Source of the DNA: an uncultured Acidobacteriota bacterium
GTDB lineage: Bacteria; Acidobacteriota; Thermoanaerobaculia; UBA5066; DATFVB01
Assembly (NCBI GenBank): GCA_963813155.1
Contig: CAWEYG010000005.1
Location: 215,786-279,785 of the forward strand
Reading direction: 5' to 3'
DNA length: 64,000 bases
The translations under genes were made by a program, and so were the position numbers. Under the pieces are notes generated by a model. It ran no database searches, was not told the origin of the DNA, and worked only from the letters and a program-made list of their open reading frames with translations. Below are positions 1-64,000 of this stretch, one piece after another (positions within the stretch are counted from its first letter, which is position 1; each line of letters begins with the position of its first letter).

Positions 1-575
1 GTGTCGGTGTTCCAGCCGCCGCCCGGCGGCGAATCGAAACCGATGGCCGCGTAGAGGCGGTTGCGCCGTTCTTCCGGCCGCGTGCTGCCGATGTACATCG
101 AGCCGAAGTTTCCGTGGACCCGAAAACCGTCGAACGATTTCGAGAGCAGAAGCTCGGGGACGAAATTCGTTCCGTGGGAGGCGAAGCCCGTGGCGAGCAG
201 GGCATCGAACCTCACCCCGATTCCCGGGCGGTCTCCGGTTTCGGTGACGACTTGCGCCAGGACGTGCAGGTCGAGATCTCCCGAGCCGATCCCGCGGCGG
301 GCATTCAGCCGCGGGTTCGTCAGGAGGCGAGTCTCGCCGCCGATTTCGAAGTTCGGCGCGAAACCGTAGACGAGCGCCAGGGCCGGACCCGCATAGTCGA
401 CGTGATCGAGCCGCACGGCGTAGGCGTAGTCGAACGAGCCCGAGTACGTCCCCGGGGAAATCGGGACCGAGTCTTCGATCGTGATCGGCCGCCCCGCCTC
501 CAGGTTCGAGACCTCCTGTGCCCGCGCGCCCGCGGCGGGCAGAAGGGCGAGCAGGAGAAAAAGCGCCCTCCTCAT
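1..575 (-). CDS. Secreted/outer-membrane protein, runs off the window edge
   Basis: Read by hand: ATG at 575 overlaps the upstream stop (ATGA); MRRALFLLLALLPAAGARAQEVSNLEAGRPITIEDSVPISPGTYSGSFDYAY... has a signal peptide with an A-x-A site. Absent from the ORF track because no stop lies in the window. Confidence 0.6.
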   Translation of the reverse strand, partial: MRRALFLLLALLPAAGARAQEVSNLEAGRPITIEDSVPISPGTYSGSFDYAYAVRLDHVDYAGPALALVYGFAPNFEIGGETRLLTNPRLNARRGIGSGDLDLHVLAQVVTETGDRPGIGVRFDALLATGFASHGTNFVPELLLSKSFDGFRVHGNFGSMYIGSTRPEERRNRLYAAIGFDSPPGGGWNTD

Positions 576-1405
576 CGGAGACCGTATCTCTTCTCGGCCG
601 CCCGGAGGCCGGCGCGGCGCGCGGCGGCGTCGGAAGACGAGAGCGCCTCGAAGAGCTCGATCCGAAAGTGCGTCGCGCGGTCGAGCACGGCGGCGACGAG
701 CGGATAAGACTCCGTGAAGGCGGGCGCGAATCGCGTGTACCAGGAAGCCTCGATCGAATCCGGCGGCTGCTCGATCTCGCGGTCGTACCGATCGACGCTG
801 GCTTTGACCTTCCAGCGCTGCTCGCGAAAGCTCGCGGCGGCGAGGTCGTCCGCCGACTGGGCGAAAAGCCAATCGCCTTCGAGCAGCAGCCTGGCCGTTC
901 GGAATTCGCCAAACCTCGCGTCGACCCCGGCCGGCGCCGGCTCGGAGAGCGCGTACTGTGCGCGCCGATACTCCGTCAGACTTCGCTCGATTCGCACCTT
1001 CGTGTTGATGCCCAGCGCGTCGGTCGCGGCGAGAGCGTCGGCGACCTGGCGTTCGAGCCGGTCGGCTTCCAGGATCGCGCCGAAAGCGCGGGAAGCTTCG
1101 CGCGAAAAGCGGGGAGCGCAGAGACGGGCGTCGGGCGGAAAGTTCGGAAGGCGATGGATCGCCGCGAGGACCGATTCTTCGAGCGTTTCGTCGAGCTCGC
1201 GGCCGATCCCCCGGGTCCACGCGTTCTCGAGAGCCCTCCAGCGGCCGTACCGGATCGCGTTCTCTCGCGCATCGAGATCGGGAAAGAAGCGGTGAACGGA
1301 GTGAGAGGAGAGACCCTGAAAGGGAAGCCGGAGGGACGTTTGCCCGGAACAACCGATCCCGAGGAGGAGCGGCAGAAGCGCCAGTCGCAGCATCAACTCC
1401 TTCAT
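572..1405 (-). CDS. Hypothetical lipoprotein
   Basis: C-terminal part of ORF 572..2791; MKELMLRLALLPLLLGIGC is a lipoprotein signal; TAAAAT box 10 nt upstream of ATG 1405. Confidence 0.65.
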   Translation of the reverse strand: MKELMLRLALLPLLLGIGCSGQTSLRLPFQGLSSHSVHRFFPDLDARENAIRYGRWRALENAWTRGIGRELDETLEESVLAAIHRLPNFPPDARLCAPRFSREASRAFGAILEADRLERQVADALAATDALGINTKVRIERSLTEYRRAQYALSEPAPAGVDARFGEFRTARLLLEGDWLFAQSADDLAAASFREQRWKVKASVDRYDREIEQPPDSIEASWYTRFAPAFTESYPLVAAVLDRATHFRIELFEALSSSDAAARRAGLRAAEKRYGLR

Positions 1406-1449
1406 GGATCGGAGAATTTTAACCCGTAATCCCCCGGGCACCGTCCCCT

Positions 1450-2791
1450 TCAGGCGAGTGCGCGCCATTCCGAGGAGGAGGATCGCGAGGTTGATCGCGG
1501 ATCCCGCGATGACCGGGTCGACGTGAAAGAGCAGTCCGGGGAAAAATCGTCCGAGCAGCGCGGCCGAGCCGCCGGCGACCATCGCCGCGATCGCGTCCCG
1601 CGGCGGAACCCAGAGAACCGGGAAGAAGCCGAAGAGAATCGGAAGGATCATCCCCGCCGCGAAGATCGAATATCCGAGCTTCAGGGTCTCCACGATTTCC
1701 CGCATTCCGAGCGCGACGAGCAGGCCGAGCGCCCCGTAGACGGGCACGAGGAGTCGGGCCGCGCGGAAATCCAGCGCCCGGCCCGCGAGCGGCGCCACGT
1801 CGCGGGCCGTCGCGGAGGCCGCCGTCAGGAGCACCGAGTCCGCGGAAGACTGCATGGTTGCGAGCAGGGCAACGGTCGCGAAGGAGGCGAGAACAGCGGG
1901 AGGGAAAGTCGCGAGCGCCGCCGGCAGCGCCTCGGAAGGATTCGCGCGGGCCAGTCCCGCCGCGCGCGCGCCGAGGGCGATCGCGGCGACCGCGCCTCCG
2001 AAGACGACCTTCGACGCGGCCGCGCCGAAAGCCGAGAGGCGGGCCGAGCGCTCGTCGCGGCAGGAGAGCAGCTTCGAGTAAATGTCGCCGCCGACCAGGT
2101 GGGGAAGCCCGATCAGCACGAGCCAGCCCGCGACCTCCTTCCAGCCGAGCGACGGCGACACCGGAAACGTGCCTGCCGCCCGGGGGAGCGCGGCGCGGAA
2201 ATGCGGCGCGCTCGCGATCGTTCCGACGAGCAGGATACCGGCCACCATCAGCGCGTACTGGACGAGATCGGTCGCGACGACCGCGTACTGTCCCCCGATC
2301 GCCGTGTACGCAATGAAGACGGCCGCCGACACGAGGAGCGCCGCGGTCGGGGGCACGCCGAGGGCGGCCGTGAGCACGATTTGAGAAGCCTCCGTCAGCA
2401 GGGCGAACCACGCGATCTCGGCGACGACCACGAGCACTCCCGCCGCGGCCCGCGCCGACGGCCCGTAGAAACGGCCGGCGATTTCCGGGAGCGTGAAAGC
2501 TCCCGTGCGGCGCACCTTTCCCGCGAGAAAGGCGCCGAGCAGGAAGAGACCGAGGGCGCCCGAGAGGTCGAGCCAGACGCCGGCGAGGCCGTGGCGATAC
2601 ACGAGGGCGGCGCAGACGATCGTCGCCGACCCGCCGGTCGTCGTGGACGCGAGCGCGGCAAACCCCCGCCAGGGACCGTACGAACGGTCCGCGACGTAGA
2701 AGGACCGCTCGCCCGCGGAGGCCTTGCGCCGCGTGGCGAGGCCGATCGCGAGCATCGCCGCGAGGTAAACCGCGAGAAAAGCGACGGTCAT
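1450..2791 (-). CDS. Sodium:solute symporter (SSS/PutP-PanF family)
   Basis: About 13 TM helices, SFYVADRS, YTAIGGQYAVVATDLVQ, MQSSADS motifs. Removing one C in CGCCTGA gives a stop at 1450-1452, so the fusion to the lipoprotein is probably an error. Confidence 0.85.
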
Positions 2792-2798
2792 GGGCCGG

Positions 2799-3981
2799 TC
2801 AAGCGCCGGTCAAACTGTCGCCGACGGTTCGTGCGGAGGCTTCGAGGACGAGCGTTCCGATCGCGAGAGCCCTCTCGTCGAAATCGAAGACGGGGGAGTG
2901 GTGGGGCCGGTGCGGGCCCTCGAGGGCGGACCCGACGAAGAAGAAACAACCCGGGACCCGGTCGAGGTAGACCGACATGTCCTCTCCCCCCATCGTCCGG
3001 GTCTCGACGATCGAACCGGGCCCGAGGACGCGCTCGACGGACTCCGCGACGAGAGCGGCGATGCCGGAATCGTTGACGGTCGCGCGGTTGATGCGCCGGT
3101 AGTCCACGCGGCACGAGAGGCCGTGCGCGGACGCGACGCCGTTCGCGATGCGCGCGATCTTCTCCGGGATCGCAGCGGAAGGCATCCTCGGAAAAGGAGC
3201 GCGCCGTCCCGAGGAGGCGGACTTCTTTCGGAATGATGTTGAAGGCGGAGCCGCCGTGGACGGACCCGATCGTGACGACGGCCGGGTCGAACGGCGAAAT
3301 TTCCCGGGCGACGATGCCCTGAAGCGCGTCGATCAGTCGCGCGGACGCGACGATCGGGTCGAACGTCTCGTGCGGCGCGGCCCCGTGCCCCCCGGGGCCG
3401 GAAAGGACGATCTCGAACTCGTCGACGGCGGCCATCTGCGGGCCTGCGACGAGACCGATCTTTCCGACGGGAAGCTGGTTCCAGAGGTGGATGCCGAGCG
3501 CCGCGCCGACCCCTTCGAGAACGCCGTCCGCGGCCATCGCTTCCGCCCCTCCTCCGCCTTCTTCCGCCGGCTGAAAGAGCGAGCGGATCGCGGCCCGGGA
3601 GGGAGCCGCGAACAGGCGCCGCGCCACCGCGAGGCCGATCGCGACGTGTCCGTCGTGGCCGCAGGCGTGCATGCGGCCGGTCTCTTCCGAGGCGTAGGGA
3701 ACGTCGTTCTCCTCCTTCAAGGGCAGCGCGTCCATGTCGGCGCGGATCATCAGCCTCGGCGTTCCGGCCGGCCCGAAGTCGCACGTGACGCCGGTTCTCC
3801 CGATCCCCTCGCGGGGCGACAGGCCGATCGAGCGAATTTCCCGGCAGACGACCGACGCCGTTCGGGTTTCCGAAAACGCGAGCTCGGGATGCCGGTGGAG
3901 ATCTCTCCGGATCGCGACGAGCGAGGCGAGCTCCGGCTCGGGAAAGGATTCCGGCGCCGTTCCGGGCATGCGGGCGATCAT
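2799..3981 (-). CDS. M20D family amidohydrolase (apparent frameshift near 3178)
   Basis: RRDLHRHPELAFSE, RADMDALP, MHACGHDGH, FQPAEEG; C-terminus (MGGEDMS, HHSPVFDFDE) in ORF 2799..3185. Confidence 0.9.
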
Positions 3982-4370
3982 AGCTCTCCCTCGAGCCGCT
4001 CGATCTTGCCGCGCAGCTCCTCGGAAAACGGCCTCTTCGCGCCGGCATTCCAGTCCCACAGGACCTGCGTGCTGCGGGCTTCGGCGACGAGCTCGCCGCC
4101 GCGCGTGAGCCGGTAGGAAAAATCGAAGGACGTCTTCCCGATGCGCGTGCAGCGGATCTCGACCTCGAGGAGATCGCCCATGTACGCCGGCCGGCGGTAC
4201 TCGATCGAAGCGCTCGCCATGATGAACCCGATGTCGAGGATGCTCCGCAGACCGATGAGGCGGTCCCAGTACTTCTGCCGCGCGTACTCGCAGTAGCTGA
4301 AGTAGACGGCGTTGTTGAGGTGCCCCATGGCATCGATGTCGCGGTAGGGAACTTCGACAGAGACTTTCAA
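3978..4370 (-). CDS. Acyl-CoA thioesterase (4HBT/YbgC family)
   Basis: DIDAMGHLNNAVY motif; TTG start overlapping the MFS stop, with a GGAG RBS. Confidence 0.9.
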   Translation of the reverse strand: MKVSVEVPYRDIDAMGHLNNAVYFSYCEYARQKYWDRLIGLRSILDIGFIMASASIEYRRPAYMGDLLEVEIRCTRIGKTSFDFSYRLTRGGELVAEARSTQVLWDWNAGAKRPFSEELRGKIERLEGEL

Positions 4371-5530
4371 ATGCTCTCCTGCGCGGCCGGTTTTGCGGAG
4401 ACGGCCCAGACCGCGAGCGCGCCCGCCGACGCCGCGACGAGCGCCCCCGTCCACTGCGGACCCTTCGGCCCGAAGCGGAAATACGCGTACTCGCCCCAGA
4501 GGGGGCCGAGGATTCTTCCCAGCGACGACATCGACTGGTAGGCGCCCAGGACCGTTCCGCGCTCCCGGCTCCCGGAGAGCCGGGAAATGAAGGACGAGAG
4601 CGCCGGGTTCGCGGCGCCGATTCCGAGCGTCAGGGGGACGAGCACGAAGCGCAGAGCGCCCGGCGTTCCCGAGAGCGGCATCAGGAAAAGCCCGAGCGCG
4701 ACGAACAGAATGCCCGCGACGGCGAGCACGGGTTCGCCGAAGCGCCGGGAGAGGGGGCGAATCGCGCCGCCCTGCACGAGCGAGATCAACACGCCGATGT
4801 ACACGAAGAAAAACGCGACAGCCGTCGGCGTCGCTCCTATCCGGTCGTGCAGGAACTGCGAAAACGTCGCCTCGAAGTTCGAAAACGCGAACGTCACGAG
4901 GAAAAAGACCGCGAGGACGAGAAGAATCCGGCGATCGCGGATCGCCTGGAAAATGCCGCGGCGGCTTGCCCGCGCGGGGCCCGAGTGCTCGGGCTCGCGG
5001 AGAAAGAACGCGGTTGCGAGCAGCGCGCAGGCCGATAGGGCCGCGGCCGCGAGGCCGGGGGCCGCGGGTCCCCACAGGACCGTCACGCCCGCGATCGCGG
5101 GGCCGAAGATGAATCCCAGGCCGAACGCGGCTCCCACCACCCCCATTCCCTTCGCGCGATCCTCCGGCTTCGTCACGTCGGCGACGTAGGCCTGCGCCGT
5201 CGAGATGTTGCCGCCGGAGATTCCGTCGATGATTCGCGCGGCGAAGAGGGCGGCGAGCGAGCCGGCGAAAGCGAACAGCACGTAGCCCGCGACCGAGCCC
5301 GCGAGAGAGACGAGCAACACCGGTTTTCGGCCGAACCGGTCGGACAGGCGTCCGAGGACGGGAGCGAACAGAAACTGCATGGCGGAAAACGACGAAAGCA
5401 GGAGCCCGAACTCGAGCGCCGAGGGGTGGTACCTCTCGGCATAGAGGGGAAGGAGCGGAATCACGATCCCGAACCCCAGCAGGTCGATGAAGACGATCGC
5501 GAAGATCGTCGCGAGGGGGCGGGATTTCAC
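4367..5530 (-). CDS. MFS transporter, TetA/DHA1-like
   Basis: IVFIDLLGFGIVIPLLP, GRLSDRFGRKPVL motif A, GFIFGPAIAG motif C. Confidence 0.9.
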   Translation of the reverse strand: MKSRPLATIFAIVFIDLLGFGIVIPLLPLYAERYHPSALEFGLLLSSFSAMQFLFAPVLGRLSDRFGRKPVLLVSLAGSVAGYVLFAFAGSLAALFAARIIDGISGGNISTAQAYVADVTKPEDRAKGMGVVGAAFGLGFIFGPAIAGVTVLWGPAAPGLAAAALSACALLATAFFLREPEHSGPARASRRGIFQAIRDRRILLVLAVFFLVTFAFSNFEATFSQFLHDRIGATPTAVAFFFVYIGVLISLVQGGAIRPLSRRFGEPVLAVAGILFVALGLFLMPLSGTPGALRFVLVPLTLGIGAANPALSSFISRLSGSRERGTVLGAYQSMSSLGRILGPLWGEYAYFRFGPKGPQWTGALVAASAGALAVWAVSAKPAAQESI

Positions 5531-5602
5531 GCGTTCAATCTACCGGAGAGGGGAGAGGTTGGCAAAGCGGGGATAAGATCACCGCTTCAGAAGGGGGTTC
5601 CC

Positions 5603-5851
5603 ATGGAAGATTTCTTGGATCCCGAAATTCCCGCCGGCGCGGCGAATGCCCCCGGCGAAGACTCGTCGCTCTGGGAAGAGGCGAAGTCGCGAAGCCGGAT
5701 GGCGGGCGAGCGGATCGGCCAGGAATGGGAGCGTCTGTCCGAGGGCGCTCAGGAATACGCGGACGAGCACTCCGTGGGCGTCGCGTTCGGCTCGTTCGGC
5801 GTCGGAATCGCCCTCGGGGTCCTGATCGGGATTCTCGTCGCCCGGGATTAG
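5603..5851 (+). CDS. ElaB/YqjD/DUF883-like C-terminally anchored small protein
   Basis: Charged helix followed by a C-terminal TM segment (GVGIALGVLIGILVARD); GGGGG RBS. Confidence 0.6.
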   Translation: MEDFLDPEIPAGAANAPGEDSSLWEEAKSRSRMAGERIGQEWERLSEGAQEYADEHSVGVAFGSFGVGIALGVLIGILVARD

Positions 5852-6195
5852 CGAACCGGCTCGATTTTCACGAGCCGGATCTTCCCCGATTCCTTCTCCA
5901 GCGTTCCCAGGATCCGGACGAGACGATTCGCGAAACGGCGAGCCGCCTTCTGATCGTCGATCTGGTAGACGTCTCCGGTCGTGTGGTCGGCGAGGACGTA
6001 TTCCTGCTTGTATTTTTCGCAGCACTCCCGCGTGCACACGAGGTCGTTGGGAAGATGGTGCTGCTTCTTCATGCGCGCGTGGTCGAGGCCGCATTCGCTG
6101 TCGGAGACGATGCCGGAAAACAGCGCCGGGGCGTCGGCCGCGCGCGCGAGCGTTGCGGACAACAACAGAACGAGGGCAGGGCGAAGAGTCCTCAC
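5848..6195 (-). CDS. Secreted DUF5818-like OB-fold protein
   Basis: Signal peptide then GIVSDSECGLDH...CTRECCEK..YVL; GTG start overlaps the upstream stop. Confidence 0.6.
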   Translation of the reverse strand: MRTLRPALVLLLSATLARAADAPALFSGIVSDSECGLDHARMKKQHHLPNDLVCTRECCEKYKQEYVLADHTTGDVYQIDDQKAARRFANRLVRILGTLEKESGKIRLVKIEPVR

Positions 6196-6617
6196 GGAAC
6201 CGTCTCCCCTTCGCACTCCGGGCAGGGCGCCCACATCTCGCCGTCGGGGGGGATCGGGTGCGCTTTCGTCTCGAGCCGGCCGAACGCGCCTCCCTTGATG
6301 TGCCACAGGTAGCATTCGTGGCGGAAGCTCTCGAGTGGGGTCGCCGCGACCGTCCAGCCGAATAGCACGTTCTCGCAATCGGGCCCGCACCGCGCGATCA
6401 GGGCCTTGCGCAGGTCGCGCTCGTCGCGGCCCACGGATTCGCGGATTCCGCCGCGCGGCAGAACTTCCTTCAGGTAGAAGGCCCCGGGCAGCTGCGCGAC
6501 GACGCAGCGGCGGACGATCTTCTCCGCGAGCCGCTGCGCCTGGTAGATGACGACTTCTTCTTCCAGGCCGGGGAAGAGCGACGCCTGCAGAAACGGCTCG
6601 GAGACGGCCGCCTTCAA
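6192..6617 (-). CDS. Hypothetical Cys-containing protein
   Basis: TTGA/GTGA overlaps on both sides; CGPDC and C-terminal CPEC. Confidence 0.55.
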   Translation of the reverse strand: MKAAVSEPFLQASLFPGLEEEVVIYQAQRLAEKIVRRCVVAQLPGAFYLKEVLPRGGIRESVGRDERDLRKALIARCGPDCENVLFGWTVAATPLESFRHECYLWHIKGGAFGRLETKAHPIPPDGEMWAPCPECEGETVP

Positions 6618-6874
6618 GGTTCGCCGACCGCGCGCAGGGCCTTTCGCCGGACCCGGCCCTCGGGAGAGAGCGCGATCGCCTCGCCGCAGCCGGCGCAGTC
6701 GAACTCCGGAGACAGGGCCAGCAGCGACGTGTCGACGCACAGGATCGCGCCGCAGTCGGGGCAGGAGACCTCGAAGAACTCGCCCAATTCCGAAAAGCGC
6801 GAGTGGGGAACCTTGTCGGCGCTCCCATGTCGCAGGGCATAGGGAGGCGCTTCGAACGGTCGGGTTCGGTTCAT
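6614..6874 (-). CDS. Small zinc-ribbon protein
   Basis: CPDCG...CAGCG; GGAGG RBS before ATG 6874. Confidence 0.6.
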   Translation of the reverse strand: MNRTRPFEAPPYALRHGSADKVPHSRFSELGEFFEVSCPDCGAILCVDTSLLALSPEFDCAGCGEAIALSPEGRVRRKALRAVGEP

Positions 6875-7004
6875 CGGATCCTCCATTTTCGAAAATGAGG
6901 GCTCGCCCGCAAGATTGAGGGGAGAGCGGCTTGGAAAGATCGCCTCGAGCTCCGGGAGGTGCGGATTCATGCCGTTGATCCTCTCGAACGCGACAGCTCG
7001 TGTG

Positions 7005-8361
7005 TCAGTTCATTGTAGAACCCTCGCCGGAAAATCGCAACGAAAAACGTTCCAGGCTTGCCGACATTCGCGCCCCGAGCACGAGGAAGAGGAGGGGAAC
7101 CAGAGCGATCGTCACGCGCGCGAAAGTGAAATCGGCGAAGCGAGCCGCGTCGGTCCACGCCGAGGCCGCCGGGGCGACGGCGTAAAGGGCGATCATCGCG
7201 CCCAGGGGGACGAGGAGCGGGTCCGCGAGCGACCGGCGCGTCGCGAGGAGGACGAAAGCGACGCCGAGGATCGCCGGGAGCGCCGGAAGGACGACCGAAT
7301 GCAGCAGGCCGACGGCGGTCTCCTGGAGCCGCTGAAGGAAAACGGCTCCTCCCCTTTGAGCGATCAGCGACCAGCGGAAGGCCGCTGTCGGAGGCCGCTC
7401 CCCGGATCGCCCGCAGCAAGGCCTGGTGGAGGACCGGGACCGCGGCGAATATGGCCGCGGCGGTGACGGAGCTCCGCCCCCGGTCGCGGATCCAAACCCA
7501 CGCGGCCGCGGCCGCAAGGAGCAGGAGAAACACCGCGCCTTCCTTTTTGAGGCTGCAGCAGAAGAGCGCGGAGAGGAGGAGCGGCCGCGCTCTCGCCGAA
7601 CCCGGCGCGTCGAGGGCGTCGAGAAGGGCAGACCCCGCCAGGACGAAGCCGAGCGCCATCGGGATGTCGGCGAGGCCGACGAGAAAGCTCTGGTACAGCG
7701 GGAAAAATCCGGCCGTCAGCACCGTGCCCGCGGCGGCCGCCGCCGGCCCGCAGCGCCGCTTCAGGAATCCCCACGTCAGGAGGAGGGTCGCGAGCTCGAA
7801 GGCGGGGTACAGAAGCGCGAGGGCCTGCGAGTCCCACCCGCCCGCGAGGGTCGACAGCGCCGAAAAGAGCAGGGACAGCAGAAACGGGTAGGACGGGTGA
7901 ACGAAAGCGAGCTCGGGATCGTGGAAAAAGCGCGGCGGTAAACCTCCGGAGAGGTAGAGCATCTTCCCCTTGAGACCCCAGATGGCGACGAAGTCCCAGG
8001 CCCACATCGGCTCGGAGAGCGCGTTCACGCTGAAAAGGACGAGGCCGCCGAGAGCGAGAATCCCGGCCGCCGTCGCGATCCGGCTCGGGGCGCCGGCGGT
8101 TCGCGGCGCCTTTGGAGCGCGGTCGCGGAAGGCCAGGGCCAGGGCGGCGAGAATCGTCCAGAGCTTCCAGGGGGCTGCCCGCAGGCCGAAGAGGAGGACG
8201 ATTGCCTGCGCGCCGGCCAGGGCCAGCAGGCCCGCGATCCAGGACCACGCGGCGAGCTCGGCGTTCGAAAGGTCCCTCAGGCGGCGGACGAGCGGGTACC
8301 CGAGGACGCCGAGAGCGGCGAAGATCACGGCCATTTCGGCGAGATCCCGGGCCGCCCTCAT
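7005..8361 (-). CDS. Polytopic membrane protein, GT-C/PMT-like glycosyltransferase (apparent frameshift near 7382)
   Basis: Many TM helices; WDFVAIWGLKGK, HPSYP, ADIPM, KKEG motifs; C-terminus continues in ORF 7005..7517. Confidence 0.6.
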
Positions 8362-8747
8362 CGCAGGGCCTTCAAAGAGCCGCGGGCCGCCCCTTCGCCG
8401 CCGTAGACCGCGAGAAAGTCGGCCTTCGCGCCCTCGTGAAACTCGGTTACCGGGCGCGGCGCAAGGGCGTAGTGGGCGGTGTAGAAGTACAGCCGGTTCG
8501 TCTCGGGCAGCGAGACGGCGACCGAAGCGTCCGGGGGAACGCGCCGCCGGACTTCTTCGAGGAAGGAGCCGAACGCCGGATCGAATTCGTACAGGGTTCC
8601 GCGGCGCTCCGCTTCCCCGACCGGGAGGCCCGCGAGCCGGGGCAGCTGCAGGGCCCTGCGTTTCAACTCCCACCGACGAAAACTCGCCGCGTCGGAAAAA
8701 AGGAGAAGAGTCAGGCCCAGGGCGACGAAGACCTCTCGGACCCGCAC
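8358..8747 (-). CDS. Hypothetical membrane-anchored protein
   Basis: C-terminal 129 aa of ORF 8358..9632; N-terminal hydrophobic segment, HYALAPRPV; stop overlaps the next ATG. Confidence 0.55.
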   Translation of the reverse strand: MRVREVFVALGLTLLLFSDAASFRRWELKRRALQLPRLAGLPVGEAERRGTLYEFDPAFGSFLEEVRRRVPPDASVAVSLPETNRLYFYTAHYALAPRPVTEFHEGAKADFLAVYGGEGAARGSLKALR

Positions 8748-8796
8748 GTTGGGGGAATAGTAGCGCCTTTTGCTAAGATCGCTCGGGAGGCTCTGC

Positions 8797-9988
<1,192 letters not shown>

Positions 9989-9994
9989 AGATCC

Positions 9995-10690
9995 GTGATC
10001 AACAAGGTCGTCGCGTCCGCCGATGAAGCCGTCCGGGACGTGCCGGACGGCGCGGTGCTCGTCGTCGGGGGATTCGGCCTTTGCGGCATTCCGGAAAACC
10101 TGATCGCCGCTCTCGTGCGAAAGAACGTCAGGAACCTGACGGCGGTTTCGAACAACTGCGGCGTCGACGACTGGGGCCTCGGGCTGATGCTCCGGAACAA
10201 ACAGATCCGGAAGATGATGTCTTCGTACGTCGGCGAGAACGCGGAATTCGAGCGCCAGTTCATCTCCGGGGAGCTCGAGGTCGAGCTCGTGCCCCAGGGC
10301 ACGCTCGCGGAGAGGATGCGCGCGGGAGGAGCCGGGATCCCCGCCTTCTACACGCCGGCGGGCGCGGGCACGCTCGTCGCGGAAGGAAAAGAGACGCGGT
10401 CCTTCGACGGCCGGGAATACCTGCTCGAGCGGGGGATCGTGGGCGACTTCTCGATGGTCGCCGCGTGGAAAGGGGACCGGTACGGAAATCTCGTGTACCG
10501 GAAGGCCGCCCGCAACTTCAATCCGATGGCCGCGACGGCGGGAAAGATCTCGATCGCGGAAGTCGAAGAGCTCGTCGAACCGGGCCAGCTCGACCCGGAA
10601 TGCGTGCACACGCCGGGAGTGTTCATCCATCGGGTCGTCGTCGCGCCGCGCGAGAAACGGATCGAGCGGCGAACGGTGTCGAAGGCGTGA
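9995..10690 (+). CDS. scoA: 3-oxoacid CoA-transferase subunit A
   Basis: [26 protein letters not shown] motifs. Confidence 0.92.
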
Positions 10691-10710
10691 AGCGATGAAA
10701 CGATGAAGCA

Positions 10711-11376
10711 ATGACGTTACCGCGCGAGGGGATCATCCGCCGGGCCACGAAAGAGTTGCGCGACGGATTTTTCGTCAATCTCGGGATCGGAATGCCGACG
10801 CTCGTCGCGAACCACATTCCTGCCGGCATGGAGGTCATCCTTCAGTCGGAAAACGGCATCCTCGGCGTCGGACCGTATCCGACGGAGGACAGGGTCGACG
10901 CGGACCTCATCAACGCGGGAAAAGAAACCGTGACGGTTCTGCCCGGCGCTTCGTACTTCTCTTCGGCAGACTCGTTTGCGATGATCCGGGGCGGGCACAT
11001 CGACCTCTCGATCCTCGGCGCCATGCAGGTGGACCGCGAGGGCTCGATCGCGAACTACATGATCCCCGGAAAGATGGTCAAGGGGATGGGGGGGGCCATG
11101 GACCTCGTCGCGGGCGCGAGACGGCTCGTCGTGACGATGGAGCACGTTTCGCGCGACGGCTCGCACAAGATCCTGGACGCGTGCACGCTGCCGCTGACCG
11201 GCCGGCGCTGCGTCCATCGGCTGATCACCGATCTCTGCGTGTTCGACGTGATTCCCCGGGGGGGAGGATTGCGCCTCATCGAGACGGCCCCCGGCGTCTC
11301 GCTCGAAGAAATCCGGACGAAGACGGGATGCGATTTTGAGGTCGCGGAACGTCTGGCAGTCATGGATGTCTCCTGA
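10711..11376 (+). CDS. scoB: 3-oxoacid CoA-transferase subunit B
   Basis: NLGIGMP, QSENG (catalytic Glu), GMGGAMDLV motifs. Confidence 0.92.
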
Positions 11377-13789
11377 CGCAGGTCGGCGAGCGGCATTCGT
11401 CTTCGTCGGCGTCCTCGCCGGCCTTCTCGGCGCCGGGAGCGCGGGAGCCCAGGTCGCCCAGAACTCTTTCGACGCGAGCGATCCATTCGCTTCGCGGTTC
11501 AAGGAAAAATCGCGGTTCGAGATCAAGCTCAAGCCCGTCAAGCCGGGCGGCCCGGTCAAGATTACGGCGCGCCAGGAGAACTGCCACGAGGACCTGAACG
11601 TTTGCGTCGCCGAGGGCGACGTCGTCGTCGAATACCAGGACGTGAGGATCCAGGCCGACAAGGTCACGTTCGACCGGCGCAACAGCCAGGGAGAGGCCGA
11701 AGGGCACGTGGTCATCGACCAGGGGCCGACGCGGATGGCGGGGAGCACCGGGACCTTCGACCTGATCGCGAAAACGGGAACGCTTCACGAAGCGGAAGCG
11801 GACCTGGAGCCGACCTTCCACGTGATCGCGAAGACGATTTCGAAGGTCGGGGAAGACACCTACGACATCGAAGACGGCATCTTCACCGCCTGCGCGGTTC
11901 CGAACCCGGCCTGGTCGTTCGCGATGAAAAAGGCGAGGGTCACGCTTGACGACTACGCGCGGATGAAAGACGTCGCCTTCCGCGCGGGGCGCGTGCCGCT
12001 GCTGTTTTCGCCCTACCTGCTCTGGCCGACGAAAGAAGGGCGGGTCTCGGGATTTCTCGTTCCGGGGCTCGGGTTCAACAGCACGCGCGGAGCGTTTCTC
12101 GGGCTCACGTATTACTGGGTGACGGGGCGCTCGACCGATCTCACTTCGGAGCTCGACCTGTATTCGAAAGGCGTCATCGGGCTCGGCGAGGAATTCCGGT
12201 GGGCGCCCTCGACGGAGTCCGCGGGCGTCTTTCAGGGCTTCGTGATCCGGGACAACCAGGCCGACATCTGCGTCCCCGGAACGTCGGCCGACCCTTCGAA
12301 GTTCTGCATCCAGCCGAACGGGACGTCGGGAATTCTCGAAACGACCGCCCAGACCCAGACGCGGTGGAAGATCCGCCTGGATCACTCCTCGAGCGATCTT
12401 CCGTGGGACATGCGCGGCGTGCTTTCGATCCGCGACTACTCCGACCCGAACTATCTGCAGGATTTCGAGCGGTCGTACGCGCTCAACTCGGCCCGGCAGA
12501 TCGTTTCGACGGGTTTCCTGACGAAAAACTTCGGCGACGATTCGCTGAACCTGCGGCTGGAACGAAGCGAGACCTTCTTTTCGAGCGATGCGCTGCTGGA
12601 GCGCACGCCGTCTCTCGAGTTCTCCCACCGGACCTCGAAGATCGGGGAAACGCCGCTGTACGCGGCGCTCGACGCGTCGTTCTCGCGCCTGTTCGTCAAC
12701 CGCGGGCCGGACGCGCCCCACGGCGGGTACGACCGGGCCGACCTGCATCCGGTCCTTTCGCTGCCGATCAAGAACATCCCCTGGCTTTCGCTCACCGCGC
12801 GGGTCGGCGGCCGCGTGACGGAGTACACCGATTCGGTGACGCCCCTGACCGGAACGGGGCAATCGTTCACGGGCCAGTCGCTTCTCCGGACGTATTCGGA
12901 AGCGAGCGCGTCGCTCGTCGGCCCGTCGTTCTCGCGGATCTACGATTTTTCGCTCGGGCCCTTCGAGCGCTGGAAGCACATCCTCGAGCCGCGCGTCGAC
13001 TACAACTACGTCGCCGACGTGCACTTCTCGCCCGCGCGAGACTGTTCCGACGTTGCATCCGGGTCGGAGTGTCCGCAGAACACGCTTGCGAACGTGCCGT
13101 TGTTCGACGAGATCGACTCCATCTACGGACAGAACTCCGTGACGTACCGGCTCGTAAACCGGCTGCTCGCCAAGGAAGGCGGCGAAAACGCCCCCGCCGC
13201 CCAGGAGATCGCGTCGCTCGACGTCTCGCAGACCTACAACTTCTCGTACCCGCAGACCGCTGTCTCGCCCGGAACGACGATCACGCTGCCCCCGCGGTCG
13301 GGCCCCATCCAGAGCGTTCTGCGGATCGCGCCCGTCCCCGCGTTCCACCTGGATGCGCAGGTCGCGTACGACCAATCGGTCTCGCGCGCGACCTCGTTTT
13401 CCTTTGCGGCGGGCGCGAACTGGAAGAACCAGTACGCGAGCGTTACCTGGACGGCCTCGCGGCCGACGCTGACGACGCCGCCGGGTCCGCCTCCGCCGGT
13501 CGGCTATCCCGTGACGTCGCCGAATTCCGATTTCATCCGGGCTTCCGCGGGCGTCAACCTGTTCACGCCGAAGCTTCGGCTCGACACGATGTTGAACTAC
13601 GACGCCCAGCTCAAGCAGGTGACGGAGGACCGGTCTCTCCTCACGTACAACGGCTCCTGCTACACGATCCTGCTCGAGGTCCGCAACCTCCGCGTGCCCG
13701 TCACGCGGCACGACTACCGCCTCGTCATCAACCTGAAGAACATCGGGACGCTGCTGGATTTGAACGGCGGACTGGACAAGATTTTCTAG
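11366..13789 (+). CDS. lptD: LPS-assembly protein LptD
   Basis: Signal peptide, OstA-like beta-jellyroll ([20 protein letters not shown]), SGFLVPGLG, long beta-barrel C-terminus. Confidence 0.85.
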
Positions 13790-13814
13790 CTACTCCTGAT
13801 AACATTGCCCGCCG

Positions 13815-14879
13815 ATGAAAGGCCTCATCCTCTCCGGCGGAAAGGGCACGCGCCTGCGGCCGCTGACGCACACCTCCGCGAAGCAGCTCGTGCCGGTCGC
13901 GAACAAGCCCGTTCTTTTCTACGCGATCGAGGCGATCGTCGCGGCCGGAATCCGCGAGATCGGGATCGTCGTCGGCGACACGCGCGAAGAGGTCAAGGCC
14001 GCCGTCGGCGACGGCTCCCGGTTCGGCGCGAAGATCCGCTACATCGAGCAGGACGCGCCGCGCGGACTCGCGCACGCGGTGCTGATCTCGGAGGATTTCC
14101 TTCGCGGCGAGCCGTTCGTCATGTATCTCGGCGACAACCTCATCGCGAGCGGCATCACCTCGCTCGTCGACGAATTTCAGCGGCTGAAGTGCAACTCCCA
14201 GATTCTCCTTGCGAAAGTTCCGAATCCGTCGTCGTTCGGGGTCGCCGAGCTGTCGGACGGCAAGATCGTGCGCCTCGTCGAGAAGCCGGAGCACCCGAAG
14301 TCGGACCTCGCTCTCGTGGGCGTGTACATGTTCGACGATTCGATCTTCGAGGCCGTCCACGCGATCCGCCCCTCGCCCCGCAACGAGCTGGAAATCACCG
14401 ATGCCATCCAATGGCTCGTCGATCACGGCCGCTCGGTGCATCCGCACCTGGTGACCGGCTGGTGGAAGGACACGGGCAAGGTCGAGGACATGCTGGAGGC
14501 CAACCGGATCATCCTCGACACGGTCCAGGCGACCGTTCCGGCGGCGCTCGGCCCGGGGTCCCGGCTGGAGGGGAAAGTCGTGCTCGAAGAAGGCGCCACG
14601 CTTCACAATGCGATCGTTCGCGGCCCCGCCGTCATCGGCAAGGGTGCCGTGATCGAGAACGCGTTCGTCGGTCCCTACACGGCGATCGGCGCCGGTTGCC
14701 GCATCGTGAACTGCGAGATCGAGAATTCGATCGTCTGGGAGGGCTCGGAGATCCGGGACATTCCGGTGCGGATTGCGGACTCGCTGATCGGGCGCGGCGT
14801 CAAGATTCATCGCGGCGAGATCCGCCCCAAGGTCCACCGGTTCCTCGTGGGGGACAACTCGGAAATCGGGATCGTATGA
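13815..14879 (+). CDS. rfbA: Glucose-1-phosphate thymidylyltransferase (long form)
   Basis: GGKGTRLRPLT, KQLVPVANKP, C-terminal hexapeptide repeats. Confidence 0.93.
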   Translation: MKGLILSGGKGTRLRPLTHTSAKQLVPVANKPVLFYAIEAIVAAGIREIGIVVGDTREEVKAAVGDGSRFGAKIRYIEQDAPRGLAHAVLISEDFLRGEPFVMYLGDNLIASGITSLVDEFQRLKCNSQILLAKVPNPSSFGVAELSDGKIVRLVEKPEHPKSDLALVGVYMFDDSIFEAVHAIRPSPRNELEITDAIQWLVDHGRSVHPHLVTGWWKDTGKVEDMLEANRIILDTVQATVPAALGPGSRLEGKVVLEEGATLHNAIVRGPAVIGKGAVIENAFVGPYTAIGAGCRIVNCEIENSIVWEGSEIRDIPVRIADSLIGRGVKIHRGEIRPKVHRFLVGDNSEIGIV

Positions 14880-15889
14880 AGATCCTCGTTACCGGCGGCT
14901 GCGGCTTCATCGGCAGCGCGTTCATCCGCAACCTCCTCGGGGGCCGCTCCGGGGTTTCCGTCGTCAACCTCGACAAGCTGACCTACGCCGGCAACCCGCG
15001 AAACGTCGCGGCGGTCGCCGATTCGCCTTCGTACCGTTTCGTGCTCGGCGACATCTGCGATCCGGCCGCCGTGGCCGACGCGATGGCGGGATGCGACGTC
15101 GTCGTGAATTTCGCGGCGGAGACGCACGTCGACCGGTCGCTGCTGGGAGACGCGTCGTTCATCGACACGGACGTCAAGGGCGTCTTCGTGCTGCTCGAAG
15201 AGGCGAAGCGAATCGGCGTGAAGAAGTTCGTCCAGATCTCGACCGACGAAGTGTACGGGTCGATCGAGTCCGGGAGTTTCACCGAGGATTCGAAGCTGAC
15301 GCCCCGAAATCCGTATTCGGCCTCCAAGGCCGGGGGCGACCGGATCGCGTACTCGTACTGGGCCTCCTACAAGGTGCCGGTCGTCATCACGCGGGCGTCG
15401 AACAACTATGGCCCCTACCAGTACCCCGAGAAACTCATTCCCCTCTTCGTGACGAACGCGCTCGACGATCTCCCCGTCCCTCTTTACGGCGACGGGAAAA
15501 ACGTGCGCGACTGGCTCCACGTCGACGACCACGCGGCCGCCGTCGAGTTCCTGATCGAGCGGGGCGAGCCGGGCGAGGTCTACAACGTCGCGGGCGGAAA
15601 CGAGACGGAAAACATCGAGATCACGAAGAGGATCCTGAAGATCCTCGGAAAGCCGGAAAGCCTGATCCGGCCGGTCGTCGACCGGTCCGGCCACGACCGC
15701 CGCTACTCGCTCGACGCGGGCAAGCTCGCGCGGCTCGGCTTTTCGCCGAAGCGCCGCTTCGACGAGGCGATCGAGTCCACCGTGTCCTGGTACGTCGATC
15801 ATCCCGAGTGGTGGAGGCCGATCAAGGACCACGACCCGCACTACCGCGATTACTACAAGACGCAGTATTCCGAACGCCTGCGCTCGTGA
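14876..15889 (+). CDS. rfbB: dTDP-glucose 4,6-dehydratase
   Basis: GGCGFIG, DKLTYAGN, AAETHVDRS, STDEVYG, YSASK. Confidence 0.95.
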   Translation: MKILVTGGCGFIGSAFIRNLLGGRSGVSVVNLDKLTYAGNPRNVAAVADSPSYRFVLGDICDPAAVADAMAGCDVVVNFAAETHVDRSLLGDASFIDTDVKGVFVLLEEAKRIGVKKFVQISTDEVYGSIESGSFTEDSKLTPRNPYSASKAGGDRIAYSYWASYKVPVVITRASNNYGPYQYPEKLIPLFVTNALDDLPVPLYGDGKNVRDWLHVDDHAAAVEFLIERGEPGEVYNVAGGNETENIEITKRILKILGKPESLIRPVVDRSGHDRRYSLDAGKLARLGFSPKRRFDEAIESTVSWYVDHPEWWRPIKDHDPHYRDYYKTQYSERLRS

Positions 15890-16737
15890 AGCCTCGGATC
15901 CTCGTCACCGGCGGCGGGGGAATGCTCGCGCTCGACCTGAAGCCGCGGCTCGAGGCCGCGGGCTACGAAGTCGTCTCGCCGAAAAAGGCGCAGCTCGACA
16001 TCACGCAGGCCGGCCACGTTTCCGCGATCCTCGCGACGCTCAAACCGCAGGCGGTTTTCAATTGCGCGGCGTTCACGAAGGTCGACCTCTGCGAAACCGA
16101 CCCGCTTGCGGAAACCGTCAACGACGCGGCGGTCGGAAATCTCGCGGAGGCGTGCCGTGCCGCCGGCGTCCGGCTCGTGCAGGTTTCGACGGACTTCGTT
16201 TTCGACGGGGAGAAACGGGAGCCGTACCGCGAAGAGGACGAACCCGCGCCCCTTTCGGCGTACGGCCGGACGAAACGCGGCGGAGAGCTCCGGGCCCTGT
16301 CGCTGCCGGGCACTCTCGTCGTGCGCGGCTCGTGGCTGTTCGGAAACCGCGGCCCGAACTTCGTCGAGGCGATCCTGAAACAGGCGGAAGCGGGTAAACC
16401 AAATGTTCGGGTCGTGACCGACCAGGTCGGCCGCCCGACGGCGACGACGGATCTCGCGGAGGCGCTCGTCGAGCTGTACCGGATCGGGACTGAGGGGATT
16501 GTTCACTTCGCCAACTCCGGCGAGGTCACGTGGAACGAATTCGCGAGAGAGATCCTGCGGCAGGCGGGCCATTCCGGCGTCGAAGTCGTTCCGATCACCT
16601 CCGAGGAGCTGAACCGCCCCGCCCGCCGCCCCGCGTATTCCGTTCTTTCGACCGAGAAATACGAGAAGTTGACGGGCAACCAGCCGCGCGACTTCCGCGA
16701 ACCGCTCGCGGAGTACCTGGACCGTCGGAAGAAATAG
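15886..16737 (+). CDS. rfbD: dTDP-4-dehydrorhamnose reductase
   Basis: GGGGMLA, STDFVFDG, YGRTK, DQVGRPT, ARRPAYSVL. Confidence 0.93.
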   Translation: MKPRILVTGGGGMLALDLKPRLEAAGYEVVSPKKAQLDITQAGHVSAILATLKPQAVFNCAAFTKVDLCETDPLAETVNDAAVGNLAEACRAAGVRLVQVSTDFVFDGEKREPYREEDEPAPLSAYGRTKRGGELRALSLPGTLVVRGSWLFGNRGPNFVEAILKQAEAGKPNVRVVTDQVGRPTATTDLAEALVELYRIGTEGIVHFANSGEVTWNEFAREILRQAGHSGVEVVPITSEELNRPARRPAYSVLSTEKYEKLTGNQPRDFREPLAEYLDRRKK

Positions 16738-16942
16738 CTCGCTTGCCGTCGTTCGCGGCTTGGCCCCAGCGCCGGCTCGGCGAGCGGGTCCTGTCGCGGC
16801 ACTCGACCCACTTTTCCGCTCGCTGCGGGTATTAGGACTTTGCTACGACTCCGCGCCGCGAGCGGCAAAAGGGGTCTCGCGCCCCGCCACCCGCTCTCTT
16901 CTTTGCGCCTGCGCGTTGGCCCGGCCGCGCCAGGGCTTCGCT
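16735..16942. repeat. Structured intergenic repeat, copy 1 (REP/MITE-like)
   Basis: Shares TAGCTCGCT..TTCGCGGCT..GCCCCAGCGCC.GCTCGGC and GCCTGCGC..GTTG.CCCGGCCGC..GGGC.TTCGCT with 30852-30994; long internal hairpin. Confidence 0.75.
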
Positions 16943-16946
16943 TCGG

Positions 16947-17856
16947 TTACGGCCGCGCCTGCGCGAGCGGGTAGCTGCGCTCCATGCCCTTCCGTCACGC
17001 CGATCGGGTCGTAGCCAAGGTCGCGGCGGGCTTCGGAATTGTCGGGCGCGGCGTCCTGCTCGATGCGGCTGATCGCGTAGCGCGTCAGCGGCGGGTTCTT
17101 CATCGTTTTTTCCAGGACGAAAGCCGCCGCGCGGCAGATCGGGAGCGGAATGTGGACGAACGGCTTGGACACTCCCTGGTGGCGGAGCATCAGCTTCGCG
17201 AGGTCGCGGATCGAGATCTCCTCTCCGCCGCTGAAGTTGTAAATCTTGCCGTGGCTCTTCGGGTTGTTCGCGATCGCGAGAAGGCCGCGTCCGATGTCTT
17301 CGACGAAAACGGGGTTTTTCTTCGCGAGGCCCCGTCCAACGAAAGGAACGACCGGGTATTTCAGGAGCGATTCGAGAAATCCCATGAATTCCAACCCGCC
17401 ACCGTTTTCGTACGCGAGCGTCGGACGCACGATCGTCCACGCCATCGGGCTCGCGGCGCGGACGATCTCCTCCGCGTCCGCCTTGGAGCGGGCGTATTCG
17501 GAAATCGGGTCGATCGCGGAAGTCGAGGAGATGAACACGAAGTGCTTCGCGCCGGCGCGCCGCGCCGCCTCGACGACGTTCCTCGTTCCCTCCGTGTTGA
17601 CGCGCCGGAAAATCGACGGATCGCTCGACAGGATCACGCCCGCCAGGTGAAATACCGTCTCGACTCCTTCGAAGAGTCCGGCGAGAGTCTCGGCCCACGC
17701 GATGTCGCCGAAGACGATTTCGGCGTTCACGCCTTTCAGCCGCGCCGCGTTCGGGTCGCCGGGCAGCGTCAGGGCCCGCACGCGGTGGCCGGCCGCGGCG
17801 AGGTCTTTGACGAACCGCGCGCCCATCACTCCCGCGCCCCCCGTGACGAAGATCAA
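16947..17856 (-). CDS. NAD-dependent epimerase/dehydratase (SDR)
   Basis: TGGAGVMG, YARSK; removing one G near 16988 gives ...GVTEGMERSYPLAQARP* with TAA at 16947. Confidence 0.85.
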
Positions 17857-18596
17857 GCTTCGCCCCCGACGAGCGTCCCATAGTAGCCGCGCCGGTAGCG
17901 TCGAACGACGGCGAGCACGTCGAGGCCGTAGGAAACCGGCTTCAGGTGCGAGACCTCGTCCGCGTATCGAGTGGGAATCGCGATCTCCGCGATCCGCAGG
18001 CCGAGGATTCGCGCGCACACGAGCATTTCGAGATCGAAGTCGAAGGAGTCGGACAACCGGGCGAACGGAATCGACTCGAGCGACTTCCGCGAGTAGAGCA
18101 TGTAGCCGCTGTGGAACTCCGCCAGGCGCATGCCGAAAGCCCGGTTCTCGACGGCCGTCAGGAGGCGGTTCGCCGCGTACTTGTAGAAGGGCATTCCGCC
18201 GGCGAGCGCTCCGCCTCCGAGCATTCGCGAGCCCTGCACCAGGTCGGCTTCGCCGCGGCGCAGGGGCGCGGACAGTTCCGGGAGCTTTTCGGGGGCGTAT
18301 TGCCCGTCCGCATGGACGATCGCGGCGATGTCCACCCCGGTCTCGAGGGCGTGGGCCAGGAGCGTCTTGACCGCGCCGCCGTACCCGCGGTTTTTCGGAT
18401 GCCGAAGGATCACGAGCGTCGGCAGCTCGGATCGGAGACGTTCGAGAACCTGCGCGGTGTCGTCCGAGCTGCCGTCGTCCACGGCCGCGTAGTGCATCTC
18501 CAGGCCGGGGGAATCCCGGGGAATTCGGCCGACGAGCCGCTCCAGCGTGAGCGCCGCGTTGTAGGCCGGAATCGCGATCAGAAGAGAATCAGGCAT
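17853..18596 (-). CDS. GT2 polyprenol-phosphate glycosyltransferase (DPM1-like)
   Basis: IPAYN, VDDGSSD, NRGYGGA, HADGQY, GSR, FDFDLEML. Confidence 0.9.
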   Translation of the reverse strand: MPDSLLIAIPAYNAALTLERLVGRIPRDSPGLEMHYAAVDDGSSDDTAQVLERLRSELPTLVILRHPKNRGYGGAVKTLLAHALETGVDIAAIVHADGQYAPEKLPELSAPLRRGEADLVQGSRMLGGGALAGGMPFYKYAANRLLTAVENRAFGMRLAEFHSGYMLYSRKSLESIPFARLSDSFDFDLEMLVCARILGLRIAEIAIPTRYADEVSHLKPVSYGLDVLAVVRRYRRGYYGTLVGGEA

Positions 18597-19707
18597 CCGA
18601 TCGGGTGCGGCCGGGCAACGAAGGGGAGGTCCCGGCCGGCTGCCGGGCCGCTTCGCGGCGGGCGTTCACGTAGTACTGCATGGTGGGAACCAGCATTTCG
18701 GACAGCCCGGTTTTCGGCTGCCATCCCAGAAGGCGCTGGGCCTTGCCGATGTCGGGGATGCGGCGGTCCGAATCCTCGTATCCATCCCCGTAAAACTCCT
18801 TCGCGGAGACCTCGACGATTTCCGGCAGGGAGGCGTCCGGGGCGAAGTGGCGCGCGTACAGCTCCCTCATCAACTCGGCCAGCCGGCGAATCGAGACTTC
18901 GTTGTCCGGTGAACCGATGTTGAAGATCTCGCGGTCACATCCTCCCCCCGGGTTTTCCACGATCCGCGCGACGCAATCGACCGCGTCCTTGATGTAGGTG
19001 TAGCAGCGGCGCTGGGCGCCGCCGTCGACGAGCTTCATCGGAGTGCCTTCGAGCAGCGCTTCCATGAAATACGAGAAGACGCGCGGCACGCCGTCGGTGT
19101 CGCCCGGCAGGTAGTCGATCTTCGGGCCGATGAAGTTGAACGGCCGAATGATCGTGTAGTTGAGGCGCCCTTCCAGCCCGTAGGCGTGGATCACGCGCTC
19201 CAGGAGCTGCTTTGCGCAGGCGTAGATCCATCGGTGCCGGCCGACGGGCCCCATGATGAGGTCGGTGCGGTCCTCCGCAAAGGTCGCGTAGGCGGGGTTT
19301 TCCGGGTCCGCGATCAACTCTCCCAGCACGGCCACGGGCGTTTTGCCGTAGACCTCGCAGGAAGAAAACTGGATGAGCCGCCGATTCTTGCGAATGCACG
19401 ACTCGGCGATCCGAAGATTCTCCTGGAAGTTGAGCCGGAAGACCTCGAGCGGGCTTCGGACGTAGATCCCCGGGTTCGCGTGCGCGACAAGATCGACGAC
19501 CACGTCCGCCGCGGCGACCGCGCCGTCGAGGTCGAACGTCCGGTCGGTCACGTCCCTTTCGACGAACGTCAGGCGCGGGTGGTTGAGCAAATCCGCGATT
19601 TTGTCCGTGTGCACGTCGATTCCGGTCACGTCGTGCCCGTTTTCGAGCAGACGTTCCGCGAGATGCGCTCCGATGAAACCCCCCGCCCCCAGACTCAGCA
19701 CCTTCAC
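18589..19707 (-). CDS. UDP-glucuronate decarboxylase, UDP-apiose/UDP-xylose synthase (UAS/AXS)-like
   Basis: GAGGFIG, FSSCEVYGKT, WIYACAKQL, RPFNFIGP, GVPRV, KLVDGG, EFYGDGYEDSDRRIPD. Confidence 0.8.
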   Translation of the reverse strand: MKVLSLGAGGFIGAHLAERLLENGHDVTGIDVHTDKIADLLNHPRLTFVERDVTDRTFDLDGAVAAADVVVDLVAHANPGIYVRSPLEVFRLNFQENLRIAESCIRKNRRLIQFSSCEVYGKTPVAVLGELIADPENPAYATFAEDRTDLIMGPVGRHRWIYACAKQLLERVIHAYGLEGRLNYTIIRPFNFIGPKIDYLPGDTDGVPRVFSYFMEALLEGTPMKLVDGGAQRRCYTYIKDAVDCVARIVENPGGGCDREIFNIGSPDNEVSIRRLAELMRELYARHFAPDASLPEIVEVSAKEFYGDGYEDSDRRIPDIGKAQRLLGWQPKTGLSEMLVPTMQYYVNARREAARQPAGTSPSLPGRTRSDA

Positions 19708-19856
19708 GATTCCCCCTCCTGTGCGCGCCCCGGCGAATTCCGGCCTACGCCGGCTCGATTCCCTGGTTCCGCGGCAGATAAATGTCCGTTTATCTTATCC
19801 TCGCCGGGGGTCGGCCGGAAAGCGGGAAATCGCGAAGATGTTAGATTCCCGGCGGG

Positions 19857-21236
19857 ATGGCCCCGAAACCGCGAATTCCGGCCCACGATGGGAAGCGAAA
19901 GGCGCTCCACGCGGGGATGGGGCTGTTCGCGGTCGCGCTGCGCTTCCTCTCCTGGCCGGCCGCGGCCGTGCTTGCCGCTGCCGCGCTGGTCTTCAACGTC
20001 CTGGTCATGCCCCGGTTCGGGCGGGGGGTCTACCGGGACGCGGGCAAGCGGCACGATCCCGGGATCGTCGCCTACCCGGCCGTCGTGCTCGCCGTGGTCC
20101 TGCTCTTTCGGCACGATCTGGAGGTCGCGGCGGCGATCTGGGGAATGATGGCGCTGGGCGACCCGCTGGCCTCCGTTGCCGGGAAGAAGATCGGCGGACC
20201 AGCCCTTCCGTGGAACCCCGGGAAGACCTGGTCCGGCTCGATCGCCTACGCGGCGCTGGGTGGCCTGGCGGGCTCGCTTCTGTACGGGTTCGTCGGGCGC
20301 ATTCCGTTCAGCGCCGCGTTTTCCGCCTTCGCCGTCTTTGCGGTGCTCGGAGCTTTCCTCGAGTCGATCGAGACGGGATTCGACGACAATCTGACGCCGG
20401 GCCTCGGCGTTGCGTTCGCCTACGGGACTTTTCACCTCGGGGTGTTCGTCTGCGGAGGGTTCTCCCTTTCCGGCGTCGCTCCCGTTTCTCTTCCCGTCGC
20501 TTTCGCCGTCAACACGGCGATCGCCGGCCTCGCGACCGCCCTCCGGGTCGTTTCGCTCTCGGGGGGAATCGCGGGAGCGATCGCGGGTCTCGTCGTTCTT
20601 CGCTTCGGGGGATGGGGAGCCTACGCGGTCCTCTGGGCCTTCTTTCTCTTCGGGACCGTCGCCTCGAAGCTCGGATATTCGCGCAAGGAGCGACTCGGCA
20701 CCGCCCAGGCGAACCGGGCTCGCCGCGGCGCGCGCCACGTGGCGGCGAACGTCGGAGTCGGGGCATGGCTCGCCTTCGCGGCGGGCTCTCGAGCGGCGGC
20801 GGCGCCGATCCTGGCTCTCGCGATTTCCGGGGCCTTTGCGGCGGCGCTTGCCGACACGTTCGGCACGGAGCTCGGGACGCTCTACGGGCGGGCCCCGTTC
20901 CTGATTTCGCGAGGACGGTCCGTCGCGCCCGGCACCCGGGGGGCGGTCTCTCTGGCGGGGCTTCTCGGAGGTCTTCTCGGAGCGGCCCTCATCGGCACCG
21001 TCGGGGCGGCCGCCGGCCTCTACGCCGCCCGTCTCGTCTGGATCGTCGTCCTGGCGGGGATGCTCGGATCGGTCGGGGAGAGTCTCCTGATCGACCTCTC
21101 GGCCCGGAGCGGGATTTCTGCCGACCACGAGTTCTGCAACGCGTTCAACACTCTCGTGGGGGCGGCAGCCGCGGTCGAGATCGCGGCTTCCCTCGCGCTC
21201 GGCCGCGCGTATCTTCCGTTTTCGGGGCTCGCGTGA
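19857..21236 (+). CDS. Fusion of a phytol/dolichol-kinase-like domain and DUF92 (VTE5-VTE6-like)
   Basis: N-half: RKALH, GDPLASVAGKKIG, NPGKTWSGS, DDNL. C-half: RGARHVAAN, ADTFGTELG, PGTRGAVSLAG, N.FNT. Confidence 0.85.
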   Translation: MAPKPRIPAHDGKRKALHAGMGLFAVALRFLSWPAAAVLAAAALVFNVLVMPRFGRGVYRDAGKRHDPGIVAYPAVVLAVVLLFRHDLEVAAAIWGMMALGDPLASVAGKKIGGPALPWNPGKTWSGSIAYAALGGLAGSLLYGFVGRIPFSAAFSAFAVFAVLGAFLESIETGFDDNLTPGLGVAFAYGTFHLGVFVCGGFSLSGVAPVSLPVAFAVNTAIAGLATALRVVSLSGGIAGAIAGLVVLRFGGWGAYAVLWAFFLFGTVASKLGYSRKERLGTAQANRARRGARHVAANVGVGAWLAFAAGSRAAAAPILALAISGAFAAALADTFGTELGTLYGRAPFLISRGRSVAPGTRGAVSLAGLLGGLLGAALIGTVGAAAGLYAARLVWIVVLAGMLGSVGESLLIDLSARSGISADHEFCNAFNTLVGAAAAVEIAASLALGRAYLPFSGLA

Positions 21237-22225
21237 AGCGTTCCTCGCTGGCCGCCCATCTCGCCCTGTGGCGGCCGTTCACGCTGTTGCCGCCGCTTCT
21301 CGGGATCCTCTCCGGCGCGATCTGCGCGTACGGGTCCGCGCACAACCCGGACCCCGCCCGCCGCGTGACGGGGGCGGTGCTCTTCACCGTGATCCTCGGC
21401 TCGATCTGCGCCTCGGCGATGAACGCCGCTTCGAACATCGTCAACCAGATCGCCGATCTCGAGATCGACCGGAAGAACAAGCCGGGGCGCCCGCTCGTCA
21501 CGGGCGAGGTCTCGATCCGATCCGCCTGGAGGGTCGCCTGGGGGCTCTACGCTTTTTCGATTCTGCCCACCTGGTTCGTCGTGCCGTTTCCCCGGACGAG
21601 CTTCCAGGAGCGCCTCACGGCCCCGTTGATCGAGCACGCCTGCTTCTTCATCTACGCGATCGGCCTCCTCGCGACGTTCGTGTATTCCTTCCCGGCGCTC
21701 GGCCGCACCAAGCGCCACTGGTTCTGGGCGAATTTCACGATCGCGTCGACCCGGGGATGCCTCCTGAAGGTCGCGGGATGGTCCTTCCTCGCCCGGGTGA
21801 GCAGCTGGGAGCCGTGGGCGCTCGGGGGCGTGATGGGACTCTTCCTTCTCGGGGCGACTTCGACGAAAGATTTCTCCGACATCGAAGGAGACGCAATGCA
21901 CGGGTGCCGGACGCTGCCGATTCGTTTTGGCGTTTCGGGCGCCGCGAAGATCATGGCCCCGTTTTTCGTCGTTCCGTGGCTGCTGCTTTCCGCCCTTGCT
22001 TTCGCGCCGGACCCGGCTCGCGCGGGATCCCCGCTCCTGACGGGCAACCATGCCTTTCTCCTGTCGTTCGGCATTGCGATGGCGGCCTGGGGGGCCTACA
22101 CGGCGTCGCTGCTTCTCCGCGACCCCGACGCCCTGACCTCGACGGAGAATCACCCGGCCTGGCGGCACATGTACTTGATGCTCATGGCCGCTCAAACGGG
22201 TTTCGCCGCGGCATATCTGGTGTAA
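21233..22225 (+). CDS. UbiA-family prenyltransferase, homogentisate prenyltransferase-like
   Basis: RPFTL, NQIADLEIDRKNKPGRPL, YSFP..RTKR, KDFSDIEGD; GTGA overlap with the kinase fusion. Confidence 0.85.
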   Translation: MKRSSLAAHLALWRPFTLLPPLLGILSGAICAYGSAHNPDPARRVTGAVLFTVILGSICASAMNAASNIVNQIADLEIDRKNKPGRPLVTGEVSIRSAWRVAWGLYAFSILPTWFVVPFPRTSFQERLTAPLIEHACFFIYAIGLLATFVYSFPALGRTKRHWFWANFTIASTRGCLLKVAGWSFLARVSSWEPWALGGVMGLFLLGATSTKDFSDIEGDAMHGCRTLPIRFGVSGAAKIMAPFFVVPWLLLSALAFAPDPARAGSPLLTGNHAFLLSFGIAMAAWGAYTASLLLRDPDALTSTENHPAWRHMYLMLMAAQTGFAAAYLV

Positions 22226-22234
22226 AATTTTTGC

Positions 22235-22603
22235 ATGAGCTGGGAACGGGGGGTCCACTTCGCAGGTCCGATCGCCCTCCTGCTCATCAGCCTGCGGCCC
22301 CTCCTTCGCCGCCGCGGCCACCACACGATCGACCGGAGGACAGCGTGGCTCTGCCTCCTGGGCGGATTCGTGTGGCCCCTCTCGGTCGTGCTTCGCCTGG
22401 CCTCCGGCTTTCCGACGGACCGCGTGTTCGAGTTGCTCGACTCCGCTTCGATTTTCTTCGGCGGGATCCTGTTCGCCTACGGATTCTGGGCCCTGCGGCG
22501 CGTTCGCTTCTCGCTTCACTCGGAGGGCGACGACTGGTCGTTGAAGTACCGGAAGTCGGAGCGCCGCGTGAAGAACCGCTCGAACTCCGAGCGGCCCTCC
22601 TAA
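22235..22603 (+). CDS. Small hypothetical membrane protein (3 TM)
   Basis: Three hydrophobic segments; TAAAAT 6 nt before the ATG. Confidence 0.55.
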   Translation: MSWERGVHFAGPIALLLISLRPLLRRRGHHTIDRRTAWLCLLGGFVWPLSVVLRLASGFPTDRVFELLDSASIFFGGILFAYGFWALRRVRFSLHSEGDDWSLKYRKSERRVKNRSNSERPS

Positions 22604-22609
22604 ACTCGA

Positions 22610-23200
22610 CTAGCGGTCTTTCCCCTCGGCGACGATGCGCACGTTGCCGTCTTCGCTTCGGATCGAGACGATTTCTCCCGGGCCGAGAGAATCGATGCGG
22701 CGGAGGATTTCCTTCGGCGAGATCGGCTTCTCCTGCGCGAGCCCCGCGAGGAGGGGTTTCGGCAGGACGATTTCCGCTTCGCGGCGACCGCCGTCGTGGA
22801 TGACGTGGACCCGCACCTCGGTTCCGTCCTGAAACACGTCGAGAGCCTCGTCGTCTCCGTGAATCGCGATTCGCGAGGGATGCTCGGGCGTCCCCTTCTC
22901 CGCCGCTTCCAGAATGTCCCTCGGCGTGATCCGCCGTTCGTCTCCGCCGGCGGAAAACGTCCAGTCCCGCCAATCGTCGTTGTCCCACGAGTGCGAGACG
23001 AGCTGCGAGACCTTTCCCACGAGAAAGCCGGGGAGGCGGACGGAGATGTGCTTGTCGCGGCCGTTTTCGTGTCCGTTGATCTCGACCCGGAACGAGCGGA
23101 CGCGCGTCATGCCCGGAGCCGGCCGCCGGAAGAAGCCCCACCCGAGCGCGATCAGCACGACCACGACGAGGCCCAGGACGATCGCTCGAAGCTCTTTCAT
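22610..23200 (-). CDS. Hypothetical membrane-anchored protein
   Basis: N-terminal TM segment, internally repeated beta/alpha unit; TAGGAT 8 nt upstream. Confidence 0.65.
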   Translation of the reverse strand: MKELRAIVLGLVVVVLIALGWGFFRRPAPGMTRVRSFRVEINGHENGRDKHISVRLPGFLVGKVSQLVSHSWDNDDWRDWTFSAGGDERRITPRDILEAAEKGTPEHPSRIAIHGDDEALDVFQDGTEVRVHVIHDGGRREAEIVLPKPLLAGLAQEKPISPKEILRRIDSLGPGEIVSIRSEDGNVRIVAEGKDR

Positions 23201-23276
23201 CTCACTCGATCCTACGGCCGCCGGCTGGAAAAGTTCCCCGCGGGCGACTATGATACGCTGATTTTTTGGGAGCGTG

Positions 23277-23726
23277 ATGCCTCATTTCATTCAAGATACG
23301 TGCATTGGTTGCGGGGTTTGCGAGGTCAAATGCCCGACCCACACGATCACGGGCGACAAGAAGGAAAAGTACGTCATTCACGCCGATCGCTGCATCGATT
23401 GCTCGGTCTGCGCGCGGTATTGTCCGGTCTCCTGCATCGAAAACAATGCCGGCCAGCTCGTCGAGAAGGTCAAGCCCAAGGACATCCCGAAGGCGATCGT
23501 CGACCGCGATCTGTGCACGGGCTGCGAGTTCTGCATCGACATCTGCCCGTTCGACTGCATCTACCTGATCGAGGACCCGCTCCACGAGACGATGGTTCAC
23601 AAGATCGCGGAAGTCGAGGCCGGGCCCTGCGTCTCCTGCCGCCTGTGTGAAACGGTCTGCGACAAGGACGCGATTTTCGTCCCCAACCCCATCACCCAGG
23701 CCAAGCGCTTCCTCCCGGTGCTCTGA
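23277..23726 (+). CDS. Polyferredoxin, 4x[4Fe-4S]
   Basis: CIGCGVCEVKCP, CIDCSVCARYCP, CTGCEFCIDICP, CVSCRLCETVCD; GGGAG RBS. Confidence 0.9.
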   Translation: MPHFIQDTCIGCGVCEVKCPTHTITGDKKEKYVIHADRCIDCSVCARYCPVSCIENNAGQLVEKVKPKDIPKAIVDRDLCTGCEFCIDICPFDCIYLIEDPLHETMVHKIAEVEAGPCVSCRLCETVCDKDAIFVPNPITQAKRFLPVL

Positions 23727-23727
23727 C

Positions 23728-24594
23728 GTGGACGAAGAACCCGCTCCCCCCGAGCCGCGCGGCGGCCGACTCGTCCTGCAGTTCTTTCTCGTTCCCCTCC
23801 TCGTCGTCGCCGTGTGCGTCGGGATCTTCTTTCTGTTCTCGCTCCTCACGTTCGAGCGCAAGTCGCCGGCCGACTACCTCGCCGACGTGAAGGGCGGGGC
23901 CGCGAACCAGCGGTGGCAATCGGCCTTCGAGCTCTCGCGCGCGGTCGCGAGGATTCCTCCCGGTCCCGAACGCCAGAAACTCGCGGCCGGCACGCTCGAG
24001 GTCTTCCTCCACCTGAGGAGCGACCGGGCCGACGACCGCGACGTCAAGCGTTACCTGGCGCTCGTTCTCGGCCGCCTGCAGGATCGCTCGGCAATCCCGG
24101 CGCTCGAGGAAAGCGCGCGCGATTCCGACCCGATGATTCGGCTCTACTCGGTCTGGGCCCTGGGGATGATGGGAGACGCGGGCGCGGTGCCGACGGTGAT
24201 CGCGGAGTCCTCCGCCGAGGACCCCGGAGCGCGCAAGATGGCCGCTTACGTCCTCGGAAAGATCGGCGATCGACGCGCCATTCCCCGGCTGACGGCGATG
24301 ACGGCGGATCACGTCGCCGACGTGCGGTGGAACGCCGCGATCGCGCTCGCCGAGCTCCACGACGGCGGCGGAAAGGAAGTGCTCCGGTCGATGCTCGACC
24401 GCCGCGCTCTCGCGCGGCAGGCCGAGAACCTGCGGCCCTCGCAGTTCGAGGAGGCGATGATCAACGCCGCGAAGGCCGAGGCGGTGCTCGGCGACGAACA
24501 GGCGCGGCCGATTCTCGAAGAGCTCGCCCGGAGCGACGAGAGCCTGAGGGTTCGGGACGCGGCGCAGCGTGCGGCCGAAGCGCTGAAGCGGTAG
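23728..24594 (+). CDS. Membrane-anchored HEAT-repeat protein
   Basis: N-terminal TM; repeats such as VRWNAAIALAEL and ARKMAAYVLGKIGD. Confidence 0.85.
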   Translation: MDEEPAPPEPRGGRLVLQFFLVPLLVVAVCVGIFFLFSLLTFERKSPADYLADVKGGAANQRWQSAFELSRAVARIPPGPERQKLAAGTLEVFLHLRSDRADDRDVKRYLALVLGRLQDRSAIPALEESARDSDPMIRLYSVWALGMMGDAGAVPTVIAESSAEDPGARKMAAYVLGKIGDRRAIPRLTAMTADHVADVRWNAAIALAELHDGGGKEVLRSMLDRRALARQAENLRPSQFEEAMINAAKAEAVLGDEQARPILEELARSDESLRVRDAAQRAAEALKR

Positions 24595-24663
24595 GGAGAT
24601 ACGGTCTTGAGCGTGCGACGAGGGTTTTGATATGGTGAATTCCCTAGCGATGGAAATACTCTG

Positions 24664-25215
24664 ATGTCGGCCCGCGAACCGAAAATCGTTTCGAGCGCGC
24701 GCCCTTCCGCGGCGTCCGACCCGGAAGCCATGACCCGGCGCGACGCCGTCAAGTGGCTGACGCTGGCCTGGGTCGGGTTCGCCGCGGCGGTCGGAGCCGC
24801 GTTGACGGCCACGGCCCGCTTCATGTTTCCCAACGTCCTGTTCGAGCCGCCGACCCTCTTCAAGGCCGGCCTTCCGTCCGACTACGGCCTCGGAGTCGAC
24901 GAGCGGTGGAAGGAGCGTTACGGCGTCTGGGTCGTCCGGAACACGACGGAAATCTACTCGCTCATTTCGGTCTGCGTGCACCTGGGCTGCACGCCGAACT
25001 GGCTCGCGGCGCAGAACAAGTTCAAATGCCCGTGCCACGGTTCCGGCTACTACATCTCCGGAATCAATTTCGAGGGGCCGGCGCCCCGCGCGCTCGAGCG
25101 GGCGGCGATCTCGGTTTCCCCCGACGACGGCCAGCTGATCGTCGACAAGGGCACGAAGTTCCTGTTCGAGCAGGGCCAGTGGACCGACCCCAAGGCTTTC
25201 GTGAAAGTCGGATAA
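24664..25215 (+). CDS. Rieske iron-sulfur subunit of a Rieske/cytochrome b complex
   Basis: TRR Tat-type anchor, CVHLGC, CPCHGSGY, GPAPRAL. Confidence 0.93.
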   Translation: MSAREPKIVSSARPSAASDPEAMTRRDAVKWLTLAWVGFAAAVGAALTATARFMFPNVLFEPPTLFKAGLPSDYGLGVDERWKERYGVWVVRNTTEIYSLISVCVHLGCTPNWLAAQNKFKCPCHGSGYYISGINFEGPAPRALERAAISVSPDDGQLIVDKGTKFLFEQGQWTDPKAFVKVG

Positions 25216-25282
25216 GATCGCTCGCGATTTTCCTGAGGATGCCGGTGAATCAACTGCTGCGTGACGAGTGCGAGGTTCGGGC

Positions 25283-26072
25283 ATGATCGACAGGCTCCGC
25301 GACATTCAGAAGTCGGTCGTCGACAGCCAGATCTGGAAATCGATCTTCCGGGTCGGCGTGCCCAACACGAACCGCAAGCGCGTTCTCGCGATGCTCGGCA
25401 ACGTCGTCCTCCACCTGCATCCGGTCAAGACGCGCAAGTCGGGCGTGAAGATGCGCTACACCTGGTGCGCCGGGGGAGTGACGTTCTTCCTCTTCCTCGT
25501 GCTGACGTTCACGGGCCTGCTCCTGATGTTCTACTACCGGCCGACCGTCGAATACGCCTACGTCGACGCTCTCGACCTGAGGGAACAGGTGCCGTTCGGA
25601 ATCATGCGCGAGATCCACCGATGGGGCGCGCACGCGATGGTGATCGCGGTCTGGATTCACATGTTCCGCGTCTTCATGACCGGCTCCTACAAGCCGCCGC
25701 GCGAGTTCAACTGGGTCGTCGGCGTGATCCTGCTCGTGCTGACCCTGCTCCTGTCCTTCACCGGCTACCTGCTGCCGTGGGACCAGCTCGCGATCTGGGC
25801 GATCACGGTCGGCTCCAACATGGCGGGCGCCACGCCCCTCGTCGGCACGCAGGGCCCGGGCACGGCGCTGCTCAAGATCGGCGACATCTCGCTCGTGACG
25901 TCGACCGACGACGCGCGATTCGCGCTGCTCGGCGGGCGGTTCGTGGGCGCCGGAGCCCTGCTGCGCTTCTACGTTCTCCATTGCGTCGGCATCCCGCTCG
26001 TCGCGGCGTTTCTCGATGGCGGTTCATTTCTGGCGCGTCCGGAAGGACGGCGGAATCAGCGGACCGGTCTGA
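25283..26072 (+). CDS. Cytochrome b6-like N-terminal subunit (apparent frameshift near 26017)
   Basis: [31 protein letters not shown]; corrected C-terminus [18 protein letters not shown]. Confidence 0.9.
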
Positions 26073-26085
26073 GCGGCGGACAGCA

Positions 26086-27174
26086 ATGATCGTCGTTCAG
26101 TTTCTCGAATCCGTCGTCAATTTTCTGTGCAAGCCGCAGATCTTCGTGCCCGCTCATGGGCATCGCGCTCTTCACCGCGCTCTACACGAAGTGGCTGTGG
26201 ACTCCCCGGGGCGGGTTCACGCTGATCCTGGCGGTCAGCCTGTTTTTCCTCGTTTCGTATTTCGACCCGAATTTCAAGAAGGTCGCCTCCGCGCCCGACA
26301 ACGTTCCGATCGTCGGGATGATCTTCATCATCCTGTTCTACCTCTGGTACGCCATGCACCAGGCGAAGAACAACGACGAGCGCATCGCGCAGGGCCTCGG
26401 GCCCAACGAGGGACGAGGATTCCTACCAGAAAGTCTTCTCGTGGCCCGACCTCGTGTACATCGAGCTGATCTGCCTCGTCCTGGTCTCCGCGCTGCTCAT
26501 CGTGTGGTCGATCTTCCTGAAGGCCCCGCTGGAAGAGCCCGCGAACCCGACGAACTCACCGAATCCCGGCGAAGGCCCCCTGGTACTTCCTCGGGCTGCA
26601 GGAAATGCTCGTGTACTTCGATCCGTGGCTCGCCGGCGTCGTGCTGCCGGGCCTGATCATCGTCGGACTGATGGCGATCCCGTACATCGACGTCAACCCG
26701 AAGGGCAACGGCTACTACACGTTCAAAGAGCGGAAGTGGGAGATCTCGATCTTCCTGCTCGGGTTCCTGATCTTCTGGATCGTCCTGATCTTTCTCGGCA
26801 CGTTCCTCCGCGGCCCGAACTGGAATTTCTTCGGCCCGTACGAGCTCTGGGACCCGAACAAGCTGGAGCCGCTGAACAACATCAACATTTCCGAAATCGT
26901 CTGGGTCAAGATGCTGCACAAGGGGCTGCCGACGTTCTGGCTGCTTCGCGAGGTCGTCGGCCTCGGCTTCATCCTGGTCTATCTCGGAATTCTTCCGGTC
27001 GTCCTGTCGAGGACCCTCTTCCGCAGGTTCTACGAGAAAATGGGGCCCGTCCGGTATTACGTCGGCTGCCTGCTGCTGCTCGTGATGTTCCTGATGCCGA
27101 TCAAGATGTTCCTGCGGTGGACGCTGAACCTGAAGTACATCGTCGCGATTCCGGAAGTCTCCTTCAACATCTGA
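26086..27174 (+). CDS. Cytochrome b subunit IV-like protein with extra TM helices (three apparent frameshifts)
   Basis: Pieces join to ...WPDLVYIE...[32 protein letters not shown]...; breaks near 26150, 26411 and 26566. Confidence 0.82.
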
Positions 27175-27184
27175 GGAACGCGAA

Positions 27185-30100
27185 ATGCCGAGGAGACCGC
27201 CCGCCGAGCCCATCGACCACCACTACAACATCGCCCGGCTGACGCGCGTTTTCGCGCTGTCCGGCCTGATCGTCCTCGTCTGTTCGGTCGCGATGATCTG
27301 GACGGACTATCGCGAGCGGCTGGAGCTTCACGAAGAGCTGGAAGGGCTACCAGCTGCAATTCCTCGAAGTCGATCGCCAGAAGACGAAGCCAGGACCTGG
27401 CCGCCGCCCGCGAGAAGGTCTCTCGCGAGGACTACGACGCGGCCGAGACGCAGCTGCACGCGGCGCAGGCCGAGCAGGCGGAGAGCCGCAAGGCGGCCGC
27501 CCGGCTGAATCAGCAGATCAAGGATACCGACGCCGTCCGGTACCGGGACGACCAGAACTATCGGTTCGAGAAGGCGGTCGTCGACACGGCGCGGTACGAG
27601 CTGGAAGTGGCGGAGGATTCCGGGAACGATGCCGCGATCCGGAAGCGGCGCAAGGAGTTCGACGATCTCGCAGCCGATCTGCAGAAGAAACAGCTCCAGC
27701 TCCAGGCGACGACCGCGAAGCTGAACGACCTCAAGTCGCAGGCCGACGCGCTGACCGAGAAGGGGACCGACGCGGACAAGAAGATCAAGGCCCTGACGGC
27801 GAACTTCACGCTCGCGGCCAGGAAGCTCGGGTCGCTCAAGGAAGACGCGATCTTCAAGAGCCGGAATGCCCCGATCCTCGACATGGTCAACCCGTCGATC
27901 AAGGTCCAGCAGGTGATCCTGCCGGACCTGTTCAACGACGTGAACTTCATGAAGATCCCGCGGGTCGACCGCTGCATGTCGTGCCACATGGGCGCCGACA
28001 AGAGGGGCTACACGCCCGAGGCCGTCGCGAAGATCCCGGAAGTCTTCCAGAGCCATACGAACCTTTCGCTCATTCTCGGAAGCGAGTCGCCGCACACGCT
28101 CGCCGATTTCGGGTGCACGTCCTGCCACGGCGGACACGACCGCTCGACGTCCTTCTTCCACTCGGCTCATCAGCCTTCGAGCAAGGCCGAGGAGGCGAAG
28201 TGGGAGAAGAAATACGGCTGGGAGCTCGACGAGTTCGTCGAGATGCCGATCTACCCGATCCGATACGCGCAGGCCGGCTGCTACCGCTGCCATTCCCGGG
28301 AAGTGAACTTTCCGACGGCGCCGCGGCTCGACGCGGGCCTGCGCATCATCGAATCTCTCGGCTGCTGGGGATGCCACCGGATCAAGGGCTTCGAGGATCA
28401 GCACCTTCCGAAAGTCGGCCCGTCGCTCGCCAAGATCGCCGGGAAGGTCAGCCCGGACTGGGCGGTTCGCTGGATTTCGAATCCAACGGCGTTCCGCTCG
28501 AGCACGAAGATGCCCAGGTTTTTCTACCTCGACAATTTCGTTCACAACGAAGGGATCGACCCGAAGACGGGCCGATACCGCTCACCCAATCGGATGCAGC
28601 AGAGCCAGAATGAGGAAGGGCGCCGCATCAACGACACGATGGTGCGCGCGATCGCCGCGTACCTGTTCGACAAGTCCCAGAAACCCGCGGCTCCCGTCGC
28701 GGCAAGAACGGGCGACGCCGTCCACGGCAAGTGGCTGTTCGAAAACCGTGGGTGCATGGGGTGCCACGTGCTCGAGCCCGGCGCGAAGCGCGACCTGATC
28801 GGGACGTATCGGCAGTTCGGGCCCAATCTCGCGGGCGTCGGTTCCAAGGACAGCCGGGACTGGATCTTCGCCTGGATCAAGGACCCGAAAGCGTGGAATC
28901 CCGAGACGAAGATGCCGAATCTTCGGTTGTCCGACGAAGACGCGGCGGACGTCTCGGAATACCTGTCGCGGCAGAAAGCGCCCGCCGGGTTCGACGCCGA
29001 AGGGATTCCCGAGCCCGACAAGGCGTCACTCGACAAGATCTCCATGTATTTCGAGACGACGACGAGATCGATCGTCGACGCGAGGGCGGACCTCGCGAAA
29101 ATGTCGCAGCCGCAGGAGCTGTCGTACGCGGGCGAGAAGCTGATCGCCCACTACGGATGTTTCGCCTGCCACGACATCCCGGGCTTCGAAGACGCGAAGC
29201 CGATCGGCACGGAGCTCTCGGAGTGGGGAAACAAGGCGCCCCACCGGCTGGATTTCGGGTTCATCGACATCGACCACACGCGGCAGGACTTCATCCGCAC
29301 GAAGCTCGGCAACACGCGCATCTACGACCAGGACAGGGTCCGCGGGTGGGAAGAGAAGCTGAAGATGCCGCTGTTCTCCTTCTCCGAGCCGGAAAAAGAC
29401 GCCGTGATCACGGCGGTGCTCGGCTTCCAGAAGGACGACATGGCGGACTCGAAGAAGAAGCGCCTCTCGGCCGAGGAAGTTTCGATCGAGCGCGGCCGGC
29501 GCATCATCAAAGACCACAACTGCCAGGGCTGCCATGTCCTGGAAGGCCGGGGAGGCTCGATCCGCGACACGATGCCCGACGTGTCGCTCGCGCCGCCGAT
29601 CATCAAGGGTGAGGGCGCGAAGGTCCAGAGCGACTGGCTCTTCGCGTTCCTGAGCTCGCCGAAGACGGGGCAGATCCGCCCCTGGCTGCAGGTCCACATG
29701 CCGACGTTCGGCTTCACCGACGGGCAGCTGAACGACCTGACGCGCTATTTCGCGTCGCTGTCGAAGGCGTCGTACCCGTTCCTCCTGGCCGACAGCCAGC
29801 CCGATCCGAAGTCGCTCGCCTCGGGCAGGAAAGTCTTCGAGATGTACCGCTGCTTTCAGTGCCATCCGAAGAGCCAGCAGGAAATGGATAAGGTCGAAGA
29901 CAAGTCGTCTCTCGCGCCGAACCTGCAGATGGCCCATGGCCGGCTGCGCCACGACTGGATCAACGACTGGATTTCGCGCCCCGATGACTGGCTGCCGGGA
30001 ACCCGGATGCCGACGAACTTCCCGAAAGACGACACGACCGGAAATCGTTACGTCACGCTCGCGCTCGGCTGGGACTCGCCCCAGATCGCGAAGGACCGGG

Positions 30101-30276
30101 CGGAGCTCGAGCGAATCTGGGGAAGCCCGAAGGCAGCCGCGGACTTCATCCACGACGTCGATCGCGTGACGCGCTCCCTGCGCGACTACGTCTGGTCGAT
30201 CGGGGAAGGTTCGCCGGCGCAGGCCGAGAACGCCCCGAAACCGGCGAAGGCGCGCCGGCTCTCGGCCTCTCGTTGA
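27185..30276 (+). CDS. Membrane-anchored octaheme cytochrome c with coiled-coil stalk (apparent frameshifts near 27310 and 27391)
   Basis: Eight CxxCH motifs: CMSCH, CTSCH, CYRCH, CWGCH, CMGCH, CFACH, CQGCH, CFQCH; N-terminal TM in ORF 27185. Confidence 0.88.
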
Positions 30277-30854
30277 TTCTCTCCGCCCTCCTTTCCGCGC
30301 TGCTCCTGGCGGCCGCGGGGGGTCCGGTGGCGACCGGAACCGTCGTGGGCCGCTCCCCGGCAGCGTCCGTCGTGTTTCTGGCCGTCCCGGTGTCCGAAGT
30401 CCAAGTCCCGCCGCCGGCGCCGGGCCCCACGGTCCGGCTCGCCGTTCAGAACGGACGCGTCGCGCCGAAGATCTCCGCTGCGGGGATCGGCTCCTCGCTC
30501 CAGATCACGCTCCTCGACGCGGTGTTCGCCGATCTGTCCGTGTATTTCGGGCTCTCCGATCTCGCGTTCCGCCACAAATTCGTCACGCCGGGCGACGTCT
30601 CGAAAACGAAGCTCTCCCGCCCGGGTTTGATGACGATCGAAAACGAGAACGCGCCGACGGAGCGCGCCTACGTCTACGTGACGCCGACCCCGCATTTCGC
30701 GGTCGTCGGCAGCGACGGCCGCTACCGGCTCGACGGCGTTCCGACAGGAAAGCGCCGCGTGACGGCCTGGGACGAGGCGAAAGGCACGCAGGACCGCGAC
30801 GTCGTGGTGCCGGCGGGCGGGGCGGTCAACGTGGATTTCGAGTTCAGAAAATAG
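30273..30854 (+). CDS. Secreted protein with a carboxypeptidase-regulatory-like beta domain
   Basis: Signal peptide; PHFAVVGSDGRYRLDGVPTGKRRVTAW; TTGA overlap with the cytochrome stop. Confidence 0.75.
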   Translation: MILSALLSALLLAAAGGPVATGTVVGRSPAASVVFLAVPVSEVQVPPPAPGPTVRLAVQNGRVAPKISAAGIGSSLQITLLDAVFADLSVYFGLSDLAFRHKFVTPGDVSKTKLSRPGLMTIENENAPTERAYVYVTPTPHFAVVGSDGRYRLDGVPTGKRRVTAWDEAKGTQDRDVVVPAGGAVNVDFEFRK

Positions 30855-30994
30855 CTCGCTCGACCCGATTCGCGGCTAGCCCCAGCGCCAGCTCGGCAAG
30901 TCTCTTCGACCCTCGGCCGCAGTTCGCTTTCCCTCGGGATCTCAGAGACCAGCCTGCGCCGGCGCGTTGACCCGGCCGCTCTCGGGCCTTCGCT
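30852..30994. repeat. Structured intergenic repeat, copy 2
   Basis: Same flanking blocks as 16735-16942 with a different, shorter core. Confidence 0.75.
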
Positions 30995-31018
30995 CGCCGG
31001 CGGCGGTAGAATCCTCCC

Positions 31019-31147
31019 GTGCACGCCTCGATCTACATCTTCTACATGGTCCTCTTCACCGGCCTCGTGGCGTTTTGCGTGTTCCTGTGGGCCGTGAGGG
31101 AGGACGACGACGCCGGCGAGGCGTCCAAGGACGACAAGGACGACTAG
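31019..31147 (+). CDS. 42-aa single-TM small protein, CcoS-like
   Basis: Read by hand: MHASIYIFYMVLFTGLVAFCVFLWAVREDDDAGEASKDDKDD*; TAGAAT 6 nt upstream. Confidence 0.6.
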   Translation: MHASIYIFYMVLFTGLVAFCVFLWAVREDDDAGEASKDDKDD

Positions 31148-31690
31148 CTAGTCCTTTTGCGCGAGCAACGCTTCGACGTTCTGCGTCACCTCGGCGGAGT
31201 CCCAGTCGATCGCCTCGGCGAGGTGGTACAGGATCCTGCCGTTCCGGTTCGCAATGTAGGTCTCCGGAAATTTCGCCGTTCCGAACCTGTGGGCGGTCTT
31301 CGCGCCGGGGTCGCGGTATTCCGGCAGGTCGAACGGCGTCTTCTTCCGGAAGTCGTCGATCGCCTGCCACGAGTCGTCGACCGAAACGCTGTAGAGCGCG
31401 ATTTGCGGGTTGTTCCGGAACTTCGCCCAGAAGGTGTTCAGTTCCGGCAGCTCCTCGACGCAGGGAGGGCACCAGGTCGCCCAGAAATGGACGACGACGA
31501 CTTTTCCCTTCAACTTCGACAGATCGACCTTTTTCCCGTCCCGCGTGAAGACGTCGAGCTTCGAGATCGAGGACAGCGACGTGATCGCGTTGGAACCGTT
31601 GTCGGGCGGCTTGAGCGACGTCGTGAAGACGAACGCGACGGCGATCGCGACGACCAGGGCCGCGAGCAATAAGACGGTCCGGGTTCTCAC
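31148..31690 (-). CDS. TlpA/ResA-family thiol-disulfide oxidoreductase
   Basis: N-terminal TM, FWATWCPPC, FPETY cis-Pro motif. Confidence 0.9.
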   Translation of the reverse strand: MRTRTVLLLAALVVAIAVAFVFTTSLKPPDNGSNAITSLSSISKLDVFTRDGKKVDLSKLKGKVVVVHFWATWCPPCVEELPELNTFWAKFRNNPQIALYSVSVDDSWQAIDDFRKKTPFDLPEYRDPGAKTAHRFGTAKFPETYIANRNGRILYHLAEAIDWDSAEVTQNVEALLAQKD

Positions 31691-32610
31691 GCGACCTTCG
31701 GGTTCGCGACTCGCCGGCTGCCGACCGGGCAGACGGGGCGGGCAAGGCATTCCGGACATTCCGAAAGGCGGGGTTTCGCGCGGCAGATCTCGAGAATTCC
31801 CAGCCGGCAGATCGCGAAGTCGTACTTCACGGGATCGTTCGCGTCGAGACGGGCGAGCCGTCGGGTGATTTCGACCGCCGTCGTCCAGTCGGCGGTCTTG
31901 CGGCGCGTGAGGCCGAGGCGCCGCGACACCCGGTGAACGTGCGTGTCGGTGGGGACGACGAGCGCGCGCGGGGGAATCCCGTCCCAGATTCCGAAGTCGA
32001 TCGCGTCGCGGCGAACCATCCAGCGCAGGTAGAGATTCCATCTCTTGCACGCAGAGCCCCCGGACGGGGACGGAAAGAGAAATCGCAAGGCGGCGTTCGC
32101 AGCCGGCACCCTCCCGAGCAGATCGGCGCAGACGCGATCGAGAAGGGGGCCGGTGTCCGACTCTCCCCGGTAACGGCTCTCGAAGAAGTTCTTCACGGAT
32201 CCTTCGCTTCGAATGACCCCGCCGATGAGGGAAAAAAGAGTCGCCGCTTCCTCCGGACCGTGGAAGCGATGACGAAAGAAAGAGAGCGCGGCCAGCGCCG
32301 GCGGGTTCGACGCGAGCGTTTCCGCGGGATGTCGGCCGAGCGATTCGAGGAGGCGCGAGACGTTCGCGAGAATGATGTCGACGCGTCCATAGGCGAACGC
32401 GGAAGCGATCCAGCCCGCGACCTCGACGTCCCGGGGATCGGAATAGCGGTGAACGAGACTGACCGGATCCGACCCGATCGACTCCGCGCCGTATCGCCGG
32501 GAGAGGCTTTCGAACGCGGAACGAAGATCCGAGTCGCGGCGCGACATCCCCAACGCGCCTTGCCGGCGCTGGATTTCGAGCGCGCCTTTCCGGCGCGACA
32601 TTGACTCCAT
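31687..32610 (-). CDS. TIGR02757/DUF2400 family protein (HhH-GPD-like)
   Basis: SACKRWNLYLRWMVR, PTDTHV, DPVKYDFAIC, C-terminal Cys cluster; start uncertain. Confidence 0.85.
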   Translation of the reverse strand: MESMSRRKGALEIQRRQGALGMSRRDSDLRSAFESLSRRYGAESIGSDPVSLVHRYSDPRDVEVAGWIASAFAYGRVDIILANVSRLLESLGRHPAETLASNPPALAALSFFRHRFHGPEEAATLFSLIGGVIRSEGSVKNFFESRYRGESDTGPLLDRVCADLLGRVPAANAALRFLFPSPSGGSACKRWNLYLRWMVRRDAIDFGIWDGIPPRALVVPTDTHVHRVSRRLGLTRRKTADWTTAVEITRRLARLDANDPVKYDFAICRLGILEICRAKPRLSECPECLARPVCPVGSRRVANPKVA

Positions 32611-32689
32611 CCGCGCGATATCCTACTCTATTGGCAATGCTTCCCGGCCGGGACCTCAGCAAACATCGTTCAAGAGACTGTCCATCGCA

Positions 32690-33895
32690 TTGACCAAAGA
32701 AAAAGTCGTTGTCGTCGGCGTCGTGACGCGCGGCCTTCGCCGGGCCGAAGTCGAAAAACACCTGGACGAGCTGGAGCGTCTCGTCGACACCGCGGGAGGC
32801 GAGGTCGTGGCCCGCGAGCTCCGCGAGCGCGCTTCATTGGATCCGGCGACGTTCATCGGATCGGGCGCGGTCGAGGAAATCGCCGGGGAGGCGGCCGCCC
32901 TCTCCGCTGGGCTCATCGTCTTCGACGACGACCTCTCCCCGGGCCAGGTCAAGAACCTCGAGAAATCGCTTCCGCGCGTGACCGATCGCGCCGGCCTCAT
33001 CCTGGAGATCTTTTCGCTGCACGCCCGGAGCCGCGAGGCCCGCACCCAGGTCGAGCTCGCCCGCTACGAATACCTGCTGCCTCGCCTGACGGGCAAGTAC
33101 AAGGGTCTCTCCCGTCTCGGCGGCGGCATCGGAGGAAGAGGAGCGGGCGAGCAGCAGCTGGAGCTCGACCGCCGAAAGATCCGGCACCGGATCTCGCTGC
33201 TCAAGAAGGATCTCGCGAAGATCGAGACGTCCCGGCGCGTGCAGAAACGCGGCCGGCGGCACTCCTTCCAGATCGCGATCGCCGGCTACACGAACGCTGG
33301 CAAGACCACGCTGTTCAACCGCCTGACGGCGGGCTCGGAGCTCGCGGCCGACCGCCTCTTCGCGACGCTCGACGCCCGTGTCGGGAAGATTCAGGGAAGC
33401 GGCGCGCTCGTCATCGACACCGTCGGCCTGATTCGCAAGCTGCCGCCCGGCCTCGTCGCCTCGTTCCGCTCCACTCTTTCGGAAATTCGCGACGCGGATC
33501 TCGTTCTCCATGCCGTCGACGGCTCGTCGGAGTCGGCGGACGAGGAAAAGGAGATTGCCGAGGCGACGTTCGCGGAGCTCGGAGTGGATCCGGCGCGCGT
33601 CCTGACCGTCTACACGAAAGCGGATCTCGGCTCCGGGCGCAACGGGGCTCTCGAAGTGTCCTCCCTGACGGGCGAGGGATTCGACCGCCTCCTCTCGGAG
33701 ATCGAGAAGAGGAGCAGCCCCGACGAGCTGGAAATGGCCGTTCGCATTCCCTACTCCGACTCCCGCGAGATCGCGCGCGCGCGGTCGGGAGCGCGGGTGC
33801 TCTCCGAATCGGACGAGGGCGACGCGCTCGTTCTTCGCCTCTCCGGCCCGCGGCGGCAGCTCGACCCGCTCTCCGCATACGAGATTGACCGCTAG
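32690..33895 (+). CDS. hflX: GTPase HflX
   Basis: QVELAR, GYTNAGKTT, LFATLD, DTVG, FRSTL. Confidence 0.93.
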   Translation: MTKEKVVVVGVVTRGLRRAEVEKHLDELERLVDTAGGEVVARELRERASLDPATFIGSGAVEEIAGEAAALSAGLIVFDDDLSPGQVKNLEKSLPRVTDRAGLILEIFSLHARSREARTQVELARYEYLLPRLTGKYKGLSRLGGGIGGRGAGEQQLELDRRKIRHRISLLKKDLAKIETSRRVQKRGRRHSFQIAIAGYTNAGKTTLFNRLTAGSELAADRLFATLDARVGKIQGSGALVIDTVGLIRKLPPGLVASFRSTLSEIRDADLVLHAVDGSSESADEEKEIAEATFAELGVDPARVLTVYTKADLGSGRNGALEVSSLTGEGFDRLLSEIEKRSSPDELEMAVRIPYSDSREIARARSGARVLSESDEGDALVLRLSGPRRQLDPLSAYEIDR

Positions 33896-33918
33896 CTGGT
33901 AGACTCGCGCTCCTCGGA

Positions 33919-34016
33919 GGAAGCGCAAGGAGTCTGGTGGCTTCCGCGGACTTCAAATCCGTTCGAGTCGCGGCTCAGCCGGGACTGGTGGGTTCGATTC
34001 CCATGCGCTTCCGCCA
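33919..34016 (+). tRNA. selC: tRNA-Sec (anticodon TCA)
   Basis: 8-bp acceptor GGAAGCGC/GCGCTTCC, 6-bp D stem with TGGT loop, CT-TCA-AA loop, long variable arm, TTCGATT T loop, G73-CCA. Confidence 0.93.
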
Positions 34017-34039
34017 CATTTCATGCTCTGATTGGTTTC

Positions 34040-35971
34040 GTGGCGGATCGGGATTTCGAGCGCAAGACCCGGGGGGAGCCTTCGGCGATCGCGGCCGAGG
34101 CGAGACCGACCGGGAAACGGCTCGCCGTGCTCGTCCTGGGCGCCCTCGGCATCGTTTACGGCGACATCGGAACGAGCCCCCTGTACGCGCTGAAGGTCTG
34201 CTTTTCCGGGCTCCATTCGATTTCTCCGGGCCGCGAAAACGTGCTTGGCGTCCTTTCGCTCGTGTTCTGGTCGCTTGTCGTCGTCGTGACCCTCAAGTAC
34301 CACGTCTACGTGCTGCGGCTGGACAACCGGGGCGAGGGTGGGATCCTCGCGCTGATGAGCCTCGTTCGAAAATCGAAGAAGAGAAGCCGGCGCGTGCACG
34401 TGGGCCTCGTCACGCTCGGGGTCTTCGGCGCGGCGTTGCTCTACGGCGACGGAATGATCACGCCCGCGATCTCGGTGCTCTCCGCCGTCGAAGGGCTGGG
34501 CGTCGCGACGCCGATTTTCGAGCCGTTCGTGATCCCCATCACGATTGCAATCCTCGTGGGACTCTTCCTCTTTCAGTACCGGGGGACCGCGGCGATCGGG
34601 AAGGTCTTCGGCCCCGTGATGCTGGTGTGGTTCCTCACGCTCGCGACGCTCGGCCTCGCGAGCATTCTCCGCTACCCCGGGGTGCTCGTGGCCGTGAATC
34701 CCCTGCACGCGGTCGCTTTCTTTGCCCACAACCGTTTTCACGGATTTCTGGTGCTTGGAGCGGTCTTTCTCGTCGCGACGGGCGGAGAGGCGCTCTACGC
34801 GGACCTGGGGCACTTTGGAGAAATGCCGATTCAGATCGACTGGTTCTCGATCGTCGGGCCGTCCCTGCTACTGAATTACTTCGGCCAGGGCGCTCTCCTG
34901 ATCCGCTTTCCGGAAGCGGCGGGAAACCCGTTCTACCGGTTGGCTCCGCCCTGGGCTCTGTATCCCCTCGTCGCGCTCGCGACGATGGCGACGATCATCG
35001 CCTCCCAGGCCATCGTCTCCGGCGCCTTTTCGCTGACCCGCCAGGCCGTCCAGCTCGGGTATCTCCCGAGGGTCAAGATCGTGCACACTTCGGCGGCGGA
35101 CATCGGCCAGATCTACATTCCCGGGCTCAACTGGCTGCTCATGACGGCGACGATCGGGCTCGTTCTCGGGTTTCGCAGCTCCAACAATCTCGCGGCCGCC
35201 TACGGGGTCGCCGTGTCCGCCACGATGGTCATCACGACTCTGCTCGCCCATTCCGTGACGAAGGACCTGTTCGGCTGGAAGCCGTGGGCCTCGGGTCTCG
35301 TGACCGTCGGGTTTCTCGCCTTCGACGTCTCGTTTTTCGCGGCCAACATCGTGAAAATCGCGAAGGGCGGATGGTTTCCGATCGCCGTCGCGGTCGCGGT
35401 GTTCACCCTGATGACGACCTGGCGAACGGGGCGCAGTCTTCTGAACCGCCAGCTCCGAAGGCGGCTCGTTTCGGTCGAGGAGTTTGTCGCGGACGTGAAA
35501 CAGAAGAACCCGATTCGCGTGTCGGGGACGGGCGTCTATCTCTCGATGATTCCGGACGTCATTCCGCCCGCGCTGTTGAACAATTTTCGCCACAACCAGG
35601 TCGTCCACGAGCAGGTCCTGCTCGTGACGATCCTCACCGAGGAGGTTCCGCGGGTGGCGGAGGCGAAACGAATCGACGTCGAGACCCTGTCCTGCGGCTT
35701 CCATCGAATTCTGCTCCATTACGGATTCATGGAAGATCCGGATCTCCTGGGGCCGCTTGGAAAGGCGGTCGCGGGCGGAATCGAGCTCGAGTCTTCGACG
35801 ACGACGTTCTTCCTCGGCAAGGAGACGATCCTTCCGTCGGAGGTCGCGGGAATGGCGGGGTGGAGGGAAAAGCTGTTCTCCGTTCTGTCGAACAACTCGC
35901 ACAGCGCGACGGCGTTTTTCAAGTTGCCGGTGGATCAGGTCGTGGAAATACGGGGGCAAGTGAAGATCTGA
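34040..35971 (+). CDS. kup: KUP potassium uptake permease
   Basis: VYGDIGTSPLY, DNRGEGG, YGDGMITPAISVLSAVEG, EALYADLGHF. Confidence 0.95.
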   Translation: MADRDFERKTRGEPSAIAAEARPTGKRLAVLVLGALGIVYGDIGTSPLYALKVCFSGLHSISPGRENVLGVLSLVFWSLVVVVTLKYHVYVLRLDNRGEGGILALMSLVRKSKKRSRRVHVGLVTLGVFGAALLYGDGMITPAISVLSAVEGLGVATPIFEPFVIPITIAILVGLFLFQYRGTAAIGKVFGPVMLVWFLTLATLGLASILRYPGVLVAVNPLHAVAFFAHNRFHGFLVLGAVFLVATGGEALYADLGHFGEMPIQIDWFSIVGPSLLLNYFGQGALLIRFPEAAGNPFYRLAPPWALYPLVALATMATIIASQAIVSGAFSLTRQAVQLGYLPRVKIVHTSAADIGQIYIPGLNWLLMTATIGLVLGFRSSNNLAAAYGVAVSATMVITTLLAHSVTKDLFGWKPWASGLVTVGFLAFDVSFFAANIVKIAKGGWFPIAVAVAVFTLMTTWRTGRSLLNRQLRRRLVSVEEFVADVKQKNPIRVSGTGVYLSMIPDVIPPALLNNFRHNQVVHEQVLLVTILTEEVPRVAEAKRIDVETLSCGFHRILLHYGFMEDPDLLGPLGKAVAGGIELESSTTTFFLGKETILPSEVAGMAGWREKLFSVLSNNSHSATAFFKLPVDQVVEIRGQVKI

Positions 35972-36010
35972 CGGCGTCGCGCCGCCGTCATTCCCGCGAA
36001 AGCGGGAATC
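35969..36010. repeat. REP-like palindrome GTCATTCCCGCGAAAGCGGGAATC plus an adjacent hairpin
   Basis: ATTCCCGC-GAAA-GCGGGAAT perfect stem; TGACGGCG..CGCCGTCA upstream. Confidence 0.7.
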
Positions 36011-36060
36011 GCTCCCCCCCTCCAACGTTCTTCGCACGACTCGAATTAGAATCACGCTTC

Positions 36061-37326
36061 ATGTCGGCCGCTGCCAGTCCCGCGCGCGCAAGCTACCTCG
36101 AGGTCATCCGCGAGAATCCCGATTTTCGCCGCGTCTGGATCGGACAGGTCGGCAGCCTGCTCGGGGACTGGTTCAACCAGGTCGCGATCCTGTCCCTCCT
36201 GCTCCGGCTGACCGGGTCCGGCAGCGCCGCCGGCCTGTTCTACGTGCTGCAGATGGTGCCGATCTTTCTCGTCAGCCCGATCGCCGGCCGCGTCGTCGAT
36301 CACCTCCCGAGAAAGCTCGTCATGGTCACGGCCGACCTCGCGCGCGCGGGAGTCGTGCTCGCGTTCCTGCTCGTGGATCGCCCGAGCCGGATCTGGATCA
36401 TCTACCTCGCGACGGCCGCCCAGATGTCGCTCTCCTCGTTTTTCGAGCCGGCGCGTAACGCCGTGATGCCGAAAATCGTGAAGCCGGAGCACCTCGTCGG
36501 CGCGAACGCCGTCACCGCGACGACGTGGTCCGTGATGCTCGCGGCGGGTGCGGCAGTCGGCGGCCTCATTACGGCGCTGCTCGGAGAGCGCGCCGCTTTT
36601 CTGCTCAATTCCGCGAGCTATCTCTGGTCCGCGGCCTTCGTCCTGCGCGCCGTGATCCCGCCGATCGAATCGCGGCCGCACCATTCCGAGCGGGGGTTCG
36701 TTTCGGGGCTGCGCGAAGCGCTCCGGGCACCTTCTCTGCTGCCGATTCTGTGCGCGAAAGCGCTGCTCGGCTTCGCCGGGGGCATGGGCCTGCTCCTGGC
36801 GATCTGGGGCGACCGCGTCTTCCGGATCGGAGCGACGGCCGCGGGCGGCATCGGGGCGTTGTTCGCGGCCCGCGGCGTCGGCACCGCGATTGGGCCGATT
36901 GTCGCGCGCCGATGGGGAAAGTCCCACGGGGAAGGAGCGCGGCGCACGATCGCCGTCGGATATCTCGTGTGCGGGGTGTTCTTCCTCGCGGCCTCGCTCG
37001 CGCGGTCGCTGCCGGTCGCGCTGGTTTGCCTCGTCGGCAGCGGCATCGGGACCGCCGTCACCTGGGTCTTTTCGACCGTCGCGTTGCAGCAAGAGACGAC
37101 GGACCGTGTGCGGGGCCGCGTCTTCGCGGCGGAGCAGACGCTTTTCACGCTGACGGTGTCGATCTCCATGCTTGCGACCGGGCGCGCGCTCGACCATCCG
37201 GGTTGGACGCCGAGGGGAGTCGGGATCGCGCTTTCGCTCGTTTACTTCCTCGGCGCCGCGACGTTCGAGCTGTTGCTGATTCGGGCCCGCCGGCTCTCGG
37301 TTGACGCCGCTCCAACGCTCGAATAG
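36061..37326 (+). CDS. MFS transporter (DHA3/EntS-like)
   Basis: NPDFRRVWIGQVGSLLGDW, GRVVDHLPRK, FFEPAR, RVRGRVF. Confidence 0.9.
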   Translation: MSAAASPARASYLEVIRENPDFRRVWIGQVGSLLGDWFNQVAILSLLLRLTGSGSAAGLFYVLQMVPIFLVSPIAGRVVDHLPRKLVMVTADLARAGVVLAFLLVDRPSRIWIIYLATAAQMSLSSFFEPARNAVMPKIVKPEHLVGANAVTATTWSVMLAAGAAVGGLITALLGERAAFLLNSASYLWSAAFVLRAVIPPIESRPHHSERGFVSGLREALRAPSLLPILCAKALLGFAGGMGLLLAIWGDRVFRIGATAAGGIGALFAARGVGTAIGPIVARRWGKSHGEGARRTIAVGYLVCGVFFLAASLARSLPVALVCLVGSGIGTAVTWVFSTVALQQETTDRVRGRVFAAEQTLFTLTVSISMLATGRALDHPGWTPRGVGIALSLVYFLGAATFELLLIRARRLSVDAAPTLE

Positions 37327-37352
37327 GATTTCCGTCTCTTCGTTCTCTGCGT

Positions 37353-37429
37353 GGGGCTGTAGCTCAGCTTGGGAGAGCACCTGAATGGCATTCAGGGGGT
37401 CGCCAGTTCGATCCTGGTCAGCTCCACCA
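37353..37429 (+). tRNA. tRNA-Ala (anticodon GGC)
   Basis: GGGGCTG acceptor with G3:U70, CCTGA-AT-GGC-AT-TCAGG anticodon arm, TTCGA T loop, ACCA end. Confidence 0.95.
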
Positions 37430-37548
37430 TCCGCCTTCGCCTTTCTTCGAAGCCCAAAACGAGGGTTGCGGCTACGGCGCGATTGACGGTCCGCTGCGAC
37501 GAATTCGAAGGACGTGCCGCTGGCGCCCTCGAATCCCGGGCCCTCAAA

Positions 37549-38559
37549 TTACTCCACCGAATGGCGCATGAATCGCTGCAGGCCGCTGCGGGCCGCCTCC
37601 GCGCCGATCTTCGGCGGCGGAACGCTGGCCCAGAGCGGGTACCTCACGCCTGTCAGTCGATTGATGATGATCGCCTGGACCACGAGCAACCCGACCGCGA
37701 CCTCGAGGACGATGAGATAGGGAGGCTTGCTGACGGCTCCCAGCGACACGATCAGCGCGGTGGCCCCGGCTGGCGGATGGGGAGAATTCAGAAGAATCAT
37801 CAGCGCTCCCGCCGTGCCCAGGGAAAGGGCCGCGGCCAGGACCCGGGTCCAGCCCAGCTCCGAGACGATCGCCGGTCCGGCATGTTGCAATCCGGTCACC
37901 CACAGCGCGGCATATCCGGAAACAATCCCGATGGCGTGACCGCACAGCGTGTTCCGAGGGCTCGCCGCCGGTGCCGTTGGCGTGAAAAACAGCAGGAAGG
38001 CGCTCGCTCCGAGCGGAGGAAAAATGAATGGCGTCTGGAAAGCCATCGCCAGTCCGCAGAGGATGCCGATACTGATGAAACCGTTGATGAACATGAAGAG
38101 CGCCCACATCCGTGCCAGTCTCGTCGTGCGGATCGTGTTTGCCCGGATCTGCCGCTGTCCCGTCTGGGACAACACGTCGTTCAGCGTGTAGCGCCGCATG
38201 AGGATCGTCTCGAACTCCGCCTTGGGAATTCGGAGAAGTGTGGTGTCCTCACACGCGCGAAGGCTTGCGCCGCGACGCCCGGAATGGCCGGGCAACAACG
38301 ACTGCTCGCCGACGTGGCTGAGCTCCTTGAGCTGCGCCAGGACGACTTCGTCGCCGTTGCGGTCGATGGCGAAAACCTGGACCGAACCCCGGACGACGAC
38401 ATAAGCGCAGTCGCCCATTTCGCCTTCGCGGAAGATCAGCGCCGAGGCCGAAAACGTGACCACCTGGGCGACGTCGGCCAGCGCCCGAAGCTCGCCGGCT
38501 TCCAGCTCGCTGAACAAAGCCAGGCGCTTGAGGAACCGCTCGCGTTCTGAAGGAGCCAT
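37549..38559 (-). CDS. Cyclic-nucleotide-binding domain fused to an HPP-family membrane domain
   Basis: IFREGEMGD, VGEQSLL..RRGASLRA; C-terminal PLGASAFL, SPRN, HPPAGATAL. Confidence 0.85.
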   Translation of the reverse strand: MAPSERERFLKRLALFSELEAGELRALADVAQVVTFSASALIFREGEMGDCAYVVVRGSVQVFAIDRNGDEVVLAQLKELSHVGEQSLLPGHSGRRGASLRACEDTTLLRIPKAEFETILMRRYTLNDVLSQTGQRQIRANTIRTTRLARMWALFMFINGFISIGILCGLAMAFQTPFIFPPLGASAFLLFFTPTAPAASPRNTLCGHAIGIVSGYAALWVTGLQHAGPAIVSELGWTRVLAAALSLGTAGALMILLNSPHPPAGATALIVSLGAVSKPPYLIVLEVAVGLLVVQAIIINRLTGVRYPLWASVPPPKIGAEAARSGLQRFMRHSVE

Positions 38560-38749
38560 TGCGGTGGCCGGGATTCTACCGCGGGACAGTTCGAGGCCGC
38601 GGACCGCGAACCGAAGCGCCCGGTGGGTGGGCCAAGCGTGGACAGAGTGACACCGTTCTGGCGACCCAGATACAAATTCGCAGAAATTTTGTTTTTCGCA
38701 GAGACCGGGCGTTTCTCAACCTGCTAGAATTTGCTCGCTGGAGGTTCAC

Positions 38750-39754
38750 GTGAAAAAGAGAGCTTTTCTTGGGTGCTCTATCGCGATCGGACTGCTGGTC
38801 TTCTCCATGAACGTTTCGGCGCTGACGAGCGACAACCTTCTCGTCAACCCTGATTTTGCGACGGATCTCAGCGGGTGGGCGTACACCCCGTTGCTCACGG
38901 AGTGGTCCACCAAGGACGTGAACGACGACGTCTCCTCCGGGTCGGCGGGGATCGCCGAGACGGACAACGTCGGTGGTGCTGAGGTCATCTCTCAGTGCGT
39001 CGTGCTTCCCGGTCCGGGACCATTCGACGTTGGAGCGTTTTTCTTTCTTCCTTCAGGACAGGGCCAGCGGGCCGGCGGGGCTTCGTACGCCATCTGGTAC
39101 TCGTCGAACGATTGTTCCGGGACTGCGCTCAGAACGGACGAATTCGACACCCCGGATCCGCCGCCGACCGACACCTGGACATCGAATTTCGGGCTCCGGG
39201 TGACGCCTCCCGGGGGGTCGGTTTCGGCGTTCGTGGCCTTCGGGATCTACAAGAACGACAACGCGAGCGGCCCGAACGTCGTCGGATACGTCGACGGCAC
39301 TACCTTCCGCCTGACCCAGCTGGGCTCCGCGCGCTCTGGGTGCTGCAATTCGGCCGTCTCACCCGCGCCGCTGGCCTTTGTGTTCGGACGAGCGGGGACA
39401 CCTCCTGAAGTCAATATAACTGGAACCTGGAACGGGCTTTACACGGAGTCGACTTCCTCCTCCGGTCCGCCTACCCAACATACGATTCCGATGTCTCTTA
39501 CGCAGACGAATGCAGACGTAACGGGATCCTTTTCCGTCAGCGCCTCAAATGGCGTATCAAGTGGCACGGTCAGTGGAAGCGTATCGGGAAGCGCGTTTAT
39601 CTTTACTCTGACGATTAGTTCAGGATGCGCGACCGTTATCGATGGAATAACATCCGTCACGGACGGGGGAGATCAACTCTCAGGTCGTATGGCGAAGCAC
39701 AGTTGCGGTGGTGGGCACGACGACGGGACGTTTACGGCCACAAAGGCCAAGTAG
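38750..39754 (+). CDS. Secreted two-domain beta protein (CBM-like plus small beta-barrel)
   Basis: Signal peptide, NLLVNPDFATDLSGW, then NITGTWNG...GTFTATK; GGAGG RBS. Confidence 0.7.
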   Translation: MKKRAFLGCSIAIGLLVFSMNVSALTSDNLLVNPDFATDLSGWAYTPLLTEWSTKDVNDDVSSGSAGIAETDNVGGAEVISQCVVLPGPGPFDVGAFFFLPSGQGQRAGGASYAIWYSSNDCSGTALRTDEFDTPDPPPTDTWTSNFGLRVTPPGGSVSAFVAFGIYKNDNASGPNVVGYVDGTTFRLTQLGSARSGCCNSAVSPAPLAFVFGRAGTPPEVNITGTWNGLYTESTSSSGPPTQHTIPMSLTQTNADVTGSFSVSASNGVSSGTVSGSVSGSAFIFTLTISSGCATVIDGITSVTDGGDQLSGRMAKHSCGGGHDDGTFTATKAK

Positions 39755-39770
39755 CCCTCGCGAACCGAGG

Positions 39771-39795
39771 CGATCCCGTTCAGCTCCCCCATCCG
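39771..39795 (+). repeat. Degenerate direct repeat of the tRNA-Ala 3' end (attR-like)
   Basis: CGATCCCGTTCAGCTCCCCCATCCG versus CGATCCTGGTCAGCTCCACCATCCG at 37409-37433; 22/25 identical. Confidence 0.7.
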
Positions 39796-39826
39796 TTCGA
39801 GCGAAAGAGGCGGGTCAGTAGGACGC

Positions 39827-40594
39827 CTACCGTTTCTCCTTCTGAGCGTTCAGCCGAGCGACCTCCGCCGCAGAGACGCCTTCGAGGACGAGTCCGTACG
39901 ACAACCCTTCCTGCAGCCGGCGGCGAAAGCGATTCGAGAGCGCCATCCTCGTGTACCGCAGCGTCAGCGGGCTTTGCTTCTTCATGTATCGCGCCAGTTC
40001 CCAGGCTCGCGGCAGCAGCGCGTCTCGAGGAACGACCTCGTTGACTGCGCCGTACTCCTTCGCTTGTGCCGCGCTCAGTTTCTGGCCGCTCAACAGGAAA
40101 TAACGACCGCGAATTTCCCCGATGACTTCGGGCCAGACGATATGCAGGCCGTCTCCTGGCACGATGCCGAAGGCGGGATGAGGCGCATCCTGAAAGTCGG
40201 CGTCTTCGGTGGCAATGACGATGTCGCAGAGGAGGGCATATTCGGAATGCACGGTCACCGGCCCATTGATCGCCGCGATCATCGGGACCTGGATGTCGAG
40301 AATGTTCTCGAGGATCTTCGTGCCCTCCCGCAGGATCTTGTCGAATCCGGTGGGCGTGAAGAAGTCGAAGCCCTCGGGGGTGATCTGGGCGCAGAACTCG
40401 TTGCCCGTGCCGGTCAGAATGACGACGTGGTTGTCGCGATCGTCGCCGATGTCACGGAATGCTCCCATCAGCGCTTCGTGGACGTAGCCATTGAACACGA
40501 GCGGGCCGCCTCCCGAATGCAGGGCGACTTCGAGGATCCCGTCTTCTCGCTTCATTTTTACGTTTTCATATTTGTCGCGATAGCTTTCGAACAT
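39827..40594 (-). CDS. Crotonase-family enzyme, 6-oxocamphor/beta-diketone hydrolase-like
   Basis: IAAINGP, FQDAPH..FGIVPGDG His/Asp motif. Confidence 0.8.
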   Translation of the reverse strand: MFESYRDKYENVKMKREDGILEVALHSGGGPLVFNGYVHEALMGAFRDIGDDRDNHVVILTGTGNEFCAQITPEGFDFFTPTGFDKILREGTKILENILDIQVPMIAAINGPVTVHSEYALLCDIVIATEDADFQDAPHPAFGIVPGDGLHIVWPEVIGEIRGRYFLLSGQKLSAAQAKEYGAVNEVVPRDALLPRAWELARYMKKQSPLTLRYTRMALSNRFRRRLQEGLSYGLVLEGVSAAEVARLNAQKEKR

Positions 40595-40618
40595 GACCTT
40601 CCTTCCTTTCCCGGGTCT

Positions 40619-42034
40619 TCAGCGCGCGGTTTCGATCGGCCGAGTCCACGCGGGATTCTCGATGTTCCATCCTCCGCCGAGCGCGCGGTAGAGCTGGACG
40701 AGTGCCGCGAGCCGGCTGAACCGCGTCTGGACCTCGGCGTTCTCTGCAGGGAAGAGTTGCTGCTGGGCCTGCAGAACTTCGAGATAGTCGGAGAGGCCCG
40801 CGAGGTAGCGCTCGTTGGAGAGACGCACCGCGTCCCGGTAGGCGGTGACGGATCGGGCCTGCTGTTTCTCGACTTCCGCGAGCTTCTGGTAAGCGACGAG
40901 GGCCGTGGAGGACTCGGCGAACGCGTTCGTCACGCTCTGCTCGAACTGGGCCTTCGCCTGCTCCCACCGAGCGATGGCCGCACGGTACTCGTTGTGGAGG
41001 CGCCGTCCCTGGAGGACCGGCGTCAGGAGCCCGCCCCCGGCCGACCAGGCCTTCCCGCTCTGGAACAGCTGGGAGACCTGCGGCGCGACGCCGCCGAAGG
41101 CGCCGGTCAGGTCGATCCGGGGAAAGAAGTCGGCGACCGCCACGCCGACAGCCGCGTTGGCGGCCTGAAGGTTGCGCTCCGCCTGTCGGACGTCGGGCCG
41201 ACGCTCGAGAAGATCCGAAGGGAGCCCCGAGGGGATCTCCGGCGGAAGCGACTGATCATTCAACGCGGCGCCCCGGGCGATCGGCCCAGGGTTGCGGCCG
41301 AGGAGGAAGGAGATCGAGTTTTCCTGCGCGACGATCTGGCGTTCGAGATTCGGAATCTGGGCGGCCGTCGTGGCCAGAGACGCCTCGGCGCTCGCTGTTT
41401 CGAGCCTCGACGCGGCTCCTCCCTCCAGTCGCCGGTTGAAAAGGTCGAAGGTGCTCTGAAACGCCGCCGTCGTGCGCTTCGCGATTTCCAGCTGCAGGTC
41501 GAGCGCCCGGAGCTGGAAATACTCGGTTGCGACTTCCGAGACGAGCGACAGCGTCACGCCGCGACGCGCCTCTTCTGACGCCAGGTAGAGCGAGAGCGCC
41601 TGCTCGTCCAACCGCCGGATCCGTCCCCAGAGATCAATCTCCCAGGTGAGCCCCAGGTTGATGTCGAAGAGATTGACGGGGGACCCGGGAGCGACGAAGT
41701 CCGATTGCCGGCTTCGGGTCCATCCTCCCTCGCCCTGGATCTGGGGGAAAAACTGCGACCGGGCGATACCCGCATTCGCCCGAGCCTCCTCGACCCGCCA
41801 TGCGGAGAGGCGCAGGTCGTAGCCGTTCTTGAGTGCCTCGCCGATCAGATCCTTCAGCGCGTCGTCGTGAAATACCTCCCACCACGCCTCGTCGGCGAGC
41901 GATGCGGCCTCCGGCGGGCGCACCTGGCCGCGCGTTTCGGCAGGGGACGCGATTTCGGGCCGCCGGTAGCTCGGACCGACTGCGCAAGCGGCGAAAAGAC
42001 TCGAGGCGAGCACGATTCCGGCGGTCGATCTCAT
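40619..42034 (-). CDS. RND outer-membrane factor lipoprotein (NodT/OprM family)
   Basis: Lipobox FAAC, WEIDLWG, LLERRPDVRQAE, LYRALGGGW. Confidence 0.92.
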   Translation of the reverse strand: MRSTAGIVLASSLFAACAVGPSYRRPEIASPAETRGQVRPPEAASLADEAWWEVFHDDALKDLIGEALKNGYDLRLSAWRVEEARANAGIARSQFFPQIQGEGGWTRSRQSDFVAPGSPVNLFDINLGLTWEIDLWGRIRRLDEQALSLYLASEEARRGVTLSLVSEVATEYFQLRALDLQLEIAKRTTAAFQSTFDLFNRRLEGGAASRLETASAEASLATTAAQIPNLERQIVAQENSISFLLGRNPGPIARGAALNDQSLPPEIPSGLPSDLLERRPDVRQAERNLQAANAAVGVAVADFFPRIDLTGAFGGVAPQVSQLFQSGKAWSAGGGLLTPVLQGRRLHNEYRAAIARWEQAKAQFEQSVTNAFAESSTALVAYQKLAEVEKQQARSVTAYRDAVRLSNERYLAGLSDYLEVLQAQQQLFPAENAEVQTRFSRLAALVQLYRALGGGWNIENPAWTRPIETAR

Positions 42035-42035
42035 T

Positions 42036-45000
42036 TCACTTGGCCTCTCCCGACGGGGCCGGGGGGTTTCGGGGGGCCCCAGGGTCCCCCCTGCGCCCCG
42101 CGAAGCGCTCGACAACGACGAACAGAAACGGAATCACGAAGATCGCGATCGCCGTCGCGGCGAGCATGCCGACGATGACGACGGTCCCCAGGATTCGCCG
42201 CGAAGCCGCCCCGGAGCCGGTCGCGATCCACAGCGGCACGCAACCCAGAATGAAAGCGAAGGAAGTCATCAGGATCGGCCGGAACCGGAGCTTCGCCCCC
42301 TCCAGAGCAGCTTCCACGACGTCCCGTCCGTTCTCGAGCTCGTTTTTCGCGAACTCCACGATCAGAATCGCGTTTTTCGCCGCCAGGCCGATCAACATGA
42401 TCAAGCCGATCTGGGCGAAGACGTCGAGATCGTACTTGCGTAGGAAGAGTCCGAAAAAGGCGCCAAAGACGGCGATCGGAACCGAGAGAAGCACACTGAA
42501 GGGGAGAGACCAGCTCTCGTACAGAGCGGCGAGGATCAGGAAGACGAAGACGAACGACAGAGCGAACACGCGCACGGCCGTGCCTGCGGCTTTCTTCTCC
42601 TGATAGGAGAGGTCGCCCCAGTCGTAGCCCATCTCCGGCGGAAGGACCTTCTTCGCCACGTCTTCCAACGCTGCCATCGCCTGGCTCGAGCTGTAGCCCG
42701 GGGCGGCGGAGCCGATGACCTGAGCCGCACGATAGAGGTTGAAACGGTTCGTGAATTCGGGGCCCTCGATGCGGCGCGTCGTCACCAGCCCCGAAAGGGG
42801 AACCATGTTTCCGTCGTTGTTCCGCACGTAGAACTGGTTGATGTCCTGGGCGCTGACCCGATCCTCGCCCTCCGCCTGGAGGAATACTCGCCATTGCCGC
42901 CCGAAGCGGTTGAACTGGTTCAAGTACAACCCGCCGAGGAAGGTCTGGAGCGTGAGGTAGACATCGCCCACGGCAACTCCCTGCTTCAAGACTTTGTCGC
43001 GATCCACGTCCGCGAAAACCTGGGGCGCCGAGGCGCTGAACAGCGAGTTCACGCTCGTCAACTCCGGCCTTTTCCGGCAGGCGTCGAGAAACTTCTGGAG
43101 ATTGTCGGCGAGAAACGCAGGGCTTCCTCCGCTGCGGTCCTGGAGCCAGAAGGAGAAACCGCCGGAGTTGCCCAGGCCGGGAATCGCGGGGGGCGGAAAC
43201 CCGAAGACCACCGCTTCGGGCACGTGCGCGGCAAACTCGCCGTTGAGTTTCTTCATGATGGCCGCGGACTGCAGTTCCGGTTTCTTTCGCTCTTCCCAGG
43301 GTTTGAGCGAAACGAAAAAGAAGGCGTTGTACGAGGCCGAAACGCGGGAGAGCAGACTGAACCCGACGACGCTCGTCGTGTACTGAACCCCTTCGGTCTT
43401 GCCGAGAATCGCCTCGATCTTTCGGCAGACGGCGTCGGTGCGCTGGAGCGAGGCTGCCGCCGGGAGCTGAGCATTCATGAAGAGATATCCCTGGTCCTCG
43501 TCGGGAACGAAGCTCGTCGGCAGCCTCTTTCCGAGGACCCCGTCGAGCAGCACGAATCCGCCGAGAATGGCGACGGCGATGATGCCTTTCCGGATCAATG
43601 CGTGGGAAAGATTCGTATAGCCGCCGGTCACTCGTGCGAACTGCCGGTTGAACGCAGCAAATACGCGGCCCAACGGTCCCCGGGATTCCTTGCGAGGCTT
43701 CAGGAGCATCGCCGAAAGGGCCGGCGAGAGCGTCAGGGCGTTGAAGGCGGAGATGACGACCGAAATCGCGATCGTCACGGCGAACTGTTTGTTCAGCCTC
43801 CCCTGGATGCCGCTCATGAAAGCGACCGGAATGAAGACCGAGGCGAGGACGAGCGCGATGCCAACGACCGGCCCGGAGACCTCCTTCATCGCCTGGAACG
43901 TCGCGTCGCGCGGCGACATCCCCTGTTCGATGTGGTGCTCGACCGCTTCGACGACGACGATCGCGTCGTCGACGACCAGCCCGACGGCGAGGATCAATCC
44001 GAAGAGGGACAGCGTGTTGATCGAGAAACCGAGAAGCGGAAAGACCGCGAACGTGCCGATCAAGGAAACCGGCACGGCAATCATGGGGATGAGCGTCGCG
44101 CGCCAGTTCTGGAGGAAGAGGAAGACGACGAGGATGACGAGAACGATGGCGGCCGCGAGGGTCTTGACGATCTCCCGGATTCCCTCGGTCACCGGAAGCG
44201 TCGTGTCGAGACCGATCGCGTAATCGAGGTCGGAGGGGAAGCGCTGCTTGAGCTCCGCCATCGTCTTCTTGACGCCTTTGGCCACCGCCAGTGCGTTGGA
44301 TCCGGGCGCCTGAAAAATCGCGATGATGCAGGCGGGCTTGCCATTCAACCGTCCGACCTGCTTATAGGAGAGACCCCCGAGCTCGATCCGGGCGATGTCC
44401 TTCAGCCGCACGACCGAGCCGTCCGGGTTCGACCGCACGACGATCTGCCCGAACTGCTCCGCCGTCTGGAGCCGCCCCTGCGCCCGGACCGTGTAGGTCA
44501 TCTCCTGTCCCTTTGGGGACGGCTCGGCACCGACCTGGCCTGCCGGGTTCGCGCTGCTCTGCTGCTGGACAGCCGTGTTGATGTCGGGCACCGTGATTCC
44601 GAGCTTCGCGAGCAGATCGGGCTTGACCCAGATGCGCATCGCGTAGTCGCCGGCGCCGAAGACGAGCACCTGGCCGACGCCCGGCACGCGGTAGAGAGTG
44701 TCGTTGACGTTGATGGTGGCGTAGTTGGCGAGAAAGAGGGCATCGTACGTGTTGTTGGGAGAATAGAGCGGGATCAGGAGGAGGGGCAGGCCGGTCGACC
44801 TCCGGATGTTGAAGCCGAACTGGTTGACGTCGTTCGGAAGAAACGGCTGAGCCTGACCCAAGCGGTTCTGCGTGTTGACCTGGTCCTGGTTGACGTCCGT
44901 GTCGACGTCGAACGTGACGAACTCCTGCAGGGTGTTGTCGTTTGCGTTGATGGACTGCATGTACAGCATGTTGTCGACGCCGTTCATCTGCTGCTCGATG

Positions 45001-45191
45001 GGAGTGGCGACCGATTGCTCGATCGTGACGGCGTCCGCTCCCGGGTAAGTCGTCGAGACGATGATCTGCGGAGGGACGATGTCCGGGAATTGCGCCACCG
45101 GAAGTCCCTGCATGGCGACGAGGCCGGCAATGACTGTCACGATCGCAATGACGATCGCCACGATCGGGCGACCGATGAAGAACCGAGACAC
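42036..45191 (-). CDS. RND efflux permease (HAE1/AcrB family)
   Basis: MSRFFIGRP, GLVVDDAIVVVE, AKNAILIVEFA, RFRPILMTS. Confidence 0.95.
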   Translation of the reverse strand: MSRFFIGRPIVAIVIAIVTVIAGLVAMQGLPVAQFPDIVPPQIIVSTTYPGADAVTIEQSVATPIEQQMNGVDNMLYMQSINANDNTLQEFVTFDVDTDVNQDQVNTQNRLGQAQPFLPNDVNQFGFNIRRSTGLPLLLIPLYSPNNTYDALFLANYATINVNDTLYRVPGVGQVLVFGAGDYAMRIWVKPDLLAKLGITVPDINTAVQQQSSANPAGQVGAEPSPKGQEMTYTVRAQGRLQTAEQFGQIVVRSNPDGSVVRLKDIARIELGGLSYKQVGRLNGKPACIIAIFQAPGSNALAVAKGVKKTMAELKQRFPSDLDYAIGLDTTLPVTEGIREIVKTLAAAIVLVILVVFLFLQNWRATLIPMIAVPVSLIGTFAVFPLLGFSINTLSLFGLILAVGLVVDDAIVVVEAVEHHIEQGMSPRDATFQAMKEVSGPVVGIALVLASVFIPVAFMSGIQGRLNKQFAVTIAISVVISAFNALTLSPALSAMLLKPRKESRGPLGRVFAAFNRQFARVTGGYTNLSHALIRKGIIAVAILGGFVLLDGVLGKRLPTSFVPDEDQGYLFMNAQLPAAASLQRTDAVCRKIEAILGKTEGVQYTTSVVGFSLLSRVSASYNAFFFVSLKPWEERKKPELQSAAIMKKLNGEFAAHVPEAVVFGFPPPAIPGLGNSGGFSFWLQDRSGGSPAFLADNLQKFLDACRKRPELTSVNSLFSASAPQVFADVDRDKVLKQGVAVGDVYLTLQTFLGGLYLNQFNRFGRQWRVFLQAEGEDRVSAQDINQFYVRNNDGNMVPLSGLVTTRRIEGPEFTNRFNLYRAAQVIGSAAPGYSSSQAMAALEDVAKKVLPPEMGYDWGDLSYQEKKAAGTAVRVFALSFVFVFLILAALYESWSLPFSVLLSVPIAVFGAFFGLFLRKYDLDVFAQIGLIMLIGLAAKNAILIVEFAKNELENGRDVVEAALEGAKLRFRPILMTSFAFILGCVPLWIATGSGAASRRILGTVVIVGMLAATAIAIFVIPFLFVVVERFAGRRGDPGAPRNPPAPSGEAK

Positions 45192-45192
45192 G

Positions 45193-46386
45193 TCAGTTCC
45201 CCGAAGCCGCCGGGGGCCCCGTCGTCGAAGGCTCCTCGGCCGGCCTGGGATCGACGACCATGCCGGGCTTGACCTTCTGGACTCCTTCGACGATGACGCG
45301 ATCTCCGGGGCTCAAACCCTTCTCGATGATCCAGAGGGCGCCGATGCGATCTCCGGTCTGGACCGGCCGGATTTCGACCTTGTCGCCCGCGCCGACGACG
45401 GCGACCTGATTCAAGCCCTGGAGCTCCGATACCGCGCGCTGGGGGACGAGGATCGCGCCCTTTCTCACGTCCGTCGCCGCCCGCACCTTCGCGTATTGAC
45501 CGGGCCGAAGGAGATGTTTCGGGTTCGGAAAGACCCCTTCCACCTGGATCGTGCCCGTCTTCACGTCGACGTTGCGATTGGCCAGAATGGGGTCGCCCCG
45601 CATCGGATACTCCGTGCCGTCCGATAGGGTGAGCGAGAGCATTCCCTTGTCCCGGGCGGGGACGGACCGGACGGCATCCACGGGACCGCGCTTCTGCGCC
45701 CAGGCCATGTACTCCTGCTCGCTCGGGTTGAAGAAGACCTTGATCGGATCGACGACGGAAACGGTCGTCATCGTCGTCTGCCCGTTGACGAGGTCGCCGA
45801 CTTGCGACTTCGCGATTCCGGCAATTCCATCGAGGAGAGACGTGACCCGGGTCCAACCCAGATTGAGCCGCGCCTGCTCGGCCGCAGCCCGGGCCGAGTC
45901 CACGTTCGCCTGCGCCTGACGTTGGGCGGCCAGCGCGTTGTCGAGCTCCTGTTGGCTGATCGCCTTGTCGGCGGCCAGAGGCGTGAATCGCGCGACGTCG
46001 AGCCTGGCTTTGCCGAGCGCCGCCTCGTTTTGTGCCAGGAAACCCTTCGCCTGATCGAGAGCGGCCTGAAACTGGCGGGGGTCGATCTCGAAAAGGACAT
46101 CCCCCTTTTGAACGAACGAGCCTTCTTTGTAAACCTGTCGCAACATGTAGCCCGCCACCTGCGGCCGGATGTCGGCATTGACGTAGCCGTCGAGCGAGCC
46201 GACCCACTCCTTGGTGATCGGAACGTCCTTCCGAACGACCGTCACGACTTCGACGGCGAGCGGCGGGGGTGGGGGCGCTTCCTTCTTTGCGCAGGAGGTG
46301 CAGACGAGCCCCGCGAGAAGAAGTCTCGAAACGTTTCTCGTCAAGAGATGGGCCTTCCACAGTTTCCGAAGGCGGGATGCGGACAT
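45193..46386 (-). CDS. RND periplasmic adaptor (AcrA/MexA family)
   Basis: Lipobox-like CTSC, IRPQVAG, LFEIDP, LRPGQY. Confidence 0.92.
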   Translation of the reverse strand: MSASRLRKLWKAHLLTRNVSRLLLAGLVCTSCAKKEAPPPPPLAVEVVTVVRKDVPITKEWVGSLDGYVNADIRPQVAGYMLRQVYKEGSFVQKGDVLFEIDPRQFQAALDQAKGFLAQNEAALGKARLDVARFTPLAADKAISQQELDNALAAQRQAQANVDSARAAAEQARLNLGWTRVTSLLDGIAGIAKSQVGDLVNGQTTMTTVSVVDPIKVFFNPSEQEYMAWAQKRGPVDAVRSVPARDKGMLSLTLSDGTEYPMRGDPILANRNVDVKTGTIQVEGVFPNPKHLLRPGQYAKVRAATDVRKGAILVPQRAVSELQGLNQVAVVGAGDKVEIRPVQTGDRIGALWIIEKGLSPGDRVIVEGVQKVKPGMVVDPRPAEEPSTTGPPAASGN

Positions 46387-46596
46387 CTGAGCCTCCGAGG
46401 TGACGCAAACGAAACTATCACAAGGTTCGTGGGTCCCGGCCCGCAGGATCGATCGCAGCCCAAGGCAGTGGCTCACCCGATCGAAGAGGCGGCGAAAAGT
46501 TTGGCACGGGCCGCGAAGTGGAGTCACTGTTCGTCACTTCGACGGCTGGAGGAGATCAGCGTGATTTGCCGCGACGATTGGGGCCGACGGCCATCC

Positions 46597-47445
46597 TCAT
46601 GACTTGACGGCTCGGGCCGAACTCCAGAGCGCCCAGCCCGGATTGATCCGGTTTGGATAGAGCTCCAGCATCTTGTCGTAGAGCTCTTGAGCGGTTGCGG
46701 CCGTTTCCGCGAGCCGGTCGAAATCTCGGATGTACTTCCGGGTTTCTTCGATGATCCTGGGATCGTCGGCGTTTTCGGGTCGCTTATGGGATGCGACAAC
46801 CGCGCGCGGGTTGAGCGACTCAATTGTGTCGAGCGCGGATATCCACTCCCGCCTTTTCTGCGCATTGGACTCGGCGAGGTAGAGGTGGACATCGTTGTAG
46901 GCGGCGTCGCCGGCGACCACGAGTCCGATGGAGGGGACATTCAGACACGTCGTGTGATCCGTGTCTGTGTGACCAAGCTCGACGGCGATCAATTCATGCC
47001 CTTCCAGATCGATGACATTCCCTTTGAGCTCCTCGGCAATCACCAGCTTGTCCGGAATCTGGCCAGGAAATCCCGGCTTCCAGAACTTACGGAGGAACTC
47101 CGGGTCGGCGTTCTGGCGCATGACCTTCACGGCATCGGGCGTTGCCACTGCTCTGGCGTTTGGGAATCGGTCGAGGAGAGTGCCGACTCCAAACCAATGG
47201 TCTCCATGGCCATGCGTGAGGTAGATGGTCGTCAGTTTCTTGCCCTTTGAGGACACCCAATCCGCGAGAGCATTGGCCTGTTTGACTGTCATGAACGCAT
47301 CCACGAGTGCGGCCTCTCGCGCGCCATAGACGAGGGTTGACGCCATCGCCTGAAAATAGGCCTCCTTGACGCCCGGTGGGAGATCGGGAGTGACAATGGG
47401 TATTCCCGGCGTCACGAAGACTTCCCAGTTCAGAGGAGCAACCAT
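46597..47445 (-). CDS. MBL-fold metallo-hydrolase
   Basis: THGHGDHWFG, GHT, VAGD, ASH motifs. Confidence 0.9.
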   Translation of the reverse strand: MVAPLNWEVFVTPGIPIVTPDLPPGVKEAYFQAMASTLVYGAREAALVDAFMTVKQANALADWVSSKGKKLTTIYLTHGHGDHWFGVGTLLDRFPNARAVATPDAVKVMRQNADPEFLRKFWKPGFPGQIPDKLVIAEELKGNVIDLEGHELIAVELGHTDTDHTTCLNVPSIGLVVAGDAAYNDVHLYLAESNAQKRREWISALDTIESLNPRAVVASHKRPENADDPRIIEETRKYIRDFDRLAETAATAQELYDKMLELYPNRINPGWALWSSARAVKS

Positions 47446-47491
47446 TCGGATTCTCCTTTCCGTGCACTTTGCGACTGGGCGCGGTCTGCGG

Positions 47492-48307
47492 CTACTTGCT
47501 CCCCAGTTTTGCCGAGGCTTGCTCGATCAGGTCGGCCACTTCTTTCGGATGGGAAAGCATGGCCACGTGACTCGAGGGAATCGTGATCGAAGTCGCCTTC
47601 ATTCTTGCCGCCTCCGCCTTTTCCAGCTCGGGCGGAATCGCGCGGTCGTGGCTGGCGATCACGAACCAGGAGGGCTTCGTCTTCCACGCCGCGGACGTGA
47701 TGTTTGCGCCGAAGGCGGCGGCATTCGTGGGGCCCTGCGTCGCCGCCAGGAGTTGCTTCTCCGCCTTCGACAGGTCCTGGGCGAAATCTTCGGCGATTCC
47801 CTTTGGGGTCACCGACAGAAAACCCTGCGAGTCGGGCCGCAGCTCGCTGCCGAGCGGGGCGGCCGGATAGGGCTTGCTGATGCTCCCCACGGATTCGCCT
47901 TCTCCCGGCGCAAAGGCTGCGACGTAAACCAATCCGGCGACTTTTGGATCATTGCCGGCCTCGGTGATCACTGCGCCCCCGTAGGAATGGCCGACCAGCA
48001 GAACGGGGCCATCCTGCAGCGCGATGGCGCGCTTCGTTGCGGCGACGTCGTCGGCCAGCGACGTCAGGGGGTTCTGGACCGCGACGACGTGTAGCCCGCT
48101 CGCTTCGAGGAGCGGAATCACCCTGGACCAACTCGAGCCGTCGGCCCAGGCGCCATGGACGAGGATGACGTTCTTGACGTGGGCACGTGCGGCGGTGGGA
48201 GCGCCGGATGCTCGTACGAGGCCGGCCGCGAAAAGGAATCCTGCCATTGCGATCTGAACCGTTCGGTAAGCTTGGGACTGCCTCATTCGATTTCTCCTTT
48301 CAGTCAT
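47492..48307 (-). CDS. Secreted alpha/beta hydrolase
   Basis: LVHGAWADGSSW, GHSYGG, SSHV; signal peptide. Confidence 0.9.
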   Translation of the reverse strand: MTERRNRMRQSQAYRTVQIAMAGFLFAAGLVRASGAPTAARAHVKNVILVHGAWADGSSWSRVIPLLEASGLHVVAVQNPLTSLADDVAATKRAIALQDGPVLLVGHSYGGAVITEAGNDPKVAGLVYVAAFAPGEGESVGSISKPYPAAPLGSELRPDSQGFLSVTPKGIAEDFAQDLSKAEKQLLAATQGPTNAAAFGANITSAAWKTKPSWFVIASHDRAIPPELEKAEAARMKATSITIPSSHVAMLSHPKEVADLIEQASAKLGSK

Positions 48308-48349
48308 GCGGATCCTCCTTTCGGTGCGCGTTGCGATTCGACGCGGGTC

Positions 48350-48402
48350 GGTTTAATATCGCAACCATCCGAGGCTAATCCCATAAGTTTAATAATGCAA
48401 CT
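48350..48402. promoter_or_regulatory. Two putative HxlR operator sites
   Basis: GGTTTAATATCGCAACC and AGTTTAATAATGCAACT (GTT-N9-AAC) in the AT-rich gap between divergent genes. Confidence 0.6.
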
Positions 48403-48414
48403 AACACTAAGGTA

Positions 48415-48918
48415 ATGAAACGCAAGAATTTAAGCGATGACTGGTGCCCCATCGCGCGGTCTCTCGACTCGATCGGGGACTGGTGGTCGCTCCTGATCGT
48501 CCGCGACGCTCTCGTGTTCGGCAAGCGCCGCTTCGGCGAATTCCAGAAGAGCCTCGGGCTCGCGCGGAACATTCTCACGTCGCGGCTGCGCAAGCTCGTG
48601 GCCCACGGGGTTCTCGAGCTCGTGCCCGCATCCGACGGAAGCGTCCATCAGGAGTACGTGCTCACCGAACGCGGTCGGTCGCTCTACGTCGTCCTGACTG
48701 CGCTGCGGCAGTGGGGCGAAGAGGCCTTCGAGCCCGGAATGTTGAGCACGGTGCTCGTCGATCGCCTGAAAAACGAGCGGGTCCCTCCTCTGGAGCTGAG
48801 AGCTCGGGACGGGCGATTCCTCGGCCCGGCGGACATCAAGGTCGTGCCGGCGGCAGAGATTCGGTCTTCCCGCCGGGGTTTCCGCAAACGGGCGAGCCGT
48901 AGGGATCGGGAGCCATGA
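48415..48918 (+). CDS. HxlR-family transcriptional regulator
   Basis: CPIARSLDSIGDWWSLLIVRD, EYVLTERG, LRQWGE. Confidence 0.92.
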   Translation: MKRKNLSDDWCPIARSLDSIGDWWSLLIVRDALVFGKRRFGEFQKSLGLARNILTSRLRKLVAHGVLELVPASDGSVHQEYVLTERGRSLYVVLTALRQWGEEAFEPGMLSTVLVDRLKNERVPPLELRARDGRFLGPADIKVVPAAEIRSSRRGFRKRASRRDREP

Positions 48919-48961
48919 CTTGCCAACGGGTCGCGATCGGCGAACAGCGTAGGATTCCGTC

Positions 48962-49447
48962 ATGGATCCGCGCGCCCGGGAGCTCGTCGAGACGCTCGGC
49001 CTCGCGCCGCATCCGGAGGGAGGTTTCTTCCGGGAGGTCTTCCGTTCTTCGGATCGAGTGACTCGCGTCTCTTCCGGCGAGGAGCGCAGCGCCCTCACGT
49101 CGATTCACTTCCTGCTCCCTTCGGGTTCGTTCAGCCGCTGGCACCGCGTCCTCTCGGACGAGGCCTGGCACTTCGCGGAGGGCTCGCCGCTGGAGCTTTT
49201 CGTGTGTGAGCCGGGCGAAAAGGCCATTCGCCGGACAGTCCTCGGCGAGGTCGGCGGCGGCGCCCGGCCCGTCGAGGTCGTGCCCGCTGGCTGTGCGCAG
49301 GCGGCTCGGCCGGTCGGAAGCTTCACGCTTGTCGGATGCACGGTGGGTCCCGGTTTCGAGTTCGCAGATTTCCGGCTGCTGGCGGACGAACCGGACGCCG
49401 CCCGGCGCCTTCGGGCCCTCGACCCGGCGCTCGCGACCCTGCTCTGA
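48962..49447 (+). CDS. Cupin_5 (DUF985) protein
   Basis: LGLAPHPEGGFFRE, WHRV.SDE.WHF, CTVGPGFEFADF. Confidence 0.9.
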   Translation: MDPRARELVETLGLAPHPEGGFFREVFRSSDRVTRVSSGEERSALTSIHFLLPSGSFSRWHRVLSDEAWHFAEGSPLELFVCEPGEKAIRRTVLGEVGGGARPVEVVPAGCAQAARPVGSFTLVGCTVGPGFEFADFRLLADEPDAARRLRALDPALATLL

Positions 49448-49474
49448 CGCGGGCGAAAGACGGCCGGCGCGCGG

Positions 49475-52078
49475 TTATTCCGCCCGCAGCGCGGAGATCG
49501 GGGAGATTCGCGCTGCCAGACGCGCGGGGATCCAGGAGGCGAGCGCGGCGACGAGCGCGAGGATTCCGACAACGCCCGCGAGCGTCGCCGGGTCCCGCGG
49601 CCCGACGCCGAACAGCAGGCTCGCCATCAAACGGGTGACGAGGAGCGCGCCGGCGACACCGATCGCGGCGCCCGCGGCGGCGAGCTTGACGCCCCCGGCG
49701 ACGATCGACCGAATGATCGTCGGCGCGTTCGCCCCGAGCGCCATCCGGATTCCGATCTCGCGGCGCCGCCGGGCGACCGAGTACGCGATCAACCCGTAAA
49801 CGCCGATCGACGCGAGTACCAACGCCAGCAGGGCGAAGGCGCCGAGCAGCAGGAGGTTGAACTTCTGGGGCGCCGTCGACTCCGCCACGACCTCGCTCAT
49901 CTCGCGGACCTTCGTCGGCGGGAGCTGCCGGTCGAGCTGCCAGATCCGGCCCGTCACTTCCCGAAGCAGCGTCGCGGGCTCCGTCGGGCTTCGGACGACG
50001 ACGTACATCCACCGCTTCCACGGCCGCGGCGTCTGCGCGTAAGGATCGTAGACTGCCGGCTCCTCCGGCCTCGCCGGTCCGAAGTGGTTCACGTCGCCGA
50101 CGACGCCGACGATCGTCATCCACTCCGGCGTCTTCCCGGGATCAGGCGCCCAGGCCACCCGCGCGCCGACGGCCGAGCCGTTCGGAAAGTAGGCGCGGAC
50201 GAAGCTCTGGTTGACGATCGCGACGAGCGGGGAGTCTTCCCGATCCCGGTCCGCGAACCCGCGCCCGGCGCGGAGAGGAATCCGGAGCACCCCGAAATAC
50301 TTCGGCGAGACCGTGCGCGTCAGGACCTCGGGCTCCCCGCCGGCGGGGATCGGCGGACGCCCGTCGATCAGAAAATGCTGCGTCAGCTCGCTGCCGCTCA
50401 TCGGGAGCTCGGAGACGTACGCCGCCTCGGCGCCGGGCAGCGTGTTCAACGTCTCGAGCAGGCGCGCCCGGAACTGGCGCTGCTTCGAAATCGCCTCGTA
50501 GCGCGCCGCGGGAAGCGTGAGCCGCATCGTTAAAACGTGATCCGCGCGGAACCCCGGCTCGACCGACCGGAGATTGCGGAAGCTTCGGATGAGAAGTCCG
50601 GCGCCTGCAAGGAGCATGAGCGCGAGGGCCATCTCCGAAACAACAAGCGCGCTCCGGAGCCGGACTTCGCTCCCCGAGGCGGATTGCCCGCCCGAGCCGT
50701 CGCGGAGCCCTGCCTGCGGATCGACGCGCGCCGCGGCGAGGGCCGGCACGAGGCCGAACACGAGCCCGGTCGCCGCGGCCATCGCGGCGGTGAACGCGAA
50801 CACGGCCGTGTCGATCCGGATCGGGACGAGGGTCGCGTCGCTCCCGGCGCCGAGCGCCACCAGGGCCCGCACGCCGAAGTGCGCGAGGCCGAGCCCCGCG
50901 GCACCCCCGAGGAGCGACAGCAGCACGCTCTCGGTCAGCGTCTGCCGGACGAGCCGCCATCGTCCCGCGCCGAGCGCGCCGCGGATCGCCATCTCGCGCC
51001 GGCGGAAGGACCCGCGGGCGAGCTGGAGGCTCGCGAAGTTCGCGCACGCGATCAGGAGAACGAGCCCCACGGCGCCGAGGAGCACGAGGAGCGCGGGACG
51101 GGAGTCGGCGACGAGCGTCTCTCGGAGGGGCAGGAGGTCCCGGCGCCGTCCCCGGTTCTCTTCCGGATAGGCCTGCTCGAGCCACCGGTCGATCGAGTGC
51201 AGCTCGGACTGCGCGCGGTCGATCGACACACCGGGTTTGACGCGCATGAACGTGTGGAGGTAGTGCACGTCGCGAGCCGTCGCGTCCGTGGGTTCCACCA
51301 TCATGGCCGAGGCCCAGACGTCCGCGGCTCTCCCCGGAAGCCGCACCGAGGAGGGGAGCACGCCGACGATCGTGTACAAATTTCCGGAAAGCGGGATCGT
51401 CCGTCCGAGGACGTTCGGATCGGATCCCATCCGGTCGGTCCAGAACGCGTGCGACACGACGACGACCCGGCCGGCCTTGCCCAGGTCGTCCTGGGGCTCG
51501 ATCAACCGTCCCCGCTCTGCGCGGACCCCGAACACCTCAAAATAGCGGAGCGCGCAGAGGCCGGCCATGACCTGCACGGGAGCGTCGCCCCCGGTGTAGT
51601 CGACCGGGAAGATGCTGATGCCGCCGATCGATTCGAACGACCCGCTTCGCGCCTCGATATCCCGGAGATCGGGCAGCGACTGGTTGTCGTCGGACCTCGA
51701 TCCTCCGCTCCACACCATCGCAACGATTCGGTCGGGCTCGCGGAACGGCAGCGGGCGGAGCAGGACCGCCTGGATCACGGAAAAGACGGCGGAGTTCGCG
51801 CCGATCCCGAGCGCGAGCGTCAGGACCGCGACGACCGAGAAGCCCGGGCTCTTTCGGAGCGCGCGCAGGCCGTAGCGAACGTCGCGCCGCAAGTCGTTCC
51901 ACCACATCACGCGGCGCGATTCGTGGAAGCGCTCCCGGGCGAGCGTCGCGTTTCCGAACGCCCGCCGCGCAGCCGCGAGCGCGTCGTCCGCGCTCATCCC
52001 TTCTTCGCGAAGCCGCTCGGCCTCGAGCGCGATGTGGGCTTCGATCTCCGAGGCGAAGTCCGCGTCGGGACGCCGCAC
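49475..52078 (-). CDS. ADOP-family duplicated ABC permease (MacB/FtsX domains)
   Basis: [44 protein letters not shown]; GTG start 52078. Confidence 0.92.
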
Positions 52079-52080
52079 TC

Positions 52081-52455
52081 CTAAATCTCCTCCGGCCCGA
52101 GCACGCGCCCGATCGCGGCCGCGAGCCGCTTCCACTTCGACGTCTCCTTCACGAGCTGCCGCCGTCCGGCGGCGGTCAGCGTGTAGAAGCGCGCCCGGCG
52201 GTTGTTCGACGAGGTGCCCCACTTCGCGGAGATCCAACCCCGTTCCTCGAGCCTCTGCAGGGCGGGATAGAGAGCGCCGTGCTCGACGAGCAGCTCCTCG
52301 GCGGAGGTCCGCTGGATCGCGAGCGCAATCCCGTGCCCGTGCTGCGGCCCGAAGATGAGCGTCCGCAGGATCAGGAGGTCGAGCGTGCCCTGGAGGATCT
52401 CGAGTCGCTCTTTCTCGTTCGAAGTTTCGCTTCCGGGCCGATCTCTAGTCGACAT
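52081..52455 (-). CDS. PadR-family regulator (acidobacterial type)
   Basis: [32 protein letters not shown]. Confidence 0.93.
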
Positions 52456-52492
52456 TCGACCAGAGTATCCACCTGCTCAGGTCGAATGTCAA
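52451..52492 (-). promoter_or_regulatory. PadR-1 promoter with an 11-bp inverted-repeat operator
   Basis: GACATTCGACC-N18-GGTCGAATGTC; minus-strand TTGACA-17-GATACT just before ATG 52455. Confidence 0.7.
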
Positions 52493-52524
52493 CCCGAGCG
52501 GCCGCGGCGATCGTCCATCTTCCC

Positions 52525-52566
52525 TTGCACTTCGACAGGAGATGGGGTACCCTCTCCTGTCGAAGT
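52525..52566 (+). promoter_or_regulatory. Promoter/operator palindrome upstream of the XRE gene
   Basis: ACTTCGACAGGAGA-N10-TCTCCTGTCGAAGT overlapping TTGCAC-17-TACCCT. Confidence 0.72.
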
Positions 52567-52608
52567 AGTAGGGGTATTGGTGCAAGTTTTCCGTTCCGGA
52601 GGTTTATC

Positions 52609-53079
52609 GTGAGTCGAGTCGCCCTGAGAGTCGTTCCGTACCAGGGGTCCCTGCGGTCTTTCGGGTCTCTGCTGCGCTGCCAGCGCCAGGTGGGTCACGT
52701 CGGCTTGCGGCAACTGGCACGCGACACCGCCTTGAGCCACTCCTACCTTTCCCGAGTCGAGCGAGATCTTGTACCCCCACCGAGCGCCGCGACGATTCGA
52801 CGCCTTGCGCAGGCGTTGAAGATGGATGCAGGTCGTCTTCTCGCGGCAGCTGGCGTGATTTCCGATGAGGTGCTGTCATTCTTTTTCCGACGGCCGGAGG
52901 TCGCGACCGCGGTGTTCAACCTGGTAACGACGTTGACCGATGATGAAATCGATGTCTTGTGCGACGATCTTGCAGCGCGTCACGAGCCCGTTCGCCTTGC
53001 CTCGAAAGATGGACCGCGGACGGGGGGCCCGGGCGCCGGGCCGCCTCGCCGAGGGGGATCGCCAGGACCCGTGCCGTAA
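52609..53079 (+). CDS. XRE-family HTH regulator
   Basis: FGSLLR...GLRQLA...SHSYLSRVERDLVPPPS..TIRRLAQAL; GGAGG RBS. Confidence 0.8.
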   Translation: MSRVALRVVPYQGSLRSFGSLLRCQRQVGHVGLRQLARDTALSHSYLSRVERDLVPPPSAATIRRLAQALKMDAGRLLAAAGVISDEVLSFFFRRPEVATAVFNLVTTLTDDEIDVLCDDLAARHEPVRLASKDGPRTGGPGAGPPRRGGSPGPVP

Positions 53080-53102
53080 ATCGAGGGTCGGCGGCCTCGC
53101 CC

Positions 53103-53141
53103 TTGCGCTTCTCGAACAAACTGGGTATCTTCCTGTAGAAG
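53103..53141 (+). promoter_or_regulatory. PadR-2 promoter with a degenerate operator
   Basis: TTGCGC-17-TATCTT followed by TCCTGTAGAAG half-site. Confidence 0.55.
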
Positions 53142-53154
53142 CGAAAGGGGCGTC

Positions 53155-53487
53155 GTGACAGAACCGAAGATCGATCTTCCGCAGGGCACGTTGGATCTTC
53201 TGATTCTCCGGACCCTCGCTCTGGGCCCCGAGAACGGCTGGGCGATCTCCGAGCGCATCCATCAGGTGTCGAGCCGGGTTCTCCAGGTTCAACAGGGGTC
53301 GCTCTACCCGTCCCTCCATCGGCTCGAGCGCCGGGGCTGGATCAAGGCAAAGTGGGGAGCGTCCGAGAACAACCGCCGGGCGAAGTACTACCACCTGACC
53401 CGGGCGGGGCAGAACCAACTCGAGGCCGAAGAAAGCGATTGGAAGAAACTGGTGGCTGCTGTCACCCAGGTCTTGGAGACCTCGTAA
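53155..53487 (+). CDS. PadR-family regulator (acidobacterial type)
   Basis: [32 protein letters not shown]. Confidence 0.93.
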   Translation: MTEPKIDLPQGTLDLLILRTLALGPENGWAISERIHQVSSRVLQVQQGSLYPSLHRLERRGWIKAKWGASENNRRAKYYHLTRAGQNQLEAEESDWKKLVAAVTQVLETS

Positions 53488-53488
53488 C

Positions 53489-56212
53489 GTGTACCCGATG
53501 GTGAGTGACGTCCGCATCCGTCTGCGTGCTCTGTTTCAACGGCGCGCGGTGGAGGAAGAGCTCGACGAAGAGCTTCATTTCCATCTGGAGCGGCAAACAG
53601 AGAAATATGTAGGCTCTGGCCTGACCCGAGCGGAGGCGACGCGGCGCGCCCGTCTCGATTTCGGCGGCGCCGACCAGATCAAAGAGGAATGCCGGGAATC
53701 GCGTGGGGTTCATTCGATTGAAACCCTCGTCCAGGACATTGGCTACGCCGTGCGCGTGCTGCGCAAGTCTCCTGGCTTCACCGTTGTCGCTGTTCTCATC
53801 CTGGCGCTGGGCATTGGTGCGAGTACGGCTGTTTTCAGCGTCGTCGACGCGGTTTTTCTCAAACCCCCGCCCTTCCCGCATGTCGAGAGAGTCGTTTTTC
53901 CCTGGCGCCACAGCGCGAGTGAGAAAACCATTGGCGACTGGGCGACTGAAGTGATGCCTCACCGAGCACCCTTTCCCTGGGGTCGTCGCGATTTCTTGTT
54001 TGTCGCCCACGAAACCAGGACATTCGAGACTCTCGGAGCTTTTCAGAGCGGGTCGTTCAACCTCACGGGCGTGGACGCCGCCGCTCGCCTCGACGGTTTA
54101 CGAGTCTCGGCGGGCTTCTTTCCTTCTCTGGGCGTGTCTCCCGCGCTCGGCCGAACCTTTACCGAAGAGGACGATCACCCCGGCCACGAAGCCGAAGTGG
54201 TTTTAAGCGATGGCCTGTGGAGGGAACGATTCGGCTCCGACCGTCGCATCCTGGGGCGCAGGCTGCAACTCAACGGCATCCCTTACACCGTCATCGGCGT
54301 GATGCCGGGCGGTTTCGTGTTTCCGCGTTCCAACGAAATGCCTTCGGTGGTCTTCACTTTTCCGCCGCAGGTCCAGTTGTGGGTCCCGCTCGCGCCCGGT
54401 CGTGCGCCGGTCGGTTCGAATGAGCCGTGGGAGCTCGCGGTCGTCGGCCGATTGAAGCCGGGGGTGTCGGTCAGTCGGGCGCAGGCGGAGATGAACCTGC
54501 TGGGAAAACGGCTGGACGGACTGTTCCCGAATCAAAAGGGTTGGTTCGGTTTCACTGTGACCTCGTTGGCGCAGCAGGCGGGTGGCGAGAACCGCCGGCC
54601 TATGTTGCTTATGCTCGGTGCAGTCGGTGTGGTTCTCCTGATCGCCTGTTCCAATGTCGCCAGTTTGCTGCTCAGCCGATTTCTGGGCCGCAATCGCGAG
54701 CTCACGTTGCGGGCCGCGCTCGGCGGCAGAAAGTCGCGGATCATCCGTCAGCTCGTTACGGAGATTGTAGTGTTGACCGGCGTCGGCGGTCTTTTCGGAA
54801 TCCTCGTTGCAGAGTGCGGAGTCTCCTGCGCGAGGATATTCGGCCCGTCGAGTATTCCCGGTATCGGCCAGGCAACTGTGGACGTCCGTACATTCGCCGT
54901 CATTCTTGGGACAGCGCTATTGATCGGGGTTCTCTGCGGTGTGATCCCCGCGCTCGGTGGTCCGAGAGGGAATCTGCTGGACTCACCCGGGACGGGCAGC
55001 CGGCGAACCGGATCGGGCCCGGGAGTCCAGCGAGCCCGAAACATTCTGTGCGTTTCGCAACTTGCGTTCGCCGTTGTGCTTGTCGTCTCGGCGGGGCTTC
55101 TGACCCGGACCCTTTCTCGTCTGCTCGCCGTGAATGCGGGCATTCGTTCCGACAGCGCCTTGACCTTTGACCTGTCACTGCCTTCGGCGAGGTATCCCGA
55201 CCAGGAGCATGTCGTCACATTTTATCAGGCGGCGCTCCAGCGTCTCCGGGCAATACCGGGTGTTCAGTCTGCCGGGCTCGCGGAGTCCGTGCCGCTGAGC
55301 GGCACGACGGACACAGCGGTGATTCGTATCGCCGACCAACGATTGCCAAAGGGCGTGTCCGATCACATCGTCTATTGCACGACGGTCTCTCCTGGATACT
55401 TTTCGAGTGTGGGAACGCCGATCGTGAACGGTCGGGACTTTCGCGAGTCCGATGCGGAGGATTCGACACCCCTCGCCGTCATCAGCAGTGCCCTGGCGAC
55501 GAGACTCTGGCCCGGCCACGACCCGATTGGGAGACGGGTGGCTCTCGCCAGCGCCACGTTTCCGCCGGTGAGGGTCATCGGCGTCTCCGCTGACGTTCGG
55601 CGTATGTCGCTCCGCGATGCTCCCGCCATGGAGATGTACGTACCCTACATGCAGAGAGTGTGGCCGTCCCTGCTGTCGATGAACGTTGTATTGCGCACGG
55701 CCGGAAACCTTCCGTCGATCGCCGCCAGCGCACGCAACGCCATACGGTCCATCGACCCGGATGTCCCGGTCTCGAACATCCGGCCCCTGTCCAATCTCGT
55801 TGAGACTTCCATCGCCAGCGCGCGCTTTTCGACAGCGTTGATCGAGGCTTTTGGCGCGCTCGCGTTCGTGCTCGCCGCAATCGGGATGTATGGTCTCGTT
55901 TCTTACGGCGTTGTCGAACGAACGCGTGAGATCGCAATCCGGATAGCTCTTGGCGCTCGGCATGCAAACGTTTTCAGCCTGGTCGTCAGCCAGAGCGCCC
56001 GCGTGGCCTTCGGCGGGATCGTGATCGGTGTTGCCGCCGCGGTTGTCGTGGCGCGGCTCGTGAGAGGATTCGTGTACGGTGTTCCGCCGACGGATCCACT
56101 GATCTTCGGCGGGACCTTGCTCATGTTCCTGGGGGTGGCGCTTCTCGCGTGTTATATCCCGACCCGGAGAGCCATGCGGGTGGACCCGTTCGCTTCCCTC
56201 CGATACGAGTGA
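53489..56212 (+). CDS. ADOP-family duplicated ABC permease
   Basis: ELDEELHFHLE, LALGIGASTAVFS, LLIACSNVA, RTREIAIRIALGA, LRYE end. Confidence 0.92.
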   Translation: MYPMVSDVRIRLRALFQRRAVEEELDEELHFHLERQTEKYVGSGLTRAEATRRARLDFGGADQIKEECRESRGVHSIETLVQDIGYAVRVLRKSPGFTVVAVLILALGIGASTAVFSVVDAVFLKPPPFPHVERVVFPWRHSASEKTIGDWATEVMPHRAPFPWGRRDFLFVAHETRTFETLGAFQSGSFNLTGVDAAARLDGLRVSAGFFPSLGVSPALGRTFTEEDDHPGHEAEVVLSDGLWRERFGSDRRILGRRLQLNGIPYTVIGVMPGGFVFPRSNEMPSVVFTFPPQVQLWVPLAPGRAPVGSNEPWELAVVGRLKPGVSVSRAQAEMNLLGKRLDGLFPNQKGWFGFTVTSLAQQAGGENRRPMLLMLGAVGVVLLIACSNVASLLLSRFLGRNRELTLRAALGGRKSRIIRQLVTEIVVLTGVGGLFGILVAECGVSCARIFGPSSIPGIGQATVDVRTFAVILGTALLIGVLCGVIPALGGPRGNLLDSPGTGSRRTGSGPGVQRARNILCVSQLAFAVVLVVSAGLLTRTLSRLLAVNAGIRSDSALTFDLSLPSARYPDQEHVVTFYQAALQRLRAIPGVQSAGLAESVPLSGTTDTAVIRIADQRLPKGVSDHIVYCTTVSPGYFSSVGTPIVNGRDFRESDAEDSTPLAVISSALATRLWPGHDPIGRRVALASATFPPVRVIGVSADVRRMSLRDAPAMEMYVPYMQRVWPSLLSMNVVLRTAGNLPSIAASARNAIRSIDPDVPVSNIRPLSNLVETSIASARFSTALIEAFGALAFVLAAIGMYGLVSYGVVERTREIAIRIALGARHANVFSLVVSQSARVAFGGIVIGVAAAVVVARLVRGFVYGVPPTDPLIFGGTLLMFLGVALLACYIPTRRAMRVDPFASLRYE

Positions 56213-56362
56213 CGGCCCGGTGTGGCGCGGCAGCAGGCGCCGGCGGTCACTGTTCCGGCAACAAACACCGAAATACAAAACCTCGCACAAGAGTTCATAA
56301 AAGCGGTTGTGCGGGCGTGGCCGCCAACCGCGCAAGTGGCTGATCTGTCGTGATCCCTGCCG

Positions 56363-56965
56363 GTGGCAGATGTATTGCTGTCGGCAACGCGGAGGTTGCT
56401 ATTGGATCCCTACAGAAGTACGCAGAACGATCGCACTGGCAAGTCGCGCGACGCGCCCGTACAGTCAGGAGTGTCGGTGACTCAGGTGTGCCTCTACCGC
56501 GACAACGTCGTTGTCGTCGCACGTCTCAGCGCCGCGACACGACTGTCGCCGGGCGGCTACTTGACTCGAATCGCCATTCTGCGGCTCTTTCTCCGCGAGA
56601 TGATCGAAGCCGCCATCGAACCCGAAACGGTTGTGACCACGAGCGCGCTGACCGCGCGCCTGAACGAGCATTTCGAAGCCCTGCGGCGCGTGCCCGGCCA
56701 TCCCCTCACCGAGCTTGCAATGAACCTCAGCCGACGGAGTGAGCCGAAGGTGGCGAGTCTGACGGCGTGGCGTGGCCACGCCGCATCGTTGATGGGAGCA
56801 GGGGCGGTCTGCGAGCCGACGACGCTGCGCCTGTCGACTGCCGAAATCGTGGCCATCGACAACTATCGGTGTGACATCCGGCAGGCATCGGGTCTGTGTA
56901 TCAGCCGTTCCGCCATCCTGCGCGCGACCATCGAGTCGTTTGCGCACACATTTCAGATTCAGTAA
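56363..56965 (+). CDS. Hypothetical protein with two ribbon-helix-helix-like repeats
   Basis: VTQVCL...LTRIAILRLFL and TTLRLS...ISRSAILRATI; start uncertain. Confidence 0.55.
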   Translation: MADVLLSATRRLLLDPYRSTQNDRTGKSRDAPVQSGVSVTQVCLYRDNVVVVARLSAATRLSPGGYLTRIAILRLFLREMIEAAIEPETVVTTSALTARLNEHFEALRRVPGHPLTELAMNLSRRSEPKVASLTAWRGHAASLMGAGAVCEPTTLRLSTAEIVAIDNYRCDIRQASGLCISRSAILRATIESFAHTFQIQ

Positions 56966-57209
56966 GCGTAGTCGCCCGCAGTATCGCGACACGTCTCTGT
57001 TCATTGGTGCCGCACCAGGCACCGAACTACAAACGGTTGAAGAGAAATTCGCGGCGCCGTGCGCGACGCTGTTGTGCGCGCGCGTAACTCGTTCAGGAGG
57101 CGGTGTGGAGACACTGGCAGTTGTGTTGCTTTTCACTGCGTACGTGCTGAGGGTGCCGACGACGGCAGAGTCGAGGCACGTTGACCCGAGAGGGTCGGGA
57201 AGGAGTGTT

Positions 57210-60200
57210 ATGAAGGTGTTTAGACTACTTGCCATCTGTCTGATGGCGGCCGTGGTCTCGGCGCCCCTGTTTGGACAGGGCGCGTCGGCGACATACGGCA
57301 ACATTTACGGGAAGGTGACGGACGAATCGGGCGGGGCATTGCCCGGGGTCTCGGTCACGTTGACCGGAGGCGGCGGCGCTCGCACGGCGACATCGGGAGG
57401 CCAGGGGGAATTCCGGTTTCTCAATCTGGCTCCCGGCAACTACACCGTCAAGACGGAGCTCAACGGTTTCTCGACCGTGGAGCGCACGAACGTGACGGTG
57501 AGCCTCGGTTCCAACACGGAAGTGGCGGTTCCGATGAAGATCGCCTCGGTGGCGACGACGATCACGGTGTCCTCCGAGACGCCGCTGCTCGACCCGCGCC
57601 GGGTGAGCTCGGGATCGGACTTCACGCAGGAGCAGCTGAAGAGCATTCCGACGGCGCGCGATCCCTGGGTCGTGTTGCAGCAGGTGCCTTCGGTCCATGT
57701 CGACCGGGTCAACGTGGCGGGGAGCGAGAGCGGCCAGCAGTCGTCCTACATCGGCAAGGGTACCGATGACGGGCAGAACGCGTGGCTCGTCGACGGCGTG
57801 GCCGTGACGGACATGTCGGCTCTGGGATCGTCCTCGACTTATTATGATTTCGACGCGTTCCAGGAGATGCAGGCGACGACGGGCGGATCGGATCCTTCGA
57901 TCGCGGTGCCCGGCGTCACGCTCAACATGGTGACGAAGCGCGGCACGAACGAAGTGCACGGTTCGGCGCGCATTTTCGACACGCCGAGCGAGACCGAAGC
58001 GCGCGCCAGCAACTCCGCGGTCGGCCCGTACAGCGCGGCCGTGGGCGGACCAACCGAGCTGCACGTGGGCAGCGGCAACTCGATCGACCACATCCAGGAC
58101 TACGGCGTGGAAGCGGGCGGACCGCTCTGGGCCGACAAGGCGTGGCTGTGGGGCAGCTACGCTCGCGATCAGATCGACCTGGTCAAGCTCTCGTCCGCGG
58201 CTCCGGACAAGACGACTCTCGAAAACTGGGCGGGCAAACTGAACATCCAGCCGGTCGAGTCCAACTCGGCGACGGCGTTCTACTTCCGCGGCGACAAGAT
58301 CAAGCTCGGCCGCACCTGCTGCGCCAACCGCGCCCAGGGCACGGCGTGGAACCAGAGCGGCCCGACCGTGATCTGGAAGGGGGACGACTCGCAGGTCTTC
58401 GGACCGAACTTCGTCTTGAACGGTTCGTTGAGCTATGTCCGCGGCGGATTCGCTCTGGCTCCGCAGGCGGGCCTCGGACCGAACATGGTCCAGGACCAGA
58501 ACGAAGTCTGGCAGGGGACCTTCTACCAGTTCTCGACCTACCGGCCGCAGCACCAGGCGACAGGCAACGCCTCGTACTTCTTCAACACGGGGTCGATTGG
58601 CCACGAGCTGAAGTTCGGGTTCGGCTATCGCCACATCATCGGCGGCTCGACGACGACCTGGCCGGGCAATCAGGACGTCAACTACCTGAACTACAACGGA
58701 AGCGGCCAGTCGTACGTGAAGCTGAATCGCAACCTCGCGGTCAACGAGACGATGACGTACTATGACGCGTATCTGGGCGACACGTTGACGGCCAACAATC
58801 TGACGATCAACGTGGGCATCCGCTACGACGACCAGAAGGGCTTCAACGCCCCATCGAGGACTCCCGGCAACGACTCCCTCTGCGATCCCAGCCAGGCGTT
58901 CTCATTGACGAATCCCTGCATTCCGGCATTGAACTATGCGGGTGGCTCGACCGAAATCCATTTCAAGGATTGGGAGCCGCGCGTCGGCGTCACGTACGCC
59001 CTGGGCCCGCAGAAGTCCACGCTGCTTCGCGCTTCCTACGCTCGGTACGCGGATCAGCTCGGGTCGACGCGCGTCGGGTTCGACAACCCCGTCGGCTATA
59101 CCTACATGATGTATCCCTTCACGGACGCCAACCACAACGGGTTGGCAGATAGGGGCGAGCTCGGCCCCGTCTACTTCTACAACGGCATCGACCCGGCAAG
59201 TCCGACGAGTCTCACCTCGCCGAACAAGATTGCGTCCAACCTGAAGAACACGAAGACCGACGAGTTCATGGTCGGAATCGATCACCAGATCCTCCCCGAG
59301 TTGGTCGCGGGCGTTACCTACACTTACCGGCACCGGACGAACTACATCGACTACCGCTACATCGGTGTCGACGCTTCGGACTTCGTTCTCGATCCGGGCC
59401 GCAGTAATCTGCCCGCCTACGATCAGCAGGGGCATCTGATCGGGAACACGGGGAACTATTACGATTTCGTTGCCCCGGCCGGTTTCAACAACGGAAAGGT
59501 CCTGACGAACAACCCCGGTTATGCGACCAACTACAACGGCGTCGAGCTGCAGCTGACCAAGCGGCTCTCCAACCGGTGGATGGCCCACGCTTCCGCCAGC
59601 TATACGGACTGGAAGCAGAGCGTCAGCGGAGCCAGCGGTTGTCTCGCTCAAACCGGCGGGTCACAAACCTCGTGGAAGGGCCCGACCAACGTGCTGACGG
59701 TCTTCGGGCCGAGCTGCGCGGACGGCGCTCAGGACTTCGAGGAGTCCCAGGGATCCGGCTCGAAGGCCGACGTGTTCCTGAACTCGAAGTATCAATTCAA
59801 CGTCAGCGGCATGTACCAGCTCCCGCTCAACTTCAACGTCGCGGCGAACCTGTTCGGCCGCCAGGGATATCTCGAGCCTTATTGGGCTTCGGTGAGTGGG
59901 GGCGATGTCGGCGGAACGCTCGGATCGCGCCAGGTCATCGTCGGATCGAGCGACGACCACCGTCTGAAGAACCTCTACCAGCTCGACCTGCGGGCGGAGA
60001 AGGTCCTCCCTTTGTTCCAGAAGGCGGACATGACGCTCTCGATCGACGTGTTCAACGTCCTGAACAGCAGCACCGTCCTTCAGCAGGCGGCGCAGCTGAA
60101 CGACGAAGCCCTGCGGGGCCGCGAACGCGGCCGCCAGCTGCACGGGCAAGGGCAACCGCGTCGAGGAGACGATGAGCCCGCGGGTCCTTCGGTTCGGAGC

Positions 60201-60216
60201 TCGCTTGAGCTTCTAG
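57210..60216 (+). CDS. TonB-dependent receptor, Oar/carboxypeptidase-regulatory-like type (apparent frameshift near 60099)
   Basis: AGGAG RBS, signal peptide, GKVTDESGGALPGV, NMVTKRGTN; corrected end ...SPRVLRFGARLSF* followed by a terminator. Confidence 0.9.
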
Positions 60217-60238
60217 GTTTTCCCGGTCCAATCGCTTC

Positions 60239-60272
60239 GCCCGCCGGGGAGAGGTCCCCGGCGGGCCTTTTT
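60239..60272 (+). terminator. Rho-independent terminator
   Basis: GCCCGCCGGGGA-GAGG-TCCCCGGCGGGC then CTTTTT. Confidence 0.85.
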
Positions 60273-60330
60273 GGAATGCCGACCGAAAGAGAAGCAACTC
60301 CACTCATCGACATTGAGGTGACGAGCGACC

Positions 60331-61203
60331 ATGATGGCTACGAGAACTGCAAATCAATCACTCCGGACTCTTCACACCGCAATACTGGTCGTCGCTCTCA
60401 GCGTGGCCGCCTTCGGCCAGACGGGTGGCAGCCCGCCGTCCGAAAAGACGTCCGTCGTTTACGGCCAGCACATTCACTACATCGAAGCCGGCCAGGGACC
60501 CGCCGTCATTCTCTTGCACGGCCTTGGCGGCACCAAGGAACACTGGGACGCGAATTTCGCCGCCCTCGCATCGAAATATCACGTTTACGCGCTCGATCAG
60601 CTTGGCTTCGGCCACTCCGACAAGCCCCTGATGGACTACACAATCGCCACCTGGGTCGATTTCCTTCAAGGTTTCATGCAGTCGCAGAACATCCCCAAAG
60701 CGACCGTGGTCGGCAACTCCCTGGGTGGATGGATCGCGCTCGACTTCGCGGCGACGCATCCGGAGATGGTCGACAAACTGGTGCTGGTGGATGCGTCCGG
60801 CCTGGCCGGCAAGATCCCGATCGACCTCCTGGCCCCGTCGTCCATAGCGGCGTGGCGGACCCTGCTCGCGTCGATTTTCTACGACAAGAAGATCGTGACC
60901 GACGACGTTGCGAGGCAGGCGTTCACGGACCGCTTGCGCAACAATGACGGCTACACGATCGAGCGCACCCTGGCGGGTTTCGCCCGGCCTCAGTTCGAAG
61001 ACGACAAGCTCAAGGCGATTCACGCGCCCACGCTCGTGGTGTGGGGACGCAATGACGAACTGATCCCGGTCGACGACGCCAGAAAGTTCGGCAGCGGCAT
61101 TTCCGGGGCCAGGGTCGTTGTCGTCGAGAAGTGCGGTCACGTGCCCCAGATCGAGAAACCCGAGGAATTCAACCGCGCGCTGCTGGAGTTTCTGGGGAAG
61201 TAG
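60331..61203 (+). CDS. Secreted alpha/beta hydrolase
   Basis: LLHGLGG, GNSLGG, WGRND, CGHVPQIE; signal peptide. Confidence 0.9.
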   Translation: MMATRTANQSLRTLHTAILVVALSVAAFGQTGGSPPSEKTSVVYGQHIHYIEAGQGPAVILLHGLGGTKEHWDANFAALASKYHVYALDQLGFGHSDKPLMDYTIATWVDFLQGFMQSQNIPKATVVGNSLGGWIALDFAATHPEMVDKLVLVDASGLAGKIPIDLLAPSSIAAWRTLLASIFYDKKIVTDDVARQAFTDRLRNNDGYTIERTLAGFARPQFEDDKLKAIHAPTLVVWGRNDELIPVDDARKFGSGISGARVVVVEKCGHVPQIEKPEEFNRALLEFLGK

Positions 61204-61221
61204 GAGCCGTCGGTGTCCCCC

Positions 61222-61262
61222 TTGCACTTCGACAGGACATCCGATACCCTTTCCTGTCGAAG
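61222..61262 (+). promoter_or_regulatory. Further copy of the promoter/operator palindrome seen at 52525
   Basis: CTTCGACAGGA-N14-TCCTGTCGAAG with TTGCAC-17-TACCCT. Confidence 0.72.
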
Positions 61263-61299
61263 CAACATAGGTAGGCGATGGGACGAAAGGAAAAGGGAA

Positions 61300-62016
61300 A
61301 TGAAATCAAGAATCCGACACTTCACCCTCTCGATGTTTCTCATTCTTGCCGTCGCGTCGGGCGCGGGACGAGAGGCGGGGGCCCAAACGGCGACAAATGC
61401 GTATCCCCGCATGGCCCCGATCGAGCAATATCGTATGGACCGTGATGCAGAGATCGCGCTGGCCCGCACGGCGGCCCCTGCGTCGGTATCCCGCGACGCC
61501 GAAATCCTGGTGCTGGGAGAGAAGAACTACGAGACCGCGGTCCACGGCACGAACGGATTCGTCTGCATGGTCGGGAGGGCGTGGACGGGGCCTTTGAGCA
61601 ATCCGGAGTTTTGGAATCCGAAAAATCGGAGCCCCGCGTGTCTCAATCCGCCCGCCGCGCGGTCCGTCCTGCCCATTTTCCTGAACGAGGCCCGCATGGC
61701 ATTGTCTGGCTTCTCCAAAGCCCAGATCGACGACGGGATCAAGCGAGCGGTCGACAAGAAGGAACTGGGTGCTCCGGAGTCGGGTTCGATGATCTACATG
61801 ATGTCGAAGGAAGCCTACCTGACCGATCGGGGTGGCCATAACCTGGCCCACCTGATGTTTGAGCTTCCCATTATCGACGCCGCCGCGTGGGGCGCCGATC
61901 AGGAGGACTCCCCCATCTTTTCCGCGTCTTTCGCTCCCATACCGATGATCGAGTTCAATATTCCCACGACTCAGTGGTCGGACGGAACGCCGGTAACCGC
62001 GCGGCATGCGCACTGA
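61300..62016 (+). CDS. Secreted hypothetical protein, paralog 1
   Basis: Signal peptide; EIALARTAAP, GTNGFVC, PACLN, MIYMMS, HLMF, QWSDGTP. Confidence 0.8.
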   Translation: MKSRIRHFTLSMFLILAVASGAGREAGAQTATNAYPRMAPIEQYRMDRDAEIALARTAAPASVSRDAEILVLGEKNYETAVHGTNGFVCMVGRAWTGPLSNPEFWNPKNRSPACLNPPAARSVLPIFLNEARMALSGFSKAQIDDGIKRAVDKKELGAPESGSMIYMMSKEAYLTDRGGHNLAHLMFELPIIDAAAWGADQEDSPIFSASFAPIPMIEFNIPTTQWSDGTPVTARHAH

Positions 62017-62038
62017 AGGGCGTTCGACTCGAGAGTGC

Positions 62039-62174
62039 ATGTGGGTCTGCCCGACGTGCGATACGAGGAACGTGTCGATTTACGAGGAGGACGACTCCTT
62101 CGAGCTTCACTGCAAGTGCGGCTTCGCCATCCTCGACAGCGGGAGGCAACGAGACGAAAGGAAAAGAGAAATGA
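62039..62174 (+). CDS. Possible small zinc-ribbon ORF (end uncertain)
   Basis: MWVCPTCDTRN...LHCKCG; as given it is in frame with paralog 2. Confidence 0.4.
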
Positions 62175-62908
62175 AATCAACAGCTCGACACTTCTCTCTC
62201 TCGATGCTTCTCGTTCTTTCCGTCGCGTCGGGCGCGGGACGAGAGGCGTGGGCGCAAACGGCGCAAAGCGCGTATTCCTCCATGGCTCAGCTCGATCAGT
62301 ACCTGATCGCCGATCGCAGCGCGGAGGTCGCCCTGGCGCGCAGCGCCGCGCCGGAATCCGTCTCAGGCAATGCAACGGTTCTGGTGCTCGGACGGCACGG
62401 CTACGAGACGGCGATCGAGGGTAAGAACGGCTTCGTCTGCGTCGTCGAACGATCGTGGGCGGCGGATTTCGAGTCCCCTGGGTTCTGGAACCCGAAGGTC
62501 CGCGCGCCGATCTGCTTCAATCCCGCGGCGGCGAGGTCCATCCTGCCTCTGACGGTCAAGCGGACAGATCTCTTCCTGGCCGGTGCGTCCAAGCAGAAGG
62601 TATTCGAGGGCATCAAGGAGGCTCTGGACAGCAAGGAAGTTCCTGCCCCGGAGTCGGGAGCGATGGCCTACATGCAGTCCAGGCAGCAATACCTGAACGA
62701 CGAAGCCGTGCACTGGCATCCGCATCTCATGTTCTATCTCCCCCAGACCGACCCCGCGAGCTGGGGCCCGGACCTCCCGGGGTCGCCCGTCCGACTGCTC
62801 CCCGATTTCCACGGCGCTCCCGAGCCGATCACGGCGTTCATGGTTCTCGTTCGCCAGTGGTCGGACGGAACGCCCGAGGTGACCGAGCATCACGGGAGCA
62901 TGAAGTGA
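62171..62908 (+). CDS. Secreted hypothetical protein, paralog 2
   Basis: Same motifs as 61300..62016 (GKNGFVC, PICFN, MAYMQS, HWHPHLMF) and the same RBS leader. Confidence 0.8.
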   Translation: MKSTARHFSLSMLLVLSVASGAGREAWAQTAQSAYSSMAQLDQYLIADRSAEVALARSAAPESVSGNATVLVLGRHGYETAIEGKNGFVCVVERSWAADFESPGFWNPKVRAPICFNPAAARSILPLTVKRTDLFLAGASKQKVFEGIKEALDSKEVPAPESGAMAYMQSRQQYLNDEAVHWHPHLMFYLPQTDPASWGPDLPGSPVRLLPDFHGAPEPITAFMVLVRQWSDGTPEVTEHHGSMK

Positions 62909-62948
62909 AGGCGGCCAGCCTCGCTCCGACATTCAGGGCGAGTTCGAC

Positions 62949-63728
62949 ATGAATCGACGCGAATTCGGCAAGAGCCTCGGCAGCACGGCCGCGGCCGCCG
63001 CCTTCGCGCGGCTGGCCTTAGCTCAAGCTCAGCAGCGCACTCAGGACGCGACCAGCGCGCCGAAACCGCTTCCCGCGAAACCTGGTGGGATCGCGATGCT
63101 GATCTATCCCGGCATGACCGCGCTCGACCTGATCGGTCCTCAGCAGGTCTTTGGATATCTGTCGCGCAACGTGCACCTTGTTGCAAAGACGAAGGATCCG
63201 GTGGTTACGGACACGGGCATTACCATCCTGCCGTCCAGGACCTTTGGGGAGTACGCCGAGCCGGTGGACATCCTGTTTGTCCCCGGCGGCGGCGATGGCA
63301 CGGTCTCGGTCATGACGGACACGGAAACGCTCAACTTCCTGTCTCGGTGCGGCAAGACGGCCACGCTGGTCACGAGCGTGTGCACGGGTTCCCTGGTCCT
63401 GGGCGCGGCCGGCCTCCTCCGAGGCTACAAGGCGACGTCGCACTGGGCCCTCCGGGACATCCTGCCGCTCCTCGGAGCGGAGGTCGTTGCCGGTCGGGTC
63501 GTGGAGGACCGCAACCGCATTACCGCGGGCGGCATTACGTCGGGAATCGATTTCGGCCTCCGCGTCGGGGCGCGGCTTTTCGGGGAGGACAACGCCCGGC
63601 AAGTCGAGCTGATTTTGGAGTACGACCCGCAGCCGCCATTCGGAACGGGCAACCCGGAGAAGGCGCCGCCGAGCGTCCTGAAGGCGGCGCGAGAAGACGT
63701 TGGAACCCTTGCACGCAGCCTCTCGTGA
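62949..63728 (+). CDS. Tat-exported DJ-1/PfpI protein (isonitrile hydratase InhA-like)
   Basis: MNRREFGK Tat signal, LDLIGP, VPGG, SVCTGS, GGITSGIDF, EYDPQPPF; the true C-terminus may be longer. Confidence 0.88.
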   Translation: MNRREFGKSLGSTAAAAAFARLALAQAQQRTQDATSAPKPLPAKPGGIAMLIYPGMTALDLIGPQQVFGYLSRNVHLVAKTKDPVVTDTGITILPSRTFGEYAEPVDILFVPGGGDGTVSVMTDTETLNFLSRCGKTATLVTSVCTGSLVLGAAGLLRGYKATSHWALRDILPLLGAEVVAGRVVEDRNRITAGGITSGIDFGLRVGARLFGEDNARQVELILEYDPQPPFGTGNPEKAPPSVLKAAREDVGTLARSLS

Positions 63729-64000
63729 AGCGGCTCTCGCGGCGCGGAAAACGTGGGCCTGCGTGATGCCGGAGGTCCGGTATTGCGGGCTCGAAGAGGG
63801 GAAGATCGGAGGATAGGAGTGATGAGATCAAGAGCGGATTCAGGTGGAAAGCTTGGCATCGCCTGGGACACAACCGTCGCACTCGTCTGGCTTTCGCTCG
63901 CTCATTAATCACTCGTCTCGCGGCTTGAGCGCAGGGACTATTGGTCTCGTCATTGAACTGACTTCGGGGCCTCGTGTCGCTGATCCGATGGCGTCGGCTT

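What the first reader, a model, noticed from the sequence alone, without database searches (positions are those of the whole stretch)
19857..22225. Plant-like prenol salvage module: VTE5-VTE6-like kinase fusion coupled to a homogentisate-prenyltransferase-like enzyme
Seen: one gene joins a CTP-dependent polyprenol kinase domain (RKALH, GD..A...G, PGKTWSGS, DDNL) to DUF92, and overlaps (GTGA) a UbiA gene with NQIADLEIDRKNKP, YSFP..RTKR..FTIASTRGCLL and KDFSDIEGD. Known: Arabidopsis VTE5 (phytol kinase) and VTE6 (DUF92 phytyl-phosphate kinase) make phytyl-PP for VTE2/HPT. NQxxDxxxD and KDxxDxxGD are the HPT/HST motif pair, and the RxKR...IAxxRGxLL stretch resembles HST as I recall it. Inference: a two-gene pathway (free prenol to prenyl-P to prenyl-PP to a prenylated acceptor) in a window with no photosynthesis genes. 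The product could be a tocopherol/plastoquinone-like lipid or an ether lipid, possibly made from scavenged phytol.
Basis: partly seen in the sequence, partly recalled or inferred. Interest (0 to 1): 0.85.

Follow-up and report, generated by a model that had tools for sequence, protein, structure and literature searches.

The report
Prenol-recycling kinase feeding an orphan prenyltransferase
A soil Acidobacterium carries a conserved gene pair, a two-step kinase that probably re-activates free isoprenoid alcohols and an uncharacterised prenyl-transferring membrane enzyme, which usually travels with a secreted phosphodiesterase and points to an undescribed envelope lipid pathway rather than to vitamin E synthesis.

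Summary
Observation confirmed: a 459-aa kinase-like/DUF92 fusion (K) overlaps by GTGA a 330-aa UbiA gene (U) in a Thermoanaerobaculia genome. In 300 Acidobacteriota genomes, 94 of 97 with U have K; 59 are tandem. U is not a homogentisate prenyltransferase: 61 bits against a cut-off of 226, outside the HPT/HST clade, and 75 of 97 U genomes lack hppD. It does share HPT/HST pocket residues and may be their sister (unproven; ChlG or DGGGPS not excluded). Two further parts emerged: a secreted AlkP phosphodiesterase (96 of 97 U genomes, own subclade, fused to U in other phyla; in this genome on another contig) and a farnesol-dehydrogenase-like SDR beside K in 44 genomes (not found in this genome). 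Best reading (0.4): a plant-style prenal/prenol salvage line supplies prenyl-PP to U, whose product is processed on the periplasmic side by AlkP, freeing prenol again. The acceptor is unknown; nothing is shown biochemically. The kinase fusion itself is published for archaea, and this scan met the module seven times before on other DNA.

The parts
19857..21236 (+). K: 459-aa membrane protein, predicted two-step prenol kinase (COG0170-like N half + DUF92/COG1836 C half)
   Evidence: function inferred from VTE5/FOLK and VTE6
19881..20435 (+). N-terminal kinase-like domain (residues about 9-193); R14, H18, G101, D102, K123, G127, E169, D177, N178 invariant in 26 orthologues
   Evidence: alignment A3, model helices, 4 of 26 members hit PF01148
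20511..21191 (+). DUF92 / TIGR00297 domain (residues about 219-445); D333, T334, E338, S365, G368 invariant
   Evidence: best structural match CarS 5GUF, Z 6.5 only
21233..21236 (+). GTGA start/stop overlap, consistent with translational coupling
21233..22225 (+). U: 330-aa UbiA-superfamily prenyltransferase of an unnamed clade; both Asp-rich motifs intact; clade signature ENHPxWxHMY near the C-terminus
11336..16737 (+). Context: lptD followed by rmlA-, rmlB- and rmlD-like genes, the ancestral neighbourhood of K in many relatives
   Evidence: lptD by Pfam; rml labels by reading the translations; recurrence
16843..19707 (-). Context: inverted block of SDR, GT2 glycosyltransferase and NDP-sugar epimerase, standing where many relatives have the farnesol-dehydrogenase-like gene

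Best explanation
K and U are the inner-membrane core of a short-chain prenyl (most likely farnesyl or geranylgeranyl) transfer-and-recycling loop tied to the cell envelope. (1) K's N half phosphorylates a free allylic prenol with CTP and its DUF92 half adds the second phosphate (inferred from VTE5/FOLK and VTE6). (2) U uses the prenyl diphosphate, from K or from IspA/CrtE-type synthases, and puts the prenyl on a small anionic acceptor that is not homogentisate (donor chemistry inferred from intact motifs; acceptor unknown). (3) A secreted AlkP-superfamily enzyme of a U-associated subclade acts on the phosphorylated product on the periplasmic side, hydrolysing it or handing its phospho head group to an envelope target, and frees the prenol (inferred from fusion, topology and co-occurrence). 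(4) K recovers the prenol; a farnesol-dehydrogenase-like SDR, present in about half of the carriers but not found in this genome, recovers prenol that was oxidised to the aldehyde. Shown: the genes, their domains, linkage and phylogeny. Inferred: every reaction. My odds by step: K makes prenyl-PP 0.8; K serves U 0.9; AlkP is in the pathway 0.75; the loop closes as drawn 0.35-0.4.
For: K with U: 94 of 97 versus 13 of 203; 59 tandem, 66 within 5 kb; 60 of 70 close loci with room upstream; a clean DUF92-U fusion exists (P0288). AlkP: in 96 of 97 U genomes, single copy in 85, whereas 85 of 94 U-negative carriers have two or more; 24 U-genome copies and 3 UbiA-fused domains fall on one side of an SH 99 branch with only 2 copies from U-negative genomes; UbiA-AlkP fusions in three separate 50% clusters, named Planctomycetota and Deltaproteobacteria for two of them; AlkP-SDR-K-U is one operon in G148 and four congeners, AlkP-K-U in G033. 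Free-standing AlkP has signal peptides and the fused one follows U's ninth helix, which faces outward by analogy with DGGGPS. SDR: named farnesol dehydrogenase by JGI, nearest atlas cluster 80% eukaryotic, mostly Streptophyta; 50 of the top 52 hits in U genomes, 44 adjacent to K; FLDH, FOLK and a prenyl-phosphate kinase are the plant farnesal salvage line (PMC13415981). K without U is kept in a genome with three chlorophyll synthases (G281), which fits a prenyl-PP supplier.
Against: No activity is shown for any part. The acceptor is unknown and no gene for making one co-locates with U. U's pocket shares N64, Q72, R174, W310 with HPT/HST, which suits an aromatic acid as well as a phospho-acceptor. 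AlkP is not linked to K-U in this genome (C2 versus C5) or in most others; two U-negative genomes (G230, G250) keep the U-side AlkP and have no U even by profile; G045 has U with neither K nor a sampled U-side AlkP, and G041 has U with no AlkP match. The AlkP copies in the tree were picked by score to a U-genome query and kin are not independent. K persists in 13 genomes without U. The SDR is missing from about half of U genomes and from this one; its name is an automatic annotation. The lptD-rml neighbourhood may be inherited gene order.
Confidence: 0.4

Rival explanations
1. U C-prenylates an aromatic acid other than homogentisate with HPT-like chemistry, giving a prenylquinol-type redox or antioxidant lipid; K recycles the side chain and AlkP is incidental or removes a phosphate.
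For: HPT/HST-specific residues N64, Q72, K83, I170, R174, W310, Y314 are kept, and most map by spacing to residues docked near substrate in barley HPT (PMC10617047); the family profile scores HST highest (108 bits); mixture-model tree groups U with HPT/HST at 89/78.
Against: The grouping is unstarred and 28 in the simpler model; ChlG (103 bits, p-AU 0.4-0.5) and DGGGPS (p-AU 0.3) are not rejected. No methyltransferase, cyclase or hydroxylase recurs near U. It does not explain the fusion to a secreted phosphodiesterase. MqnP already covers menaquinone.
Confidence: 0.2
2. U is DGGGPS-like and makes a prenyl ether on a glycerophosphate or lysolipid, giving a hybrid isoprenoid/acyl (or alkyl) bacterial lipid that AlkP dephosphorylates or remodels.
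For: Best fold match is DGGGPS 6M31/7BPU, Z 26.9, rmsd 3.8-3.9, 278 aligned; top NCBIfam hit is archaeal PRK12884; a phosphorylated acceptor would suit AlkP; fatty-acid-desaturase-like fusions exist.
Against: No HPT or ChlG chain appears among the listed fold rows, so the ranking is not discriminating; DGGGPS references score only 67 bits on the family profile; no GGGPS over cut-off in 5 of 5 carriers, no geranylgeranyl reductase over cut-off in 5 of 5.
Confidence: 0.15
3. The module mainly scavenges outside isoprenoids (phytol, prenyl phosphates): AlkP strips phosphates in the periplasm, the alcohol diffuses in, K re-activates it and U spends it.
For: AlkP is secreted; PF01663 members hydrolyse phosphoanhydrides and diesters (PMC5133447); the host DNA occurs in soil metagenomes (three runs with a share of 0.2 or more).
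Against: AlkP is fused to U, never seen fused to K; carriers make their own prenyl-PP (2-3 polyprenyl synthases in 5 of 5; dxs seen in this genome by inspection).
Confidence: 0.1
4. U is ChlG-like and esterifies a carboxylate (for instance a tetrapyrrole propionate) with prenyl-PP.
For: ChlG is the second-best NCBIfam hit for ORF2 and the best for two relatives; P21, G207, F214, P229 are shared with ChlG; U+ChlG not rejected; K accompanies chlorophyll synthases in G281.
Against: 88 bits against a cut-off of 313; ChlG has ND, ND and Y where U has NQ, KD and R174; no photosynthesis context; AlkP unexplained.
Confidence: 0.08
5. One reading: U prenylates homogentisate to a tocopherol- or plastoquinone-like lipid.
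For: NQxxDxxxD, KDxxDxxGD and R174 shared with HPT/HST; this genome has an hppD-like gene at 275 bits against 277.
Against: hppD in 22 of 97 U genomes versus 71 of 203 others; this genome's hppD sits on another contig; no tocopherol cyclase hit in 5 carriers (weak control); outside HPT/HST clade; His of RPHT absent.
Confidence: 0.07

Closest known systems
Plant prenol salvage: FLDH, FOLK/VTE5 and VTE6 (PMC13415981, PMC5694494, PMC9782597; passages)
   Same: Same three enzyme types: FLDH-like SDR (in relatives), COG0170-type kinase half, DUF92 half; ends in a UbiA-family consumer.
   Different: Two kinases in one chain, in an operon, in non-photosynthetic bacteria; consumer is not HPT or ChlG; prenylcysteine lyase not found (but nothing rang in controls).
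Archaeal COG0170-COG1836 two-domain proteins, e.g. Mbar_A3310 (PMC5898192, section 3.4 read whole)
   Same: Same domain order and predicted isoprenoid kinase role; the fusion type is already in print.
   Different: Archaeal context is uppS; here the partner is an orphan UbiA, an SDR and AlkP.
Homogentisate prenyltransferases HPT/HST/HGGT
   Same: NQxxDxxxD and KDxxDxxGD motifs, N64, R174, W310; nearest known clade in the mixture-model tree.
   Different: Far below the family cut-off, outside the clade (stem 2.06 changes per site), RPFT for RPHT, own ENHPxWxHMY end, no link to hppD.
DGGGP synthase and chlorophyll synthase
   Same: Same fold (Z 26.9 to DGGGPS), RP after the first motif, about 22-30% identity.
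   Different: Below cut-offs; no GGGPS or photosynthesis genes with it.
ebo operon, EboC + EboF (PMC5133447; abstract and passages)
   Same: An orphan UbiA enzyme paired with a PF01663 phosphodiesterase.
   Different: U is not EboC (30 bits against 250; separate in trees); no sugar-phosphate cyclase recurs beside U; ebo has no prenol kinases.

Membership tests
HPT/HST homogentisate prenyltransferases | Score over NCBIfam NF009525 cut-off (226) | tested here: not met
   ORF2 61, relatives 100 and 111; algal HST-like and cyanobacterial controls 257-474
HPT/HST homogentisate prenyltransferases | Falls inside the HPT/HST clade | tested here: not met
   HPT/HST 100/100 without U; U+HST rejected p-AU 0.0002
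HPT/HST homogentisate prenyltransferases | NQxxDxxxD and KDxxDxxGD motifs, Arg in helix 5 | tested here: met
   Q72 28 of 32, K212/D213 32 of 32, R174 32 of 32
HPT/HST homogentisate prenyltransferases | RPHT N-terminal His | tested here: not met
   Phe in 25 of 32 family rows; His in 26 of 26 references, but the references were fetched with a pattern that demands this His
HPT/HST homogentisate prenyltransferases | Homogentisate supply (hppD) in carriers | tested here: not met
   22 of 97
HPT/HST homogentisate prenyltransferases | Prenylates homogentisate in vitro | not testable with these tools
   needs assay
DGGGP synthase | Score over PRK12882/3/4 cut-offs; GGGPS partner | tested here: not met
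   56, 51, 92 bits against 296, 353, 269; PcrB none over cut-off in 5 of 5
DGGGP synthase | Sister or member in a tree | tested here: inconclusive
   p-AU 0.31 with only 4 references, none from methanogens or Crenarchaeota
Chlorophyll synthase ChlG/BchG | Score over cut-off; ND motifs | tested here: not met
   88 against 313; NQ and KD instead of ND
Chlorophyll synthase ChlG/BchG | Sister group in a tree | tested here: inconclusive
   p-AU 0.40 and 0.51
UbiA superfamily | PF01040 over cut-off, nine-helix fold, two Asp-rich motifs, YSxxxxxxK motif | tested here: met
VTE6 / COG1836 (DUF92) | PF01940 over cut-off with conserved acidic residues | tested here: met
   139 against 27.5 bits; D333, E338 invariant; TIGR00297 106 against 206, below cut-off
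VTE5/FOLK / COG0170 prenol kinase | CTP-transferase family hit and RKxxH, GD, KxxxG, DN motifs | tested here: inconclusive
   motifs invariant (their meaning is recalled); PF01148 in 4 of 26 members only; no VTE5 sequence was held for a direct comparison, so VTE5 versus Sec59 or Dgk1 is open
VTE5/FOLK and VTE6 | CTP-dependent phosphorylation of prenol and prenyl-P | not testable with these tools
   needs assay
ebo operon | EboC orthologue with eboA/B/D/E/F | tested here: not met
   EboC 30 against 250 bits; separate in trees

The most novel reading that the evidence does not exclude
Acidobacteriota and several other lineages run an undescribed isoprenoid carrier cycle: a UbiA enzyme joins a short prenyl chain to the phosphate oxygen of a head group, a periplasmic AlkP enzyme transfers that phospho head group to LPS or another envelope polymer, and the freed prenol is recycled by a fused double kinase: an isoprenoid counterpart of the PG/OpgB/DgkA cycle (recalled), and possibly the prokaryotic root of both the plant FLDH-FOLK-VTE6 salvage line and the HPT/HST lineage.
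Probability: 0.2. Interest if true: 0.85.

Novelty: new variant of a known kind. Interest (0 to 1): 0.62.

Why it matters
About a third of sampled Acidobacteriota genomes (97 of 300), an abundant soil phylum, carry a conserved prenyltransferase with no known product, and it reaches Planctomycetota, Deltaproteobacteria and Micrarchaeia. The UbiA superfamily has few acceptor types; a clade wired to a full plant-style salvage line and a secreted phosphodiesterase probably makes a lipid nobody has looked for. It also offers a one-chain bacterial model for prenol and prenyl-phosphate kinases, whose genes are still missing in many organisms (PMC9782597, PMC13415981), and a candidate outgroup for the vitamin E prenyltransferases.

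Tried and rejected
Triple K-U 'fusions' P0243, P0244, P0248, P0249 and the sulfotransferase fusion P0245 show garbled junctions and are read as frameshift read-throughs, not used as fusion evidence. Structure of K: no Foldseek match, best wide match CarS at Z 6.5 is within the range of common helical packing; PDB sequence search with the K profile gave 0. No chlorophyll synthase or HPT chain was among the listed fold rows for U, which excludes nothing. Prenylcysteine lyase search rang nowhere, controls included. Tocopherol cyclase control was weak: no control genome passed the cut-off. The polyprenyl synthase upstream of U in G005 is plain IspA-type and near universal. This genome's best SDR hit is HpnA-like in a hopanoid cluster, not the K-adjacent clade. 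Desaturase-like domain of the fusions has no hit in this genome. A link to hybrid isoprenoid/branched GDGTs found one paper in the listing and no support. vom Dorp 2015 and Seaver 2014 are not held; I recall that they discuss COG1836 fusions or clustering but could not check. No complex prediction was run. No supplementary files were opened; trees in the supplements of PMC7852524 and PMC5133447 may already contain this clade unnamed.
Full report
Observation. ORF1 (K, 19857-21236, 459 aa) and ORF2 (U, 21233-22225, 330 aa) are intact, overlap by GTGA and hold every motif quoted. K has DUF92 at 219-411; U is PF01040. Named relatives are Thermoanaerobaculia/Acidobacteriota. The genome (G000) is 90.8% complete.

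Linkage. Of 300 other phylum genomes, 97 have a strong U match (one weak hit, a bacteriochlorophyll synthase in G281, was dropped). 94 of the 97 have a K match spanning both domains (five of them as two adjacent pieces, possibly split genes), against 13 of 203 without U. Of 95 with both, 59 are tandem K then U, 4 adjacent on opposite strands, 3 within 5 kb, 1 far, 28 on different contigs. Among the 80 best of 565 close loci, 60 of 70 with room upstream have K adjacent. Kin are not independent, so I give no p value. G024 (unpublished) contributes one genome to each phylum count (U, K, tandem, single AlkP, no hppD); no claim depends on it.

What K is. Twenty-six orthologues keep the N-half residues R14, H18, D102, K123, D177, N178 and the C-half D333, T334, E338. 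Four of 26 hit CTP_transf_1. The model is confident (pLDDT 89) but its best match, CarS, is weak (Z 6.5). The COG0170-COG1836 fusion is described in archaea with a predicted isoprenoid kinase role (PMC5898192, section read whole); VTE5 and VTE6 phosphorylate phytol in two steps (PMC5694494, PMC9782597, passages). K also stands without U in a genome with three chlorophyll synthases, as a prenyl-PP supplier would.

What U is. The genome has separate CyoE and MqnP and one more unassigned UbiA. U scores far under every NCBIfam cut-off. References were taken from session loci: HPT- and HST-like genes from a metagenome pattern scan (five checked pass the HPT cut-off; the HST label rests on a recalled motif), ChlG, DGGGPS and EboC from annotated plasmids and G281. 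In a 68-row tree U's family is one clade (86/98) apart from HPT/HST (100/100). In a 46-row mixture-model tree, with long outgroups left out and divergent members added, it groups with HPT/HST at 89/78, unstarred, across a stem of 2.06. AU tests reject U+HST (p 0.0002) but not U+ChlG (0.40, 0.51) or U+DGGGPS (0.31). Residues are a mosaic: N64, Q72, R174, W310 as in HPT/HST; R86, P229, F214, G207 as in ChlG or DGGGPS; Phe for the His of RPHT. The fold is closest to DGGGPS among listed solved chains. A profile search gave 325 representatives at 1e-30; of 20 looked up, names point to Planctomycetota, Deltaproteobacteria and Micrarchaeia, most have none.

Acceptor tests. hppD is in 22 of 97 U genomes and 71 of 203 others; this genome has one just under cut-off on another contig. 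In five near-complete carriers there is no tocopherol cyclase hit, and no GGGPS or geranylgeranyl reductase over cut-off. All five have 2-3 polyprenyl synthases. So neither tocopherol nor archaeal ether synthesis is the general purpose, and salvage is not forced by lack of synthesis.

Third part, AlkP. Three 50%-clusters fuse U to a PF01663 domain (P0265, P0342, P0381). The same family occurs in 96 of 97 U genomes, single in 85; 94 of 203 U-negative genomes also have it, 85 of them in two or more copies, in the loci read mostly as a tandem pair, often near sulfotransferase or sulfatase genes. In a 49-row tree an SH 99 branch puts 24 U-genome copies, 3 fused domains and 2 U-negative copies (G230, G250) on one side and 15 U-negative, 3 extra and 2 G045 copies on the other (G198 was not extracted). 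This genome's copy is at C2, 705 aa, with a signal peptide. U has an N-terminal helix plus nine helices like DGGGPS, whose cavity opens to the cytoplasm, so a C-terminal fusion should also lie outside (inference).

Fourth part, SDR. An earlier scan note on a conserved reductase sent me to the gene upstream of K. It is HpnA-like below cut-off, called farnesol dehydrogenase by JGI in two of six clusters looked up, with a mostly plant cluster first in the atlas. Of the top 52 hits (threshold set after seeing the list) 50 are in U genomes and 44 touch K. It was not found in this genome, whose best hit groups with HpnA beside hopanoid genes. In plants FLDH reduces farnesal, prefers C15, and feeds FOLK and a prenyl-phosphate kinase (PMC13415981, passages).

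Mechanism. The parts read best as a loop: prenyl-PP from K or IspA/CrtE, transfer by U to an anionic acceptor, periplasmic processing by AlkP, recovery by K and the SDR (0.4). All reactions are inferred. K often sits after lptD and NDP-sugar genes (LptD-like in 11 of 20 wide loci), which suggests the envelope but may be inherited order, since it holds also where U is absent. Rivals are an aromatic acceptor other than homogentisate (0.2), a glycerol ether (0.15), scavenging (0.1), an ester (0.08) and homogentisate (0.07).

Novelty. Ten literature searches found the archaeal fusion, the plant pathway and the ebo operon (a different UbiA with a PF01663 partner, PMC5133447), and no description of this clade or module; PMC7852524, PMC3223725, PMC5462960, PMC9385802 and PMC10617047 were seen as passages only; subscription papers and supplements were not seen. 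The scan itself noted the module in seven other genomes. Verdict: real, conserved, a new variant of prenol salvage tied to an orphan prenyltransferase; interest 0.62.

Noticed in passing
window 24664-30276: Rieske, cytochrome b and multihaem cytochrome c genes; cytochrome b looks split over 25268-26089, 26156-26656 and 26605-27174, and other ORFs (2788-4059, 8770-10026) end in garbled text, suggesting assembly indels in this contig.
   Followed up: no
window 16843-19707 (-): Inverted SDR / GT2 / NDP-sugar epimerase block sits where relatives have the farnesol-dehydrogenase-like gene.
   Followed up: partly
L158, L168 and similar metagenome loci (L161, L166, L172, L182, L187, L205): HPT-like genes outside the cyanobacterial clade; two tested pass the HPT cut-off (278, 346 bits). 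Hosts unknown; may be non-photosynthetic bacteria.
   Followed up: partly
L283-L292: Tandem pair of AlkP genes with a 63-aa protein and a 277-aa protein without Pfam hits, often near sulfotransferase or sulfatase genes, in genomes without U: a separate uncharacterised system.
   Followed up: partly
G000:C3:984290-985042; L313, L314, L389: Third, CrtE-like polyprenyl synthase in Thermoanaerobaculia; near the U-side AlkP in G276 and divergent from U in G282; ispA lies directly upstream of U in G005.
   Followed up: partly
P0246, P0254, P0391: U fused behind a fatty-acid-desaturase-like domain (PF00487) with clean junctions; the domain has no hit in this genome.
   Followed up: partly
L369 (G000:C6:212000-221000): Hopanoid-type cluster (squalene-hopene cyclase-, hpnH-, hpnA-, dxs-like by inspection) in a Thermoanaerobaculia genome; PMC5462960 found no squalene genes in cultured SD23.
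   Followed up: no
L148 (G000:C3:172374-173051): Fourth UbiA-family gene with no NCBIfam hit at 1e-18 and a very long branch.
   Followed up: no
L325:3797-4684: DGGGPS-like gene among hydrogenase maturation genes on an Acaryochloris plasmid.
   Followed up: no
L301, L409 (G230, G250): U-side AlkP kept in two genomes where neither K nor U was found.
   Followed up: partly
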